A stretch of 64,000 bases of DNA, taken from assembly GCA_965279525.1 (NCBI GenBank), contig CBDIIB010000005.1, positions 1,344,001 to 1,408,000 on the forward strand, in the 5' to 3' direction. The notes beneath the pieces are model-generated. The model was given only the letters and a program-made list of their open reading frames with translations. It did no database searches and was not told the origin of the DNA. A program made the translations under genes and the position numbers. Shown piece by piece: positions 1 to 64,000 of this stretch. Source of the stretch: Tagaea sp. Lineage in GTDB: Bacteria > Pseudomonadota > Alphaproteobacteria > CACIAM-22H2. Within the stretch, counting starts at the first letter, position 1, and every line of letters starts with the position of its first letter.

Positions 1-850
1 CATGCACCGCCTCGGCGAGCGTGGGGGCTGCCACGCCATAATCGAGCGTGGCGTTCGCGGCCCAGCGCCCCGTGCCCTTCTGCCCGGCGCGATCCTCGAT
101 CAGGTCGATCAGCGGCCGGCCGGATTCCGGATCGTCGGTCGCCAGCACGCGTGCCGCACACTCGATCAGGAAGCCGCCGAGGTCGCCGGCGGCCCAGCCG
201 CGGAACACCGGCAGCATGTCGCGCGGCGTCATGCCGAGGGGGCCATGCATCAGCTGGTAGGCTTCCGCGATCAACTGCATCAGCGCGTACTCGATGCCGT
301 TATGCAGCATCTTGACGAAATGGCCCGCCCCGCCGGGTCCGACATGCGCGAAGCAGGCTTCGCCATGGGCCTGTGCCGCGATCGCGCGGAACAGCGGGGC
401 CACGCGCGCCACCCCCGGTCCGCCGCCGGCCATGATCGACGGGCCGCGACGGGCACCCTCAGATCCGCCGGACAAGCCGAAGCCGAAGAAATCGACTCGA
501 TGGGGGGCGCAATGCGCCACGCGCCGCTCGGTATCCTCATAAAGCGAGTTGCCGCCGTCGATGATCGCGTCGTCGGGGCCAAGCAGGGGCAGGATGTCGG
601 CGATGCTCTTGTCGACCGCTTCGCCGGCGGGAACCATCAGGAAGATCGCGCGCGGCCCCTTCAGCGCGCCGACAAGCTGCCTAAGGTCGGCCGCCGCCCG
701 CCCGCGGGCACCAAGTTCGGTCGCGAGCCGTTCGGCGGTGCCGGCCGCCGGGTCGAACAAGGCCACGCGTGTCCCGTGGTCCGCGAGATTGCGCGCCAGG
801 TTGGCGCCCATGGTGCCGAGGCCGACAAGTCCAAGATCGCAGTCGCTCAT
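1..850 (-). CDS. gndA: NADP-dependent 6-phosphogluconate dehydrogenase (3' end runs off the window)
   Basis: Not in the ORF track; translated by hand from ATG at 850: MSDCDLGLVGLGTMGANLARN (Rossmann), IIDGGNS, SGGSEGA, GHFVKMLHNGIEYALMQLIAEAY, GQKGTGRW, all 6PGDH signatures. Confidence 0.95.
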   Translation of the reverse strand, partial: MSDCDLGLVGLGTMGANLARNLADHGTRVALFDPAAGTAERLATELGARGRAAADLRQLVGALKGPRAIFLMVPAGEAVDKSIADILPLLGPDDAIIDGGNSLYEDTERRVAHCAPHRVDFFGFGLSGGSEGARRGPSIMAGGGPGVARVAPLFRAIAAQAHGEACFAHVGPGGAGHFVKMLHNGIEYALMQLIAEAYQLMHGPLGMTPRDMLPVFRGWAAGDLGGFLIECAARVLATDDPESGRPLIDLIEDRAGQKGTGRWAANATLDYGVAAPTLAEAVH

Positions 851-881
851 GCGCCCCTCTTACCCCGCCGCGTCGGCGCGC

Positions 882-1550
882 TCAACACTGGTGCTCGAGC
901 CGGTAAAATCCGGTTTCCGGACTCCCGTCGAGGAGCGGTGCGAGCGCCGTGGCGATCGCCGACATGGCGGCGCGCACGGGGGCTTCGTTGCAGCCCTCGA
1001 CCAGCACGACCCAGTCGGGTGCCGAAAGGATGTCGGGCCGGCCGCGGCTCTCCGCGGTCTTCTCGGCGCTGGCTTCGCGGTTGGTGACGCACAGATGCGC
1101 ACCCGATATCTGCGGCATTGCGGCGGCGGCGGGCAAGGCCCGGGTCGAGACCAGGTCCGTCGCCTGCGCTTCGCGCCCCGCCGTCACGGCAAAGCGCAGC
1201 GTGCCGAGGATGCCGCCGGAACCTGGGCCGAGGCTCGTATGAACTCGCGTGAGCGCACGCGAGGTCTTGCGGAAGCCTTGCGTGGCCTTCTTCGTCCACG
1301 TGGTGGGCGCGTTGAGGCGCGCGAGATAGGCAGGACTGGTGAGCACGTCCGTGTCGGCGGTCTCGTAGAGCGTGAAGAATTCAGGCTGCGAGGCCGTGTC
1401 GAGTGCGATATAGCGACGGCCGCGCCGGAATCCCGGAACCGCGACCCGCTCGGGCATGTGCTCGGTCAGATGCCAGGCATAGAACTCGTCCCGACCTTCG
1501 TCGGTGATGTCGTTCCAGATGCAGATCGCCCCGCCGCCGGCCAGTGGCAT
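882..1550 (-). CDS. Conserved hypothetical protein (DUF4286/EthD-like dimeric alpha-beta barrel)
   Basis: Likely start MPLAGGG at 1550 after GGGAGTGG; motif EFYAWHLTEHMPERVAVPGFRRGRRY is typical of this family. Confidence 0.7.
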   Translation of the reverse strand: MPLAGGGAICIWNDITDEGRDEFYAWHLTEHMPERVAVPGFRRGRRYIALDTASQPEFFTLYETADTDVLTSPAYLARLNAPTTWTKKATQGFRKTSRALTRVHTSLGPGSGGILGTLRFAVTAGREAQATDLVSTRALPAAAAMPQISGAHLCVTNREASAEKTAESRGRPDILSAPDWVVLVEGCNEAPVRAAMSAIATALAPLLDGSPETGFYRLEHQC

Positions 1551-1673
1551 TTCCCACTCCCTCTCGATTCTTGGCGACGACTGTAGCGCGGATCGCGCGA
1601 CGGCGTCACGGACGTCCGCCATCGAATTGACAGTAACGACCGGCATCCGGACAATGCGCGCGAAGGAGCTGCC

Positions 1674-2372
1674 TTGTCGAACGCCTGGCTTGAATTCTGG
1701 GATCGGCCCAACCGCATCTATGTCAACGGGCGGCATCTTGCGGCGCATTTCGCCATCGTCGCGGACGAGCTTGCCGAATTGCTGCCGGATCGGCCCAGTG
1801 CGCGTGTCGTCGATTTCGGCTGCGGCGAGGCACTTGACGCAGGCCGCGTGGCGGCCGGCGTCGGGCGCCTTTATCTCTACGATGCAGCACCCACGACGCG
1901 CGCGCGCCTTTCCGCCCGGTTCGCGGCCGATCCGAAGATCGAGATTCTCGACGAAGAAGACCTCGCGAAACTCGACGACCGATCGGTCGACCTCGTCTTC
2001 GCCAGTTCGGTCGTCCAGTATCTCGATCGCGACGGACTGGCCGTCCTTCTCGCGACGGCCCGGCGTCTTCTGGCACCCGGTGGCCGGCTCGTCGTCGCCG
2101 ACGTGATCCCGCCCGATATCCGCCTGGTCGACGACGTGAAGTCGTTGCTGGCGCTGGCGTGGCGGTACGGATTCGTGGCCGAAGCGCTGCTGGCCCTGCT
2201 CGCCACGCTGTTCTCGGACTATCGTCGCCTGCGCGCGCAGATCGGGCTTTCAACCTACGACGACGCGACGTTCCTCGGGCTGCTCGCGGCTTCCGGGTTT
2301 GCCGGCGAGGTCAGTTCCCGGAACTTCGGCGAGAATGCCGCGCGCCGCAGTTATGTCGCGCGCCCGGCATAA
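1674..2372 (+). CDS. Class I SAM-dependent methyltransferase
   Basis: VVDFGCGE motif I, SVDLVFASSVVQY, LLAPGGRLVVAD; TTG start after AAGGAG. Confidence 0.85.
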   Translation: MSNAWLEFWDRPNRIYVNGRHLAAHFAIVADELAELLPDRPSARVVDFGCGEALDAGRVAAGVGRLYLYDAAPTTRARLSARFAADPKIEILDEEDLAKLDDRSVDLVFASSVVQYLDRDGLAVLLATARRLLAPGGRLVVADVIPPDIRLVDDVKSLLALAWRYGFVAEALLALLATLFSDYRRLRAQIGLSTYDDATFLGLLAASGFAGEVSSRNFGENAARRSYVARPA

Positions 2373-3136
2373 CGGGCGCGTAGGTCGGCGTACGCGTCAC
2401 TTTCAAAATACGCGCATTCGACGGCGCGCATGTCGACAAGCGTGTCGGCGGCCGCCAGCTCCGCGTCGACATCGCCGGGATGGCACATGACGACGGTTCG
2501 GCCGTTCGCCTGGGCGAGCATGCGTGCGAACAACTCGCCATAGGGCTGCCGGCCGGAAAAATCGTAGACGCCGGCAAAGCTGTCGTTCGTGCGGATGCCG
2601 GCGCGCCGAGCCGAATGCTTCATCGCGCGGCCCAGTGCGGCGATCGCCACGCTCTTGAGCGGTGCGGCACCCGCCCGCAGGATGGCGCCGATCCCGGCGT
2701 CGGTGACGCGAAGCCAGGTGCGCTGGCGGTCGAGCCGCCGGTCCCAGAGTGCAAGCACGGCGGCACGGATCGTCGGAAACTGGTGGACATGCTGGTGGCC
2801 GTCGATGAAGTCCGGCGGCGAACCCCAGACGCGCTCGAACGCGTCGATCTGGCGCGCGATGTCGGCTTCGACGGCTTCACGATCGAGCTGTCCCGAGAAG
2901 GCCGCGCGCGCCAGCCGGCCGAGCGAGTGGCCGCCTGGTCCTGTCAGTGCCAGATGCAGGCCGACCTCGATCGACGCGCCGGTCGCGCGCAACGCGCGCC
3001 CTTCGTCCGGCCAGAATGCGGTCGTCGACATACAACTGGTCGCGTCGATGCGGCCTGCCGCAGCCAGCCGGCGGATCGCCCGGCAGACGCCGGGGGCGAT
3101 CGCATAGTCGTCGGCACAGACGATGATCGTGTCCAC
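2351..3136 (-). CDS. ChbG/YdjC/HpnK-family carbohydrate deacetylase
   Basis: IIVCADDYA, VGLHLAL, PDFIDGHQHVH and VMCHPG metal-binding motifs; probable GTG start at 3136. Confidence 0.9.
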   Translation of the reverse strand: MDTIIVCADDYAIAPGVCRAIRRLAAAGRIDATSCMSTTAFWPDEGRALRATGASIEVGLHLALTGPGGHSLGRLARAAFSGQLDREAVEADIARQIDAFERVWGSPPDFIDGHQHVHQFPTIRAAVLALWDRRLDRQRTWLRVTDAGIGAILRAGAAPLKSVAIAALGRAMKHSARRAGIRTNDSFAGVYDFSGRQPYGELFARMLAQANGRTVVMCHPGDVDAELAAADTLVDMRAVECAYFESDAYADLRARYAGRAT

Positions 3137-3207
3137 GCGATTCCTGACGTCAAGGCCCGTACGCACCGACCTTGACGCTCGGACAAGGCAGGGCGAAGGA
3201 TAGACAG

Positions 3208-4212
3208 ATGTCCAATTCTGTCCCGGCCGCGATGCCCGATCTATCGGTAATTGTTCCCGTCCACGACGAAAGTCAGGGGCTTGGGGCGTTATTCGCGCGT
3301 CTGGGTGCCGTTCTCGACGCGACCGGTCTTGCCTGCGAGGTGATCTGCATCGACGACGGCAGCCGGGACGGTACCTGGGCCGCGTTGCGGGCCGCGCGCG
3401 CGGCCGACAGCCGGGTGAAGCTCGTGCGCCTGTCGCGCAATTTCGGCAAGGACGTAGCACTCACGGCGGGCTTGCGTCGCGCGCAAGGGCGCGCCGTCGT
3501 CCTGATGGATGCCGACCTCCAGCACCCGCCCGAACTGATCCCAGCACTGCTCGAACGGTGGCGGGAAGGGCTCGACATGGTCTATGCGGTGCGCACCTCG
3601 CGGGCCGGCGACTCGTTCCTGCGGCGCTGGTTCAGCAAGGTCTTTTACCTGCTGTTCTCGGGCCTTTCCGATGTCGCCATCCCGGCCGGTGCCGGCGATT
3701 TCCGCCTGCTCGACCGGCGTGTGGCCGACGTGCTGCGCGACATGCCCGAGCGCGCGCGGTTCATGAAGGGTCTCTATGCGTGGGTCGGCTTCCGCCATGG
3801 CGGCGTGCCGTTCGAGCCGCCGCCGCGCACGACCGGCCGCACGTCGTTCTCGCCGCACCGGCTGTTCCGCTTCGCGGTCGACGCGCTTGCGAGCTTCAGT
3901 ACCGTTCCGCTGGTCGCGAGCGGCTATATCGGCCTGTTCCTGGCGATCCCGTCGCTTGCCCTCAGCATCTATTTCATCGTGCGCACGCTCTTCCAGGGCG
4001 TCGACGTGCCGGGCTACGCGTCGGTGATCGTCGCCGTGCTGATGCTCGGCAGCATCCAGCTTCTCACGCTCGGCCTGTTCGGCGCCTATCTCGGCCGCGT
4101 GTTCGAGGAGGTGAAGGGGCGCCCCCTGTTCGTCGAAAGCGATACGCAAGGTTTCGCCGACGACCGCGACGTCGATTCGCGCAGGCGCCCAGAAGCCCCG
4201 CATGCAAGCTGA
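3208..4212 (+). CDS. GT2 polyprenol-phosphate glycosyltransferase (GtrB/ArnC-like)
   Basis: LSVIVPVHDE, IDDGSRD, LSRNFGK, MDADLQHPP, GDFRLLDR, two C-terminal TM helices, EVKGRPLF. Confidence 0.93.
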   Translation: MSNSVPAAMPDLSVIVPVHDESQGLGALFARLGAVLDATGLACEVICIDDGSRDGTWAALRAARAADSRVKLVRLSRNFGKDVALTAGLRRAQGRAVVLMDADLQHPPELIPALLERWREGLDMVYAVRTSRAGDSFLRRWFSKVFYLLFSGLSDVAIPAGAGDFRLLDRRVADVLRDMPERARFMKGLYAWVGFRHGGVPFEPPPRTTGRTSFSPHRLFRFAVDALASFSTVPLVASGYIGLFLAIPSLALSIYFIVRTLFQGVDVPGYASVIVAVLMLGSIQLLTLGLFGAYLGRVFEEVKGRPLFVESDTQGFADDRDVDSRRRPEAPHAS

Positions 4213-5614
4213 CACGCCGCTGCGCGTGCATGCCATCGGTGCCGGCATCGCGTTCGCGATCCTGTCGGTCGCGGTCGGGCTTTCGGCCGAACTCCAGATG
4301 TTCGGCGACGGATCGATCTTCGCCTATTCTGTCTCGGTCGCCGACGCGTGGTCGTTCCACTGGCGAAACATCTCGGGGCGCCTGTTCAGCTACGTCTTCA
4401 TCTATGTCCCGGCCGAGACGGTCGTGGCCGTCACGGGCAGCGCCCGGGCCGGCATCTTCGCGTACGGCCTTCTGCTGTTCGCGGCCCCGGGGCTGTCGCT
4501 GCTGGCGACCCGCGCGCTCGACCGCACGCAAGGGCGGATGATCTTCGCCTTCGCATGTCTGTCGACCGCCTGCCTCCTGCCCTTTGTCTTCGGCTTTCCG
4601 ACCGAGATGGCCATGGCGCATGCGGTCTTCTGGCCGGCCCTGGCGGCCAGTGTGTCGACGTCGGCGGGCCGTCGGGCAAACCTTGCGATCTTCGGCCTGC
4701 TGCTCGCCCTGGTCCTGACACACGAAGGTGGCGTCGTGCTCGCCGCAGCGATCGCGGGCACTGCTTCGCTCCACGGCCTGCGGACCGGGCCGTTCAGGCA
4801 GACGGCGCTCGCCCTCCTTGGTGCTATGGCGGTGTGGGTCGTCGTGAAAGCCCTTCTGCCGCCGGACGCGCACATCGCCGGCGTGCTGGGTGCCGCCGCG
4901 TTCAAGTTCATCGCACCGGGAAATCTCGCGGATCCGGCGTTTCTGCTGTGGACAGCAGCACTTGCGGCCTATCTGGCACTTGCAGCCTTTTCACGCCGAC
5001 CGGTTCTCGCGGCCGGCATTGTCGTCGGTGCACTCGCCGTCTTCTGGCTCGCCTTCGACCGATCTCTGCTGGCCGAGGCGCGCTATTCGCTGCGCACTGT
5101 CCTGCTGGTCGGGACGCCGATCCTCGGCGCACTCGCCGTCGTGATGGCGATGCAGGCCAAGAAGCTGCACGAATCGCCTTATGCCCGGATCGTCGTGCCG
5201 CTGCGCGGGCTTCTGGCACGCCTCGATCCGCGGATGCTTGTCGGCGCGCTGGCGATCTGCCTGCTTGTCCATGGCGTCGAGACGGCGAAGTTCGTCGCCG
5301 GCTGGATCGACTACAAGGCCGCAGTGCGCGCGCTTGCGACCGGTGCGGACTCCGATCCGGCGCTGGGCGATGCGCGCTTCGTTTCCGCCCGTCGGATCGC
5401 GGCGGGCCCGAACCGGCTCGCGTGGAACTCGACGACGCCCTTCCTGTCGGTGCTTGCGGCACCCGGGTTCGATCCGGCGCGTCTCGTCGTCGATCCGCAA
5501 GCCGGATATTTCTGGCTATCCTGCCCGACCGCCACGCGCAGTGCCGGGCGGGGAACGGCGCTGCCCGCAGACGCGCGCGAGCTTGTCCGCCGGCACGCCT
5601 GTCTCAACCGCTAG
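4202..5614 (+). CDS. Polytopic membrane protein, possible GT-C-type transferase
   Basis: About 10 hydrophobic segments, an acidic GDG in the first loop and a soluble C-terminal domain with Cys residues; overlaps the GT2 stop. Function inferred from context. Confidence 0.6.
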   Translation: MQADTPLRVHAIGAGIAFAILSVAVGLSAELQMFGDGSIFAYSVSVADAWSFHWRNISGRLFSYVFIYVPAETVVAVTGSARAGIFAYGLLLFAAPGLSLLATRALDRTQGRMIFAFACLSTACLLPFVFGFPTEMAMAHAVFWPALAASVSTSAGRRANLAIFGLLLALVLTHEGGVVLAAAIAGTASLHGLRTGPFRQTALALLGAMAVWVVVKALLPPDAHIAGVLGAAAFKFIAPGNLADPAFLLWTAALAAYLALAAFSRRPVLAAGIVVGALAVFWLAFDRSLLAEARYSLRTVLLVGTPILGALAVVMAMQAKKLHESPYARIVVPLRGLLARLDPRMLVGALAICLLVHGVETAKFVAGWIDYKAAVRALATGADSDPALGDARFVSARRIAAGPNRLAWNSTTPFLSVLAAPGFDPARLVVDPQAGYFWLSCPTATRSAGRGTALPADARELVRRHACLNR

Positions 5615-6164
5615 GCGGCAGCATGCGGCGAAGCGTGCCGTCGCGGCGCACGAAATGGTGGAACAGCGCGGCACCGACATGCGCCAGCACGAGCCCGACC
5701 AGCGCGAATGCCGCGAACGCGTGCGCGATCAGGACCGGTTCCGACGCCGCCCGGTTCGGCGCCATCAAGGCCGGAAGCGGGATCGAGCCGAAGAGGTTCA
5801 ACGCGGGATAGAGCGAGACGCCGATCCAGCCGAGCACCGGCACGAGGATCAGCAGCAGGTAGATCCAGGCATGTACGAGCGTGGCGGCGGCACGCTGCCA
5901 GGGCGCGAGGGCCGGATCCTCCGGCGGCACGTCGCGCCGGATACGGTTCGCCAGCCGCAGCACGACAAGCCCGAGCAGCACGACGCCAAGCAGCTTGTGG
6001 AGATCGTAAAGGCCGAACGTGTCGGTCAGCGTGGCCCACAGGTTCGGCTCCGGCGCATCGACCGTCATGACGATGCCGAACGCGACCTGGAGGATGACCA
6101 GGGCGGCCATCAGCCAGTGAAGGAAGCGTGCGAGCGGACTGTAGGTGCGGACCGGATCGGGCAT
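5604..6164 (-). CDS. Cytochrome b561 (CybB/YceJ family)
   Basis: YSPLARFLHW, LHKLLG, LVHAWIY, IAH, LAHVGAALFHH..RDGTLRRM; four TM helices; GGAGG SD before ATG 6164. Confidence 0.9.
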   Translation of the reverse strand: MPDPVRTYSPLARFLHWLMAALVILQVAFGIVMTVDAPEPNLWATLTDTFGLYDLHKLLGVVLLGLVVLRLANRIRRDVPPEDPALAPWQRAAATLVHAWIYLLLILVPVLGWIGVSLYPALNLFGSIPLPALMAPNRAASEPVLIAHAFAAFALVGLVLAHVGAALFHHFVRRDGTLRRMLPPSG

Positions 6165-6270
6165 GGAGGCCTCCTGCGAATTGGAGCGTATCATACCCCT
6201 GATCGCGCAAGACCGGCTTGCTTGTGTACTAGTGTAGGACCTATCCGGCGAGCGAGGAGAGAAGGACCGC

Positions 6271-8835
6271 GTGACCCAAACCGACGAACCACAGGAACCG
6301 CTGCGCGGCCTCGATGCGGCGACCGTTGCGACCCGCCGACGCGAGGACGGCCCCAACGAGCTGCCGCAGCCGGACCGGCGGACACCGCTGCGGATCGTCC
6401 TCGAGGTCGTCCGCGAGCCGATGCTTGCCCTGCTTCTCGCCGGCGGGGGGATCTACCTGCTGCTCGGCAACCTGCACGAAGCGCTCATCCTGCTGGCCTT
6501 CGCCATCCTTTCCGTCTCGATCACCGTCGTGCAGGAAGCACGCACCGAACGCGTGCTCGAAGCGTTGCGCGATCTCACCAGCCCGCGCGCCCTCGTCATC
6601 CGCGATGGCGTGCGCGTGCGAGTAGCCGGGCGCGACGTGGTGCGCGGCGATCTGGTCGTCCTGGCCGAAGGCGATCGCGTGCCTGCCGACGCGGTGGTGC
6701 GTGCATGTCACGATCTGGAGACCGACGAGTCGCTGCTGACGGGCGAATCGGTGCCCGTGCGCAAGCGCGTGGCCGGCCCGGAAGCGATGCCGGAACGCCC
6801 GCGCCCGGGCGGCGACGATCTGCCCCACGTGTTCTCGGGCGCGCTCGTCGTCCGCGGCAGCGCCGTCTGCGAGGTGATCGCGACGGGTGCGCGCAGCGAG
6901 ATCGGCCGCATCGGCCAGTCGCTCGGCGCACTCGAAACCGAACCGCCGCGACTCCAGGCGCAGACGCGCCGGGCCGTCCGGCTCTTCGCCACGATCGGCG
7001 GTGCCGTCAGCATCCTTGCGGTCGTTCTCTACGGCACGCTGCGCGGCGGCTGGCTCGATGCGGTCCTCGCCGGCGTGGCGCTGGGCATGTCGATGCTGCC
7101 CGAGGAGTTTCCCGTCGTACTCACCGTCTTCATGGCGATGGGCGCCTGGCGCATTTCGCGCGCGCGCGTGCTCACTCGCCGTGCCGCCGCCATCGAGACC
7201 CTGGGCTCGGCGAGCGTCCTGTGCACCGACAAGACGGGCACATTGACCGAGAACCGGATGGCGATCGCCGAACTGCGCCTGCCGGACGGCGCCACGCACA
7301 GGCCGGACAAGACCGCCGGCGTGCCGGATGACGAACGGTTCCAAGCACTCGCCGCCATCGGCCGGCGCGCGAGTGCGCGCGAACCCAGCGACCCGATGGA
7401 AAAGGCCTTCCATGCATTCTCCCCAGCATCACAGGATGTCGGGGGCGAGATCGTGCGGACTTATGGCCTCCGGCCCGATCTTCTGGCGATGTCGAATGCC
7501 TGGAAAGATGCCGACGGCAGTGCCGGGTTCGCGGTCGCCGCCAAGGGTGCGCCCGAAGCGATCGCGGGCCTTTGCCGGATGGATGCCGCCGGCCTGTTGG
7601 CGGTGACGAAAGCAGTCGACGCGATGGCCGGCGAGGGCCTGCGTGTCCTCGGCGTTGCCCGCGCGGCACACGCCGCCGGCGAACTTCCCGAGTCCCAGCG
7701 TGAGTTCGCTTTCACATTCGTCGGGCTGGTCGGTCTTGCCGATCCGCTGCGCGCGAACGTGCCGGATGCGGTGCGAGAGTGCCGGTCGGCCGGCATCCGC
7801 GTGGCGATGATCACGGGCGACTATCCGCAGACGGCCCTCGCCATCGCCCGTCAGGCCGGCATCGCGGCGGACGCCGTGGTGACCGGGGACGAACTCTCGC
7901 GCATGGACGACAGCGAACTTGCGCGCCGCGTGGCCGGTGCCACCGTCTTCGCCCGCATCATGCCCGAGCAGAAGCTGCGCATCGTCGAGGCGTTCAAGGC
8001 GCGCGGCGACATCGTTGCGATGACGGGCGACGGAGTGAACGACGCGCCCTCGCTGAAGTCCGCCCATATCGGCATCGCCATGGGCGGGCGCGGCACCGAC
8101 GTGGCGCGCGAGGCATCCGCCATCGTGCTGCTCGACGACGACTTCGGCTCGATCGTCAAGGCCGTCCGGCTCGGACGGCGCATCTACGACAACCTGCGCA
8201 AGGCGATGGGTTTCATCATCTCGGTCCATGTGCCGATCGCCGGACTTGCCCTGCTGCCGCTGCTGTTCGGCCTGCCGACGCTGTTCGGGCCGGTGCATAT
8301 CGCGTTCCTGGAAATGGTCATCGACCCCGTCTGCTCGCTCGTCTTCGAGGCGGAAACGGAGGAAGATGACATCATGCGCCGCCCGCCGCGCGCGTCCGAC
8401 GAGCCATTGTTCACGGGCACTCTGGTGGGCTGGGGCGCCCTTCAGGGATTCTTCGCGTTCGCCATCGTCGCGACGATCTATCTGGTGGCGCTTTCGAGCG
8501 GCATGCCGGATGGCGAGGTCCGCGCGCTGGCGTTCTTCTCGCTCGTGATGACCATTCTGGCGCTGATCCTCGTCAACCGCTCGTTCGGCGCCTCGCTGTG
8601 GGGCGCGCTCCGACGGCCGAACCTGTCGCTTGTCTTCGTGCTCGCGGCTGTGGCGACGATCTCCGCCATCGTGCTGCTATGGCCGGCGGCGCGCGAGCTT
8701 TTCCGCTTCGGGCCGCTGCACGCCGACGATCTTGCCGTCACGCTGGGTGCCGGCGTGGCGATGATCACCATGCTCGAACTGGTAAAGTTCGCGTACCTGC
8801 GCCGCCACGCGGGTGCGAAGGAGCAACGCTTCTAG
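6271..8835 (+). CDS. Cation-translocating P-type ATPase (P2-like)
   Basis: DESLLTGES, PEEFP, DKTGTLT phosphorylation site, KGAPE, MITGD, MTGDGVNDAP. Confidence 0.95.
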   Translation: MTQTDEPQEPLRGLDAATVATRRREDGPNELPQPDRRTPLRIVLEVVREPMLALLLAGGGIYLLLGNLHEALILLAFAILSVSITVVQEARTERVLEALRDLTSPRALVIRDGVRVRVAGRDVVRGDLVVLAEGDRVPADAVVRACHDLETDESLLTGESVPVRKRVAGPEAMPERPRPGGDDLPHVFSGALVVRGSAVCEVIATGARSEIGRIGQSLGALETEPPRLQAQTRRAVRLFATIGGAVSILAVVLYGTLRGGWLDAVLAGVALGMSMLPEEFPVVLTVFMAMGAWRISRARVLTRRAAAIETLGSASVLCTDKTGTLTENRMAIAELRLPDGATHRPDKTAGVPDDERFQALAAIGRRASAREPSDPMEKAFHAFSPASQDVGGEIVRTYGLRPDLLAMSNAWKDADGSAGFAVAAKGAPEAIAGLCRMDAAGLLAVTKAVDAMAGEGLRVLGVARAAHAAGELPESQREFAFTFVGLVGLADPLRANVPDAVRECRSAGIRVAMITGDYPQTALAIARQAGIAADAVVTGDELSRMDDSELARRVAGATVFARIMPEQKLRIVEAFKARGDIVAMTGDGVNDAPSLKSAHIGIAMGGRGTDVAREASAIVLLDDDFGSIVKAVRLGRRIYDNLRKAMGFIISVHVPIAGLALLPLLFGLPTLFGPVHIAFLEMVIDPVCSLVFEAETEEDDIMRRPPRASDEPLFTGTLVGWGALQGFFAFAIVATIYLVALSSGMPDGEVRALAFFSLVMTILALILVNRSFGASLWGALRRPNLSLVFVLAAVATISAIVLLWPAARELFRFGPLHADDLAVTLGAGVAMITMLELVKFAYLRRHAGAKEQRF

Positions 8836-8836
8836 C

Positions 8837-9634
8837 TCAGCTCCCGCCCGGTGCATCGCGACGCGGATCGGCTGGAACACCGATGCGCCCGATACCGGGC
8901 GCCTTCACGGCAAGACCCAGCGGATCGATGCCGAAGGTGAGGCCGGCAAGGTTGAGCTCGAACCCTTCCTGGGTCGCAAGCGACATGCCGAACAGGCCCC
9001 AGAGCGAGAACTGGTAGCCCGTCCCGCTCGGCATGGCGGCCGCGAATGTGCTCCCACCCAGATAGTCCTTGCCGATCGCCGTCGACGGCAGGTCGAGGCG
9101 CAGCTCGGGTGCCGCCCGCGCCACCATCGCGGTGAAGGTGTTCGAGTTCGGGCCGGGCCACAGCGTGTAGGTCCGGCGATAGGGATAGGCTTCCGCCGCC
9201 TGAACGATCCGCGCGATGACCGCATCCACGCCGTCGCCCTCGAGATGCGCGTAGAGCTCCGGCTCGGCGCCGAACCAGCGCCGGTCGGGCTGGCCACCCG
9301 AAATGGCGAGCGCGTCGCCACCGCGCAGCGCGCGCCAGCCGATGATCTGGTAGGTCGTCCAGTCCGGCGCGTTCGCCGGCTTGACCGCGACCCAGGTATG
9401 GACACCGAAGGCCCCGCGCCAGCTTACGGCGCGCGCACCATAGACCTGCACGACCGCCTGCGGCGTCGTGGCGGGATCGGGCGCAAGGCCGATTGGTTCG
9501 CGGCTTGCCATGCGCCAGTCCGCGCGTGCGGCCTGCCCGCATGCGGCGACGAGTGCGGGGCCGGCGAGCAGGACGCCAAGAACGAAGCCGGTGCGCTTGA
9601 CGTAACCGTAAAGGCGGTGGAGCAAGGGGGGCAT
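8837..9634 (-). CDS. DUF3750-domain protein
   Basis: AVVQVYGAR..WRGAFGVHTW and WPGPNSNTF motifs; true start may lie slightly downstream. Confidence 0.8.
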   Translation of the reverse strand: MPPLLHRLYGYVKRTGFVLGVLLAGPALVAACGQAARADWRMASREPIGLAPDPATTPQAVVQVYGARAVSWRGAFGVHTWVAVKPANAPDWTTYQIIGWRALRGGDALAISGGQPDRRWFGAEPELYAHLEGDGVDAVIARIVQAAEAYPYRRTYTLWPGPNSNTFTAMVARAAPELRLDLPSTAIGKDYLGGSTFAAAMPSGTGYQFSLWGLFGMSLATQEGFELNLAGLTFGIDPLGLAVKAPGIGRIGVPADPRRDAPGGS

Positions 9635-9680
9635 ATCGAAGAGTTAGCGATCCGGCAGGGCCGGCGCAAGGTGCCGGCCG

Positions 9681-10376
9681 TCAGATTGTCATGTGGCGAC
9701 GGACGGCCTCGTGGTCGAGGTCGGCCGAAGCGCCCGCCATGACGACCTCACCGCGGTCGAGGACGACCATGTCGTCGGCAAGTTCGCGGGCAAAATCGAA
9801 ATACTGCTCGACCAGCACGATCGCCATGCCGCCGCGATCGCGCAGCAACGCGATCGTGCGGCCGATATCCTTGATGATCGAGGGCTGGATGCCCTCGGTC
9901 GGCTCGTCGAGCACCAGCAGGCGCGGGCGCATGACAAGGGCACGCGCGATGGCGAGCTGCTGCTGCTGGCCGCCCGAAAGGTCGCCGCCGCGCCGGCCGA
10001 GCATGTCCTTCAGCACAGGAAACAGGTCGTAGATCTCCGTGTTCATCGACCGGGACTTGCGCGGCAGGGCCGACAGGCCGGTGCGCAGGTTCTCCTCGAC
10101 CGTCAGCAGCGGAAAAATCTCGCGGCCCTGCGGCACATAGGCGATGCCCAGGCGCGCGCGCTCGAAGGCGGGCTGTGCGGCGATGTCGGTCCCGTCGAAC
10201 TCGACCTTGCCCTTCGCGACGGGACTGCGGCCCACGATCGCGCGCATCAGCGAGGTCTTGCCCACGCCGTTGCGCCCCAGCACGCAGGTGATGCGCCCGG
10301 GTCTGGCCGCCAGCGACACGCCGCGAAGTGCTTGCGAAGCGCCGTAGAAGAGATCGACCTTTTCGACGTTCAGCAT
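9681..10376 (-). CDS. urtE: Urea ABC transporter ATP-binding subunit UrtE
   Basis: GRNGVGKT, YVPQGREIF, LSGGQQQQLAIARAL, LDEPTEGIQPSII; last gene of the urt operon. Confidence 0.95.
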   Translation of the reverse strand: MLNVEKVDLFYGASQALRGVSLAARPGRITCVLGRNGVGKTSLMRAIVGRSPVAKGKVEFDGTDIAAQPAFERARLGIAYVPQGREIFPLLTVEENLRTGLSALPRKSRSMNTEIYDLFPVLKDMLGRRGGDLSGGQQQQLAIARALVMRPRLLVLDEPTEGIQPSIIKDIGRTIALLRDRGGMAIVLVEQYFDFARELADDMVVLDRGEVVMAGASADLDHEAVRRHMTI

Positions 10377-10380
10377 GGCA

Positions 10381-11139
10381 TCACCGTCCCAGATAGACTT
10401 CGACGACGCGTTCGTCGGCACTGACCTGGTCGATGGTGCCCTCCGCCAGCACCGATCCTTCGTGCAGGACCGTGACCTTGACGCCGAGCTCGCGCACGAA
10501 GGCCATGTCATGCTCGACGACCACGACCGAATGCGTACGGTTGATGCGCTTCAGGAGTTCGGCCGTCTCGAACGTCTCGGCATCGGTCATCCCGGCGACG
10601 GGCTCGTCGACAAGCAGCAGGGCCGGGTCCTGCGCCAGCAGCATGCCGATCTCCAGCCACTGCTTCTGGCCGTGCGACAGGCCACCGGCCGGCGACTTGC
10701 GCTGGGCGTCGAGCTTGACGGTGGCGAGCAGTTCGTCAATCTGCGCCTTTTCCTCGGCCGATCGGCGCGCGGTCAGCGTGGGCAGCACGCCGCGCGGCGC
10801 CTTCAGGGCCAGGCGCAGATTGTCCTCGACCGTATGGCTCTCGAACACGGTCGGCTTCTGGAACTTGCGCCCGATGCCCAGCTCCGCGATCGCCGCCTCG
10901 TCGAGCTTGGTAAGGTCGAACTCGCCGCCGTCGAACAGCACGTCGCCGCTGTCGGGCCGCGTCTTGCCGGTGATGACATCCATCATCGTCGTCTTGCCGG
11001 CCCCGTTGGGACCGACGATGGCCCGCATCTCGCCGGGGGCGATCAGCAGGGCAAGCTGGTTGAGCGCCTTGAACCCGTCGAACGAGACGTTGACGCCGTC
11101 GAGATAGAGCAGCGCGTCGGTCGTCTTCCGGCCGTTCAT
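10381..11139 (-). CDS. urtD: Urea ABC transporter ATP-binding subunit UrtD
   Basis: VSFDGFKAL, GPNGAGKTT, GIGRKFQKP, LSHGQKQWLEIGM, C-terminal VYLGR. Confidence 0.95.
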   Translation of the reverse strand: MNGRKTTDALLYLDGVNVSFDGFKALNQLALLIAPGEMRAIVGPNGAGKTTMMDVITGKTRPDSGDVLFDGGEFDLTKLDEAAIAELGIGRKFQKPTVFESHTVEDNLRLALKAPRGVLPTLTARRSAEEKAQIDELLATVKLDAQRKSPAGGLSHGQKQWLEIGMLLAQDPALLLVDEPVAGMTDAETFETAELLKRINRTHSVVVVEHDMAFVRELGVKVTVLHEGSVLAEGTIDQVSADERVVEVYLGR

Positions 11140-12239
11140 GGCTTGCTCCGCCGGGCGGAGAACCAGGCGCCGAGCGTGCCGACGATGCCTTTGGGCAGGA
11201 ACAGCGTGACGAGGATGAAGAGTGCGCCCAGCGCGAACAGCCACAGCGTGGGCAGGGCACCGGTCAGCCACGTCTTCGACGCGTTGACGAGGACCGCACC
11301 CAGGGCCGCACCGGTCAGCGTGCCGCGCCCGCCGACCGCGACCCAGATGACCGCCTCGATCGAGTTGGCGGGCGAGAACTCGGACGGGTTGATGATGCCG
11401 ACCTGCGGCACGTACAAGGCACCCGCGATGCCGGCCATGACGGCCGAGACGACGAACACGAACAGCTTGAAACGTTCGACCCGGTAGCCCAGGAACCTCG
11501 TGCGCGTCTCGGCATCGCGCACCGCGATCAGCACGAGCCCCAGCTTCGACGTGACGATCGTCTTGGCGATCGCGAAGCCGCCCAGCAGGGCCAATGCGGA
11601 AAGCGAGAACAGCACGGCGCGCGTGGACTGCGCCTGGACGGAGAAGCCGAGCAGGTCCTTGAAATCGGTCAGGCCGTTGTTGCCGCCGAAGCCCATGTCG
11701 TTGCGGAAGAAGGCGAGCTGCAGCGCATAGGTCACGGCCTGCGTGATGATCGAGAGGTAGACGCCCGTGACGCGGCTGCGGAAGGCGAACCAGCCGAGCA
11801 CGAAGGCGAGCAGGCCCGGCACGAACATCGCCATCACCATGGCGTAGCCGAACCAGTCGAAGAAATACCAGGCGTAGGGGAGTTCCTTCCAGTTGAGGAA
11901 CACCATGAAATCGGGAAGCATCGCGTTGCCGTAGACGCCGCGCGAGCCGATCGTGCGCATCAGGTACATGCCCATCGCGTAGCCGCCCAGCGCGAAGAAG
12001 GCGCCGTGGCCCAGCGACAGGATCCCGCAATAGCCCCAGACGAGGTCGAGCGACAGCGCCAGCAGCGCGTAGGTCATCCACTTGCCGTAGAGCACGACGC
12101 TCGCGTTCGACACGTGGAAGACCGATCCCGGCGGGAAAGCGAGGTTGGCGAGCGGGACCAGAACGCACAACGCCACCACGACGGCGACGAAGATACGCTC
12201 GGAGACGCCGAGCCGGCCGGCGAGGCGCTGCACGATCAC
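11136..12239 (-). CDS. urtC: Urea ABC transporter permease UrtC
   Basis: LDLVWGYCGILSLGHGAFF, LPDFMVFLNW, FGGNNGLTDFK, VAVGGRGTL; GTG start overlaps the urtB stop. Confidence 0.95.
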   Translation of the reverse strand: MIVQRLAGRLGVSERIFVAVVVALCVLVPLANLAFPPGSVFHVSNASVVLYGKWMTYALLALSLDLVWGYCGILSLGHGAFFALGGYAMGMYLMRTIGSRGVYGNAMLPDFMVFLNWKELPYAWYFFDWFGYAMVMAMFVPGLLAFVLGWFAFRSRVTGVYLSIITQAVTYALQLAFFRNDMGFGGNNGLTDFKDLLGFSVQAQSTRAVLFSLSALALLGGFAIAKTIVTSKLGLVLIAVRDAETRTRFLGYRVERFKLFVFVVSAVMAGIAGALYVPQVGIINPSEFSPANSIEAVIWVAVGGRGTLTGAALGAVLVNASKTWLTGALPTLWLFALGALFILVTLFLPKGIVGTLGAWFSARRSKP

Positions 12240-13849
12240 GATTCGGCCGTCCGGCCCTTTTGCGCGAACAGGCCGCGCGGGCGCTTCTGGATGAACAGGA
12301 TGATGAAAACGAGGATCGCGATCTTGCCCAGCACCGCACCGGCGACCGGCTCGAGCAGCTTGTTGGCGACACCCAGCGACAGGGCGGCGACGAGCGTGCC
12401 CCACAGACTGCCCACACCGCCGAACACGACGACCATGAAGCTGTCGATGATGTAGCCCTGCCCGAGATTGGGCGAGACGTTGTCGATCTGCGACAGCGCC
12501 ACGCCCGCGATCCCGGCGATCCCGGAACCCAGGCCGAAGGTCAGCGCGTCGATCCAGTTCGTCCGGATGCCAACCGAGCCCGCCATCGCGCGGTTCTGCA
12601 CGACCGCGCGCATGCGCAGGCCGAAATCGGTGTAGCGGATGACGAACAGCAGGATAGCGAAGACGGCGATCGTGAACACCACGATCCACAGCCGGCTCCA
12701 GGTCAGCGCGATGCCGAACAGGTCGAACGACCCGGTCATGAAGGAGGGGTTGCCGACTTCGCGGTTGGACGAGCCGAAGATCGTGCGGACCGCCTGCTGG
12801 AGGACGAGCGAGACGCCCCAGGTGGCGAGCAGTGTTTCGAGCGGGCGGCCGTAGAGATAGCGGATGATCGTGCGCTCGATGGCGATGCCCACGCTGCCCG
12901 AGACGATGAAGGCCAGCGGAAGCGCGAACAGCAGCGACCAGTCGAACAGCGAGGGCGCGTGGGCGCGCAGCACTTCCTGCACGGCGAAGGTCGTGTAGGC
13001 GCCGAGCATGACCATCTCGCCATGCGCCATGTTGATGATGCCCATCACGCCGAAGGTGATGGCAAGGCCGATCGCCGCTAGCAGCAGCACCGAGCCCAGC
13101 GACAGGCCGAAGAACAGGTTCTGGATGCCGCTCAGGATCGCGAGATGCTGCTCGACGCCGGCGGCCGCACGCTCGGCGCGCGCACGCAACGCCGCAGGCG
13201 CATCGGCGGGAATGGCGCGCAGCAGGACCAGCGCGTCGCGTCCGCCGCGCTCGGCCAGCGTGTCGATCGCCGCAAGGCGAACGGATTCGGGCTGGGTCGC
13301 GTCGACGATGCGCAGTGCGGCGAGGGCCGCGGTGATCGCGGTTGCCACGCGCGGATCGCGTTCGCGCCCCAATGCGGCTTCAAGGGCCGGTGCCTGCGTG
13401 GCGTCGCGCGACTGCATGATCGCCGCCGCGGCGGCACGTCGCTGGGCGGGATCGGCGGCGTTGAGGCGCAGCACGCCGAGGGCGGCCGCGATGGTCTGGC
13501 GGACCGGGTTGTTGACGCGCACGCGGCGCAGGCCGGCGGCATCCGAATCGGGCTCGGGCTTGCCGGTTTCGGCCGCGCGCGTGCTGCCGTCGGTGCCTAC
13601 GACGTATAGCCGCCGGTCGGACGGGCGCCAGGCGAGCTTGCCGTCGGCAAGGGCTTCGACGATCTCGAGCGACATCGGATGGCCGCTACGCGCGATCTCT
13701 TCGACGGCGCGTGCGGTATCAGGAAAGCGGTCGGTCGCGAAACGCGCGAGCGTCTCGTCGATCGCCTGGGCGCGGACCGAAGGCACGGCGCACAGGAAGG
13801 CGACCAGGACAAGGGCGATCGCCGCAATGAAATTCGGGAGTCTGTTCAC
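12236..13849 (-). CDS. urtB: Urea ABC transporter permease UrtB (with N-terminal helical periplasmic domain)
   Basis: GLAITFGVMGIINMAHGE, LYGRPLETLLATWG, YIIDSFMVVVFGGVG. Start placed at GTG 13849, downstream of the intercistronic hairpin; 13894 is an alternative. Confidence 0.93.
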   Translation of the reverse strand: MNRLPNFIAAIALVLVAFLCAVPSVRAQAIDETLARFATDRFPDTARAVEEIARSGHPMSLEIVEALADGKLAWRPSDRRLYVVGTDGSTRAAETGKPEPDSDAAGLRRVRVNNPVRQTIAAALGVLRLNAADPAQRRAAAAAIMQSRDATQAPALEAALGRERDPRVATAITAALAALRIVDATQPESVRLAAIDTLAERGGRDALVLLRAIPADAPAALRARAERAAAGVEQHLAILSGIQNLFFGLSLGSVLLLAAIGLAITFGVMGIINMAHGEMVMLGAYTTFAVQEVLRAHAPSLFDWSLLFALPLAFIVSGSVGIAIERTIIRYLYGRPLETLLATWGVSLVLQQAVRTIFGSSNREVGNPSFMTGSFDLFGIALTWSRLWIVVFTIAVFAILLFVIRYTDFGLRMRAVVQNRAMAGSVGIRTNWIDALTFGLGSGIAGIAGVALSQIDNVSPNLGQGYIIDSFMVVVFGGVGSLWGTLVAALSLGVANKLLEPVAGAVLGKIAILVFIILFIQKRPRGLFAQKGRTAES

Positions 13850-13858
13850 GCTGAGGGT

Positions 13859-13888
13859 CGACCGGATGCCCTGAAGGGCATCCGGTCG
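13859..13888 (-). terminator. Intercistronic stem-loop between urtA and urtB (mRNA stabiliser or partial terminator)
   Basis: Perfect 13-bp inverted repeat CGACCGGATGCCC-TGAA-GGGCATCCGGTCG; no strong U-tract. Confidence 0.6.
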
Positions 13889-13917
13889 CTCCATCTAGAC
13901 GGTCGGGATGTGACGGC

Positions 13918-15213
13918 TCAGACCTTGCCGCCGCACTTGCCGGCCTTGACGTTGAAGTTGCCGCACGACATCGGCTTGCGCCAGTCGGCGATCAGGTCCT
14001 TCGAGCCTTCGAGATAATCCGACCACTCGTCGCCGACCACGAGGCCCGAAGTCTGCCACACGGTGTTGATCTGGCCATCGGCCTGGATCTCGCCGATCAG
14101 CACGGGCTTGGTGATGTGGTGGTTGGGCATCATCGTCGAGAGGCCGCCGGTGAGGTTCGGCACCGAAACGCCGATCATCGCGTCGATCACGGCTTCGGCG
14201 TCGAACGTGCCGGCCTTCTCGACTGCCTTGACCCACATGTTGAAGCCGATGACGTGGGCTTCCATCGGGTCATTCGTGACGCGCTTCGGGTTCTTGATGA
14301 AGGTCTGCCACTTCTTGATGAATTCCTTGTTCTCGGGCGCGTCGACCGACATGAAGTAGTTCCAGGCGGCGAGGTGGCCGACCAGCGGCTTCGTGTCGAT
14401 GCCGGCGAGCTCTTCTTCACCGACCGAGAAGGCGACGACGGGGATGTCCTTGGCGGCAACGCCCTGGTTGCCCAGTTCCTTGTAGAACGGCACGTTCGCG
14501 TCGCCGTTGATCGTCGACACGACGGCCGTCTTCTTGCCCGCGCCGCCGAAGGCCTTGATCTGGCGGACGATCGTCTGCCAGTCGGAATGGCCGAACGGCG
14601 TGTAGTTGATCAGGATGTCTTCCTGCTTGACCCCCTTGAGCTTCAGGTAGGCCTCGAGGATGCGGTTGGTCGTGCGCGGATAGACATAGTCGGTGCCCGC
14701 GAGCACCCAGCGCTGCACCTTCTCCGACTCCATCAGGTAGTCGACGGCCGGGATCGCCTGCTGGTTGGGGGCGGCACCCGTGTAGAACACGTTCTTCGAG
14801 CTTTCCTCGCCCTCGTACTGGACGGGGTAGAAGAGGATCGAGTTCAGTTCCTCGAACACCGGCAGCACCGACTTGCGCGACACCGACGTCCAGCAGCCGA
14901 AGGTCGCGGCGCACTTCTGGGCGGTGATGAGCTCGCGCGCCTTTTCGGCGAACAGCGGCCAGTTCGAGGCCGGATCGACGACAGCGGCTTCGAGCTTGCG
15001 GCCCAGGATGCCGCCCTTCTTGTTCTGCTCCTCGATGAGCATCAGCATGACGTCCTTGAGCGTCGTCTCCGAGATCGCCATCGTGCCCGACAGCGAGTGG
15101 AGGATGCCGACCTTGACCGGCGCGCCCTGCGCGCGGATCGACGGTGCGGCGAGCGTCACGCCAGCGGCGACGGCGGCGGTGGTTCCAAGGAAGCGGCGAC
15201 GTGAAAACTGCAT
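13918..15213 (-). CDS. urtA: Urea ABC transporter substrate-binding protein UrtA (Tat signal)
   Basis: SRRRFL Tat motif; VGILHSLSGTMAISE, FGCWTSVSRK, YPVQYEG, GTDYVYPRTTN. Confidence 0.97.
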   Translation of the reverse strand: MQFSRRRFLGTTAAVAAGVTLAAPSIRAQGAPVKVGILHSLSGTMAISETTLKDVMLMLIEEQNKKGGILGRKLEAAVVDPASNWPLFAEKARELITAQKCAATFGCWTSVSRKSVLPVFEELNSILFYPVQYEGEESSKNVFYTGAAPNQQAIPAVDYLMESEKVQRWVLAGTDYVYPRTTNRILEAYLKLKGVKQEDILINYTPFGHSDWQTIVRQIKAFGGAGKKTAVVSTINGDANVPFYKELGNQGVAAKDIPVVAFSVGEEELAGIDTKPLVGHLAAWNYFMSVDAPENKEFIKKWQTFIKNPKRVTNDPMEAHVIGFNMWVKAVEKAGTFDAEAVIDAMIGVSVPNLTGGLSTMMPNHHITKPVLIGEIQADGQINTVWQTSGLVVGDEWSDYLEGSKDLIADWRKPMSCGNFNVKAGKCGGKV

Positions 15214-15273
15214 ATAAACCCCCCACTTAAGCGTATCGCGGGTCGCGATCGCGGTTGATCCCGCACCTGCGAA

Positions 15274-15290
15274 TGCAAGTTCAAGGCCGA
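15274..15290 (-). promoter_or_regulatory. Putative sigma54 (-24/-12) promoter of urtABCDE
   Basis: Minus strand TCGGCCTTGAACTTGCA = GG-N10-GC with TTGC at -12, about 60 nt upstream of urtA. Confidence 0.65.
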
Positions 15291-15376
15291 GCGATGCAGG
15301 TCTCCGGCCGGCCGGGCGATTCGTCCGACTTCGCGCCCGGATTGCATGCAGGAAGGCGTGCGGCGGCGAGCAATCC

Positions 15377-15391
15377 GCCTAATAAACAGGC
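15377..15391. promoter_or_regulatory. Putative NtrC-type enhancer site
   Basis: GCCT-AATAAAC-AGGC inverted repeat with an AT-rich core, about 90 nt upstream of the -24 element. Confidence 0.5.
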
Positions 15392-15502
15392 TGAACGGAC
15401 TCGAATTAGCCAATGCGTACCGGCCGCCGGCTTTCCGGATCGCGCGATTCGGCTATGTTGGGCCTATCGACGATGCGAAGCACGAGCCTTGGGAGCGAAA
15501 CG

Positions 15503-16993
15503 ATGCCGGCGACCGTCCTGACCGCGATGGTGATGCACGAAACGAACACGTTCAGCGTCCGCAGGACGCCGATCGAGGCCTTCGAGGCCTATATGCTGAC
15601 GCGCGACAACGGGGTCGCCGCGTCGTTCAAGGGGACGCGCACGGGGCTAGGGGCATCGTTCGACGCGGCAGCCCGCTACGGCTGGACGCTGCGCCACCCG
15701 ATCGCCGCGTCGGCCACGCCGTCGGGCGTGGTCACGCGCGCGGCATTCGAGACGATCCTCGCACCCATCCTTGCCGCCGCCGCCGGGTGCGACGGGGCGC
15801 TGCTGTTCCTGCATGGCGCGATGGTGCTCGAGGACGAGGACGACGGCGAAGGCGAACTGCTCGAACGCCTGCGCGCGAAGATCGGCCTCGCACCCGTCGT
15901 CGCGATCCTCGACCTGCACGCCAATCTCACCGACCGCATGGCCGACAACGCGAATTCGCTGATCTCGTTCCGTACCTATCCGCATGTCGATGCGTACGAG
16001 CGCATGACGCAAGGGGCCGGCCTCCTCGACCGCGCGATGCGCGGCGAGATAAAGCCGGTGTGCGTGCGCGTCCAGCATCCGCAGCTCGAAGGCATCGACC
16101 ACGGCCGCACGGCCGGCGTGCCGGCCGACAGCCCGATGCTGAAGCTGCTTGCCGAGGCCGACGCGGCCGAAGCGGCCGGCGAAGCGCTGGTCGTGTCGCT
16201 GCAGGCCGGCTTCAGCATGGCCGACATCAAGGACGTGGGCCCGTCGGTCGCGGTCACGGCCGACGGCGACAGGGCCGCGGGCCTCAAGGTCGCCGCACGC
16301 TTCGCGCAAGGCGTGTGGGACACGCGCGAATACGATTCGCTGAAGAAGCTGCTGATGCCGGTCGGTGAAGCGGTCGCGCGCGCGAAGGCGGGCGAAGGTG
16401 CCGCAAAGCAGCCCGTCGTGATCGCCGACTATGCCGACAATCCCGGCGGCGGCGCCTACATGGACTCGACCGTGCTGCTGCGCGCGATGCTCGATGCCGG
16501 GCTGTCGGACGCGGCCTATCACGCGATCCTCGATCCGAAAGCCGTGCAGGCGGGACTGGCGGCGGGTCCCGGCAAGGAAATCACGATCGAACTTGGCGGG
16601 CACACCGATGCCGCGCGCGGCGGCCCGCCGCTGCGCGTGACCGGCCGCGTGACGTGCCTGACGGACGGCGGCTTCGTCGCGCGCGGGCCGATGGGCGGCG
16701 GCGTGCGCTACAGCCATGGCCCGTCGATGGTGCTGCGCGTCGGCGGTCTCGACGTCGTCGTCGTCAGCAACCCCACGCAGAGCAAGGAGCTCGAGCAGTT
16801 CGGCGCCATGGGCATCGATCCGCGCGCGATGAAGACGCTGGCCGTGAAATCGATGCAGCATTTCCGCGCGGCATTCGCGCCCATCGCGCGCGAGATTCTT
16901 GTCGTCGACAGCGGCGCGCTGTGCTCGCCGCTGCGCAAGTCGGCCGATTTCAATCAGGTACGCCGGCCGATGTGGCCGTTCGATCCGGTCTAG
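15503..16993 (+). CDS. M81 family metallopeptidase (MlrC-like)
   Basis: HETNTFS, LFLHGAM, LDLHAN, RTYPHVD, ADYADNPGGG, VKSMQHFRA; ATG 15503 after GGGAG. Confidence 0.92.
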   Translation: MPATVLTAMVMHETNTFSVRRTPIEAFEAYMLTRDNGVAASFKGTRTGLGASFDAAARYGWTLRHPIAASATPSGVVTRAAFETILAPILAAAAGCDGALLFLHGAMVLEDEDDGEGELLERLRAKIGLAPVVAILDLHANLTDRMADNANSLISFRTYPHVDAYERMTQGAGLLDRAMRGEIKPVCVRVQHPQLEGIDHGRTAGVPADSPMLKLLAEADAAEAAGEALVVSLQAGFSMADIKDVGPSVAVTADGDRAAGLKVAARFAQGVWDTREYDSLKKLLMPVGEAVARAKAGEGAAKQPVVIADYADNPGGGAYMDSTVLLRAMLDAGLSDAAYHAILDPKAVQAGLAAGPGKEITIELGGHTDAARGGPPLRVTGRVTCLTDGGFVARGPMGGGVRYSHGPSMVLRVGGLDVVVVSNPTQSKELEQFGAMGIDPRAMKTLAVKSMQHFRAAFAPIAREILVVDSGALCSPLRKSADFNQVRRPMWPFDPV

Positions 16994-18084
16994 CGCAGGA
17001 CCTTGTCGGCGAAGTCGAGATAGCGGTCCCAGTCGTATGCGGTCACGCCGTGGCCGCCGTCGCGCAGGTGATAGCCGGGCAGCGGCGTGCCGCGGCCGTA
17101 GAGCTCATATATAGGTGCTGCCGCCAGGGCCGCCTGGTGTTCGCCGGCCGGGCCGGCCCAGGAATCTTCGCGCGCACTCGCGACATAGACCGCACGCGGC
17201 GCACAGAGCCCGATCAGCAGATGCTGGTCGAAGGGCAGTTCGCTTTCGCGACCCGCGAAGGCGCGCAGCGGTTCGGCGAACCAATGCGGGAAGCGCTGGA
17301 ACAGGTCGCCGATCGTCTCGCCCGAAGCATGGCGGAACAGCTTCGCCCCGCCGGCTCCCGAGTTGTTGGCGACGACGAGGGCGATCCGCGGATCGAGGGC
17401 ACCCGCCCACAGCGCGGCCTTGCCGTGACGCGAATGTCCGATCGCGGCCGCGCGCGTCGGATCGATCAGTTCGAGGTCGGCAAGCCCGTCGAGCACGCGC
17501 GAGAAGGCCCAGGCCCACGCGGCGATGGCCCCGCCGAATCCGGCGGCACGCACCGGCCGGCTCAGCTCCGGATCGTCCGTGCAAAAGCTTCCGTCGTGCC
17601 AAGTCGCGACCCCATAGCCGCGCGCCAGGATCGTCGCCAGCGGCCAGCGCCCGGCATGCACGCCGCGCGTCCCATCCGTCGCGCGATTGGCGACCACGCC
17701 CCAGTCGGGCTCGGGGCGCATCCAGCCGGCATCCAGCGGAATGGCCGGATCCGGATCGACCGAAACGTTGCCGGCATAGTTCGGTCCGAAGAACAGTGGC
17801 GGGGGGCGGCGGGACGGCGGCGGCAGATAGAGGGAAACGGCGATCTCCTGCGGCAGGCCCGCGATTCCGGTCCTGAGCGCGATCTCGAAACGGGCCGACC
17901 GGGCGTCGAAGGCGGCAGCATGTCGCGCGCGGATTGCGGCCTGCACCTGCACCGTCTGCGGTACCGGACCATACATCGTCTGCCGGTAGATCGCGACGAG
18001 CGCCGGCCGGATGCGGTCTTCCCACGCTTCGCGCCCCGCACCAGCCAGCGGATCGGGCAGCACCGGAGTCGGCTGTATGCTCAT
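16990..18084 (-). CDS. CE15-like (glucuronoyl esterase-type) alpha/beta hydrolase, no signal peptide
   Basis: GAIAAWAWAFSR, nucleophile elbow IGHSRHGKAALWAGA, NNSGAGG, LPFDQHLLI, SAREDSWA, YHLRDGGH. Confidence 0.8.
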   Translation of the reverse strand: MSIQPTPVLPDPLAGAGREAWEDRIRPALVAIYRQTMYGPVPQTVQVQAAIRARHAAAFDARSARFEIALRTGIAGLPQEIAVSLYLPPPSRRPPPLFFGPNYAGNVSVDPDPAIPLDAGWMRPEPDWGVVANRATDGTRGVHAGRWPLATILARGYGVATWHDGSFCTDDPELSRPVRAAGFGGAIAAWAWAFSRVLDGLADLELIDPTRAAAIGHSRHGKAALWAGALDPRIALVVANNSGAGGAKLFRHASGETIGDLFQRFPHWFAEPLRAFAGRESELPFDQHLLIGLCAPRAVYVASAREDSWAGPAGEHQAALAAAPIYELYGRGTPLPGYHLRDGGHGVTAYDWDRYLDFADKVLR

Positions 18085-18120
18085 GTTACGCGTGACATGC
18101 GGATTTTTCGGGCCCTGCGA

Positions 18121-18170
18121 TTGACAGCCTGAGGTCGCCTGTATCAGATACCGACACCTTATCAGAGGTG
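18121..18170 (+). promoter_or_regulatory. Putative sigma70 promoter and operator of the sugar ABC operon
   Basis: TTGACA at 18121; repeated CCT(G)TATCAGA at 18138 and 18157; CACCT-N6-AGGTG inverted repeat at 18155-18170. Confidence 0.4.
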
Positions 18171-18214
18171 CCCGGGCGAACGCCCGCACCGCCAAGAATA
18201 GAACGGGGGAAACA

Positions 18215-19480
18215 ATGCGATTCAATGGAACATTTGCGGCAGCGTGCGCGCTGTCGGTCTGGGCCGGCGCCGCGATGGCCCAGGCACCGGTCGAGTTGCG
18301 TTACATGTGCTATGCCGACGCCAACGAATGCGAAGTGTCGCGCGAACTGCTCGACCGCTTCGAGAAGGCCAACGCCGGCATCAAGGTCGTCATCGACAAG
18401 GTCGGCTTCAACGTCATCCGCGAACAGCTTGAAACGCGCCTCGAGGCCGGCCAGGGCCCCGACATGGCGCGCGTCACCAATCTTGGCGGCCTCAACAAGT
18501 ACTATCTGGATCTGACGCCGCACGTTCAGGCGGCCTACTGGAACGACAATTTCGGCCAGACGCTGAACTGGATGCGCGTCGGCCCGAACGACAAGGGCAT
18601 CTACGGCTTCCTCACCCAGCTCACGATCACCGGACCGTTCGTCAACAAGACGATGTTCGCCGAAGCGGGCGTGCCTCTTCCCGGTGCGACCGCCACGTGG
18701 GACGACTGGGCGGCCGCGATCGCGCAGGTCCAGAAGAAGCTCAACGTCTATTCCGGCATCGAGATGGACCGCACGGGCCACCGCTTCGCGGGTCCCGCGA
18801 TGTCGTATGGCGCCAAGTACTTCGATGCCAACGGCCGTCCGGCCGTGACCGATGCCGGCTTCAAGGCGTTCTCCGAACGCATGGTGCGCTGGCACAAGGA
18901 AGGCCTGATGAAGGAGATCTGGCCGAGCTCTTCCGGGGCCCGCTGGAAGAACGCGGCCGACCAGTTCATCAACAAGGACACGGTCATGCATGTCGGCGGA
19001 TCGTGGATGATCCAGCGCTATTCCGAGACGATCGGCGACCGCTTCGACTGGGCCGCGATCCCGCAGCCCTGCGGTCCCGCAGGCTGTGCGGCGATGCCGG
19101 GCGGTGCGGCGATGGTCGGCTTCAAGGCGACCAAGAATCCGCAGGCCGTCGCCAAGGTGATGGAGTTCATGGCGTCGGAACCGGTGCTCAAGGAATATTA
19201 CGAGCGCACGCTCCAGATCCCGGCGCACAAGGGTCTGGCGCAGAAGGGCCTCGACTACGGCAAGAACGTCTCGCCGCAGGCGATCGCGGCGCTGAAGGTG
19301 TTCACCGCCAACTACGACAAGATCCCGGCGCAGGCCCACCAGCTGCAGGGCTACCAGCGCAATGTGGCGATCTTCAACGCGACGGCCAACAATATCTCGC
19401 AGGCGATCACCGGCGGCCTCTCGCTCGACGAGGCCTACAAGAAGGTCGACGAGGAGATCAAGCAGGCCGTCGGCAACTGA
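18215..19480 (+). CDS. Carbohydrate ABC transporter substrate-binding protein (CUT1)
   Basis: Signal peptide ending AMA-Q; GQGPDMARV, TITGPFVNKTMF, GGSW, MPGG; first gene of the CUT1 operon. Confidence 0.9.
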   Translation: MRFNGTFAAACALSVWAGAAMAQAPVELRYMCYADANECEVSRELLDRFEKANAGIKVVIDKVGFNVIREQLETRLEAGQGPDMARVTNLGGLNKYYLDLTPHVQAAYWNDNFGQTLNWMRVGPNDKGIYGFLTQLTITGPFVNKTMFAEAGVPLPGATATWDDWAAAIAQVQKKLNVYSGIEMDRTGHRFAGPAMSYGAKYFDANGRPAVTDAGFKAFSERMVRWHKEGLMKEIWPSSSGARWKNAADQFINKDTVMHVGGSWMIQRYSETIGDRFDWAAIPQPCGPAGCAAMPGGAAMVGFKATKNPQAVAKVMEFMASEPVLKEYYERTLQIPAHKGLAQKGLDYGKNVSPQAIAALKVFTANYDKIPAQAHQLQGYQRNVAIFNATANNISQAITGGLSLDEAYKKVDEEIKQAVGN

Positions 19481-19500
19481 CTTGAGTACGACGCACGACA

Positions 19501-19539
19501 CCGGCTCCCCCTCGGCCTTCGGTGCCGACGGGGGGCCGG
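19501..19539 (+). other. Intercistronic GC-rich stem-loop after the binding-protein gene
   Basis: CCGGCTCCCCCTCGGC...GCCGACGGGGGGCCGG imperfect inverted repeat ending just before the permease ATG. Confidence 0.5.
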
Positions 19540-19541
19540 CA

Positions 19542-20576
19542 ATGCGCTGGATCGTGCTGCCGGCGCTGGCCGCACTGGATCCGCCGATGCGGTGGATACA
19601 GCGACGGATCGGGATCGCACGACTTCCCTACGTGTTCCTGCTGCCGACGATGCTGATCTTCGGCATGTTCAGCTTCCTGCCGGCCGTCCTCAACATCTGG
19701 ATCTCGTTCACCGGCGGCAGTTCCACGCTTGTGGCCGCGCGCCCGTTTGTCGGCCTGCAGAATTACGAAGCACTGCTCGCGTGCGAATCGATCTTCGTGC
19801 CGAAAAGCTGCCCGGTCTCCGGCTTCGCCTTCTGGACCGGCATGTGGAACACGCTCGCGTTCGCGGTCATCCAGGTCCCGGTCATGATCGTCGTGGCGCT
19901 GGCGACCGCCATCGTCCTCAACCGCAAGATCCGCGCGCGCGGCTTCTGGCGCGCGATGTTCTTCTATCCGGTCATGCTTTCGCCCGTCGTCGTCGCAATC
20001 GTGTGGGACTGGGTGCTGAAGCGTCGCGGCATCCTCAACGCGCTGCTGACCGACCTGACGGCACACTACAACGCGGCTGTCGCATCATTGCCCTTCGACA
20101 TCGCGGTGGCCCCGTTCCGAGCGATCAACTGGCTCGGGGATGCGAGCACAAGCTGGCCGTTCTTCTGGATCGTCTTCGTCTATTCGTGGTCGCATCTGGG
20201 CTTCTACATGCTGATCCTGCTGGCCGGCCTCCAGGCGATCCCCAAGGATCTCTACGAGGCGGCCGAGATGGACGGCACGCCCGCGTGGCGCGCGTTCGCG
20301 CGCATCACGCTGCCTTTGCTGATGCCCACGCTGCTCGTCGCCCTCGTGCTTTCGCTGATCCGCGCCTTCCAGGTCTTCGACGAGGTCTACGTGCTGACCG
20401 GCGGCGGGCCCGGCACGGCCACGCGCATGGTCATCCAGCATATCTACGAGACCGCCTTCGTCAGCGATGCCAAGCTCTACGGCATTGCCGCGGCTTCCTC
20501 GGTGCTGCTCGCCGGGATCATCCTCGTGCTCACGCTCGTCCAGCTGGCGCTGTCGCGCCGCCAAGCAGGGGGCTGA
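19542..20576 (+). CDS. Carbohydrate ABC transporter permease (MalF-like)
   Basis: YVFLLP, GFYMLILLAGLQAIPKDLYEAAEMDG (EAA loop), FQVFDEVYVLTGGGP. Confidence 0.93.
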   Translation: MRWIVLPALAALDPPMRWIQRRIGIARLPYVFLLPTMLIFGMFSFLPAVLNIWISFTGGSSTLVAARPFVGLQNYEALLACESIFVPKSCPVSGFAFWTGMWNTLAFAVIQVPVMIVVALATAIVLNRKIRARGFWRAMFFYPVMLSPVVVAIVWDWVLKRRGILNALLTDLTAHYNAAVASLPFDIAVAPFRAINWLGDASTSWPFFWIVFVYSWSHLGFYMLILLAGLQAIPKDLYEAAEMDGTPAWRAFARITLPLLMPTLLVALVLSLIRAFQVFDEVYVLTGGGPGTATRMVIQHIYETAFVSDAKLYGIAAASSVLLAGIILVLTLVQLALSRRQAGG

Positions 20577-20577
20577 G

Positions 20578-21648
20578 ATGGGCCGGGTCCTGACCTTCCT
20601 CACGCGCACGCGCCGGCCCGGCCGCTTCGACTGGACCGACGCGCTCGCCTACGCCTATCTGGCATTGGGCGTCGTGCTGATCCTTGCCCCGGTTGTGTGG
20701 CTGTTCGTCTCATCGCTGAAGACGCAGCGTGCGCTGGTCGAAAGCGATCCGCGCTTCCTGCCCTACGAACAGGTGATGGTGACGCTGCCCGGTTCGACAA
20801 GGCCCGTGGGTCTCGTCGAGTGGACGGCGCCGGACGGGACAAAGCGCATCGTGGCGCAGATCCGCCCGTCGGGCGCCGATCTCGTCGTCGCCGATCCCGA
20901 AAAGCCGGACGCCACCTTCACCGTGCCGCGGCGGGAGACGAAGACGCACGAGCAGGTCCGCGCGCGCACCGAGAACTACACCGAGCCCACGTTGCAGGGC
21001 GGGCGGATGGGCACGTTCTATTTCCCGCGCTATTTCGTCAATTCGGCCTTCGTCACGGCCGTCGCGACGCTGATCACGCTCGCGATCAGTTCGATGGCGG
21101 CGTTCGCGCTCTCCAAATACCGGTTCGCCGGGCGCGACACGTTCATGTTCCTGATCGTCGCCACGCTGCTGATGCCGGCGACGGTCATCCTGGTGCCGCT
21201 GTTCGTCGTGGTGATGAATTTCGGCATGCTCGATTCGTTGTGGGGCGTCATCATCCCGGGTGCCGCCACGCCGACCGGCGTGTTCCTGCTGCGCCAGTAC
21301 ATGCTGACGATCCCCGACGAGCTGATCGAGGCGGCGCGCATGGATTCGGCCTCGGAATGGAAGATCTACTACCGGATCATCCTGCCGTTGGCGCTGCCCG
21401 CACTCGCGGTGCTGGCGATCCTGTCGATCATCTGGCGCTGGAACGACTTCCTGTGGCCGCTCGTCGTGCTGACGCGCTCGGAGAGTTTCACGCTCCAGCT
21501 CGGCCTTTCCTCGTTCAAGGGCGAGATGAACGACGCCACGCACTACCTGCTGGCGATGACGGTGCTGACGCTGCTGCCCGTCACGTTCGTCTTCGCCTTC
21601 CTGCAGAAATACATCACGACCGGCATCGCAAACACGGGCATGAAATAG
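20578..21648 (+). CDS. Carbohydrate ABC transporter permease (MalG-like)
   Basis: FVNSAFVT, FALSKYRF, IPDELIEAARMD, WRWNDFLWPL, LQKYITTG. Confidence 0.93.
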   Translation: MGRVLTFLTRTRRPGRFDWTDALAYAYLALGVVLILAPVVWLFVSSLKTQRALVESDPRFLPYEQVMVTLPGSTRPVGLVEWTAPDGTKRIVAQIRPSGADLVVADPEKPDATFTVPRRETKTHEQVRARTENYTEPTLQGGRMGTFYFPRYFVNSAFVTAVATLITLAISSMAAFALSKYRFAGRDTFMFLIVATLLMPATVILVPLFVVVMNFGMLDSLWGVIIPGAATPTGVFLLRQYMLTIPDELIEAARMDSASEWKIYYRIILPLALPALAVLAILSIIWRWNDFLWPLVVLTRSESFTLQLGLSSFKGEMNDATHYLLAMTVLTLLPVTFVFAFLQKYITTGIANTGMK

Positions 21649-21652
21649 CGCC

Positions 21653-22755
<1,103 letters not shown>

Positions 22756-22759
<4 letters not shown>

Positions 22760-25104
22760 TCGAGTTCAAGCGCATCGCGTCGGCGCGTCTGGCCGGCAAC
22801 GCGGCCGAATTCGCGCTCGAGGACGGGTACACGCTGCGCGTGGCGATCCTTTCGGGCGATCTGGCGCGCGTCACGCTGCTGCCGGCATCTGGCTTTCCGG
22901 TCGACCGCACCTGGATGGTGGCGCCGGAGGGCGACACGCCGCGCGAGGGCCGGTCGCGGATCGGCGATGCCGGCTTCGCGTGCCCGACGGCCGCGCTTGA
23001 AAGCGCCGAAGGCGGGCATCGAGTGGCAAGCGGCGACATCCGCGTGCGCGTGCTGGCGGATCCGCTGCGGCTGGTCTTCGAGCGCCGCACCGCCGACGGA
23101 AAGTTCCAGACCGTGCTCGCCGACCGCGAGAGTGCCGCCTATGTGCGGGCCGACGAGGGGCGGCGTGTGCGCCACTACCAGGCGCGCGACACGGCCGAGC
23201 GCTATTACGGCCTTGGCGACAAGACCGGACCGCTCGACCGCGCCGGCAGGCGTTTCCGCTGCCTGCAGCTCGATGCATTGGGCTACGACGCCGAGCAGGG
23301 CGATCCGCTCTACAAGCACGTGCCATTCTTCGTCGTGCGCAATCCCGACGCCGGCGTCGCAGGGCTCTTCTACGACACGCTGGCACCCGTCACGGTGGAT
23401 CTGGGCTGCGAGCGGTCGAACTATCACGGCATCTACCGGCATGTGGAAGTCGAGGAACCTGCTCTCGATTATTACGTGCTGTTCGGCGGGCGCATTGCGG
23501 ACATCGTGGAAGGCTTCGCACGGTTGACCGGCATGCCCTATCTGCCGCCGCGCTGGAGCTTCGGCTTCGCCTTCACGACGATGCATCATGCCGATGCGCC
23601 GAATGCGCAGGCGGTGATCGGGGGCTTTGCCGACCGCTGCCGGGCCGAAGGCATCCCGATCAGCGCCGTCCATTTCGGCTCGGGCTATTCCAGTCGCGGC
23701 AAGCGGCGCTACGTGTTCACGTGGAACCGCGACAAGTTCCCCGATCCCAAGGCGCTGTTCGCCAAGCTCAGGGGCATGGAGCTGAAGACCGTCGCGAACC
23801 TGAAGCCCGTGCTGATCGACGACCATCCGGCCTATGCCGGGCTCGCGGCGGCGCAAGGCTTCCTCAGCGCGCCCGATGGCAAGCCTGTCGTCGAGCAGTT
23901 CTGGGACGGACACGGCAGCTTCCTCGATTTCACGAATGCCGCGACCACCGACTGGTGGCAGAAGAACTTCGCCGCCCAGGTGCTCGATGTCGGGTTCGAC
24001 GCCGGCTGGAACGACAACAACGAGTACGAGGCATGGCGCGATGGCTCGCGCTCGCACGGCTTCGGGCGCAGCCTGCCGGTTTCGGCCTCGCGTCCGCTGC
24101 ATGCGCTGCTGATGACCCGGGCGACCTTCGAGGAAACGAAGCGCCGCACGCCCGACAAGCGGCCCTTCACGATCACGCGCGCCGGCCCGCCGGGCATCCA
24201 GCGCTATGCCGAGACGTGGTCGGGCGACAACTACACGTCCTGGCATACGCTGAAGTGGAACATCCGAAACGGCCTGTCGATGGCGCTTTCGGGCATGGGC
24301 AAGGTCGGCCACGATATCGGCGGCTTCGCGGGGCCGCAGCCGGACCCCGAACTGCTGTGCCGCTGGGTCGAGATGATGGCGCTGCATCCGCGCGCCGTGA
24401 TGAATTCGTGGAAGCCTGCGGTCGGTGCCGCGACCGAGCCATGGACGCATCCCTCGGTGCTCGATGCGGTGCGTGCCGCTCTCGAACTGCGCTACAGGCT
24501 GCTGCCGGTGATGTACACGCAAGCCTGGCTTGCCCACACGCGCGGCACGCCGCCGATCGCGCCACTCTTCTATCACTATGACGGCGACCCGGACTGCTTT
24601 GCCGAGCACGATGCCTTTTTGATAGGTCCGGACCTGCTTGCCGCCCCGGTCGTGGCGCCGGGCGAGCGCATGCGACGTGTCTATCTTCCGGCCGGCCCCG
24701 AGGGCTGGGTCGATTTCCATACCGGCCGGCGCCATGCCGCCGGCGCGCACACGCAAGTCGAAGCGCCGCTCGGCCGGCCGCCGCTGTTCGTGCGCGTGGG
24801 TGCCGCTCTGCTACTCGCGGCGCGCGACATCCCGCGCGTGCGGCCGCACGATGCGCCCGCCCGCACGCTCTATGCCGTACCGGGCTCGACGGATGGCAGC
24901 GGTGCAAGCCCGCACTTCGAGGATGACGGCGAAGGCTGGAGCCTTGCAAACGGCGATCACTTCGCCGGCGACGTGCGGATCGACTGGAGCGCCAGGGAAC
25001 TCCGCGTTTCGGTCAAGCACCGGACGGGCAAGCGTGCCGTTCCGGCAACGGACTTCTCGGTCGAAGTGCCGACCGTGGATGGTCGGCGCATCGTTATAGC
25101 TTAA
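22756..25104 (+). CDS. Glycoside hydrolase family 31 (alpha-glucosidase-like), cytoplasmic
   Basis: YGLGDK, PLYKHVPF, nucleophile region GWNDNNEY, acid/base WSGDN, GHDIGGF, LRYRLLP. Confidence 0.92.
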
Positions 25105-25289
25105 TTACCTAGGCTAATTTACATCCAGCATACCATGCGCATCTCGCAAATCGCGAATCACTCAATAGTTTCCGATTGTTCGAGGGCGTTTCCCGGCTGA
25201 CCGCGGTTGACGGCCCCGCCGGCCCCGCTGAAAATGCATGAGGCCGCCGGGATCGTCCGTGGTGCGCTTCGCGTGCAGAAGGAGTCGTC

Positions 25290-26126
25290 ATGTCGGTGCG
25301 GCACAGCCTGGCGGTCCTGGCGCTCGCGGCCGCCTTTGCCGGCGCCGCACCCGGTGCCGTCGCCGCCCAGGATCTCCAGTTCGGCGTGCTGCCCAACGTC
25401 AGCGCGCGGGTCATCCTCACCAACTACCGGCCGTTCCGCGAATATCTTGCCGCGGCACTTGGCCAGCCGGTCGAGGTGACGACGGCGCCCGATTTCCGCG
25501 AATTCCATGCGCGAACGATGGCCGGCGCCTATGATCTCGTCGTGACGGCCTCCAATCTCGGCCGTCTCGCGCAGGTCGACGCGAAGCTCGAACTCATCGC
25601 CGGCTTCGATCCGCCGATCCCGGCACTGCTCGTCATGCGCAAGGCGGCACCGGTCACGGCGATCGAATCACTTCGCGGCAAGTCGCTGGCGGTCGCCAAT
25701 CCGCAGTCGCTGGTCGTCCTTCGCGGCAAGAACTGGCTCAAGGAGCAGGGGCTTGTCTTCGACGTCGACTACAAGACGACCTGGGCGCGCAACGAAGACA
25801 GTCTCGCGCAGGTCCTCGTGTCGGGCGAAGCGCCGCTGGCGATGATGAGCATGGGCGAGTTCCGCACGATCCGCGAGGAGATCCGCCAGACTCTCGATGT
25901 CCATCGCGAATTCGCGCGCGTGCCCAACTTCTTCGTGCTGCGCGGCAGGGAGATGCCGGCCGCGCGCGCGGCGGCCCTGCGCGACGCGATCGCCCGGTTT
26001 CCGTCGACCGATCTTGGCCGTGAGTTCCTGACACTGACGAACGTGCAGAACATCCGGCCGGTTCCGGGCGCGGATCTCGCGGTTCTCGATGGTGTCGTCG
26101 ACGAAACGCGAAATCTCTTGCGCTGA
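25290..26126 (+). CDS. PhnD-like (phosphate/phosphonate-type) periplasmic binding protein, orphan
   Basis: Signal peptide; LQFGVLP, YRPFREYLAAALG, LRGKSLA..NPQS PBP type 2 pattern; no permease or ATPase adjacent. Confidence 0.75.
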   Translation: MSVRHSLAVLALAAAFAGAAPGAVAAQDLQFGVLPNVSARVILTNYRPFREYLAAALGQPVEVTTAPDFREFHARTMAGAYDLVVTASNLGRLAQVDAKLELIAGFDPPIPALLVMRKAAPVTAIESLRGKSLAVANPQSLVVLRGKNWLKEQGLVFDVDYKTTWARNEDSLAQVLVSGEAPLAMMSMGEFRTIREEIRQTLDVHREFARVPNFFVLRGREMPAARAAALRDAIARFPSTDLGREFLTLTNVQNIRPVPGADLAVLDGVVDETRNLLR

Positions 26127-26152
26127 GGAAGGACGACCCCCGGGGTCCCCCG

Positions 26153-28099
26153 ATGTTCCAGCGCATTCCCTTCCGGTTCAAGCTTTTCGCCGCCGGTGCT
26201 CTGGCCCTGCTGGCCGTCACGGGCGTGCACACCTATATCCAGGCCGCCCTCGTCGAGGAGGCCCTGACGCGTCAGGTCGTGGAGCGCGCCGAGGCCGAAC
26301 GCCCGTTCTTCCGCGCTTCCATCGCCAGCCTGCTGGTCACGCGCGACTACGCGACGATCGCCGACGTGTTCCGCGAAAGTGCCGCGACCAACGGCCTCGC
26401 GCATCTGGCGCTCGTCGACGCGCGCGGCAATACGGTGGCGTGCGAGGGCTGGGATCCGGCATTGCACGGCCTTCCGGTCGAATCGGCCGACCCTGTCCGC
26501 GGCCCGGACGGCACGTTGCGCCTGCCCTTCGCGATCCCGATCGAATATGCCGGCCAGAATCTCGGCACGCTCTACTACGGCGTGTCGTGGGCGCCGATCG
26601 AGGCGGCGCACGCCGAGATCCTCCGGCGGGGCCTGATCATCGGCGCCGTCAGCCTCGTCGTGGCGCTGATGATGATGGAGTGGCTCCACGCGCTGATCAT
26701 GCGCCCGTTGACGCGCCTGCGCGAGGCGAGCGAGGCGATCCGCAAGGGCGAGTTCGATGTCGGCCTGCCGCCGACCGGCGGCAACGACATCGGACGGCTG
26801 ACCGAGAGCTTCCGCTTCATGGCGTCCGAGATCGCCACGCGCATCCGGGCCCTCGAGGCGAGCGAGGCAGCACAGCGCGATTTGCTCGAGGAAGCGCGGC
26901 TGCGCGAAATCCAGCTTGCCGAGGCGCGCGACAAGGCGGAAGAAGCCGCGCGCACCAAGGCCCGCTTCCTCGCGACGATGAGCCACGAGATCCGCACGCC
27001 GCTAAACGGCGTGCTGGGCCTGTCGAGCGTGCTGCTCGACCAGCGTTTCGATCCCGAGCAGCGCCGGCTCGTCCAGCTCATCCAGGATTCGGGCGAGCAG
27101 CTTCTCGGCATCGTCAACGACGTGCTCGACTATTCCAAGCTCGACGCCGACAAGCTGGTGCTCGAGCGCACGGAGTTCGCGCCCGCGCGCCTGACGCACG
27201 ACACGGTCGAAGGATTCAAGGGCAGGGCTGCGGCCAAGGGTCTCGAGTTCGGATGCGACGTGGCGCCAGGCGTGGCCGAACGCTTCGCCGGCGACGCGAT
27301 CCGCGTGCGCCAGATCCTCGATAACCTGGTCGCCAACGCGATCAAGTTCACGACGCACGGGCGTGTCGACGTTTCGCTGCGCATGCTCGACGATGCGCGC
27401 GCCTCGCTCGAGTGGCGCATCACCGATACCGGCATCGGGATCCCGCCCGAGCGGCGTGGCGAACTTTTCCAGGATTTCATGCAGGTCGATTCGACGACCG
27501 CGCGCCGCTTCGGCGGGACGGGGCTGGGCCTTGCGATCTGCCGCCGCCTGATCAAGCTGATGGACGGCGAGATCTCGGTCGAATCGCAGGTCGGCAAAGG
27601 ATCGGCATTCACGTTCCGCCTGCCGACGCGGTCGCTCGAACCGGCCGCTGCACCCGCGTCCTTGCCGGCCGTACGCGCGGTCCCGGCACCGGTGCGCCGC
27701 GGGTCGGGCCTGTACGTCCTTGCCGCCGAGGACAACGAGATCAACCGCTACGTGATCGAGAAGCTGCTCGAGGGAATGGGCCACGACGTCGTGTTCGCCG
27801 CCGACGGCGCCGAGGCCATCGAGCTCGCTGGACGGCTGCGCTTTGACGTGGTGCTGATGGACATCCAGATGCCGATGGTCGACGGCATCACGGCTGCCGG
27901 CCGCATCCGGGCGATGGAAGGTGCGGGCGCGCATGTGCCGATCATCGCGCTGACCGCGCATGCGATGGCGGGCGATCGGGAAAGCTACCTGAAGGCCGGC
28001 ATGGACGATTACGTCGCCAAGCCGATCGATCCCGATGCCCTGGCACGCGCGCTGGCCCGGGTGACCGGACGAGGACACGGTTTAAGATTGTTATCTTAG
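26153..28099 (+). CDS. Hybrid sensor histidine kinase (2TM-HAMP-HisKA-HATPase-REC)
   Basis: FLATMSHEIRTPLNG H-box, NLVANAIKFT, DTGIG, GGTGLGL; receiver AEDN, VVLMDIQMP, TA, KP. Confidence 0.95.
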   Translation: MFQRIPFRFKLFAAGALALLAVTGVHTYIQAALVEEALTRQVVERAEAERPFFRASIASLLVTRDYATIADVFRESAATNGLAHLALVDARGNTVACEGWDPALHGLPVESADPVRGPDGTLRLPFAIPIEYAGQNLGTLYYGVSWAPIEAAHAEILRRGLIIGAVSLVVALMMMEWLHALIMRPLTRLREASEAIRKGEFDVGLPPTGGNDIGRLTESFRFMASEIATRIRALEASEAAQRDLLEEARLREIQLAEARDKAEEAARTKARFLATMSHEIRTPLNGVLGLSSVLLDQRFDPEQRRLVQLIQDSGEQLLGIVNDVLDYSKLDADKLVLERTEFAPARLTHDTVEGFKGRAAAKGLEFGCDVAPGVAERFAGDAIRVRQILDNLVANAIKFTTHGRVDVSLRMLDDARASLEWRITDTGIGIPPERRGELFQDFMQVDSTTARRFGGTGLGLAICRRLIKLMDGEISVESQVGKGSAFTFRLPTRSLEPAAAPASLPAVRAVPAPVRRGSGLYVLAAEDNEINRYVIEKLLEGMGHDVVFAADGAEAIELAGRLRFDVVLMDIQMPMVDGITAAGRIRAMEGAGAHVPIIALTAHAMAGDRESYLKAGMDDYVAKPIDPDALARALARVTGRGHGLRLLS

Positions 28100-28289
28100 A
28101 TAATTTTGGACTTCAGGATATATGATATATTACCTATAATTTTCAGCGATGCCCGCCCATTTTTTATTGAAATTCGACGCATCTGAGTTTGGCAAAGAAT
28201 GCGTTAACGATTAGAATTTCTGCTCTTGGATGTTCGCAAGTTCCGTCGCCGGGACCCCCTCCGGCGGCGTCATGTAAGTCCGGCGGCCC

Positions 28290-31200
28290 ATGCCCGAGGC
28301 GACGACACCCCCTGACCGGCACACGACACGACGCGCGGCATCGCGTCGTTCGGCGCGCTGGGGTCGTCGACGCTTGCAGCGCGCCCATCTCGGATGGCCC
28401 CTTGCACTGGCACTCGGCAGTTCGCTCGCCGGTCCTGCGTTCGCGCAGAACCTGCCGCAGGGCGGCACCGTCACGGGCGGATCGGGCACGATCCAGCAGA
28501 TCGACGCGAACCTGCTGCAGATCCAGCAGAACACGCAGAACATGTCGATCGACTGGCAGAGCTTCAATGTCGGTCCGTCGGGCATCGTGCGCTTCCTGCA
28601 GCCCAGTTCGAGTTCCATCGCGCTCAACCGCGTCATCGGCAACGACCCTTCCGCGATCTACGGCCAGATCCAGGCGAACGGGCAGGTCATCCTGCTCAAT
28701 CCCAAAGGCATCTATTTCGGACCCAACAGCAGCGTCGACGTCAACGCGCTGGTCGCGACGACGGCGAACATCCGCAACGACGATTTCATGGCCGGGCGGC
28801 TGCACTTCGAGCAGGGCTCGGGCGATCCCGACGCGCGCGTGGTCAACGCGGGCCTCGTCTCGGTGGCGCAGGGCGGATTCGCGATTCTCGCGGCCGCCGG
28901 CGTGCAGAACACCGGCCGCATCGTCGCGAACGGCGGCACGGTCGTGCTCGCAGGCACGAAGACGTTCACGGTCGACTTCCACGGCGACGGGCTGCTGAGC
29001 TTCGCGGCGACCGGCACGGTCGAACAGGCGCCGTCGGGCGCATCGGCACTCGTCGACAATTCGGGCATCGTCGAGGCGGCGGGCGGGCGCGTGCTGATGA
29101 CCGCACGCGCCGCGCGCGACGTGCTGGCCAACGTCATCAACACGACCGGCATCGTCGTGGCGCACACGGCGCAGATGGTCAACGGCGAGATCGTCATCGA
29201 CGGCGGCGACAACGGCATCGTCAATGTCGGCGGCACGCTCGACGCGTCGGGCCGGGGTGCGGGCGAGACCGGCGGCACGGTCAAGGTGCTGGGCGAATCC
29301 GTGCGGCTTGCCGCGGGTGCCGCCATCGATGCGGCCGGCGATGCCGGCGGCGGCACGGTGCTGGTCGGCGGCAACTACCAGGGACAGGGGCCCGAGCGCA
29401 CCGCGCGGATCGCCTACATGGACGCGGCCGCGGTGATCGACGCGAGCGCGCTGACGTCGGGCAACGGCGGCAAGGTCATCCTGTGGGCCGACGACACGGC
29501 CAGCATGGCCGGCACGATCTCGGCGCGCGGCGGCGCGCTGTCGGGCAATGGCGGCTTCGTCGAGACATCCGGCAAGAACCGGATCTCCATCGCCGACACG
29601 ACGCGCGTCTACACGACGGGCGCCACCGGCAACGCCGGCAACTGGCTGATCGATCCGACCGACTTCACGATCGCCTTCTCCGGCGGCGACATGACCGGTG
29701 CGGCACTCATCATCAATCTGGGGCTCGGAAACGTCACGATCCAGTCGAATTCGGGCGGCAGCGGCACGAGCGGCACGATCTTCGTCAACGACGCGATCAT
29801 CAATACGGCACTCGGTGCGCGCACGCTGACCCTCGACGCGGTTGGCGGGATCGAGATCAACAGCGCGATCAGTTCGACCCTCAATCCGCTGAACCTCAAC
29901 CTGTGGGCCGGCAGCGACATCGTCATCGCCGCCAACATCTCGACGAATGGCGGCAATGTCACGACGAACGGCACGGGCGGTGCGGGTCAGGCGGGCGGCG
30001 TCTTCTCGAACAGCTACGCCCTCGATGTCGGGTCGGGCAACATCACGCTCAACCAGGCGTTCGGCATCTCGATGCCCGGCTCGATCCTGACATCGACGGG
30101 AACGGTCACGTTCAACTCGGACGGCAACGTGACGAACGCCGCCGGCGGCTACATCACCGGCCCCGCCAATCTCGTCGTCGCCGGCACCGGTAACGTCACG
30201 CTCAATTCGGCAAGCAACGCGATCTCGAACATCACGCTCAACCGGACGGGCACGGCCGGCAACATCTCGATCGTCAGTTCGATCTCGCCCAACATCCAGA
30301 CCTCCACGCTCGGCACCGGCACCTTCAGCATCACCGGCGTGGGCTTCGTGCAGTCGGGCACGATCACGCAGGATGGCGGCGGCGGTGCCGTCACGATCAA
30401 CGGCGGCACGGGCAGCGTCACGCTGGGCCAGGCCAACACGTTCACCGGTGCTCTCACCGTCACCAGCGACTTGATCTCGGCGACGGCCGCGCAGACTCTG
30501 TCTTCGGCGCTCACGCTGCAGCCGTACACGGCCAGCACGAACGTCATCTTCAACGGCTCCGGCGGCGGATTGCAGCTGACCGCGGCGACTCTCGGGAACT
30601 TCTCCGGCTACACGTCGCTGACGGCGGGATCGAGCACCGCCGGCACGCTCACCGTTTCAAGCGCCTTCGCGGCACCCGCCAACGTCGATGTGAACCTGCT
30701 GTCGGGCGGCGCCATGTCGGTCTCCGGCAACCTGACAACGTCGGGCACGGGCAGCATCGATCTGCGGTCGGCGGCGAACGTCGTCGTCTCGGGCGATCTT
30801 ACGACTGGCGGCGGCGACATCTACGTCACTGGCAATGTCGCGTCCTGGGCCGGGCCGTTCGACAGCAATACGCCGGTCTACGGCAGCACCGCGGGCGCGT
30901 TCAACGGCGTCAGCATCACTGGCGGCGTCACCCTCGACGCCGGCGGCGGCGACATCTCCATCGCCGGCAAAGGTGGCGACTCGGGAGCGAACCTGCATGG
31001 CGTGCTGCAGGCGGCCAGCTCGGTCATCGGGACGTCGGGTGCCGGCAAGATCACGATCGCCGGCCTGGGCGGCTCGCCGGCCGGCGGCAACAACCATATA
31101 GGCATCGAGATCGGCGGTTCTATCACCGCGGCCGGGACGGGCGGCATCAAGCTGACCGGAACCGGCGGTGCCGCGACCGGCGCCAGCAACCAGTCCCATG

Positions 31201-34200
31201 GCATCTACGTCCTCGCGACAGGTTTCGTGAGCGGCGGTGCTGCCGACGTGACGATGACCGGCGTCGGCGGCAGCATGGCCGGCTCGGGCAATACCAATTA
31301 CGGCATCCAGATGCTCGGCCAGGTGCAGACGACCACCGGCAACATCACGATGACCGGCACGGGCAGCGGCTCGTCGGGCGGCACCAATTTCGGCGTCGCG
31401 ATCTCCGGCGGCGCCGACGTACAGACCACCGGGACGGGCTCGATCACCCTCACCGGCTATGGCGGCAGTGCGGCTGGCGGTCTGGACCACGGCGTGGCGA
31501 TCTCGGGCACCGGCACCAATGTCGGCAAGACCGGAACGGGTGCCGGAACGGTCTCCATCACCGGCGTCGGCGGCATGGCCGGCGGCACGAACGCGGGCAT
31601 CTATCTCGACAACAACGCGTCGATCGCGTCGTATGACGGCGCGCTCACGCTCGACGGCTCGGGCGGCGGCGACGGCACGTCGACCACGAATCACGGCACG
31701 ATCATCGACACGGGCGCCACGCTCCTCTCGACGTCGGGTGCGATCACGGTCGTCGGCATCGGCGGCGGAAGCTCGGGCAACGGAAACCACGGCATCATCC
31801 TGTCGGCGGGCGGGGACATCGTCTCGGCCAACGGCAACATCTCGCTGGCGGCCAACGCGAGCGGGACCGGCAACAACGACGCGATCCACATCGACAATTC
31901 GTCGATCCGCTCGACCGCTGCCGCCAACATCACGCTGCGCGCCGCGACCTACGGCACGGCGGGAACAGGCATCCGGTTCGCGGGCGCGCTCGCCCAGCTC
32001 GGCGAAACGACGATGACCGGCGACCTGACGCTGCGCGCCGACGCGATGGCGACATCGGCGACGTCGCTCGTCTTCGCGCATACCGCGGCGTCGGGCACCG
32101 TCACGTTCCGCACGGAGAGCGACGCGACGACGATCGGCGTCAATGGCGGCTCCGGCACGCTGGCGATCGCCGGCGGGCTGCTGACCGCGGCAGATGGATC
32201 CAATTTCAACACGCTCAAGTTCGGGTCGGCGACGCAGAACAGCGCGATCCAGATCGACACCACGGCGTTCTCCCAGAACGTGGTCTTCCAGACGCTGGAT
32301 GCCGTCTATTCCAACGGCATGTCGTTCGGCACCAAGAACCTGACCATCGACGCGGGCGGTACCTATACGCAGGGCGGCGGCATCTCGACTTCCGGCCTCG
32401 TCACGTTCCAGGGCACGGGCGGCGTCACCGCGACGGATCCTGGCAACTCCTTCACGAACGTGCTGATCAACAAGACCGGTGCCGCCGCCGTCTCGATCAC
32501 GACGACCGGGGTGCTCGATCTTTCCACGAGTACCCTCGCGACCGGCGCGCTGAGCCTGACAGCCGCCGGCGTCACGCAGTCCGGCGCGCTGACGACGGCC
32601 GGTTCGATTTTCGTAAATGCCGGCGCCAATGCCATCGCGCTCGGTAACGCAAGCAACGCGATTTCCGGCAACGTACGCTTCTTCAATTCGGGCGCCAACG
32701 ACGTCACGTTCGCGAACGGCGTCGCGACGAGTTTCGGCGGCGGCACGACGACCGTCGGCGGCAATCTGAGCGTTACGACGACCGGCGCCATGACGCAGGC
32801 GAGCGCGCTTTCGGTCGCCGGCAATGCCACGTTCAATGCAGGCGGCAACGCGATCACGCTGAACAACGCGGCGAACGCGGTTACCGGCAATGCCGCGTTC
32901 ACCAACGCCGCCGACACCGTGACGTGGCGCGAAGCCGCCGCCGTGTCGCTGGCGGCGTCGAGCAGTGCGGCTCTCAGCGTGCAGGCGGGCGGTGCGATCA
33001 CGCAGGCCGGCGCCCTGACCGTCGCCGGCGCCGCCTCGTTCAATGCCGGCGCAAACGCGATCACGCTGACCGACGCGTCCAACGCGCTCTCGGGCTCGGT
33101 CACGCTGATCAACACCGGCGCCAACAACGTGCAGCTGACGAATGCGGGCGCCATCGGCCTGAACGGCTCGTCGGTCGGCGGCAACCTGACGCTGATCAAG
33201 ACAGGTGCGGGCGACATCACCCAGTCGACGCCGCTGACGGTCGGCGGCACGCTTTCGGCCGATGCCGGCAGCGGGCTCGTCACCCTCAACCAGGGTGCGA
33301 ACTCGATCACCGGTGCCGTCTCGCTTTCCAGCACGAATGTCGGGACGAGCACGATCCAGAACGGCGGGCCGCTCGTCCTCGGCACGGTGAACCTCACCGG
33401 CAATCTCGACGCGATCGGAAATTCCGGCGCCATCACGCAGAGCGGCGTGATCACGACCGGCGGAGACGCCACCTTCACCACGGGCGGCTATGCGATCACA
33501 CTCGCCAACGCGTCCAACGCGGTGGGCGGCAGCGTTTCGCTGAACAACACGGGCGCCAACGCCGTGTCGTGGCAGGAAGCGGGCGCCGTCTCGCTGGCCG
33601 CGTCGGGCGTCGGTGGCGACCTGACGGTAACGGCCGGCGGTGCCCTCACCCAGGCCGGTGCGCTGACCGTCGGTGGCAATGCGGTTTTCGCCGCTGGCGC
33701 CAATTCGATCACGCTGACGCATGCATCGAACGCGGTCGCCGGGGCGGTGGGCTTCAGCAACACCGGCGCCAACGCCGTTTCGTGGAACGAGGCGGCGGCG
33801 GTGGCGCTCGGCGTGTCGACGATCGGCGGGACCTACACCGTGACGGCGGGCGGTGCCATCACACAGACGGGCGACCAGACGGTGGCCGGCGCTTCGAGCT
33901 TCACGACCGGCGCCAACAACATCACGCTCGACAGTTTCGGGAACAATTTCACGGGCGCGGTCGACCTCTCCAACACCGGTGCGACCGCGACCACCGACCT
34001 GTGGGCCGGCTCCAGTCTGGTGCTCGGCACGATCAACGTCGCCGGCGGCGCCCTGACGCTGAAGAATTCCGGCGCCCCCAACATCACGCAGACGGGGTCC
34101 ATCACGCAGGCCGCCGGCGGCGGCGCCGTGATGATCCAGGCCATCACCGGCGATACGGCGCTGAGCCAGGCCAACAGCTTCTCGGGCGACGTGACGGTCG

Positions 34201-37200
34201 CGGGCCTTACGGGCTCCATCACGGCCAACCAGACCGTCACCGGCGCGGGTAAGTATTTCGTCTTCGGCCCGACCACGTCGGCCTCGCTCGGCGCGAACAT
34301 CACGACGAACAACGGCCAGATCGGCTTCCAGCCGGACACGACGCTGACCGCCAACGCCACGCTGAATGCCGGTTCCGGCGACATCTATTTCAGCAACACA
34401 CTCGACGGCGCATATGCGCTGACGGCAACGACGACCGGTTCGGTTGACTTCTTCGGCGCCGTCGGCGGCACCACGGCGCTTACCAACCTGACGGTAAGTG
34501 CGGGTACCGGTGTCTCGCTCCAGGGCGACGTCACCACGACCGGCGCCCAGAGCTATGCCGGGGCTGGCACCGCTGGCTTCGCCGGCGGCGCGGTCGTACT
34601 GACCGGCAACAGCATCAGCTTCGCCAACGCGCTTTCCGATGGCGCCGCTTCGGTGACGCTGGATGCCGGTGCGGGCGTGCTTGCCTTCGGTGGTGCGGTC
34701 ACGCTCGCCAGCGTCAATGCACTTGCGACCGGCGGCATCACGCTCGCGGGCAACGTCACCGCAACCACCGGCCCGATCAGTTTCGGTTCGGCGTTCTCGA
34801 CCACCGGCAGCTCGACAATCTCTTCGCCGAGCGGCGGGATGACGCTCGCCGGCGGTTCGTGGACGTCGGGCACGGTGTCGCTCGCGGCGCCGTTCATCGA
34901 CCTGACCGGGAGCTACACGAGCACCGGCGGCGCGTTCAGCGCGGTTGCCGATGTCGGCGTGAGCCTCGCCACGGCCACGATCACCACGAACGGCGGCAAC
35001 ATCACGCTCTCGGGCAATGCGGGCGGAGCTGCGGGCGGCGATTTCTCCGGTGTCGAACTCGTCAGTTCCACCATCGGTGCCGGCGGCGGCAACATCTCGA
35101 TGATCGGCATCGGCGGCGACGGCAACGGCAGTGCCGGATACCAGCACGGCATCGTGATCCAGAACACGGCCGTGACGACGACGGGTACCGGCACCATCAG
35201 CCTCGCCGGTACGAGCGGTGACACGAACGGCAACATCAATGTCGGCGTCTATGTCTATGGCGCCAGCAGCAACGTGCAGACCGTCAACGGGGCCATCACG
35301 GTGAACGGCACCGGCGGCACCGGGCCCGGCACCAACAATCCGGGCGTTTCGGTCGAACTGGGTGCCATCCATTCGACCGGAACCGGCAGTGTCACGGTGA
35401 TCGGCGTCGGCGGCCTCGACGGCCACGGCGTCATCGTCAGCGGCTCGACGGGAGCGATCCTCACGGCGAACGGCGCCCTCTCGATCACGGGTACGGGCGG
35501 CGGCGGGACCGCGGCCGGCATCAACGGCATCGTCGTCACGGATGTCGGTTCCGGCAGCGGCTCGATCGGATCGACGGGCAGCGGCACCGTGAATCTGGCA
35601 GGAACGGGCGGCAGCTCGAGCGGCCTGAACAATGCCGGCATCCGGATTGCGGAATCCGGCGCGATGGTCTTCTCCTCCAGCGGCAGTCTCACGCTCACGG
35701 GTACGGGCGGATCCGGGGGGAACGACTTCAACAACGGTATCGAGATCATCAACGCCGGTGCGGTATCGACCGCGGGCGGTGCCATGTCGCTCGACGGCAA
35801 TGCGGGCGGCGGCACGAACGCGTCGGGCATCGTGCTGCAGTCCGCCGCCACGATCACGACGACGGGCGGGGGCAACGTCGCGCTCGACGGCAACGGCACC
35901 ACCAACATGGGCCTCGTCGGCAATGCCGCGAACACGATCACCTCCAGCGGCACCGTGACGCTGGTCTCGAACAACGGCATCGCGTTTAACACTGTCGACA
36001 TCATCACGCCCGGCGCCTTCTCCGCCACGTCCGGTGCGGCCAACGTGCAGCTCGGCGGGCCGGCGAACGCGGTCGGCGGCACCGTCACGATCACGGCATC
36101 GGGCGGTGGCGACGCCGATTTCAGCAATACGATCGCCACGCAGCTTGGCGCCACGAACATCAGCGGATCCCTGTTCATCGTTTCGGGCGGCGCAATCACG
36201 CAGACAGCCGCCACGCTCAATGTCGGCGGCGATGCCGATTTCGAGGCTGCGTCGGGTGCCATCACGCTCAACAACGCGACCAACAACGTCGTCGGTTCCG
36301 TGGCACTCCTGACGGGTGCTGGCAATGCCAGCTTTGCCGCCTCGGGCGGCGTTGTGCTCGGCATATCGAACGTGACGGGCAACCTTGCGGTGACGGCGGC
36401 CGGCGACGTGACGCAGATCGACACCCTTACGGTCTCCGGCACGACCAGCGTCACGGCCGGCGCAAATCAGGTCCTGCTCAACGATCCCGCCAATGCCCTG
36501 ACCGGTGCCGTGACCGTATCCAACAGCGGTGCCAACGACGTCACCGTGACGACGGTCGGCGACCTTGTTCTCGGGAATCTCGCCGTGGGTTCGGGCAACC
36601 TGACCGTGATCGCCGGCGCCGGCGCGCCGGGCGGGATCACGCAGACGGGGACCATCGTCCAGGAGGCCGGTGCAGCCAGCGCCGCCTTCACGTCCGACGG
36701 GGGCATCACGCTCACCGGAAGCAACACGCTCACCGGGCCGCTCAGCGTCCTAGTCGGTGCCACCGGCGGCCTGGTGACGCTCAACAACACCGTGGCGACG
36801 GACATCGGCGGTGTGGGCGGCCCCGGTCTCAACAGCTTCTCGCTCACGTCGGGCGGAGCGGTCAGCCAAAGCGGCCCCATCAACACCCTCGCCGGCGACC
36901 TGTACGTCATGGCCACCGGGAACATCAATCTGAACAGCCCGGGCAATTCGGTGACGGGCGGCAACCTGGTGCTGACCGCGAATGGCGGCGGCAACGCAAT
37001 TTACTCCGGTACGGGCAACCTGACGCTCGGCGCGACCACCGTCGGCGGCAATCTGAATGTGTCGACGACCGGCGGGAACATCGGGCAGTCGACCGGCGTG
37101 ACCGTCGCCGGCACGACGGATCTGACGACGATCACGTCGGGTGCCATCACGCTCAACCAGGCCAACAGTTTCGGCGGCGCCGTCACGTTGACGTCGGCCG

Positions 37201-40061
37201 GGGCGCTGAACGTCTCGGCGATACAGACCGTTTCCACAAACTGGTTCACGGCGACCGCCGCCGGCGCGATCACGTTCGGCAGCGGCGGCGGCATCACCAC
37301 GACGGGCGGTGCCATCGATCTGACCGCGACCGCCAACGTCGCGATGAACACCTCGTCGCTTTCCTCGAACGGCGGCAACATCACCATCGTCGCCGGGCCC
37401 GGCGGCTTCACCGGTGCCGAACTCCTGGCCACCAGCATCAATGCCGGCGGCGGCGACATCTCGATCACCGGCCAGGGCCAGGCTTCGGGCAACAGCCAGC
37501 ACGGCATCTGGATCGGCGGGGGCACGAACATCACCACCACCGGTGCCGGCGACATCACGCTGACGGGGACCGGCGGTGCGGCCGGCGGCGGCGGCAATAT
37601 CGGCGTGTTCCTCTACAACGGCGGCGCGGTGCAGGCCCAGAACGGCACCGTGACCGTGATCGGCCAGGGTGCGGGCGGGGGCGGTTCGAATCACGGCGTG
37701 GCGTTCAACCTGGGCGGCCAGATCACCTCGACGGGCGGCGCCATCTTCGTGACGGGCACGGGCTCGACGGGTGCCGGTGGCGGCGACGGTGTGTGGATCG
37801 ACGGTACCGGCTCGAAGATCGAGAGCGTCTCGGGCAACATCACGGTCACGGGCACGGGCGCCACATCCGGCGCCGGCAACGACGGCGTGCGGATCGCCAA
37901 TGCCGGCTACATCGGCACGACTTCGGGGACGATCGGCGTCACGGGCGACGCCGGCGGCAGCGCGGGCATCGGCATCGCACTGGCGGACGGTGTCGCCACC
38001 GGCGGCGTCGTCTCGCAGGGAGCCGGCACGATCGGGCTCGTGGGCACGGGCACGGGCGGGCTTGCCGGCATCGGATCGTCCGGGACGATCTCGATCATCG
38101 GCGGCGGTTCGGCGACCGGCGGCATCACCCTGCAGACCGACGAGATCGACCTTGCCTCGGGTGCGGCGATCCAGACGGCCGGCATGCTGACGATCGACAC
38201 GATCACGCCGGGTCTGTCGATCGGCATCAACAATGCGGGAAGTGCCCTGAACATCGACGGCGCCACCTTCGCGAACGTTTCCGCCGGCATGGTGCGCATC
38301 GGCGGCGCTTCGGCCACCGGCCAGATCACGATCGGCGCCGATGCGACGAACAGCTACGGCGAGAACTTCATCTTCGAGAACGGCGCCGGCGCGCCCGGCG
38401 TGGCGTTCAACGGCGCGTTCTACACGTCGGGCGATCTCACGGTCATGACCGCCGGCACGATCACGCAGACGGCCGCGATCGCAGTCGACGGCATGGCGGG
38501 CTTCGTGGCGGACGGCAACATCGTGCTCGGCAACGCGGCCAACGCGATGGCCGGCGGAATCGGGTTCTCGAGCACCGGCGGCAACGTGACGATCGCGAAT
38601 ACCGGGCCGACGGATTTCCACATGTCCGACGCATCGGGCACGCTCGACGTATCGGTCACGACGGGCACGGTCAGCCAGCTCGGCGCGATCACCACGGGCG
38701 GTGCGGTCACCGTCGCGTCGCAGGGTGCCATCCTGTGGAACAACGCCAGCAACGCCTTCGGCGGCCCGCTCAACGTCACGACGACGGCGGGTGCCGACGC
38801 GACCTTCTTCAACACGTCCGCGACGACGTTCGGGACCGTCTCGGTCGACGGCGACCTGTCCGTCACGTCGGGCGGCACGATCGCGCAGGGCGGCACGCCG
38901 CTCGCGGTCGTCGGCACGTCGAGCTTCCAGTCGGTCGGCAACACGACGCTGGCCAACGCGACCAACAGCTTCGGCGGTGCCGTGAGCCTGACGACGACGG
39001 CCGGCGGCCACGCGGGCATCGCGGCGACGGGCCAGCTGATCCTCGGCACGTCCACCATCGCGGGCAACTTCGCGGCCTCGGTCGGCAGCCCGATGACGCA
39101 GACCGGCGCCCTCGCGGTCGCCGGCACCGCGGACTTCGCGGCCACGAACGGGCCGCTGACGCTGACGAATTCGTCGAACACGTTCGGCGGCATGGTCTCG
39201 CTGACCAATTCCGGCAACTTCGCCGTCGGCATCGCGGCGTCCGGCCTGCTGACGCTTGGCGACGTGTCGATGACCGGCGGTTCGACGGGCGGCTTCACCG
39301 CAACGGCCAGCAACGGCATCGCGCAGTCGGGCGGCACGACGATCCAGGCCGGTGCCGGCCCGACCGTGCTTGCCGGCGGCGGCGGGACGGTCGTGCTCGG
39401 CGAGGCGGGCAACGCCTTCGGCAATACGGTTTCGCTGTCCGGCACCGGCGGCACGCTCGCCGGGACGGTCAACAGCCAGAGCGGGGCGGCGGCCGCCCCG
39501 TTCGTCACCGCGACGGGCGGCATCTTCGACATCAACGGCACGACGGTCGGTTCGGCACCGGTCACGCCGCCATCGACCGGGACGCAAGCCGTCCTCAACG
39601 AGATCGCGGCGGTGGCACCCATCGACAGCGCCACGCGCGTCGTCGATACGGCGTCGACGGACAGCTCGGGCCTCGATTCGCCGGCGATCGATTCGACGCT
39701 GGGCGCTTCGACCGGCGACCTGGCGGGCGATACCGGCGGTTCCGGCACCGAAGAGTCGCAGCCGTCGACCGTCGCCGGGAGCGCGCCGCCGTCCGGCCAG
39801 TCCGCCGGCAGCCCGCCGCCGACCGGCCCCACCGGCGATGCCGGTGGCCCGCCACCGCCGTCGATCGTCGTGAGCGGCGATGCCGGGACCGGCGGCTCCA
39901 CGGCAAACGACGTGAACGCCAATCCCGCACCGCAGCCCGGTCCCGTCACGCTCGTGCCGGGCGTGCTGACCTCGATGCCGGGCACGCCCACCGTTTCGGG
40001 CGGCGGCGTGCCGGGCATCTCCGATCCGATGCCCCAGCAGGGCAACCCGTCGAACTGGTAA
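28290..40061 (+). CDS. Giant filamentous-haemagglutinin-family (TpsA) exoprotein, 3923 aa
   Basis: Long Arg-rich signal ending AFA-Q; TPS domain (IDWQSFNV, ALNRV, LLNPKGIYFG), GGFVETSG, WLIDP; G/T/N/A-rich beta-helix repeats; P/S/T/G-rich tail. Confidence 0.93.
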   Translation: MPEATTPPDRHTTRRAASRRSARWGRRRLQRAHLGWPLALALGSSLAGPAFAQNLPQGGTVTGGSGTIQQIDANLLQIQQNTQNMSIDWQSFNVGPSGIVRFLQPSSSSIALNRVIGNDPSAIYGQIQANGQVILLNPKGIYFGPNSSVDVNALVATTANIRNDDFMAGRLHFEQGSGDPDARVVNAGLVSVAQGGFAILAAAGVQNTGRIVANGGTVVLAGTKTFTVDFHGDGLLSFAATGTVEQAPSGASALVDNSGIVEAAGGRVLMTARAARDVLANVINTTGIVVAHTAQMVNGEIVIDGGDNGIVNVGGTLDASGRGAGETGGTVKVLGESVRLAAGAAIDAAGDAGGGTVLVGGNYQGQGPERTARIAYMDAAAVIDASALTSGNGGKVILWADDTASMAGTISARGGALSGNGGFVETSGKNRISIADTTRVYTTGATGNAGNWLIDPTDFTIAFSGGDMTGAALIINLGLGNVTIQSNSGGSGTSGTIFVNDAIINTALGARTLTLDAVGGIEINSAISSTLNPLNLNLWAGSDIVIAANISTNGGNVTTNGTGGAGQAGGVFSNSYALDVGSGNITLNQAFGISMPGSILTSTGTVTFNSDGNVTNAAGGYITGPANLVVAGTGNVTLNSASNAISNITLNRTGTAGNISIVSSISPNIQTSTLGTGTFSITGVGFVQSGTITQDGGGGAVTINGGTGSVTLGQANTFTGALTVTSDLISATAAQTLSSALTLQPYTASTNVIFNGSGGGLQLTAATLGNFSGYTSLTAGSSTAGTLTVSSAFAAPANVDVNLLSGGAMSVSGNLTTSGTGSIDLRSAANVVVSGDLTTGGGDIYVTGNVASWAGPFDSNTPVYGSTAGAFNGVSITGGVTLDAGGGDISIAGKGGDSGANLHGVLQAASSVIGTSGAGKITIAGLGGSPAGGNNHIGIEIGGSITAAGTGGIKLTGTGGAATGASNQSHGIYVLATGFVSGGAADVTMTGVGGSMAGSGNTNYGIQMLGQVQTTTGNITMTGTGSGSSGGTNFGVAISGGADVQTTGTGSITLTGYGGSAAGGLDHGVAISGTGTNVGKTGTGAGTVSITGVGGMAGGTNAGIYLDNNASIASYDGALTLDGSGGGDGTSTTNHGTIIDTGATLLSTSGAITVVGIGGGSSGNGNHGIILSAGGDIVSANGNISLAANASGTGNNDAIHIDNSSIRSTAAANITLRAATYGTAGTGIRFAGALAQLGETTMTGDLTLRADAMATSATSLVFAHTAASGTVTFRTESDATTIGVNGGSGTLAIAGGLLTAADGSNFNTLKFGSATQNSAIQIDTTAFSQNVVFQTLDAVYSNGMSFGTKNLTIDAGGTYTQGGGISTSGLVTFQGTGGVTATDPGNSFTNVLINKTGAAAVSITTTGVLDLSTSTLATGALSLTAAGVTQSGALTTAGSIFVNAGANAIALGNASNAISGNVRFFNSGANDVTFANGVATSFGGGTTTVGGNLSVTTTGAMTQASALSVAGNATFNAGGNAITLNNAANAVTGNAAFTNAADTVTWREAAAVSLAASSSAALSVQAGGAITQAGALTVAGAASFNAGANAITLTDASNALSGSVTLINTGANNVQLTNAGAIGLNGSSVGGNLTLIKTGAGDITQSTPLTVGGTLSADAGSGLVTLNQGANSITGAVSLSSTNVGTSTIQNGGPLVLGTVNLTGNLDAIGNSGAITQSGVITTGGDATFTTGGYAITLANASNAVGGSVSLNNTGANAVSWQEAGAVSLAASGVGGDLTVTAGGALTQAGALTVGGNAVFAAGANSITLTHASNAVAGAVGFSNTGANAVSWNEAAAVALGVSTIGGTYTVTAGGAITQTGDQTVAGASSFTTGANNITLDSFGNNFTGAVDLSNTGATATTDLWAGSSLVLGTINVAGGALTLKNSGAPNITQTGSITQAAGGGAVMIQAITGDTALSQANSFSGDVTVAGLTGSITANQTVTGAGKYFVFGPTTSASLGANITTNNGQIGFQPDTTLTANATLNAGSGDIYFSNTLDGAYALTATTTGSVDFFGAVGGTTALTNLTVSAGTGVSLQGDVTTTGAQSYAGAGTAGFAGGAVVLTGNSISFANALSDGAASVTLDAGAGVLAFGGAVTLASVNALATGGITLAGNVTATTGPISFGSAFSTTGSSTISSPSGGMTLAGGSWTSGTVSLAAPFIDLTGSYTSTGGAFSAVADVGVSLATATITTNGGNITLSGNAGGAAGGDFSGVELVSSTIGAGGGNISMIGIGGDGNGSAGYQHGIVIQNTAVTTTGTGTISLAGTSGDTNGNINVGVYVYGASSNVQTVNGAITVNGTGGTGPGTNNPGVSVELGAIHSTGTGSVTVIGVGGLDGHGVIVSGSTGAILTANGALSITGTGGGGTAAGINGIVVTDVGSGSGSIGSTGSGTVNLAGTGGSSSGLNNAGIRIAESGAMVFSSSGSLTLTGTGGSGGNDFNNGIEIINAGAVSTAGGAMSLDGNAGGGTNASGIVLQSAATITTTGGGNVALDGNGTTNMGLVGNAANTITSSGTVTLVSNNGIAFNTVDIITPGAFSATSGAANVQLGGPANAVGGTVTITASGGGDADFSNTIATQLGATNISGSLFIVSGGAITQTAATLNVGGDADFEAASGAITLNNATNNVVGSVALLTGAGNASFAASGGVVLGISNVTGNLAVTAAGDVTQIDTLTVSGTTSVTAGANQVLLNDPANALTGAVTVSNSGANDVTVTTVGDLVLGNLAVGSGNLTVIAGAGAPGGITQTGTIVQEAGAASAAFTSDGGITLTGSNTLTGPLSVLVGATGGLVTLNNTVATDIGGVGGPGLNSFSLTSGGAVSQSGPINTLAGDLYVMATGNINLNSPGNSVTGGNLVLTANGGGNAIYSGTGNLTLGATTVGGNLNVSTTGGNIGQSTGVTVAGTTDLTTITSGAITLNQANSFGGAVTLTSAGALNVSAIQTVSTNWFTATAAGAITFGSGGGITTTGGAIDLTATANVAMNTSSLSSNGGNITIVAGPGGFTGAELLATSINAGGGDISITGQGQASGNSQHGIWIGGGTNITTTGAGDITLTGTGGAAGGGGNIGVFLYNGGAVQAQNGTVTVIGQGAGGGGSNHGVAFNLGGQITSTGGAIFVTGTGSTGAGGGDGVWIDGTGSKIESVSGNITVTGTGATSGAGNDGVRIANAGYIGTTSGTIGVTGDAGGSAGIGIALADGVATGGVVSQGAGTIGLVGTGTGGLAGIGSSGTISIIGGGSATGGITLQTDEIDLASGAAIQTAGMLTIDTITPGLSIGINNAGSALNIDGATFANVSAGMVRIGGASATGQITIGADATNSYGENFIFENGAGAPGVAFNGAFYTSGDLTVMTAGTITQTAAIAVDGMAGFVADGNIVLGNAANAMAGGIGFSSTGGNVTIANTGPTDFHMSDASGTLDVSVTTGTVSQLGAITTGGAVTVASQGAILWNNASNAFGGPLNVTTTAGADATFFNTSATTFGTVSVDGDLSVTSGGTIAQGGTPLAVVGTSSFQSVGNTTLANATNSFGGAVSLTTTAGGHAGIAATGQLILGTSTIAGNFAASVGSPMTQTGALAVAGTADFAATNGPLTLTNSSNTFGGMVSLTNSGNFAVGIAASGLLTLGDVSMTGGSTGGFTATASNGIAQSGGTTIQAGAGPTVLAGGGGTVVLGEAGNAFGNTVSLSGTGGTLAGTVNSQSGAAAAPFVTATGGIFDINGTTVGSAPVTPPSTGTQAVLNEIAAVAPIDSATRVVDTASTDSSGLDSPAIDSTLGASTGDLAGDTGGSGTEESQPSTVAGSAPPSGQSAGSPPPTGPTGDAGGPPPPSIVVSGDAGTGGSTANDVNANPAPQPGPVTLVPGVLTSMPGTPTVSGGGVPGISDPMPQQGNPSNW
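30750..39450 (+). repeat. Degenerate internal repeat blocks within the TpsA gene
   Basis: Recurring 'ITLTGTGG...N/HGI' units and 'GAITQ.GAL.V.G..F.AGAN.ITL.NASN' units; DNA GCCGGCGGCGGC(G/A)ACATCTC recurs near 30940, 35080 and 37443. Boundaries approximate. Confidence 0.75.
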
Positions 40062-40072
40062 TCCTGCCGCGT

Positions 40073-40582
40073 CTAGCGGATGAACTGGTCGATATAGCCT
40101 TCGCCGAGGCCGTTGGCCGCGTAGTGCGCGCGGCATTTGGAAATGCGCGTGAACGCGTCGTCGTAGCCGGTCGTCCTGCCGTCCGGATCGACATAGATCA
40201 TCGCGCCGTTGACCTGGAAGAACGTGATCATCTCCTCCACATGCGGATCGACGACCAGCGTGTGCGTCTCGCCCGGTGCCTCGTAGACGTAACCGCCTTC
40301 GCGCGCGACCCAGTCATGCTCGAGATAGCGCCACTCGCCCTTCAGCACGAAACCGTGGACCGGCTGCGGGTGGCGGTGGCGCGACAGCACGCCGGACTTG
40401 CGCACGCGCAGGAGGTTCGTCCAGTACCCGTTCGCCGCCGACAGCACCAGCGGGCGGAACCACACGTTGGGCTCGAGCGGCACCCAGACGCGCTCGTCGG
40501 CCGGGATCGCCGGATGCACGACAAGCTCGGGCGGCGACTCCTTGGGCTGCGGATGGCGGTAGGGAACCCACTTGTCGTCCAT
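40073..40582 (-). CDS. 2,4'-dihydroxyacetophenone dioxygenase-family cupin
   Basis: DERVWVP, VWFRPL, LSRHRHP, VLKGEWRYLEHDW, YEAPGETHTL His-triad cupin motifs. Confidence 0.85.
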   Translation of the reverse strand: MDDKWVPYRHPQPKESPPELVVHPAIPADERVWVPLEPNVWFRPLVLSAANGYWTNLLRVRKSGVLSRHRHPQPVHGFVLKGEWRYLEHDWVAREGGYVYEAPGETHTLVVDPHVEEMITFFQVNGAMIYVDPDGRTTGYDDAFTRISKCRAHYAANGLGEGYIDQFIR

Positions 40583-40596
40583 GACCGGAAATCCTT

Positions 40597-41304
40597 TCAG
40601 ACGCTGGCGTAGCCGCCATCGACCGGCAGCGTTGCGCCGGTCACGAACGCGGCTTCCGCCGAAAGCAGGAACGCGACGGCACCGCCAAGATCGCCGGGCT
40701 GTCCCCAGCGCCCCGCCGGCGTGCGCGCGAGAATGCCGGCCGAGCGCGCGGGATCCTCGACAAGCGCTTTCGTCAGCGCCGTGTCGATCCAGCCGGGAGC
40801 GACCGCGTTGACGCGGATGCCGTCGGCCGCCCATGCGGCGGCAAGGCTCTTGGTGAGCTGCACGACCCCGCCTTTCGAGGCCGAATAGCCGGGAACGAAC
40901 GGCGAGCCGAAGATCGACAGCATCGACGCCGTGTTGACGATGGCGCCCTTCGACGCGGCGAGCAGCGGTCGCGCGGCAAGGCACATGCGCATCGTGCCGA
41001 CGAGATTGACGTCGATCGTGCGCCGGAAGCCCTCGACCGTGAACTCCTTGCCCTCGCGCTGGATGGTGCCGGCACAGTTGACCAGCCCGTCGAGCGTGTC
41101 GATTCCTGCGAACAGTCCGGCGACCGCCGCATCGTCGGTGACATCGAGTGCCCGGGCCAGGATCGCCGGGTCGGGCGCGAACGCCTCGGCTTCGCGCGGG
41201 GTGAGACCGGTGACCGTCACGCGCCAGCCGGCCGCGGCGAGATGTCGCGCGATCCCTTCGCCGATCCCGCTTGTCCCGCCGGTGACAAGGGCGTGGCGCG
41301 TCAT
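40597..41304 (-). CDS. Short-chain dehydrogenase/reductase
   Basis: TGGTSGIG, LVNCAG, NTAS, YSASK, VNAVAPG, VDGG. Confidence 0.95.
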   Translation of the reverse strand: MTRHALVTGGTSGIGEGIARHLAAAGWRVTVTGLTPREAEAFAPDPAILARALDVTDDAAVAGLFAGIDTLDGLVNCAGTIQREGKEFTVEGFRRTIDVNLVGTMRMCLAARPLLAASKGAIVNTASMLSIFGSPFVPGYSASKGGVVQLTKSLAAAWAADGIRVNAVAPGWIDTALTKALVEDPARSAGILARTPAGRWGQPGDLGGAVAFLLSAEAAFVTGATLPVDGGYASV

Positions 41305-42230
41305 GCCGGGAGTGCTGCGAGGGCCGCGCGCACGTCGGCCGCGCGCGGGATCGGGGCGACGGCACCATAGCCTTGCGTGGAAAGGGCCGCAGCGGCGTTG
41401 GCATAGCCTGCGGCGGCGACCGGTGTGTCGCCCGCGGCAAGGCGTGCGACGAACGCGCCGCCGAACGTGTCGCCGGCCCCGGTCGCGTCGACCGGCTTGC
41501 ACGGATGGGGCTTCACGTGCGTGCGCGTGATCCTGTCGGCGACGATGCAGCCCTTGTCGCCCATCTTCAGCACCACGATTTTCGGCCCCATTGCGAGGAT
41601 GCGGTCGATCAGCGCGTTCGGCTCGACGATGTCGTAGAGCGCCGCGACGTCGTCGAGCGAAGGCAGGCACACGTCGCATTGCGCGATGGCTTCGCCCGTC
41701 ACGGCGCGTGCACGGTCCTTGGGCCACAGCTTGAGGCGCAGGTTGGTGTCGAACGTTATCTTCGCCCCGCCCCTGCGGGCCACGGCGATCGCGGCGAAGC
41801 AGGCATCGCAGGCGGACTGCGAGATCGCCAGCGAGATGCCCGACAGGTGCACGTAGCGCGCCGTGGCGAGATAGGTTTCCGGCACGTGCCGGGGGGCGAA
41901 CCGGCTGGCGGCCGAACCCTGGCGGAAGAACGAGAAATTGTGGCCGGCCGCGTCGTGCGTGACGAAATAGACGGCCGTGAACGCGTCGGCATCCTCGCGC
42001 ACGTGGCTGGCGTCCACGCCCTCCGCGCGCCACAGCTCGCGGAACATGTGCCCGTAGACATCGGCGCCGAGGGACGTCACGTAGCCGGTCTTCGCCCCCT
42101 GGCGTGCTGCCGCGATGGCGAAGTTGGACGAATCGCCGCCGAAGCCCTGCAGATAGGTGCGCCCGCCGTCGGCGCCGGTCTGGTTGAACTCCACCATCGG
42201 CTCGCCGATGGAAACGATGTCGAGACTCAT
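41301..42230 (-). CDS. PfkB-family sugar kinase, 2-keto-3-deoxygluconate kinase-like
   Basis: IGEPMVEF, FGGDSSN, SGISLA, FDTNLRLKLW, DATGAGDTF. Confidence 0.88.
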   Translation of the reverse strand: MSLDIVSIGEPMVEFNQTGADGGRTYLQGFGGDSSNFAIAAARQGAKTGYVTSLGADVYGHMFRELWRAEGVDASHVREDADAFTAVYFVTHDAAGHNFSFFRQGSAASRFAPRHVPETYLATARYVHLSGISLAISQSACDACFAAIAVARRGGAKITFDTNLRLKLWPKDRARAVTGEAIAQCDVCLPSLDDVAALYDIVEPNALIDRILAMGPKIVVLKMGDKGCIVADRITRTHVKPHPCKPVDATGAGDTFGGAFVARLAAGDTPVAAAGYANAAAALSTQGYGAVAPIPRAADVRAALAALPA

Positions 42231-42232
42231 GC

Positions 42233-43054
42233 TTACCCGACCCTCACGCGATGCTTGGCGACCGGGATCATCTCGCGAACGGCCGCAACGCGTTTGGGAT
42301 CGATGCGCGAGGTGACGATGCCCACGCCGTCGGACGCGCGCGCCACGACATGGCCCCACGGATCGACCACCATCGAATGGCCGTAGGTCTGGCGCATGCC
42401 GTTGCCGGCGCGGAAGCTGCCGGTCTGCCCGGCGGCGCAGAAATAGGTCTCGGTCTCGATCGCGCGCGCGCGGCACAGCACTTCCCAGTGGTCCTTGCCG
42501 GTCTGCATCGTGAAGGCGGCAGGCAACGCGATCACTGCGGCACCCTTGGCGGCGAGCGCCTGGAACAGGTCGGGGAAGCGCAGGTCGTAGCAGATCGCGC
42601 AGCCCACCGTGACGCCCTCGCAGTCGTACGTGACGACGGCGTCGCCCGGCGCCACCGAAGCGGATTCCTTGTACTCGGTGCCGTCGGGTGTCACGACGTC
42701 GAACAGGTGGATCTTGCGGTAGCGGGCGATTTCCTTGCCCGCACGGTCGAAAACCAGCGTGGTGTTGTGGATGCGGCTGTCGTCCTCGATCTTCTCGCTG
42801 ATCGAACCGGCATGCAGGAACACGCGATGCGTGCGCGCGGCCTCCTGCATCATTTTATAGGTGGGCCCGCCGGGGATGGCCTCGGCATTGGCGAGCTTCT
42901 CGGCCGTCGTGCCGCCGATATAGTCGAACGTCTCGGGCAGCAGGATCCAGTCGGGCTTTTCGACCCGCACGGCTTCGTCGATCAGGCGGCGCGCTTCGGC
43001 GAGGTTCTTCGCCTTGTCGTCGACCGAGTTCATCTGGATCAGGGACACTTTCAT
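42233..43054 (-). CDS. Carbon-nitrogen hydrolase (Nit1/deaminated glutathione amidase-like)
   Basis: Catalytic triad LPE, YRKIHLFD, ICYDLRFP; AAFT..TGKDHW, ARAIE, YGHSMVVDPWG. Confidence 0.92.
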   Translation of the reverse strand: MKVSLIQMNSVDDKAKNLAEARRLIDEAVRVEKPDWILLPETFDYIGGTTAEKLANAEAIPGGPTYKMMQEAARTHRVFLHAGSISEKIEDDSRIHNTTLVFDRAGKEIARYRKIHLFDVVTPDGTEYKESASVAPGDAVVTYDCEGVTVGCAICYDLRFPDLFQALAAKGAAVIALPAAFTMQTGKDHWEVLCRARAIETETYFCAAGQTGSFRAGNGMRQTYGHSMVVDPWGHVVARASDGVGIVTSRIDPKRVAAVREMIPVAKHRVRVG

Positions 43055-43115
43055 CGAGGACTCCTCCGGTGCAGGAGTATGCACCAAACCGCCTCGGCTT
43101 TCCCAATGCGTCGTT

Positions 43116-45236
43116 TCACTTCCCGTCGAGGACGGTGACGGCCGTCCAGCCGGGCCCCGGCGGGGAATCGCGGAGCGGAGCGACCCGCCCGGCAAGGCTT
43201 GCCGCCGCCGTGTCGCCGTCCAGCGGCGGGGCCGTGAGCCGGGCGTGCGCGGCGGCGAAATCGCCCGCCCGGTAGAGGGCGAGGGCGGCCGCGAACGCCG
43301 CCGCATCCACTTTCGTCGCGGCGTCGAGCGGTTCGTAGATCGTCACCGGCTTCTCGCGCCCCTTGACCTGGATGCAGTCGAGCTCGCGCCACCCGATTTC
43401 CGGGCCGGGTGCGGCGTCGGCCAGCAGACGCACCGATTCCGCGCACATCACGTTGGTCCCGAAATATTTGTTCGCCCCCTCGAGGCGCGAGGCGAGGTTC
43501 ACCGTGTCGCCCATCACCGTGTAGTTGAAGCGCTTCTTCGAGCCGATATTGCCGACAAGTGCGCGCCCGCTGTTGAGCCCGATGCGCGCCTTGAGCTTGT
43601 GCCCGAGGAACAAGGCGGCCGGATCGGCGTTCATCGCGGCAAGCTTCGCGTTGCACGCAAGGGCCGCCTCGACGGCACGGCGCGCATGCGCCGGATCGTC
43701 CATCGGTGCCCCGAACACCGCGACGATCGCATCGCCGATATACTTGTCGACGAAACCGCCATGCGCCTCGACGATGTCGGTCATCGCCGAGAGATACATG
43801 TTCATCACCTGCACGAGCTGCTGGGGCGTCAGGCTCTCCGACAGGCCGGTGAACCCGGCGACGTCGGAGAACATCACGGTGATCTCGCGCTCTTCCCCGC
43901 CCAATTCGGGCGGGGCCTGCGCCGTCATCAGCCGGTCGACCATCGCGGGCGCCAGATAAAGCCCGAAGCTCCGGCGCAGCAGGCGCTTGTCCTTGTCGGC
44001 GACCGCGAAGCGGTAGCCGAGCAGACCCGCACCCGCAAGGAAGGAAGCGACGAGGGCGGTCAGGAACGGCCAGACGAGGGCGTTGTCGAGGGCGACGACG
44101 CTTGCTGCCGTCCAGGCCAGCGCCAGCCCGCCGAACGCCGCGACGAACGCCGTCGCCGGCAGGGCGAGGGCCGCCGTTGCCGTCGCGGCAAGCAGGATCG
44201 TGGCCGCCAGCCCTTCGCCGGCCCGCCCGAGCTCGGCAAGGCCGCCGCCGCGCAGCAGGTTGTTGACGAACGTGGCGTGGATGAACACGCCGGGGATCGC
44301 GTCGCGGACTACGTCTTCGCGCACGATGTCGGTGCGCGCGGGAAGCGCACAGCGCGCGCCGAAGGCCGCCCCTTCCTGTCCGGTCATGAAGCGGCGCGAC
44401 GTGAGCTTGCGGTCCTCGACGTCGAGCACCGTGCCGATGAACACGACCTTGTCCTTGAAGTGCTTCGCGAAGAACGCCGCATCGCCTTTCTCCGCGCAGG
44501 CGCGCAGGTCGCCGAGCGAAAAGGCCGGGATATCGGCGCCGCCGCCGTCGAAATCGATCGGCATCGCGTTGGCAGCCGAGCCGGGCAGGCGGCGGCCGTC
44601 GAACCACACGCCGTCGGCGCGAAGTTCCGGCTCGACCTTGCGCGCGCGCGCGGCGGCTTCGAGCCCGAGCGAGGTCTGCCGGGCGCCATCCTCGAGATCG
44701 AAGAACAGCGGTGCGCGCCTGATCGCCTCGTCGGGATCGCGGAACAGGTTGGTCGAACGGATGTTCGCGTCGTGGCCAACGGCGAAGCTCTGGCCCTGGA
44801 AGGGGCGGATCGGCGAAGCGCCGTGCTGCACCTTGCCCAGGATCAGCCGTCCCTCGCGCGAGCCGGCGCGCAACACCCGCAGGAAGTCGCGGTCGTAGCC
44901 GGGCACGAAACGCTCGACCGACGTGGGGAAGATCACGTCGAACGCGACGACCGAAGCGCCGGCGTCGAGCACCGCGTTCAGCACCGGGGCCATTTCGCGT
45001 GTCCAGAAGGCCTGCGGCACGTCGGCGAAGGGCGGCGTGCGGTAGGATTCCTCGTCGATCGCCACGACGACGCTGGGCGAGGTGGCCGCATCGTGCCGCG
45101 GCCCGAAGGCGAGATGGCGCAGCGCGAATGTCAGGTCGAGAGAGATGCCGCGCAGCGTGTCGGCCAGCGGCGAGGCGACGAAAAGCGCGCCGAGGAGGAC
45201 GGCCGCGACGGCGGCCCCGGACGCGTGGCGCTTCAT
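43116..45236 (-). CDS. CHASE2-domain class III adenylate cyclase
   Basis: CHASE2 (VVVAIDEES, AFDVIF, DPDEAIRR, DKVVFIG, PGVFIHA), 3 TMs, catalytic FSDVAGFT, DKYIGDA, YTVMGDTVNLASRLE (Lys/Thr ATP-selecting pair). Confidence 0.93.
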   Translation of the reverse strand: MKRHASGAAVAAVLLGALFVASPLADTLRGISLDLTFALRHLAFGPRHDAATSPSVVVAIDEESYRTPPFADVPQAFWTREMAPVLNAVLDAGASVVAFDVIFPTSVERFVPGYDRDFLRVLRAGSREGRLILGKVQHGASPIRPFQGQSFAVGHDANIRSTNLFRDPDEAIRRAPLFFDLEDGARQTSLGLEAAARARKVEPELRADGVWFDGRRLPGSAANAMPIDFDGGGADIPAFSLGDLRACAEKGDAAFFAKHFKDKVVFIGTVLDVEDRKLTSRRFMTGQEGAAFGARCALPARTDIVREDVVRDAIPGVFIHATFVNNLLRGGGLAELGRAGEGLAATILLAATATAALALPATAFVAAFGGLALAWTAASVVALDNALVWPFLTALVASFLAGAGLLGYRFAVADKDKRLLRRSFGLYLAPAMVDRLMTAQAPPELGGEEREITVMFSDVAGFTGLSESLTPQQLVQVMNMYLSAMTDIVEAHGGFVDKYIGDAIVAVFGAPMDDPAHARRAVEAALACNAKLAAMNADPAALFLGHKLKARIGLNSGRALVGNIGSKKRFNYTVMGDTVNLASRLEGANKYFGTNVMCAESVRLLADAAPGPEIGWRELDCIQVKGREKPVTIYEPLDAATKVDAAAFAAALALYRAGDFAAAHARLTAPPLDGDTAAASLAGRVAPLRDSPPGPGWTAVTVLDGK

Positions 45237-45238
45237 GT

Positions 45239-45895
45239 CTAGAGCCGGATGAGGCGGCTCAGCAGCGGTGCCTGTCCCGATCGTGCCTCGGGGTCGACCT
45301 TGAAGACGATGTTCCGCTCGCCGACCGACAGACGGTAGGTTCCGCCGGCGACCAGCGCGCGGTCGGCCTTGGCGAGATCGAAGAAGCTGCCGCGCGTGAG
45401 CTGCTGGGCCGGCACGTCGAAAGCCATCGGTTCGCCCGGCTGGTCGAGACGCGCGATCGACACGCGCCCGCCACCCTTGATGTCGAGCACGGGCGAAATG
45501 CCGTAGATCGTCATCTCGGGCGCGTTCGCGGCGGCACCCGGCCTGGGCGGCGCGCGGAAGACCATGACGCCGGACTTCGCCGCCTGGTCGGAGGAAAGGC
45601 GCATCTTGCCGGCATCGCACGGCATCTTCTCGCGCCGCACGGTGCCGCCGGCCACGCTCGACTGCTCGGCGCCCACGGTGACCGTCCCGCCCTTGATCGT
45701 CTCGCGCCAGCAAGACTTCAGATAGCCCAGCACCAGCTCGTCGCCGGCGCCCAGCTTCACGACGCGCCCGGCCTCGACATAGTCCATGAAGTCCACGTCG
45801 AGCTTGCCCTTGGCATCCTCGACGATGGCGACGGGGTCGGCTGCAAGTGCAGGTGCTGCGGCGAGCGAAAGGAGAAGCGCCAGAACGCGATGCAT
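45239..45895 (-). CDS. Exported hypothetical protein (218 aa), beta-rich N-domain with a Cys pair
   Basis: Signal peptide ending ALA-A; ends 2 nt before the cyclase start; typical codon usage. Confidence 0.75.
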   Translation of the reverse strand: MHRVLALLLSLAAAPALAADPVAIVEDAKGKLDVDFMDYVEAGRVVKLGAGDELVLGYLKSCWRETIKGGTVTVGAEQSSVAGGTVRREKMPCDAGKMRLSSDQAAKSGVMVFRAPPRPGAAANAPEMTIYGISPVLDIKGGGRVSIARLDQPGEPMAFDVPAQQLTRGSFFDLAKADRALVAGGTYRLSVGERNIVFKVDPEARSGQAPLLSRLIRL

Positions 45896-45917
45896 CCGGG
45901 ACCGTCTGCTGCGCTGA

Positions 45918-47336
45918 CTATTTGAACGTGACATCGGTCGACTTGCCTTGCTCTGTGGTGAAATTGACCTGCACATACTTCTCTTTTTCGGCCGCGATGA
46001 CCCTTCCGCGCATAATCGATTTCGTCTGGTCGCCGAAGCGCCCGCAGACGATTTCGATTTCGGAAAATGTGCCATCTTCGCCGATCGGCCCGCTGCCGGC
46101 GCAGTTGCCGCCGCCGCCGCGTGGCCCGCCCGTCCACGAGGCGCCTAGCCGGATGCTGCCCTGCGCGACCGTGGCAAATGCGTGCGTGCCGGAGCTGCTG
46201 ATGACGCCGAGCGCAATGTTCGCCGAATACACGCCGTTGAACTGGGTGCCGGCGCGAGCCGCCGGTACGGAAGCGACCTGCTGGGGTGGTGCCACGACCG
46301 GTGCCGGTGCCGGCGCCGCCACAGGCGCCGGGGCTGCAGCGACAGGTGCCGGTGCTGGCGCCGGTGCTGGGGCCGCACGCGCGGCGACGACCTGCTGGCG
46401 GGCGGCTTCGAGGCTTGCCACGCGCGCGCGCGCGATGCCCGCGAACATGCCGGTCGGGAACGTGTCGAGATAGGCGCGCAGCTCGGCGGGATCGCTCGAT
46501 CCCTTGACCGAATCCCAGAACATCGCTTCGCGGTCGACGGCGGGTGCTGCCGCTGCGGCAGGTGCTGTCGGCGCCACGGCGGCCGATGCGGCCGCCGGCG
46601 GCTGGAAATAGAAGTCGCCGGTCAGCGACGAGGCTTCCCAAGGGACCTGTGCGCCGTTGGACGCGCGCGCCACGCCGATGCGCACCTGCTTGAAAACGTC
46701 TTCGGCTTTCAGGCCCGGCTGCGCCAGCGCCTTCAGCAGTTCTTGCGTATAAAGCCCGTTGGAACCCTCGCCGTCGGCGGCGACTTTGCCGGGAGCGGTC
46801 GCATAGGCGATCATCGTGCCTTCGGGTGCATTGATCTGTGCGAGGCCGCCACCGACCGAGCGGAAGCGCCGCTCGAACGGATTGTTCCGGCAGGCATCGA
46901 GAATGACCATGCTGACGCGCGCGCGCGCTGCCGCCATCTGGTCGAGCACGGCGTCGATGTCGAGCGTTTCCAGCCGCACGCGCTGCTCGGACGTGATCCT
47001 GGCGTCGGTCGGGATCAGGTAGTTGCGGCCCTGCACCTGCATGCCGTGGCCGGCGAAGAAGAACAGCGCCGTGTCGCCCTCGCTCAGCTTCTCGCCGAAA
47101 TCGGCGACGACCTCGTTCATCTGCGCCTTCGTGGCGTTCTCGCGCAGGAGCACCTCGAACCCCTGCCGGCGCAGCGTGGCGGCGATCGCGCGCGCGTCGT
47201 TGGGCGGGTTCTTGAGCGGGGCCTCGGCGTAGCTGCCGTTGCCGATGACCAGCGCCACTTTCTTGCTGGCGAGGGCCGGCGTGCCGACCGCCAGAAGCGC
47301 GCTCAGGAAGGCGAGTAGGCGGATCAATGGATGCAT
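45918..47336 (-). CDS. Exported caspase-family (peptidase C14) protein
   Basis: Signal peptide; ALVIGN.SY, LKNPPNDA, FFAGHG (His), ILDACRNNP (Cys), YATAPG, QVPW; helical FWDSV..YL..FP.G.FA module; Pro/Ala linker; unknown C-terminal domain. Confidence 0.93.
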   Translation of the reverse strand: MHPLIRLLAFLSALLAVGTPALASKKVALVIGNGSYAEAPLKNPPNDARAIAATLRRQGFEVLLRENATKAQMNEVVADFGEKLSEGDTALFFFAGHGMQVQGRNYLIPTDARITSEQRVRLETLDIDAVLDQMAAARARVSMVILDACRNNPFERRFRSVGGGLAQINAPEGTMIAYATAPGKVAADGEGSNGLYTQELLKALAQPGLKAEDVFKQVRIGVARASNGAQVPWEASSLTGDFYFQPPAAASAAVAPTAPAAAAAPAVDREAMFWDSVKGSSDPAELRAYLDTFPTGMFAGIARARVASLEAARQQVVAARAAPAPAPAPAPVAAAPAPVAAPAPAPVVAPPQQVASVPAARAGTQFNGVYSANIALGVISSSGTHAFATVAQGSIRLGASWTGGPRGGGGNCAGSGPIGEDGTFSEIEIVCGRFGDQTKSIMRGRVIAAEKEKYVQVNFTTEQGKSTDVTFK

Positions 47337-47423
47337 CTCATGCCCCCCCGGTCGAACCCGGCAAAACCGTCACAGGCTGATACCTACGTTAGTCCCGACC
47401 GGCCCCGCCCGCAGTGATGCCGC

Positions 47424-50400
47424 TCACTCCGATACTTGCGAAACCTGCCGTGCGCCCGAGCCGCCACCGTCCCCGACGAGGGCGAACGGCGCCCAGAAGA
47501 TGGGGTGGCTGTAGGCGAAGACGGTCTGGCGGTTGGCGGGATCGACGTAACCCGGTCCGTCGATCAGGGCCGCCATCGCCTGCTGGAGGGCGGCCGCGCG
47601 CGCAAGACCCGGATCGCGCGCCTGGCGCCCGAACAGGTCGGTCGTCAGCACGCGCGCACTCGTCGTCTCGACCGGCCAGTTGGTCACCAGCAGGGCGCGG
47701 GTTCCGGCATAGAAGAACGCCCGGCCAAGGCCGGAGACGGCTTCCGCCCCCGCCCCGTCGCCCGTCGCCGTGTTGCAGGCCGACAGCACGACCCAGTCGG
47801 CATTGAGTTTAAGGCCCAGTACCTCGTCGAGCGTCAGCAGCCCGTCGCCGTCGATGTCGGCGACGTTGGGCGCCGACAGGGCGAGAGCCGGCTGCGTGAG
47901 CCCGTTGAGATCGCCCGGGATCAGCCCGTGCGTGGCGAACATCACCACCCGCCGGTTCGACAGGTCCATCGTCTTGACGTTGCGCTCGTTGGCGGCCGCC
48001 CCCAGGAACACGTCCGAGGCATCGGCGTTGAGCGCCAGCGCGATCCCCTTCACCTCGTCCGACGTGTCGGGCAGGCGCGGCAGCATGGCAAGCTCGGCAC
48101 TGTCGACGGTCGACGTCGCGGGTGCGGAACGCCGCACGAGCTTCACGCCCCTTGTCTGCAGGCCGCGCGTGGTCAGCTGGGCGACCTGCTGCGTGGCCGC
48201 TTCGACCTTCGCCTCGGCCATCTGCTCGGCGCTGAACCACGGATCGCCGAAGCCCGCGAACGCCTTGCGGTTGGCAGGTGCGGCCGGCAGGTTGCGCAGC
48301 GTGGCCAGCGAGGCGACCGACGGAAGCTGGGTGATGCCGGCCTTGCGGATCAGGAACGGCACCTTCCTGTACGCCGAGAACAGCGCTTCGCCCTCGCGCT
48401 CGGCGGCAAGCTGTGCAGGCTCGGTCACCAGCACGCCGAACGGCAGCTGGCCCAGCACGTCGTGCGGCACGACCAGCAGCGACGTGGCGTTGGCGAAGCC
48501 CGCTTCGACCGGCTTCAGCAGGTCGGCATAGAGCTTGCCCGCGAGCGCCACGTCGAAGGCCGGGATGTCGCCAAGCGTGGCGGCGTTGGGGTCAAGCGAC
48601 TTGCGCAGGCTCGCGACCGTCGCGGCCATCGCCTTCTGCCCGACGGGCACGGCCGAGAACGCGACCGCTCCCGCCTGCGGGACGGCCCACACGAAGCTCT
48701 GCTCCATGCCCACATAGGTGGCGATCAGTGCTTCGCCGGGCCGCAACGAGCGGCGGGCCTGCTCGACCGTCGCGGGGCGCGGATCGATCAGGTTCACATA
48801 ATCCGGAAAGCGCCGCTCGATCTCCTGGCGGATCGCCGCGCGTGCAGCGCGCAAGGAATCGATCTGCGTGCGCAGGACACGCACCGCCGCGTCGTCGCGC
48901 TCGGGGGCCGACAGCACGTTGGTCAGCAGCCCCTGCAGCGCGCCCACCTGCTTCTGCGTGTCCTGCTCCTGGCGCACGAACTCGGCCAGGGCCGGGTCCG
49001 ACGCCGACGCGCGCGCCGAGCTTTGCGCCAGTGCCCGCTGCACGCCCTGCCCGCGGATCGCGTCGGCAAGGCGGAACGACTCCTCTGCAGAACCCGCTCG
49101 ATTCGACGCCGAAAGCGCGCGCAGTGCCGACTCGAACACCACGCGCAGCTGGCTGTCGCGCTGCGCCGAACCGCCTTCTTCGTCGTCTGCCTGGCGTGAG
49201 GACTGCAGCAGGATCGGTGTCGCGGCGTCGAACTCGGCCAGCGCACCGGCCGTGTCGCCGAGCCGGCCTTTGGCCGCACCCAGCATGCCGCGGCTGATGG
49301 CCGTGTCCCAGTGCCGCTCGCCCAGCGTCTGCACGTTGCGCGCGACGACATTGGTCATCACGCGACGCGCTTCCTCGGCGTTGCCGCCGCGCAGCGACAC
49401 CATTCCCCAGTGCGCGTTGGAGTCGAAGGCCTGGCGCAACACGTCCGGGTTGGACGCCATGCGCTTGCGCAGGTCCTCGTAGGTCGCCGCGGCTGCCTGC
49501 CATTCGCCCTGCTGGCTCTGCGCGCGCGCGACCTGCCGGAGTGCCCGCGCGTACATGCCGGACGCCGGATCGACCTTCATCTGTTCGAGCGAGTCGAACG
49601 CGACGCGACCGAGGCGGTGGGCCTCGGCAGGGCGGCCCTGTTCGAGCAGGATGTCGCCCAGCCCGAGGACCGAACTGAGCGTTTCGGGCGCGTAGCGGCC
49701 CTGGATGGCAAGCCGGCCGAGCAGCACGGCGCGCGTTTCCACTTCGGCCTCGACGAGGCGGCCCTGGCGCGCAAGTGCGCGCGCAAGCTCGCCGCGGATG
49801 ACGTAGCCGAGATTCGTATAGGCTCTCGGCGGCTGGTTCTGCTGGCGCGTGATCGACGCCTCGTCGCGGATCAGCCGGTCGTTGCTGGAGATCGCCGCGC
49901 GCAGATGGCGTTCGGCCTCGGCGAAGCGGCCTTCCTCCATCGCGATGGTGGCCGACGAGCGCGCCACGAAAGTTTCCGCGCTCCACAGCACGAACTGCGG
50001 CAGGCGCGGGGCGTTGCGCAGTTCGGTCAGCGTCGATTCCATCCTCGGAAGCTCGACTTTCGCGGTCGCGATATCGCCGAGCTGCACGGCCGCTCCGACG
50101 AGACTCGACTGGGCCGAGATGCGCGCGCCGGGACTGGGCGCGATGGCGACGCGGCGCTGGTGCAGCGTGAAGGCCGTGCGTCCGTTGCCGATCTGCTGTT
50201 CGCTGATCGCCCACTGCTGGAGATAGCGCGCGTTGATTGCCGGCGACGCGTTGGCCGCACTGGCAAGCTCGTAGGCGCGCTTGAAATCGGCCACGCGCTG
50301 ATTGACGCGGCCGAGTTCCTCGGCGGCGATGCCGCGCTCGAACAGGAACGCGGCGAGATCGGTCCCGCGCAGGGTGGCGGGCGGCTCGGCATCGGCCTTC

Positions 50401-50618
50401 GCGACGGCGGCGGCGACGCGCGCGGGGTCGGGCTTCTGCTGGTCGAGGATCGCGGCAATGTCGGAGATCGTGCGCGGCGGCGGGCGGAAGCCCTGGCCCT
50501 GGAACTCGGCCGTGATCTGGCGGGCCTGCTGCAGGCTCACCGCCGGCTTGCCGTCCGGCTGGCAGCCCCACAGCAGAAAGAGCGCGAGCACGCATGCGGT
50601 GCTTCGGAATTCGTGCAT
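47424..50618 (-). CDS. TPR-CHAT domain lipoprotein protease (1064 aa)
   Basis: Lipobox LWGC; TPR-like helical array; LLVVPHD.L..LPF..L, FAGFGDP, FATHG (His), WVVLSACNT (Cys), FYAG, HPIFWAPF. Confidence 0.93.
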   Translation of the reverse strand: MHEFRSTACVLALFLLWGCQPDGKPAVSLQQARQITAEFQGQGFRPPPRTISDIAAILDQQKPDPARVAAAVAKADAEPPATLRGTDLAAFLFERGIAAEELGRVNQRVADFKRAYELASAANASPAINARYLQQWAISEQQIGNGRTAFTLHQRRVAIAPSPGARISAQSSLVGAAVQLGDIATAKVELPRMESTLTELRNAPRLPQFVLWSAETFVARSSATIAMEEGRFAEAERHLRAAISSNDRLIRDEASITRQQNQPPRAYTNLGYVIRGELARALARQGRLVEAEVETRAVLLGRLAIQGRYAPETLSSVLGLGDILLEQGRPAEAHRLGRVAFDSLEQMKVDPASGMYARALRQVARAQSQQGEWQAAAATYEDLRKRMASNPDVLRQAFDSNAHWGMVSLRGGNAEEARRVMTNVVARNVQTLGERHWDTAISRGMLGAAKGRLGDTAGALAEFDAATPILLQSSRQADDEEGGSAQRDSQLRVVFESALRALSASNRAGSAEESFRLADAIRGQGVQRALAQSSARASASDPALAEFVRQEQDTQKQVGALQGLLTNVLSAPERDDAAVRVLRTQIDSLRAARAAIRQEIERRFPDYVNLIDPRPATVEQARRSLRPGEALIATYVGMEQSFVWAVPQAGAVAFSAVPVGQKAMAATVASLRKSLDPNAATLGDIPAFDVALAGKLYADLLKPVEAGFANATSLLVVPHDVLGQLPFGVLVTEPAQLAAEREGEALFSAYRKVPFLIRKAGITQLPSVASLATLRNLPAAPANRKAFAGFGDPWFSAEQMAEAKVEAATQQVAQLTTRGLQTRGVKLVRRSAPATSTVDSAELAMLPRLPDTSDEVKGIALALNADASDVFLGAAANERNVKTMDLSNRRVVMFATHGLIPGDLNGLTQPALALSAPNVADIDGDGLLTLDEVLGLKLNADWVVLSACNTATGDGAGAEAVSGLGRAFFYAGTRALLVTNWPVETTSARVLTTDLFGRQARDPGLARAAALQQAMAALIDGPGYVDPANRQTVFAYSHPIFWAPFALVGDGGGSGARQVSQVSE

Positions 50619-50703
50619 CTGAAGTTGCTCCCCCCGGAGAATTCCGGACCCGATTGTAGCACCTTCCGGGGCTTGATTTTAGCACCGCCAGATGTTAGAT
50701 TAA

Positions 50704-50810
50704 TATTCCGATCATAGGTATGTGATCGGAATAGGGTGCGCGGGTCGCATCGAAACGTCTGGAGGTTACAACCTTTCTATATCAATGGGTTAAATAGGTT
50801 ACGGTAACCT
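50704..50810. promoter_or_regulatory. AT-rich control region with three inverted repeats upstream of the CHAT gene
   Basis: TATTCCGATCA-N8-TGATCGGAATA (50704-50733), AGGTT-AC-AACCT (50763-50774), AGGTTAC-G-GTAACCT (50796-50810). Confidence 0.5.
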
Positions 50811-50824
50811 GTTGTCGCCCATTA

Positions 50825-51793
50825 TTAATGCGGCGCCCCGATCGTCGCCAGCCAGAGCGGGCCGGGGTCCACCCGGTCGAGCCGGCCGGCCAGATAGTCG
50901 GCGATCGCCCCCATGCCCGACAATCCTGCAAGCGCTTCGGCCTCGGGATTGTAATTGGTGTTGGTGTTGACGTCGTAGGTGAAGGCGTTGCCCTCGCGGT
51001 CGACGATGAACTCGATGCCCGCGATGCCGATGTCGTTGGCGGCAAGGAAGCGCTCGTAGCGCTTCACCAGCGGATGGCGGAAATTCTCGAGGATGCGGAA
51101 GCGCGCACCCGGCGCCACCGCCGGGCACACGGCCGCGGGATCGACCTGGCACTGGTCGGCCGGGCACAACTCGAAGCCCGCCGACGTGTCGACGCGCACG
51201 GCATAGAGGAACTTGCCGCCGACGAACTCGACGCGCGTGATGAACGGCTCGGGTGCCGCGACATAGCGCTGCACGAGCCACGTGCCGTCGACGGGGCCGA
51301 TGGCTTCCTCGTCGGCGAGATACTCCTTCAGCGCCGCTTCGCTCAGGATCAGCTTGACGCCGAGACCCTTGCCGGCCCGGTTGTGCTTGACGATCAGCGG
51401 ATAGCCCAGCGTTTCGGCCGCGCGCGCGATCTGCCGGCGCCCGATGGCCGCGATCGTGTCGGGCACGGCGATGTCGTGGGCGGCGAGTGCCTGGTACTGC
51501 GCGACCTTGCTGATCTCGAGGGCGAGCGCACGCCGGCCGTTGACGACCGCGCGGCCGTGCCGGCTGAGCCACTCCAGCACGTGGCCGGTGTACTCGGCCG
51601 CATAGCGGTGGTCGCGCGTATGCGAGGAAGCGCTCATGCGGTTGTAGAAGACGCCTTCGGGCGGCTCGGCCCGCAGGTCGAGAGCACCCTCGTCGAGGAA
51701 CCACTCGGCGAACGGCGTGCCGCGCTTGTCGAACGCCGCGCGCAGCGGCTCGACCCAGGCGTCGTTCTCGTGGATCACGTGGACCTTGCTCAT
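50825..51793 (-). CDS. RimK/glutathione-synthetase-like ATP-grasp ligase
   Basis: VFYNRMSASSHTR, LEISKV.QY, IVKHNRAGKGLGV, LVQRYV, GFELCPAD.C, AGIEF, YDVNTNTNYN. Confidence 0.85.
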   Translation of the reverse strand: MSKVHVIHENDAWVEPLRAAFDKRGTPFAEWFLDEGALDLRAEPPEGVFYNRMSASSHTRDHRYAAEYTGHVLEWLSRHGRAVVNGRRALALEISKVAQYQALAAHDIAVPDTIAAIGRRQIARAAETLGYPLIVKHNRAGKGLGVKLILSEAALKEYLADEEAIGPVDGTWLVQRYVAAPEPFITRVEFVGGKFLYAVRVDTSAGFELCPADQCQVDPAAVCPAVAPGARFRILENFRHPLVKRYERFLAANDIGIAGIEFIVDREGNAFTYDVNTNTNYNPEAEALAGLSGMGAIADYLAGRLDRVDPGPLWLATIGAPH

Positions 51794-51969
51794 CGCGTCT
51801 GCTCCTTGAGGGTACGTGCCGCGCGCTCGGCCTGGCGCACGTCGCGGAAGCGTCTTCCGTCGAGCTTCCAGTAGGCGGTGGCGGCTGCGGCGAAGCGGTA
51901 GCCGCCGCGTTCGCCAAGGGCGAGCCCCGCGGCATCGCCGTCGATCTCGATCACATATGCGTCGTTCAT
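51790..51969 (-). CDS. Small hypothetical protein (59 aa)
   Basis: MNDAYVIEIDGDAAGL...GYRF...LDGRRF..VRQAERAA; AAAGGA SD at 51977-51982; ATGA overlap with the ligase start. Confidence 0.75.
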   Translation of the reverse strand: MNDAYVIEIDGDAAGLALGERGGYRFAAAATAYWKLDGRRFRDVRQAERAARTLKEQTR

Positions 51970-52055
51970 GGATGCGTCCTTTCCGTCGCCCGCATTGCGG
52001 CGGGCGTGCTGTCGTTCGGCGGTTTCGATCTGGGGGAAGTCCGGATCTGGGCGCT

Positions 52056-52091
52056 TCAACAGCGGCGGCGGTTCGCTTCGTGCGTCGGCAT
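52056..52091 (-). CDS. Putative leader peptide MPTHEANRRRC (11 aa)
   Basis: Minus strand GGAGACCGAC-ATG CCG ACG CAC GAA GCG AAC CGC CGC CGC TGT TGA; good SD spacing; ends 86 nt upstream of the small-protein gene. Confidence 0.55.
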   Translation of the reverse strand: MPTHEANRRRC

Positions 52092-52272
52092 GTCGGTCTC
52101 CATCCTTGAGCCCACGACAACCGTCGTGGCGCTTTAGCGCTTTGTGACGCGGGCGCAAGCTGCTCGTTCAAATCGCCGCGGACGGACGCATCGTCGCTTC
52201 CGTCGGGGATGAAGATGGCCGTCGCGGGATCGGCCGGCAATCGAGGAATTCTGGTGCCGGTCGTTAGAATTT

Positions 52273-53124
52273 CTAGCGGTGGCGCGGGTCGAGCGCGTCG
52301 CGCAGGCCGTCGCCCAGCAGGTTGAAGGCGAGCACGACGAGGAAGATCGCCATGCCCGGAAACACCGCCATCCACGGCGCCTGCGCGATGAAGCGCTGGG
52401 CCGTGTTCAGCATCGATCCCCAGCTTGGTGCCGGCGGCTGCTGGCCCAGGCCCAGGAACGAAAGGCTCGCCTCCGCGATGATCGCGGCCGCGATGGCGAG
52501 CGTGGCCTGCACCATGATCGGGGGCATGATGTTGGGCAGCAGGTGGCGCACCGCGATGCGCCAGCGCGGATTGCCGACCGCGCGTGCCGCCTCGACATAG
52601 TCCTCGACCGAGGCGTTGAGCGTGGCCCCGCGCGTGAGCCGGATGAAAGCGGGCGTGGCCGAGATGCCGATGGCGATCATCGCGTTCGACAGGCTGGGCC
52701 CGAGGAACGCCGCGAGTGCGATCGCCAGGATCAGGAAGGGGCAGGCGAGCATCGCGTCAGTCACGCGGCTGATGATCATGTCGACCCAGCCGCCGACATA
52801 GCCCGCGAGCAGCCCGAGCGGCAGCCCCACGGCGATCGAGATCGACACCGACACCACGCCCGCCAGAAGCGAGGCACGCGCGCCGAACGCGATGCGCGAG
52901 GCAAGATCGCGGCCGTTCTCGTCGGTGCCGAACCAGTGCAGTGCCCCCGGCGGCTTGCGGATCGCGCCCCAATCCGTGGCGATGGGATCGAACGGCGCGA
53001 CGAACGGTGCGAACACCGCGATCGCGACGAACGCGAGCACGACCGCAAGGCCGAACACCGCGGCCGGCCGGCGCATCAGGCGGCGGACTGCCCGCCGTCC
53101 GGGGCTGTCGTTCGAATCGCTCAT
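52273..53124 (-). CDS. Peptide/nickel ABC transporter permease (DppC-like)
   Basis: HWFGTDENGRD, DYVEAARAVG, RHLLPN, LSFLGLG, FNLLGDGLRDALDP. Confidence 0.95.
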   Translation of the reverse strand: MSDSNDSPGRRAVRRLMRRPAAVFGLAVVLAFVAIAVFAPFVAPFDPIATDWGAIRKPPGALHWFGTDENGRDLASRIAFGARASLLAGVVSVSISIAVGLPLGLLAGYVGGWVDMIISRVTDAMLACPFLILAIALAAFLGPSLSNAMIAIGISATPAFIRLTRGATLNASVEDYVEAARAVGNPRWRIAVRHLLPNIMPPIMVQATLAIAAAIIAEASLSFLGLGQQPPAPSWGSMLNTAQRFIAQAPWMAVFPGMAIFLVVLAFNLLGDGLRDALDPRHR

Positions 53125-54065
53125 TGCTGGCGCAGGCGCGGATTGATGAGGAAATAGAGAATGTCCGCGACGAGGTTGAGCGTCACATAGGCCGTGGCCG
53201 TCACCAGCACCACGCCCTGCACGACCATATAGTCGCGGTTGAACACCGCATCGACGACGAGCTTGCCGAAGCCCGGGATCGTGAAGACCTGCTCGGTGAG
53301 CACGGCACCCGAGAACAGCGCGCCGAGTTCAAGGGCCCCCAGCGTGACGACGGGGATCAGCGCGTTGCGCAGCGCGTGCTTGTTGACGACCTTGCCCTCG
53401 GCAAGCCCCTTGGCGCGCGCGGTGCGCACATAGTCCTGGTTGAGGGCCTGCAGCATCGCCGCGCGCGTGTGGCGCATCAGCACGGCCGCGATCGAATTGC
53501 CCAGCACGAAGGCGGGCATGATCGTCGTGGCGAGACTCTGGCGCCAGTCCTCGAACGGACTCACATAGCCCGACGGCGGCAGCCAGCCCATCTCGACCGA
53601 CACGAAAAGGATCAGCAGGATGCCGAGCCAGAAATTCGGCGTCGACAGCCCCCACAGCGCCACCGCGTTCGCCGCATAGTCCCAGAACCCGTCCTTGCGC
53701 ACGGCGGACAGCACGCCCATCGGGATGCCGATCAGGCACGCGATGATGAACGCCATGCCGCCGAGCTGCAACGTGACCGGCAGTTTCGCGAGGACCAGAT
53801 CGGAGACCGGGCTCGACAGCCGCATCGATTCGCCCAGATCGCCGTGCAGCACGTTCCACAGCCAGTTGGCGTACTGGACGGGGATCGGCCGGTCGAGACC
53901 GTATCGCGCGCGGATCTGGGCCAGCACCTCCTCGTCGCGTTCCTCGCCCGCCATGACCGAGGCGGGATCGCCCGGCAGCAGCAGTTGCAGCCCGAACACG
54001 AGCATCGAGACGACGAACAGCGTCGGCAGGATGCTCGAGAGGCGGCGGACGAGAAACGCGAACAA
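53121..54065 (-). CDS. Peptide/nickel ABC transporter permease (DppB-like)
   Basis: LPGDPA, GDLGES, DYVRTARAKGL, HALRNALIP, TEQVFTIPG.G; TTG start. Confidence 0.95.
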   Translation of the reverse strand: MFAFLVRRLSSILPTLFVVSMLVFGLQLLLPGDPASVMAGEERDEEVLAQIRARYGLDRPIPVQYANWLWNVLHGDLGESMRLSSPVSDLVLAKLPVTLQLGGMAFIIACLIGIPMGVLSAVRKDGFWDYAANAVALWGLSTPNFWLGILLILFVSVEMGWLPPSGYVSPFEDWRQSLATTIMPAFVLGNSIAAVLMRHTRAAMLQALNQDYVRTARAKGLAEGKVVNKHALRNALIPVVTLGALELGALFSGAVLTEQVFTIPGFGKLVVDAVFNRDYMVVQGVVLVTATAYVTLNLVADILYFLINPRLRQQ

Positions 54066-54086
54066 GGCGGTGCTTTCCTTTCGCCG

Positions 54087-55607
54087 TCAGTTCGCCGCGA
54101 GGCGGATGCCCTGCAGGCGGATCAGCCCGTCGGGAACCGCGACGAAGCCGGAGAGCCTGCCGGTGTGGGCGACCAGGTTCTTGCGGTGCCAGAGGTACAG
54201 GATCGGTTTCTCCGCCTGCACAAGGTCGGCCGCCTTCGTGTAGATCGCGGTGCGCTGCGCCACGTCGGGCACGATTCGCGCGTCGGCCATCAGCTTGTCG
54301 ACCTCGGGCGAGGCGAACTTGGCGTAGTTGAGGGGCCCTCGCGACGTGACGAAGCTGAACAGGTTGCCGTCCGGATCGGGCCGGCCCGACCAGCCGACGA
54401 TATAGGCCTCATAGTCGCCCTTCTCGGCCGTGCTCAGCGACGTGGCGAACTCGGTCGCCTGGATGCGCACGTCGAAACCCGCCTCGCGCGCCATCGACTG
54501 GATGACCTCGCCGATCTGACGCATGTCCGGGCTGTTGGCGACCATCAGGTTGACGACGACGGGGCTCGTGTGTCCCGCCGCGCGCAGGAGCGCCTTGGCC
54601 TGCTCGACGTTGCGCGCCGGCACCTTGGCGGCCTTGTTGAAGAACGGGCTCGCCGGCGGGATACCCTGGACGGTGGGCGTGTACTCGCCGTTGTAGACGA
54701 CCTGGACGATCGTGTTGCGGTCGAAGGCAAGCTCGAACGCCTCGCGCACGCGCTTGTCGCTGCCGATGACCGACTTCGCCTTGTCGCCGTTGTTGACGTT
54801 GAGCCACATGCCCATGTAGCCGAGCTCCTCGACCGAAGACAGCTTCAGGCGCTGGTTGGCGCGCACGGCCGGGATGTCGGTCGGCTGCAGCCGCTCGATC
54901 AGGTCGAGCGCGTTGCCCTGCAGATTGGCGAAGCGCACCGAGTGGTCGGGAATCGGCAGATAGACGACGCGGTCGACGCCGATCTTGCCGGCATCCCAGT
55001 ACTGCGGGAACTTCTCGACGACGATGCGGTCCTGCGCCACGCGTTCGACGAAGCGGAACGGACCCGCGCACACGGGCTTGGCCGCGAACTGCGCGCCGGC
55101 GGCCTGTGCCGCCTTCGGGCTCACGATCATGCCTGCACGGTCGGTGAGCTGGGCGACGAACGGCGCGAAGGGTGCCGACAGCGTCAGCTTCACCGTCAAC
55201 GGGTCGACGACCTCGATCTTCTGCATCGCCGAGATTTCCGAACGGCGGAACGAGCCCTGCATGTTGAGATGCCGGTCGAGACTGAAGCGGACGGCTTCGG
55301 CATCCATCTTCTCGCCGTCGTGGAACGTCACGCCGTCGCGCAGCTTGATCGTCAGCTCCTTGCCTTCGCCGCCCCAGCTGTAGCCGGTCGCGAGCTGCGG
55401 GACGATGTTGAGCTTGTCGTCGATGTCGAAGAGCTTGTCGCACAGGCTGGCGAACACGATGCGGCCCACGAACGTACGCGCGGTCGTCGGATCGAGCGCG
55501 TCGGGGTCCTCGGCAAGGCCGATGCGCAGCGTGGTCTGCGCGTGTGCGGCCCCGGCGGTCAGGGCGATGGCGGCAAGGCCGGCCATCAGCATTCTGGTCA
55601 TCGACAT
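54087..55607 (-). CDS. Peptide ABC transporter substrate-binding protein (family 5)
   Basis: Signal peptide ending AHA-Q; DPDALDP, LRDGVTFHDG, PVCAGPF; AGGAG SD. Confidence 0.93.
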   Translation of the reverse strand: MSMTRMLMAGLAAIALTAGAAHAQTTLRIGLAEDPDALDPTTARTFVGRIVFASLCDKLFDIDDKLNIVPQLATGYSWGGEGKELTIKLRDGVTFHDGEKMDAEAVRFSLDRHLNMQGSFRRSEISAMQKIEVVDPLTVKLTLSAPFAPFVAQLTDRAGMIVSPKAAQAAGAQFAAKPVCAGPFRFVERVAQDRIVVEKFPQYWDAGKIGVDRVVYLPIPDHSVRFANLQGNALDLIERLQPTDIPAVRANQRLKLSSVEELGYMGMWLNVNNGDKAKSVIGSDKRVREAFELAFDRNTIVQVVYNGEYTPTVQGIPPASPFFNKAAKVPARNVEQAKALLRAAGHTSPVVVNLMVANSPDMRQIGEVIQSMAREAGFDVRIQATEFATSLSTAEKGDYEAYIVGWSGRPDPDGNLFSFVTSRGPLNYAKFASPEVDKLMADARIVPDVAQRTAIYTKAADLVQAEKPILYLWHRKNLVAHTGRLSGFVAVPDGLIRLQGIRLAAN

Positions 55608-55641
55608 GGTCGTTTCTCCTCGTGGTTCAGGAATGGGTGGG

Positions 55642-56708
55642 TCAGGAATGGACGGAACGTTCGACGAAGCGGCCCTGCAACCGTTCGAGGCGGGCCTGTG
55701 CGGGACTGTCCGGCGGGATGGAAAGTGCTGCGAAATCGGGGATCTCGCGCCAGAAATGGCAGGCGACCGAATGGCCCGCACCCGCGGGTTCGAGCTGCGG
55801 GCTTTCCACCCGGCAGCGGTCCCTGGCGAACGCGCACCGCGTGTGGAAATGGCAGCCGGGCGGCGGATCGATGGGGCTGGGCACGTCGCCTTGCAGCAGC
55901 GTGCGCGCACGCGCGACCGACGGGTCGGGAACCGGGATCGCGGCGAGCAGGGCCTGCGTATAGGGATGGCGCGGCCGCACGTAGAGTCCGCCCTTGTCCG
56001 CGATCTCGACGATGCGCCCCAGATACATGACGGCCACCCGGTCGGCCGCATGTTTGACCACGGCAAGATCGTGCGCGATCAGCACGAGCGCCATGCCGAA
56101 GCGGCGCTGCAGGTCCTTCAGCAGGTTCAGCACCTGCGCCTGCACCGACACGTCGAGGGCCGAGACCGGCTCGTCGCCGACGATCAGCTTCGGACCGGCG
56201 GCAAGGGCACGCGCGATCCCGATGCGCTGGCGCTGCCCGCCGGAAAACTCGTGCGGATAGCGACGGTCGTGTTCGGGACGCAGGCCCACGACCGACAGCA
56301 GCTCGCGCACCTTTTCGGCGCGCGCGGCCCCGCTCGCGAGCCCATGCAGCATCAGCGGCTCGCCGACGATCTGGCCCACCGTCATGCGCGGATTGAGTGA
56401 GGCGTAGGGATCCTGGAAGACGATCTGCAGGTGCCGGCGTTGGGCGCGCATCGCGGCCTCGTCGAGCGCCATCAGGTCGGTGCCGTCGAACTCGATCTGC
56501 CCGGACGTCGGCTCGATCAAGCGCAGCAGCATGCGGCCGACCGTCGACTTGCCGCAGCCGCTCTCGCCGACCAGGCCGAGCGTTTCGCCGGCGGCCACGT
56601 CGAGCGATACGCCGTCGACGGCCTTGACCATGCCCGTCGCACGCCCGAACAGGCCCTTGCGTACAGGGAAGTGCTTCACGAGACCTGTGGCGCTGAGCAG
56701 CGGGGTCG

Positions 56709-56712
<4 letters not shown>
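55642..56712 (-). CDS. Peptide ABC transporter ATP-binding protein (DppF-like)
   Basis: [47 protein letters not shown]. Confidence 0.95.
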
Positions 56713-57688
<976 letters not shown>

Positions 57689-57692
<4 letters not shown>

Positions 57693-58393
57693 TTGACCCC
57701 GGCGGCGGCCATCGCGGCGTCGATCGTCGCGCGGTCGTACGTGCCCGCGATGTCGGCACGCGTGGCAAGGAACGGGCGGAAGATCGCAAAGCGCTCCTTG
57801 CTGACGGCATGGAGCCGGCGCAGCTCGACGAGCGGGAATTCGTGGTCGTCCACGCGCATGTCGAGATCGGGATACTCGTCGCCCGAATGCACGCGGATGG
57901 CGGCGGACTGGCGCCCGCGCTTGTCGCCGCCCGCGGCATCGCCCGCGTCGAGCGCGTCGAGGAAGCGCTCGGCCAACGGCTTGCCGCGCGAAGCGGCGAA
58001 CGCCTTCGCGGTCGCCTCGATCACCTGCTTGCCCGCCAGCATGTTGCCGGCGACCGAGAATTCGTCGAACACGAGATGGCCCGCCCAGTCCACGCAGCCC
58101 TTGCCGGTGTGTGCGGCAAACCGGCCGGCGGCATCCATCAGGTGGACCTGGCGCACGTCGCGCCCGGCATCGCGCGCGAGCAGGGCCGCGAGCGTTTCGG
58201 CCGCCGGCATGCCGCGTGCCAGGAGGTCGATCCCGTCGATGCCGTGATAGGGGTTGATCAGGGCCTGCGTGGCGACCGCACCGGCCCCCGGACGCACGTA
58301 GGGACAAAGTGCGCCGACCGCGAAGAAGCGCGTGGCGACGGCGATGCCGATTTCGCCGGTTGCGGGATCGCGGGCGACGACGGACCAGGTCAT
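57689..58393 (-). CDS. DUF1028 (Ntn-hydrolase-like) protein
   Basis: [45 protein letters not shown]. Confidence 0.88.
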
Positions 58394-58529
58394 GGCGGCC
58401 TCGTTGGTTCCACCGGGAACTTAATTCGCCGGGCCGACAAGTAAAGCCCGTGCGGTCGCATTATGCAACGCCGGGACCATCGACGCTCGCCCGGACCAAG
58501 TCCGGCCCGACCAATTTAGACAATGGGCG

Positions 58530-59606
58530 TCAGGCGAGCGTGAAGGATTCGTGCACCGCACTTTTGACGCCGCCGCCCATCACCGGCCCGCCGCCGGCCA
58601 CATAGATGGCATCACCGATCGTGACCGCGCCCATCCCGTGGCGCGGCGTCAGCATCGGCGCGTAGGCCTGCCACTTGTCGGCAACCGGATCGTAGGCTTC
58701 GTTCTGCGCGAATACGCGGTTGGAACCTTCACCGCCCATGCAGAAGATCTGACCGCGATAGAGCGTGGCGCCGTGGCCAGAACGCGCCGTCGGCAATGGG
58801 TTGCGCATGCGCCAGCGGTCTTCCTTGGCGTCGTACGTGTGGTGCAGGTTCGAGTTCGTATAGAACGTGGTCACGCGCCCGCCGATCACGTGGATGAACC
58901 CGTTCATCGCGACGATGCCGACGTGGTCGCGCGCGGTGGGCAGCGGGGCGGCCGTGCGCCAGCGGTCGTCCTTCGGGTCGTAGACAAGGTGGCGGTCGAT
59001 CGACACGCGCGCCTCGGCCGTATCGCCCCAGGCGCCGCCGATCGCATGGATGCGGCCTTCGAACGCCACGCAGCCCATGGCGCCGGCAGCCTGCGGCATC
59101 GTGGCGATGCGGCTCCACCGCTCGCCGTCGGCACCCCAGACGAAACAATCGGCGTGCGGCCGGCGGTTCTGGTCGAGGAAGCCGCCCAGCGCATAGAGCC
59201 GCCCGTCGAGAACGGTGACGCCCACATGGTTGGCGCCCAGCGGCAGGTCGGCGGCCTGCATCCAGGCATCGGCAGCCGGGTCGTAGATGTGGTGATACGG
59301 CTTGTCGACGCGCTGTTCGGCATAGCCGCCGACAAGATGCATGCGTCCGGCACGCTCGGCCGCCCACGCCATCTCGGTGCGGGGCAGGGGCAGCGGCGCG
59401 CGGGCCGACCACTTGCCCTGGTTCGCGGCCTTGGGTGCGATCGAGTCGTACACGCGCTGTTCCTGCGCGATCGGCGGGATCTCGATGCGGCCGGGCTGGT
59501 TCAGCCGTTCGAACATCGGGCCGTGATGGGCGTGCTGGGCCGCCGCGGGGGCGGCGAACGCCGCCAGCCCGCCGGCGACGAAGGCACGCCGCGTGGTCGT
59601 CGTCAT
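58530..59606 (-). CDS. Kelch-repeat beta-propeller protein, Tat-type signal
   Basis: TRRAFV signal; six repeats with xxGG, YDP..D.W and P.AR patterns. Confidence 0.88.
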   Translation of the reverse strand: MTTTTRRAFVAGGLAAFAAPAAAQHAHHGPMFERLNQPGRIEIPPIAQEQRVYDSIAPKAANQGKWSARAPLPLPRTEMAWAAERAGRMHLVGGYAEQRVDKPYHHIYDPAADAWMQAADLPLGANHVGVTVLDGRLYALGGFLDQNRRPHADCFVWGADGERWSRIATMPQAAGAMGCVAFEGRIHAIGGAWGDTAEARVSIDRHLVYDPKDDRWRTAAPLPTARDHVGIVAMNGFIHVIGGRVTTFYTNSNLHHTYDAKEDRWRMRNPLPTARSGHGATLYRGQIFCMGGEGSNRVFAQNEAYDPVADKWQAYAPMLTPRHGMGAVTIGDAIYVAGGGPVMGGGVKSAVHESFTLA

Positions 59607-59619
59607 CGTTGCTCTCTCC

Positions 59620-60339
59620 TCAGGAAACTTCGCGCGACAGCTTGTTGATCATGGCATAGGCGAACGTATCGAAGCCAAGCACCGATAGCAGGAACGCGCC
59701 TGTCCCGCCGATCACGTTGGCACGGTACCATTCGTCCAGTCCGCCGGGCGGGTGGGTGTGCATCGGGTTCCACGGGCTGGGCGTTTCGGTCAGGATGGCT
59801 AGGCCGTTGATCGTGATGCCGGCTTCGACCGCGATGTCGCGCGCGGTTCCCGCGAGCGTGCCGCTGGTATTGGTGCCATCGCCCGACACGTCGATCGTGC
59901 GCCGCCGTGCCTCGTACGGGCAGCGGCGCAGCTCTTCCATCGAGAACATGATCGCCTCGCCGATGGCCGTCGAACCGGCGAAGGGGCGCGGCGGGGCGAG
60001 CAGGCGGGCGGCGAAATCCTCGGCGCTGTCCTGGCCGTCGATCACCGTCCAGTCGACGAGCGTGCGCTGGGCGCCCGGGCCCGACCATTCGTTATAGGTA
60101 AGCGCAAGCCGCTTGGCGGGCCCGCCAGTCATTGCGCGCACGACGCGCGGATCGGCGATTGCCGTGGCATATCCTTGGCGCTGGAGCAGGAAGCGGTTGT
60201 TGTCGATGCTGCGCGAGACGTCGGCGGCAAGGACGAGCTGGAGGTCGAACTTTTCTGCCGCCCGCACCGGCAGGACAGCCGCGGCAACGCCGGCACCGAG
60301 GCCGGCCAGAAATGTGCGCCGTTTCGAAGGTCGTGGCAT
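59620..60339 (-). CDS. DUF1194 (vWA-like) protein, Tat-type signal
   Basis: KRRTFL signal; LVLAADVSRS MIDAS-like motif, STAIGEA, IDVSGDG, ITINGL, VIGG.GAF. Confidence 0.88.
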   Translation of the reverse strand: MPRPSKRRTFLAGLGAGVAAAVLPVRAAEKFDLQLVLAADVSRSIDNNRFLLQRQGYATAIADPRVVRAMTGGPAKRLALTYNEWSGPGAQRTLVDWTVIDGQDSAEDFAARLLAPPRPFAGSTAIGEAIMFSMEELRRCPYEARRRTIDVSGDGTNTSGTLAGTARDIAVEAGITINGLAILTETPSPWNPMHTHPPGGLDEWYRANVIGGTGAFLLSVLGFDTFAYAMINKLSREVS

Positions 60340-60506
60340 CGGGGAACCCCGCAGGTCTGCCGTGACTCGTCATGGTCAGCTTGCCTCAACGCAAAGACCG
60401 CGCCAAGCCCGGTGCATTTCGCGAACCGCAATGCATATGTGGATAATCCGGATTAATGCCGAAGGGGCTTGGATTCAGCAGGGCCAGCCCCTAAACAGTT
60501 CGGACC

Positions 60507-61529
60507 ATGTGCCCGCCGGATGATCAGGTGCCGCACGCCACGGACGCGAAGGCCGATACGGCCGCGCAGCCCTGGTGGAAGAGCGGCAAGCAGGACCTTC
60601 GCACCAAGCTCCATGCCTGGTGGGAAGGCTATCGTCTGCCTACGGGAAGCCCTGCGGGAAGCAATGCCAAGCTCAAGCCGGCTTCTGCTCCCGCTGCAGG
60701 GCCTGCGTCCAAATCCAAGTCTGCGACCGCCGAGCCGGCAAAATCGGCACCGCCGCCCAAGGACCATTGGAGCCCCGAGCGCATCCTCGTCGCCCAGCTC
60801 ATCTGGGGCGACGGTTTCTCGTTTCCCGGCGGCGGCGATTTCGCGGCCGAACTTGCCGCCTCGCTGATCGTCGACAAGCGTTCGACCGTGATGGATCTGG
60901 GCTGCGGCCTTGGCGGTGGCACGCGCGCGATCGTCGAGCGCTTCGGTGCCACCGCGCATGGCTTCGACCTGTCGCCCGAACAGGCCAAGGCCGGCGATGC
61001 CATGTCGGCCAAGCAGGGGCTCGACCTTCGCGCACCCATCGCACCCCTCAATCTCGAAAATCCGGACTGGAAGGCGCGCACCTACGATGCGGCCCTGCTG
61101 CGCAACGTCGTGTCGCTGGTCACCGACAAGTCGGCCCTCGTGCGCCGCGTGGGCGAATCGCTGAAACCGGGCGGCCGCTTCCTGCTGATCGACTGGGCGC
61201 TCACCGAAGACGAGACGCAAGGGGCCGCCTTCGCGAACTATCTCGAAGGCGAGCCGCGCCCGCCCTATCTCGGCACAGTGGCGCAGCTGACGTTCCTGAT
61301 CGAGACGCTCGGCTACACGGTCCGGCGCAGCGAGGATTACACGAAGGAATTCCGCCCGGTCGTGCTCGAAGGCTGGCGGCGCATCGACACGATCGTCGCC
61401 AAGGGCATGCTCAATGCCGTCGAGGGCAAGGCGCTGATGAAGGAGGCCGAACTGTGGGCCCGGCGCATCGCCGCGATCGACGCGGGCGAGCTTCGCGTGG
61501 CGCGCATCGAGGCGCTGAAGAAGGCCTGA
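60507..61529 (+). CDS. Class I SAM-dependent methyltransferase (N-methyltransferase-like) with a low-complexity N-terminus
   Basis: QLIWGDGFSFPGG, VMDLGCGLGG, GFDLS, LKPGGRFLLID; start uncertain. Confidence 0.82.
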   Translation: MCPPDDQVPHATDAKADTAAQPWWKSGKQDLRTKLHAWWEGYRLPTGSPAGSNAKLKPASAPAAGPASKSKSATAEPAKSAPPPKDHWSPERILVAQLIWGDGFSFPGGGDFAAELAASLIVDKRSTVMDLGCGLGGGTRAIVERFGATAHGFDLSPEQAKAGDAMSAKQGLDLRAPIAPLNLENPDWKARTYDAALLRNVVSLVTDKSALVRRVGESLKPGGRFLLIDWALTEDETQGAAFANYLEGEPRPPYLGTVAQLTFLIETLGYTVRRSEDYTKEFRPVVLEGWRRIDTIVAKGMLNAVEGKALMKEAELWARRIAAIDAGELRVARIEALKKA

Positions 61530-61530
61530 G

Positions 61531-61764
61531 CTAGCGCGATCCTGCCGGGCGCCAGAAGCGGTCGACGACATAGCCGCCCACCCCGCCGAGAGCCGCACCG
61601 ATGGCGGCCCCTTTCAGCGTGCCGGTCCCGCCGGTCGCAAGTGCGCCGATGGTCGCGCCGACAACCGCACCGCCGCCGATGTAGCTCTGTTGGCGCGTCA
61701 TGCCGCTGCAGCCGCCAAGCAGCAGGGCCGAGCTTGCGACAAGGACGAGGGCGGTGCGGCGCAT
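61531..61764 (-). CDS. Small glycine-zipper lipoprotein (OsmB-like)
   Basis: Lipobox LGGC; GGGAVVGATIGA...GAAIGAALGGVGG; GGAG SD. Confidence 0.82.
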   Translation of the reverse strand: MRRTALVLVASSALLLGGCSGMTRQQSYIGGGAVVGATIGALATGGTGTLKGAAIGAALGGVGGYVVDRFWRPAGSR

Positions 61765-61844
61765 GGCGAAAACTCCGGGCTGGTGGCTGGAACGTGGCGC
61801 ATTACAGCGAGCGCGCGGGCATCTGGCGAGTCGATTCGACAAGC

Positions 61845-62030
61845 GGATTTATCTTATAATTGTATTACATGATAGTTGTGTGATGAACAATTCGCAGTAA
61901 AATTTGCCAAAATATTTTCCGTACTGCGTTGATATCATATGCATAATACATATGTATTGAAGTCAATTCTTCGCTCAATCCTTAAATTGCAAATAGTCGT
62001 TTTCGTTTAAGGCTCTATAAACACCTGCCG
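61845..62030. promoter_or_regulatory. AT-rich divergent promoter region (lipoprotein / MCP)
   Basis: Abrupt AT-rich stretch with perfect 14-bp palindrome AATACATATGTATT at 61945-61958. Confidence 0.45.
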
Positions 62031-62070
62031 CGCTATCTTCCGGTGCCGAGTTCAAGCGCCGGAAACAGCA

Positions 62071-63897
62071 ATGCTCAGGAACCTCAAGCTTCTCCACATT
62101 CTCGCGGCGACGAACCTCCTAATCCTTCTGGCTGCCGGCGCCGTCGGCTGGGATGCGACGCGGCGCTATTCCGATCTTGCCTACCGCTTCAGTACGGAAA
62201 AGGCGCAGGACATCGTCGATGTCGGCGTCGCGCAGATGGCCTGGCGCGACTATTCCGGCGAAATCGTCGAGATCGCGCGTCAGGCGGCCCAGAGTGCGGC
62301 CCTGCGTACGGCGATCGGCGCGCGCGACGCCGTCGCCGCCGAGCCGGCCCTTCGCAACGAACTCGGGCGCGAAGCGATCTCCAGCGGCCGCGTGCGCGTC
62401 TTCGGCCTGTCGGTACACGACATCGGGATGAATGGCGTCGCGGCCGTCTGGCGCGAAGGCGCCACGACGATTCCTGCCGATCTTCGCGATGCCGTCGCCA
62501 GGCGCGAAGGCACGGAACGCCTGAAGGTGATCTGGCGGGCATGGATGGATGGCGATACGCCCCGTCTTTCGGCCTTCGTGCCGGTCGGCGGCCTTCGTCT
62601 GGCCGGCTATGTCGGGATACACGCCGATCCGCTGCACGCGCTGGCGACGCTCGACGAACGCATCGGCATGTCGATCCGGATCGCGACGCTCGACGGCACC
62701 AGGACCCTGCTGGCGCCGGACAACTACCGGATCGCCGACGGCGCGCGCACGCATGCGGCCCGCCTCTCGGTGCGCGATCCGGACGGCCGCGCAATCGCCT
62801 CGCTGCACGCAGTCCAGGACGTGACGAAGCTTGCCGGGGATCTCGGCGAAGTCGCGATCTTCGCGTTTGCGGTCTTTCTCGTCGTCTGCGGCGGACTGGC
62901 GCTCGGCGGCCTGGTTCTCGTCGCGCGGTTCCTTCGCGACGTCCGGATCCGCGAGGACGCCTCGCGTGCCGAGATCGAGCGGCGCGCGCGCGAGAAAGAG
63001 GAGGCCGACGAAGCGCGCACCCGCGCGAGCCAGGAAGCGTCCGCCGCGCGCAAGTCGGAGCGCCAGCGGCTGGCCGACGAATTCGAGCATGTGATCGGTT
63101 CGGTCGTATCCGGGATGAGCGCGGCGACGGGCCAGCTGGAAACGTCATCCTGCTCGCTCAGCTCCAGCGCGCAACGGACCCGCGAGGAGGCCCACCGCGT
63201 GGCCGGCGCATGCGGCGAGGCGTCCTCGAACGTCAATACCGTCGCGGCCGCGACGGAAGAACTGTCGGCGTCGGTGCGCGAGATCGCGCGGCAGGTGGTC
63301 GAGAGCAACAAGATCGCGGGCGATGCCGTCCGGCAGGTCGAGTCCACCAACGGACGCATCCAGAGCCTGCTCGACGCTTCCCACCGGATCGGCGACGGCG
63401 TGAAGCTCATCAACGAAGTCGCGAGCCAGACCAACCTGCTGGCGCTCAATGCGAGCATCGAAGCCGCGCGTGCGGGCGAAGCGGGCAAGGGCTTCGCGGT
63501 CGTCGCGGGCGAGGTCAAGACGCTCGCCACGCAGACCGCGCGCGCGACCGACGAGATCCGCGAGCAGATCGGCGCCATCCGCGGGGCCACCGGGGCCGCC
63601 GTCGATGCGATCGCCGGAATCGGCACCACGATCCGACGCATGCAGGAAATCGCGACGTCGATCGCTTCGGCGATCGACGAGCAGGGTGCAGCGACCCGCG
63701 AGATCGCGCGCAACATCCAGGAAGCCTCGCAGGTTTCGGCTGGCGTCACGCGATCGATCGGCGAAGTCAGTTCGGCCGCCGCCTTGACCGGAACCGCCGC
63801 CAGCGAAGTCCAGGGCGCCACCCAGTCGCTGTCGACCCAGGGCGGCGCCCTTCGCGAGGCGGCCGATCACTTCCTCGCGACCATCCGATCCACGTGA
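62071..63897 (+). CDS. Methyl-accepting chemotaxis protein
   Basis: Two TMs flanking a periplasmic domain; [15 protein letters not shown]; hairpin tip [34 protein letters not shown]. Confidence 0.95.
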
Positions 63898-63925
63898 GTC
63901 CAGCCGCACAACCAGGGAGACAGCC

Positions 63926-64000
63926 ATGATGACCGTCCGCCGCCTTGTCCTCGCCGCCTTTGCCCTCGCGTTCGCGGGAGTTTTGCCCGCCCACGCACAG
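63926..64000 (+). CDS. Exported protein, 5' fragment only
   Basis: GGGAGA SD then MMTVRRLVLAAFALAFAGVLPAHAQ, a Sec signal peptide; runs off the window. Confidence 0.7.
   Translation, partial: MMTVRRLVLAAFALAFAGVLPAHAQ

Follow-up and report, generated by a model that had tools for sequence, protein, structure and literature searches.

The window analysed here is a stretch of 64,000 nucleotides from Tagaea sp. (GCA_965279525.1, contig CBDIIB010000005.1, positions 1,344,001–1,408,000 of the forward strand), in which four co-directional minus-strand genes occupy positions 43116–50618 (Table 1). They encode, in reading order, a TPR-CHAT lipoprotein, a C14 caspase, a small exported protein designated P3 and a CHASE2 class III cyclase. 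The recomputed intergenic gaps (87, 22 and 2 nt, in that order) confirm the cluster as it had been delimited in an earlier note on this DNA, and the Pfam check of its gene content returned all of the families concerned (CHAT, TPR_12, Peptidase_C14, CHASE2 and Guanylate_cyc). The tight same-strand spacing suggests that the cluster forms one transcription unit here, and the recurrence of the arrangement in many genomes places it far beyond chance. No sigma-70-like promoter was found at the cluster, and terminator-like sites were no more frequent than in shuffled sequence, so that these searches are uninformative. Pfam scans of the window genes identified the flanking genes, which lie on the same strand, as metabolic and transport genes and found no cas genes among those scanned.

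Table 1. Features of the cluster and of the giant exoprotein gene in the window
Feature	Position	Strand	Details
TPR-CHAT lipoprotein, 1064 aa	47424..50618	-	lipobox LLWG-C19; TPR ~90-470; CHAT domain 691-1050; His897/Cys948
Exported C14 caspase-family protease, 472 aa	45918..47336	-	signal peptide 1-23 (ALA/S24); caspase domain 25-243
P3, exported protein, 218 aa	45239..45895	-	AxA site ALA/A19
P3 Arg114 codon (motif V-F-R)	45554..45556	-	edge of variable, indel-rich linker
CHASE2 receptor adenylate cyclase, 706 aa	43116..45236	-	TM 4-28; periplasmic CHASE2 ~29-340; hydrophobic block 341-407; cyclase 450-632
Giant TpsA-type exoprotein, 3923 aa	28290..40061	+	N-terminal TPS domain; 14 matched stretches of DUF5649

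The encoded proteins

The first protein matches the Pfam families CHAT (1.6e-49) and TPR_12 (2.5e-15), and its assignment to CHAT (PF12770, clan CD) is based on a score of 169.3 bits against a cut-off of 24 over profile positions 2–289 of 289. The catalytic pair, His897 in FATHG and Cys948 in LSAC, falls in columns that are invariant in 29/29 aligned domains (the window's own and 28 neighbours of P3 loci). No segment of the 1064 residues passes the TM threshold, and the chain begins with a short lipoprotein signal; a lipobox pattern is present in 17 of 26 ortholog N-termini, most of the others carrying a hydrophobic N-terminal segment by eye. Comparison with PDB chains gave no sequence match at E≤0.01.

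The second protease belongs to the C14 family (Peptidase_C14 2.8e-44; 152 bits against a cut-off of 21.4), with MALT1 paracaspase as its nearest solved relative by sequence (2.6e-12), and its caspase domain is followed by an Ala/Pro-rich linker and a poorly conserved C-terminal domain. His97 in FAGHG and Cys149 in LDAC form the catalytic pair, which is intact in 22 of 23 aligned caspase domains, and caspases adjoining related clusters in other lineages also start with signal-like segments. The earlier claim of intact dyads in both proteases was borne out, and both enzymes look active and exported. To our knowledge, most bacterial homologues of CHAT proteases and caspases have no known substrate unless they belong to CRISPR type III-E.

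P3 matches no family in Pfam or NCBIfam; 967 clusters at 50% identity match it at E≤1e-3. It comprises an N-terminal beta domain (approximately residues 21–95, with conserved Cys62 and Cys93), a flexible linker (approximately 96–127) and an FN3-like beta sandwich (128–218). An AF2 model (pLDDT 88.8, pTM 0.82) is of low confidence at residues 101–120 (pLDDT 53–64), and its fold matches are generic only, the N domain resembling 5ix9 (Z 7.8) and the C domain a range of FN3 domains (Z of approximately 6). The residue at position 114 is Arg in 99% of 137 P3 representatives, while positions 115–127 are variable, with gaps in 5–31%; the Arg114 region may be considered a candidate cleavage site or docking motif. 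This residue is conserved throughout the family, including at loci without a protease, and its role therefore cannot be limited to a protease encoded alongside. In four of the five checked genomes whose P3 locus lacks both proteases, strong CHAT matches were, however, found elsewhere.

The cyclase reading frame extends mechanically to a TTG at 45713, but translation plausibly begins at the ATG at 45236, 2 nt from P3. The product matches CHASE2 (2.1e-26; 93.5 bits against a cut-off of 26.3) and Guanylate_cyc (2e-25; 89.9 bits), and sequence matches in the PDB cover cyclase residues 420–642 only, with no CHASE2 structure among them. The full class III catalytic set claimed previously is present, as D458, K498, D502, R551, D577, N580 and R584 lie in the expected motifs; the roles of these residues (two metal-binding Asp, substrate-specifying Lys and Asp, transition-state Asn and Arg) are those of what we take to be the class III adenylate consensus. 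Hydrophobic segments at 4–28 and 341–407 in the Kyte–Doolittle profile suggest the topology of a CHASE2 receptor, with the CHASE2 domain in the periplasm between an N-terminal TM segment and a multi-TM block that precedes the cyclase. The extracytoplasmic placement of the sensory parts proposed in the earlier note holds on this basis, that is, from export signals and hydropathy read in the sequence.

Recurrence of the cluster in other genomes

Co-location in other genomes, a test set beforehand by the earlier note, was observed most clearly for P3 and the cyclase: among the 73 related loci that had at least 2300 nt of downstream sequence, P3 is followed directly by a CHASE2 cyclase in 69. The gap between these two genes, 2 nt in Tagaea, is approximately 15–20 nt in six other loci with genes called. 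The co-location of TPR-CHAT is also substantial. Within −4 to +6.5 kb of P3, the 42 fully evaluable loci include 19 with a CHAT gene, 11 with a C14 caspase, 23 with either and 19 with neither, although the loci are kin and such counts overstate independence. An independent sample was made up of 150 alphaproteobacterial genomes, each from a different family. Of its 48 CHAT matches, nine, found in 9 of 26 genomes, are no more than 3.2 kb away from a CHASE2 match, usually at a spacing of 770–860 nt, which leaves room for one small gene; the remaining 39 are not near CHASE2. Free-living Alphaproteobacteria carry the P3 family widely and stably, and genes encoding cNMP-binding proteins flank several related clusters (L057, L071, L079, L083 and L092).

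The caspase is distributed differently. It lies between CHAT and P3 in 8 of the 26 loci with CHAT directly upstream and is missing from the other 18, and it is therefore an optional add-on. The cascade of two proteases, from CHAT to caspase, that had been proposed for the locus is not supported by this distribution, nor by the loci that lack both enzymes.

The Tagaea genome itself contains a second, sequence-divergent cluster of the same order, encoding a TPR-CHAT lipoprotein, an exported protein of 240 residues (P3b) and a CHASE2 cyclase, together with a cNMP-binding protein and a ShlB-type outer-membrane protein. The models of P3 and P3b are alike in their succession of N-terminal beta domain, linker and beta sandwich, and 5ix9 is the best PDB match common to both N domains (Z 6.6 for P3b). 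A conserved Arg precedes the variable stretch in both proteins, at position 114 in P3 and 113 in P3b; the P3b family, which appears unrelated to that of P3, has an invariant G-V-V-R at the place equivalent to Arg114.

Relation to known CHASE2 and CHAT systems

The cluster resembles known CHASE2 receptors with periplasmic accessory proteins. One of these accompanies MtxA of Magnetospirillum, whose gene directly precedes that of a CHASE2 adenylate cyclase; MtxA is exported, rich in beta structure and a few hundred residues long, and it contains an FN3/Ig-like domain (PMC4439547). The FN3 structures 1tdq and 1oww, which are listed for MtxA-Big, are also matched by the C domain of P3 (PMC4439547). 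The C-terminal structure of MtxA (4Z29) aligns to the P3b model with a Z of 4.5 over 106 residues, and the MtxA cluster is the nearest named one to P3 in the ESM Atlas, at a weak score of 0.76. However, P3 does not have the C-terminal TPR-like helices of MtxA, and the excerpts consulted mention neither CHAT nor caspase for the MtxA pair (PMC4439547). Assignment of P3 to the MtxA family was rejected, as PF24045 (DUF7354) and PF22433 (MtxA_IG-like) matched none of 46 P3-family and 30 P3b-family members at E≤1, a scan that returned only scattered single matches, and the similarity in fold is weak.

A periplasmic accessory protein beside a CHASE2 receptor is also found in FecR operons, such as those encoding LysM-FecR and a CHASE2 histidine kinase in Burkholderia or SMc02177 beside cyaD1 in S. 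meliloti (PMC5192318, PMC5498481). In the excerpted descriptions these operons lack a protease, and the Burkholderia output is a histidine kinase rather than a cyclase. Their exact form is matched not by the P3 cluster but by the third CHASE2 cyclase of the Tagaea genome, which is encoded with a TPR protein and a FecR-domain protein (5.1e-11), with a Crp-like gene alongside; neither P3 nor any of its 46 relatives matches the FecR domain (PF04773), and P3 was not assigned to it. In the S. meliloti NsrA/CyaD1-CyaD2-CyaK pathway, a beta-barrel protein of the outer membrane similarly passes a protein-type signal to CHASE2 adenylate cyclases, and a Crp-like regulator senses the cAMP; no protease is reported for this pathway in the excerpts (PMC13001267, PMC7529298). 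A search of PLSDB at E≤1e-3 gave no P3 homologue on Sinorhizobium plasmids, only four Azospirillum records being matched.

The premise of the earlier note, which took the cytoplasmic, CRISPR-controlled Csx29 as the best-studied TPR-CHAT protein, is outdated, since a periplasm-facing TPR-CHAT protein with a His/Cys dyad, DdvA, has already been described; it is proposed to cleave a flexible linker and thereby relay a signal through the inner membrane, its proteolysis being unproven (PMC11506125). In DdvA, however, a single chain also includes a TM helix and, on the cytoplasmic side, a zinc anti-sigma domain, and the output is an ECF sigma factor (PMC11506125), whereas in Tagaea the protease is a separate lipoprotein and the output a cyclase. 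The lack of a TM-threshold segment and of any anti-sigma family in Pfam led to the rejection of a DdvA-type anti-sigma factor. Csx29 of the type III-E Craspase also combines a TPR array with a CHAT domain, a His/Cys dyad and partner-gated activity, but it is cytoplasmic, bound to Cas7-11 and activated by RNA, while the Tagaea protein carries an export signal; its lipoprotein signal, the transport and metabolic neighbours and the absence of cas families from the Pfam window scans excluded assignment to type III-E Csx29.

The same set of domains raises the question of an anti-phage or conflict system, in which detection by a caspase-like protein facing the envelope would switch on a nucleotide cyclase, the product of which would in turn activate an effector. 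PADLOC models for Pycsar cyclases (best 4.5e-30) and for a caspase (1.4e-15) are matched, DdvA controls a CBASS-CRISPR island (PMC11506125), and caspase–CHASE2 fusions have been listed among conflict systems in the excerpted survey (PMC8195603). However, these PADLOC matches are at the domain level only, the score against the PycC models reflecting shared class III homology in a protein with a CHASE2 sensor, and the CHAT protein and P3 match nothing. The cyclase possesses the Lys/Asp pair that we take to specify adenine, no effector gene lies in or adjacent to the cluster, and both the metabolic and transport flanks and the broad, stable presence of the family argue against defence, which is a highly improbable function.

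Candidate mechanism and the two-partner-secretion link

As a whole, the cluster is best explained as an extracytoplasmic input module for the CHASE2 receptor adenylate cyclase, a reading to which we assign a probability of about one half. P3 and the cyclase, encoded by adjacent and probably translationally coupled genes, would constitute the obligatory pair, the periplasmic two-domain P3 presumably acting as a co-sensor bound to the CHASE2 domain. The exported TPR-CHAT protein would be a frequent third component, and the exported C14 caspase an addition in this lineage. The TPR array may recognize a protein cue in the envelope, for which the giant two-partner-secretion exoprotein encoded nearby is a candidate, and the CHAT domain, helped or duplicated by the caspase, would then cut the P3 linker after Arg114, or another envelope protein. 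Cleavage would alter the hold of P3 on the CHASE2 domain and change the synthesis of cAMP, which might be read by cNMP-binding proteins such as those encoded beside related clusters. The sequences themselves show the gene content, the export signals, the intact catalytic residues and a linkage that recurs across families, whereas each contact between the proteins, the choice of substrate, the place of cleavage and the direction of regulation are inferred. It is plausible that a protease would gate a cAMP switch, as is the cleavage of P3, the adaptor of the earlier note, in a flexible interdomain linker that contains an almost invariant Arg.

The loci without a protease (19/42) and the CHAT genes away from CHASE2 (39/48) weigh against this explanation, as does the normal behaviour of an mtxA deletion, which gave no phenotype under standard conditions (PMC4439547). 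Loci without a protease would be expected if P3 and the cyclase were a self-contained sensor of an unspecified ligand, with the proteases being co-regulated, cAMP-controlled outputs or mere neighbours instead of inputs. Such an arrangement would accord with the free gain and loss of the caspase and with the excerpted account of S. meliloti, in which CyaD1-linked FecR-domain and TPR proteins near CHASE2 cyclases are cAMP/Clr targets and dispensable for plant-signal perception (PMC5498481), a finding that also weighs against the protease-gated reading. A self-contained sensor is nevertheless improbable in view of the adjacency of CHAT and CHASE2 in nine separate families, in most cases with room taken up by a single small gene, its retention in the divergent paralogous cluster of the same genome and the spacing that suggests a single transcription unit.

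The interest of a protease-gated input lies in the fact that CHASE2 is a widespread sensor domain, the ligands and activation mechanism of which are described as unknown in the excerpts of PMC5192318. Within the literature collection searched, no paper joins CHASE2 with 'CHAT domain', or 'CHAT domain' with 'two-partner secretion', and a looser search yielded only caspase–CHASE2 fusions (PMC2853523, PMC8195603). The conserved cluster hints at control of a second messenger by proteolysis that takes place beyond the cell membrane. As it ties an exported CHAT protein, a small periplasmic protein with a conserved-Arg linker and a CHASE2 cyclase together in a compact, recurrent set, the questions of CHASE2 activation and of CHAT substrates become testable with few constructs.

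What the system may be watching is suggested by its link to two-partner secretion. The giant reading frame in the window matches DUF5649 (3.9e-123) and the TPS domain PF05860 (3.9e-35, window positions 28443–29237; 122.7 bits against a cut-off of 33.5), and with a TpsB partner in the genome its product is a TpsA-type protein predicted to be secreted. Its TPS domain is the only one matched in the genome, and the only ShlB/TpsB gene lies 326 kb away, beside the paralogous CHAT-CHASE2 cluster, so that each cluster adjoins one half of the sole two-partner-secretion pair. The giant TpsA is a possible associated component of the CHAT-CHASE2 system. A specific form of the protease-gated reading, in which the lipid-anchored TPR-CHAT protein, with the optional caspase, would sense the state of TpsA during its passage through the TpsB pore and cut the CHASE2-bound P3 after Arg114, producing a cAMP pulse from a surface or adhesion event, is distinctly doubtful; if true, it would provide the first defined mechanism of CHASE2 activation and a physiological substrate for non-CRISPR bacterial CHAT proteases.

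The proteases may instead act on TpsA, and not on P3, by maturing, trimming or releasing it, with P3 and the cyclase reporting its state or fragments as cAMP. SphB1, which acts for FhaB, and LapG, which acts for LapA, offer comparisons for such processing. This possibility is unlikely but deserves some weight. TPS and ShlB matches are wholly absent from four of the nine sampled genomes with adjacent CHAT and CHASE2, and most P3-cyclase loci have no TPS gene in the flanks examined. In the window, four metabolic genes and a change of strand separate the giant gene from the cluster, and simple synteny may explain why close relatives share their placement. On the other hand, the sole TPS-domain gene lies approximately 3 kb from the cyclase, and the association recurs elsewhere. 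In genome G004, a contiguous same-strand series encodes TpsB, TpsA (3996 aa, with DUF5649), CHAT, a P3b-like protein, a CHASE2 cyclase and a cNMP-binding channel; in genome G010, TpsB, TpsA and TPR-CHAT are encoded beside a CHASE2 gene; and an Azospirillum plasmid carries, in order, a P3-like gene, the cyclase and a ShlB/FhaC gene. Across the 150 sampled genomes, 14 of 57 ShlB matches lie no more than 16 kb from a CHASE2 or CHAT match, seven of the 57 being within 3 kb.

The four-gene cluster and its preferred reading

Four minus-strand genes encode a TPR-CHAT protein, a C14 caspase homologue, the exported protein P3 and a CHASE2 class III cyclase, and the cluster that they form is confirmed as a real, recurrent system. 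Coordinates and Pfam domains agree with the gene set and spacing claimed in the earlier note, the intergenic gaps recomputed from CHAT to cyclase being 87, 22 and 2 nt, and the cited catalytic motifs of both proteases are found in the sequence. Reading of the N termini predicts a lipoprotein signal (LLWG-C19) for the CHAT protein and one AxA-type signal peptide each for the caspase and P3, while in the cyclase a single putative TM segment would be followed by the CHASE2 domain and a hydrophobic block. By motif inspection the cyclase holds the Asp/Asp, Lys/Asp and Asn/Arg residue set, a hallmark of adenylate-specific class III enzymes. The cluster is flanked on the same strand by genes for an ATP-grasp enzyme and a peptide ABC transporter on one side and for a nitrilase-family hydrolase, a PfkB kinase, an SDR and a cupin on the other. 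A scan for promoters and terminators found no promoter-like site in the cluster, and its 4 terminator-like sites do not exceed the 5.1 expected; the region has a G+C content of 65–74 %, and spurious ORFs are abundant.

The best reading, to which we give a probability of about 0.5, is of the cluster as a module that supplies periplasmic input to a CHASE2 adenylate cyclase, in which P3 would be an accessory protein of the cyclase, the exported TPR-CHAT protein would act as a proteolytic regulator and the caspase would be a lineage-specific addition. The proteases may serve either as inputs or as outputs, and control could likewise run in either direction; the candidate protease substrates are P3 and the giant TpsA exoprotein.

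Features of the cluster, its surroundings and related loci (unprefixed coordinates are window positions; L, related loci; G010, a genome of the 150-genome alphaproteobacterial sample; C5, a contig of the same genome as the cluster)
Feature	Location	Strand	Description
TPR-CHAT protein	47424-50618	-	1064 aa; Pfam CHAT 1.6e-49 and TPR repeats
TPR-CHAT residues 44-63	~50430-50490	-	PPPRTISDI..ILDQ.KPDP
C14 caspase homologue	45918-47336	-	472 aa; Pfam Peptidase_C14 2.8e-44
Caspase residues 246-472	45918-46600	-	Ala/Pro-rich linker and domain of roughly 110 aa
P3	45239-45895	-	218 aa; zero Pfam or NCBIfam matches
CHASE2 class III cyclase	43116-45236	-	706 aa; Pfam CHASE2 2.1e-26, Guanylate_cyc 2e-25
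TpsA-type exoprotein ORF	28290-40061	+	3923 aa; N-terminal TPS secretion domain 3.9e-35; 14 DUF5649 stretches matched
Binding protein and kinase genes	25290-28099	+	Phosphonate-type periplasmic binding protein; hybrid histidine kinase (HAMP, HisKA, HATPase, receiver)
Second cluster	L082, C5:1044655-1053494
Second-cluster TPR-CHAT lipoprotein	L082		1021 aa; CHAT domain 38 % identity
P3b	L082		Exported, 240 aa, without Pfam family; after TPR-CHAT, before CHASE2 cyclase
228-aa exported protein and 171-aa cNMP-binding protein	L082		Precede TPR-CHAT, P3b and cyclase genes
ShlB/POTRA_2 outer-membrane protein	L082		Flanks second cluster, divergent orientation
Third cyclase system	L092, C5:1712000-1726000
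P3 relative and TPR-C14 caspase	L064:7577-10209
Cyclic-nucleotide-gated ion channel	L057:13015-14160		Beside related P3 or P3b cyclase pair
Crp-type regulator	L071:3042-3830		Beside related P3 or P3b cyclase pair
cNMP-aldehyde dehydrogenase fusion	L079:7868-9757		Beside related P3 or P3b cyclase pair
cNMP-binding MscS-like channel	L083:10083-11582		Beside related P3 or P3b cyclase pair
Further ShlB/TpsB gene	G010 C1:3284225-3288168

The P3–cyclase pair and its protease partners

Among the candidates scored (90 % clusters), 891 relatives of P3 were found at E≤1e-3, and the family comprises 967 clusters at 50 % identity; all named matches are 'hypothetical protein', mostly from Alphaproteobacteria. 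Eighty related loci (43–96 % identity to P3) were taken from species-representative genomes, including Tagaea-like MAGs, Rhodospirillales, Xanthobacteraceae, Bradyrhizobium, Rhodoplanes and Reyranella; the set was retrieved with an alignment of 12 closer sequences and is therefore biased to closer relatives, and since the genomes are not independent of one another, locus counts overstate independence. Relatives of each window protein were placed in the loci by tblastn, with neighbour thresholds of 1e-5 to 1e-3, and genes were called by a simple GC3-based ORF picker, the small genes of four low-GC loci (L085, L086, L088 and L089) being left out.

Of the 73 loci whose downstream flank reaches 2300 nt or more, 69 have a CHASE2 cyclase directly 3' of P3. 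It is missing from that position in L015, L058, L064 and L067, and in L064 an exported TPR-C14 caspase of 651 aa takes its place directly after the P3 relative. Among longer proteins no fused form of P3 was found, which is weak evidence.

Of the 42 fully evaluable loci (at least 4 kb upstream and at least 6.5 kb downstream), 19 have CHAT near P3, 11 have a C14 caspase there and 23 have at least one of the two; proteases are thus frequent, non-obligatory partners of the P3–cyclase pair. The earlier note had proposed a proteolytic cascade in which cleavage of P3 would switch the cyclase, but a two-protease cascade is not supported by the loci in which a same-strand CHAT gene immediately precedes P3: the caspase is missing between them in 18 of these 26 loci and present in 8, and it is thus an optional insertion of fixed position rather than a constant member of a cascade. 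Co-location in other genomes holds for P3 with the cyclase and, frequently, for CHAT, and less often for the caspase. In five loci of other lineages (L047, L056, L061, L064 and L068), exported C14 proteins with TPR or Sel1 repeats adjoin the pair instead, and two papers describe caspase–CHASE2 fusions from cyanobacteria and conflict systems (PMC2853523, PMC8195603).

The His/Cys dyad is invariant in all 29 aligned CHAT domains, and the caspase dyad is retained in 22 of 23. A lipobox pattern is matched by 17 of 26 TPR-CHAT N termini, and most of the others appear, by eye, to carry a hydrophobic signal-like segment. Right behind the predicted lipoprotein signal, residues 44–63 of TPR-CHAT are the best-conserved N-terminal part, even where the TPR part of orthologues is only 33–46 % identical, and this stretch also includes a conserved Arg. 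The C-terminal half of the caspase, without a Pfam match at E≤0.01, reaches only 29–69 % identity in relatives that share 80–98 % with the caspase domain.

A test anchored on CHAT used 150 alphaproteobacterial genomes, one per family, of which 62 contain CHASE2 and 26 contain CHAT. Nine of the 48 CHAT matches, spread over nine genomes, have a CHASE2 match no more than 3.2 kb away, and in five of them 770–860 nt separate the CHAT end from the CHASE2 start, which is space for one small gene. By an informal estimate, assuming about one CHASE2 gene per few-Mb genome, the probability that any one gene is adjacent by chance would be well below 1 %. The other 39 matches lie away from CHASE2, so CHAT proteins also serve other roles; the CHAT relatives recorded on Bradyrhizobium and Pseudosulfitobacter plasmids have no CHASE2 neighbour. 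In the literature, supplements aside, no paper was found that joins 'CHAT domain' with either CHASE2 or 'two-partner secretion'.

Structure of P3 and P3b and the conserved arginine

The AF2 model of P3 is confident (pLDDT 88.8, pTM 0.82) and predicts an N-terminal beta domain at about residues 21–95, a low-confidence linker (residues 101–120, pLDDT 53–64) and an FN3-like sandwich at residues 128–218. Cys62 and Cys93 are invariant in a 46-sequence alignment and 99 % conserved among 137 representatives. The model of P3b, the counterpart of P3 in the second cluster, has the same plan (pLDDT 86.1). A Foldseek search with the P3 model gave no PDB match at E≤1e-3. With VIA-align, the best match of the N domain was 5ix9 ('cell surface anchoring domain') for P3b (Z 6.6), as it was for P3 (Z 7.8), and the P3 sandwich matched FN3 domains at Z about 6; these matches are middling and generic, all below Z 8, and homology is not drawn from them. 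The match between P3 and P3b had a probability of 1 % for a single sequence against a profile and of 20 % (E 1.1e-3) between profiles, the latter being collinear over 186 columns with the Arg motifs aligned.

Arg114 of P3 (motif V-F-R) is 99 % conserved (n=137 representatives) and stands exactly at the switch from conserved sequence to a variable, indel-rich, Pro/Ala-rich stretch; residue 113 of P3b, in an invariant G-V-V-R, occupies the same place. Such a conserved Arg, bordering a flexible linker, has the look expected where an Arg-directed clan CD protease would cut, and P3 may be cleaved here. The nearest solved relative of the caspase is MALT1, which is Arg-specific. Separase cleaves after Arg and craspases after Met or Leu, and self-cleavage of a linker is proposed, as yet unproven, for the periplasmic TPR-CHAT protein DdvA of Myxococcus xanthus (PMC11506125). 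Loci with no protease close by conserve Arg114 just as well, so it could instead be a docking residue.

Accessory proteins have been described beside CHASE2 receptors. In Magnetospirillum, the exported MtxA (FN3-like and TPR-like) is encoded directly upstream of a CHASE2 adenylate cyclase, and its deletion gave no phenotype (PMC4439547); in Burkholderia, a periplasmic LysM-FecR protein adjoins a CHASE2 histidine kinase (PMC5192318). Pfam models of the MtxA and FecR families fail to match P3 and P3b, and the TPR-CHAT protein shows the defining features of neither Csx29 nor DdvA.

Sister CHASE2 systems and two-partner secretion

The assembly (5 contigs, 4.35 Mb, 97 % complete) encodes three CHASE2 cyclases. 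The second cluster, 340 kb from the first, has the same gene order with divergent sequences, and the P3b family, itself conserved (100 matches), recurs beside CHASE2 cyclases and CHAT genes in three loci of other genomes (L083, L084 and L091). The 228-aa protein of the second cluster recurs in L084 between CHAT and cyclase (38 % identity, 1e-35). Genes for a TPR protein and a FecR-domain protein come before the third cyclase gene, which faces that of a Crp-like cNMP-binding regulator, and an AcrB-type pump is encoded upstream. The three systems therefore point to a general layout of a TPR or TPR-CHAT protein, a small periplasmic protein and a CHASE2 cyclase, often accompanied by a cNMP reader. 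The cNMP-binding proteins beside the pairs in L057, L071, L079 and L083 likely read the cyclase product. In Sinorhizobium meliloti, CHASE2 cyclases sense a protein signal via the outer-membrane protein NsrA (PMC13001267, PMC7529298), and SMc02177 (FecR domain) and SMb20495 (TPR) are cAMP/Clr targets that are reportedly dispensable for signal perception (PMC5498481).

The giant exoprotein gene of the window is the sole gene of the genome with a two-partner-secretion (TPS) domain, and the sole gene for an outer-membrane partner (ShlB/TpsB) adjoins the second CHAT–CHASE2 cluster; thus, each cluster adjoins one half of this single TPS pair. In genome G004 of the 150-genome sample, a single same-strand run encodes TpsB, TpsA (3996 aa, DUF5649), CHAT, a P3b-like protein, a CHASE2 cyclase and a cNMP-binding MscS-like channel; G010 has a CHASE2 gene with TpsB, TpsA and TPR-CHAT alongside, and an Azospirillum plasmid carries a P3-like gene with a cyclase and a ShlB/FhaC gene. 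Of the 57 ShlB matches across the sample, 14 have a CHASE2 or CHAT match no farther than 16 kb away, and for 7 the distance is at most 3 kb; the 57 include one from a genome flagged unpublished (G040), which is outside the adjacent cases. A TPS or ShlB match is absent from four of the nine genomes with adjacent CHAT and CHASE2, as it is from the flanks of most P3 loci, and both observations count against an obligatory link. Further ShlB/TpsB genes lie 0.7–7.5 kb from CHASE2 or CHAT in G010 and at four places in G146, which suggests that the pairing is used repeatedly. The giant exoprotein gene keeps its relative position in close relatives (L002–L006, L010 and L013), and in the window the binding-protein and histidine kinase genes lie directly upstream of it on the same strand.
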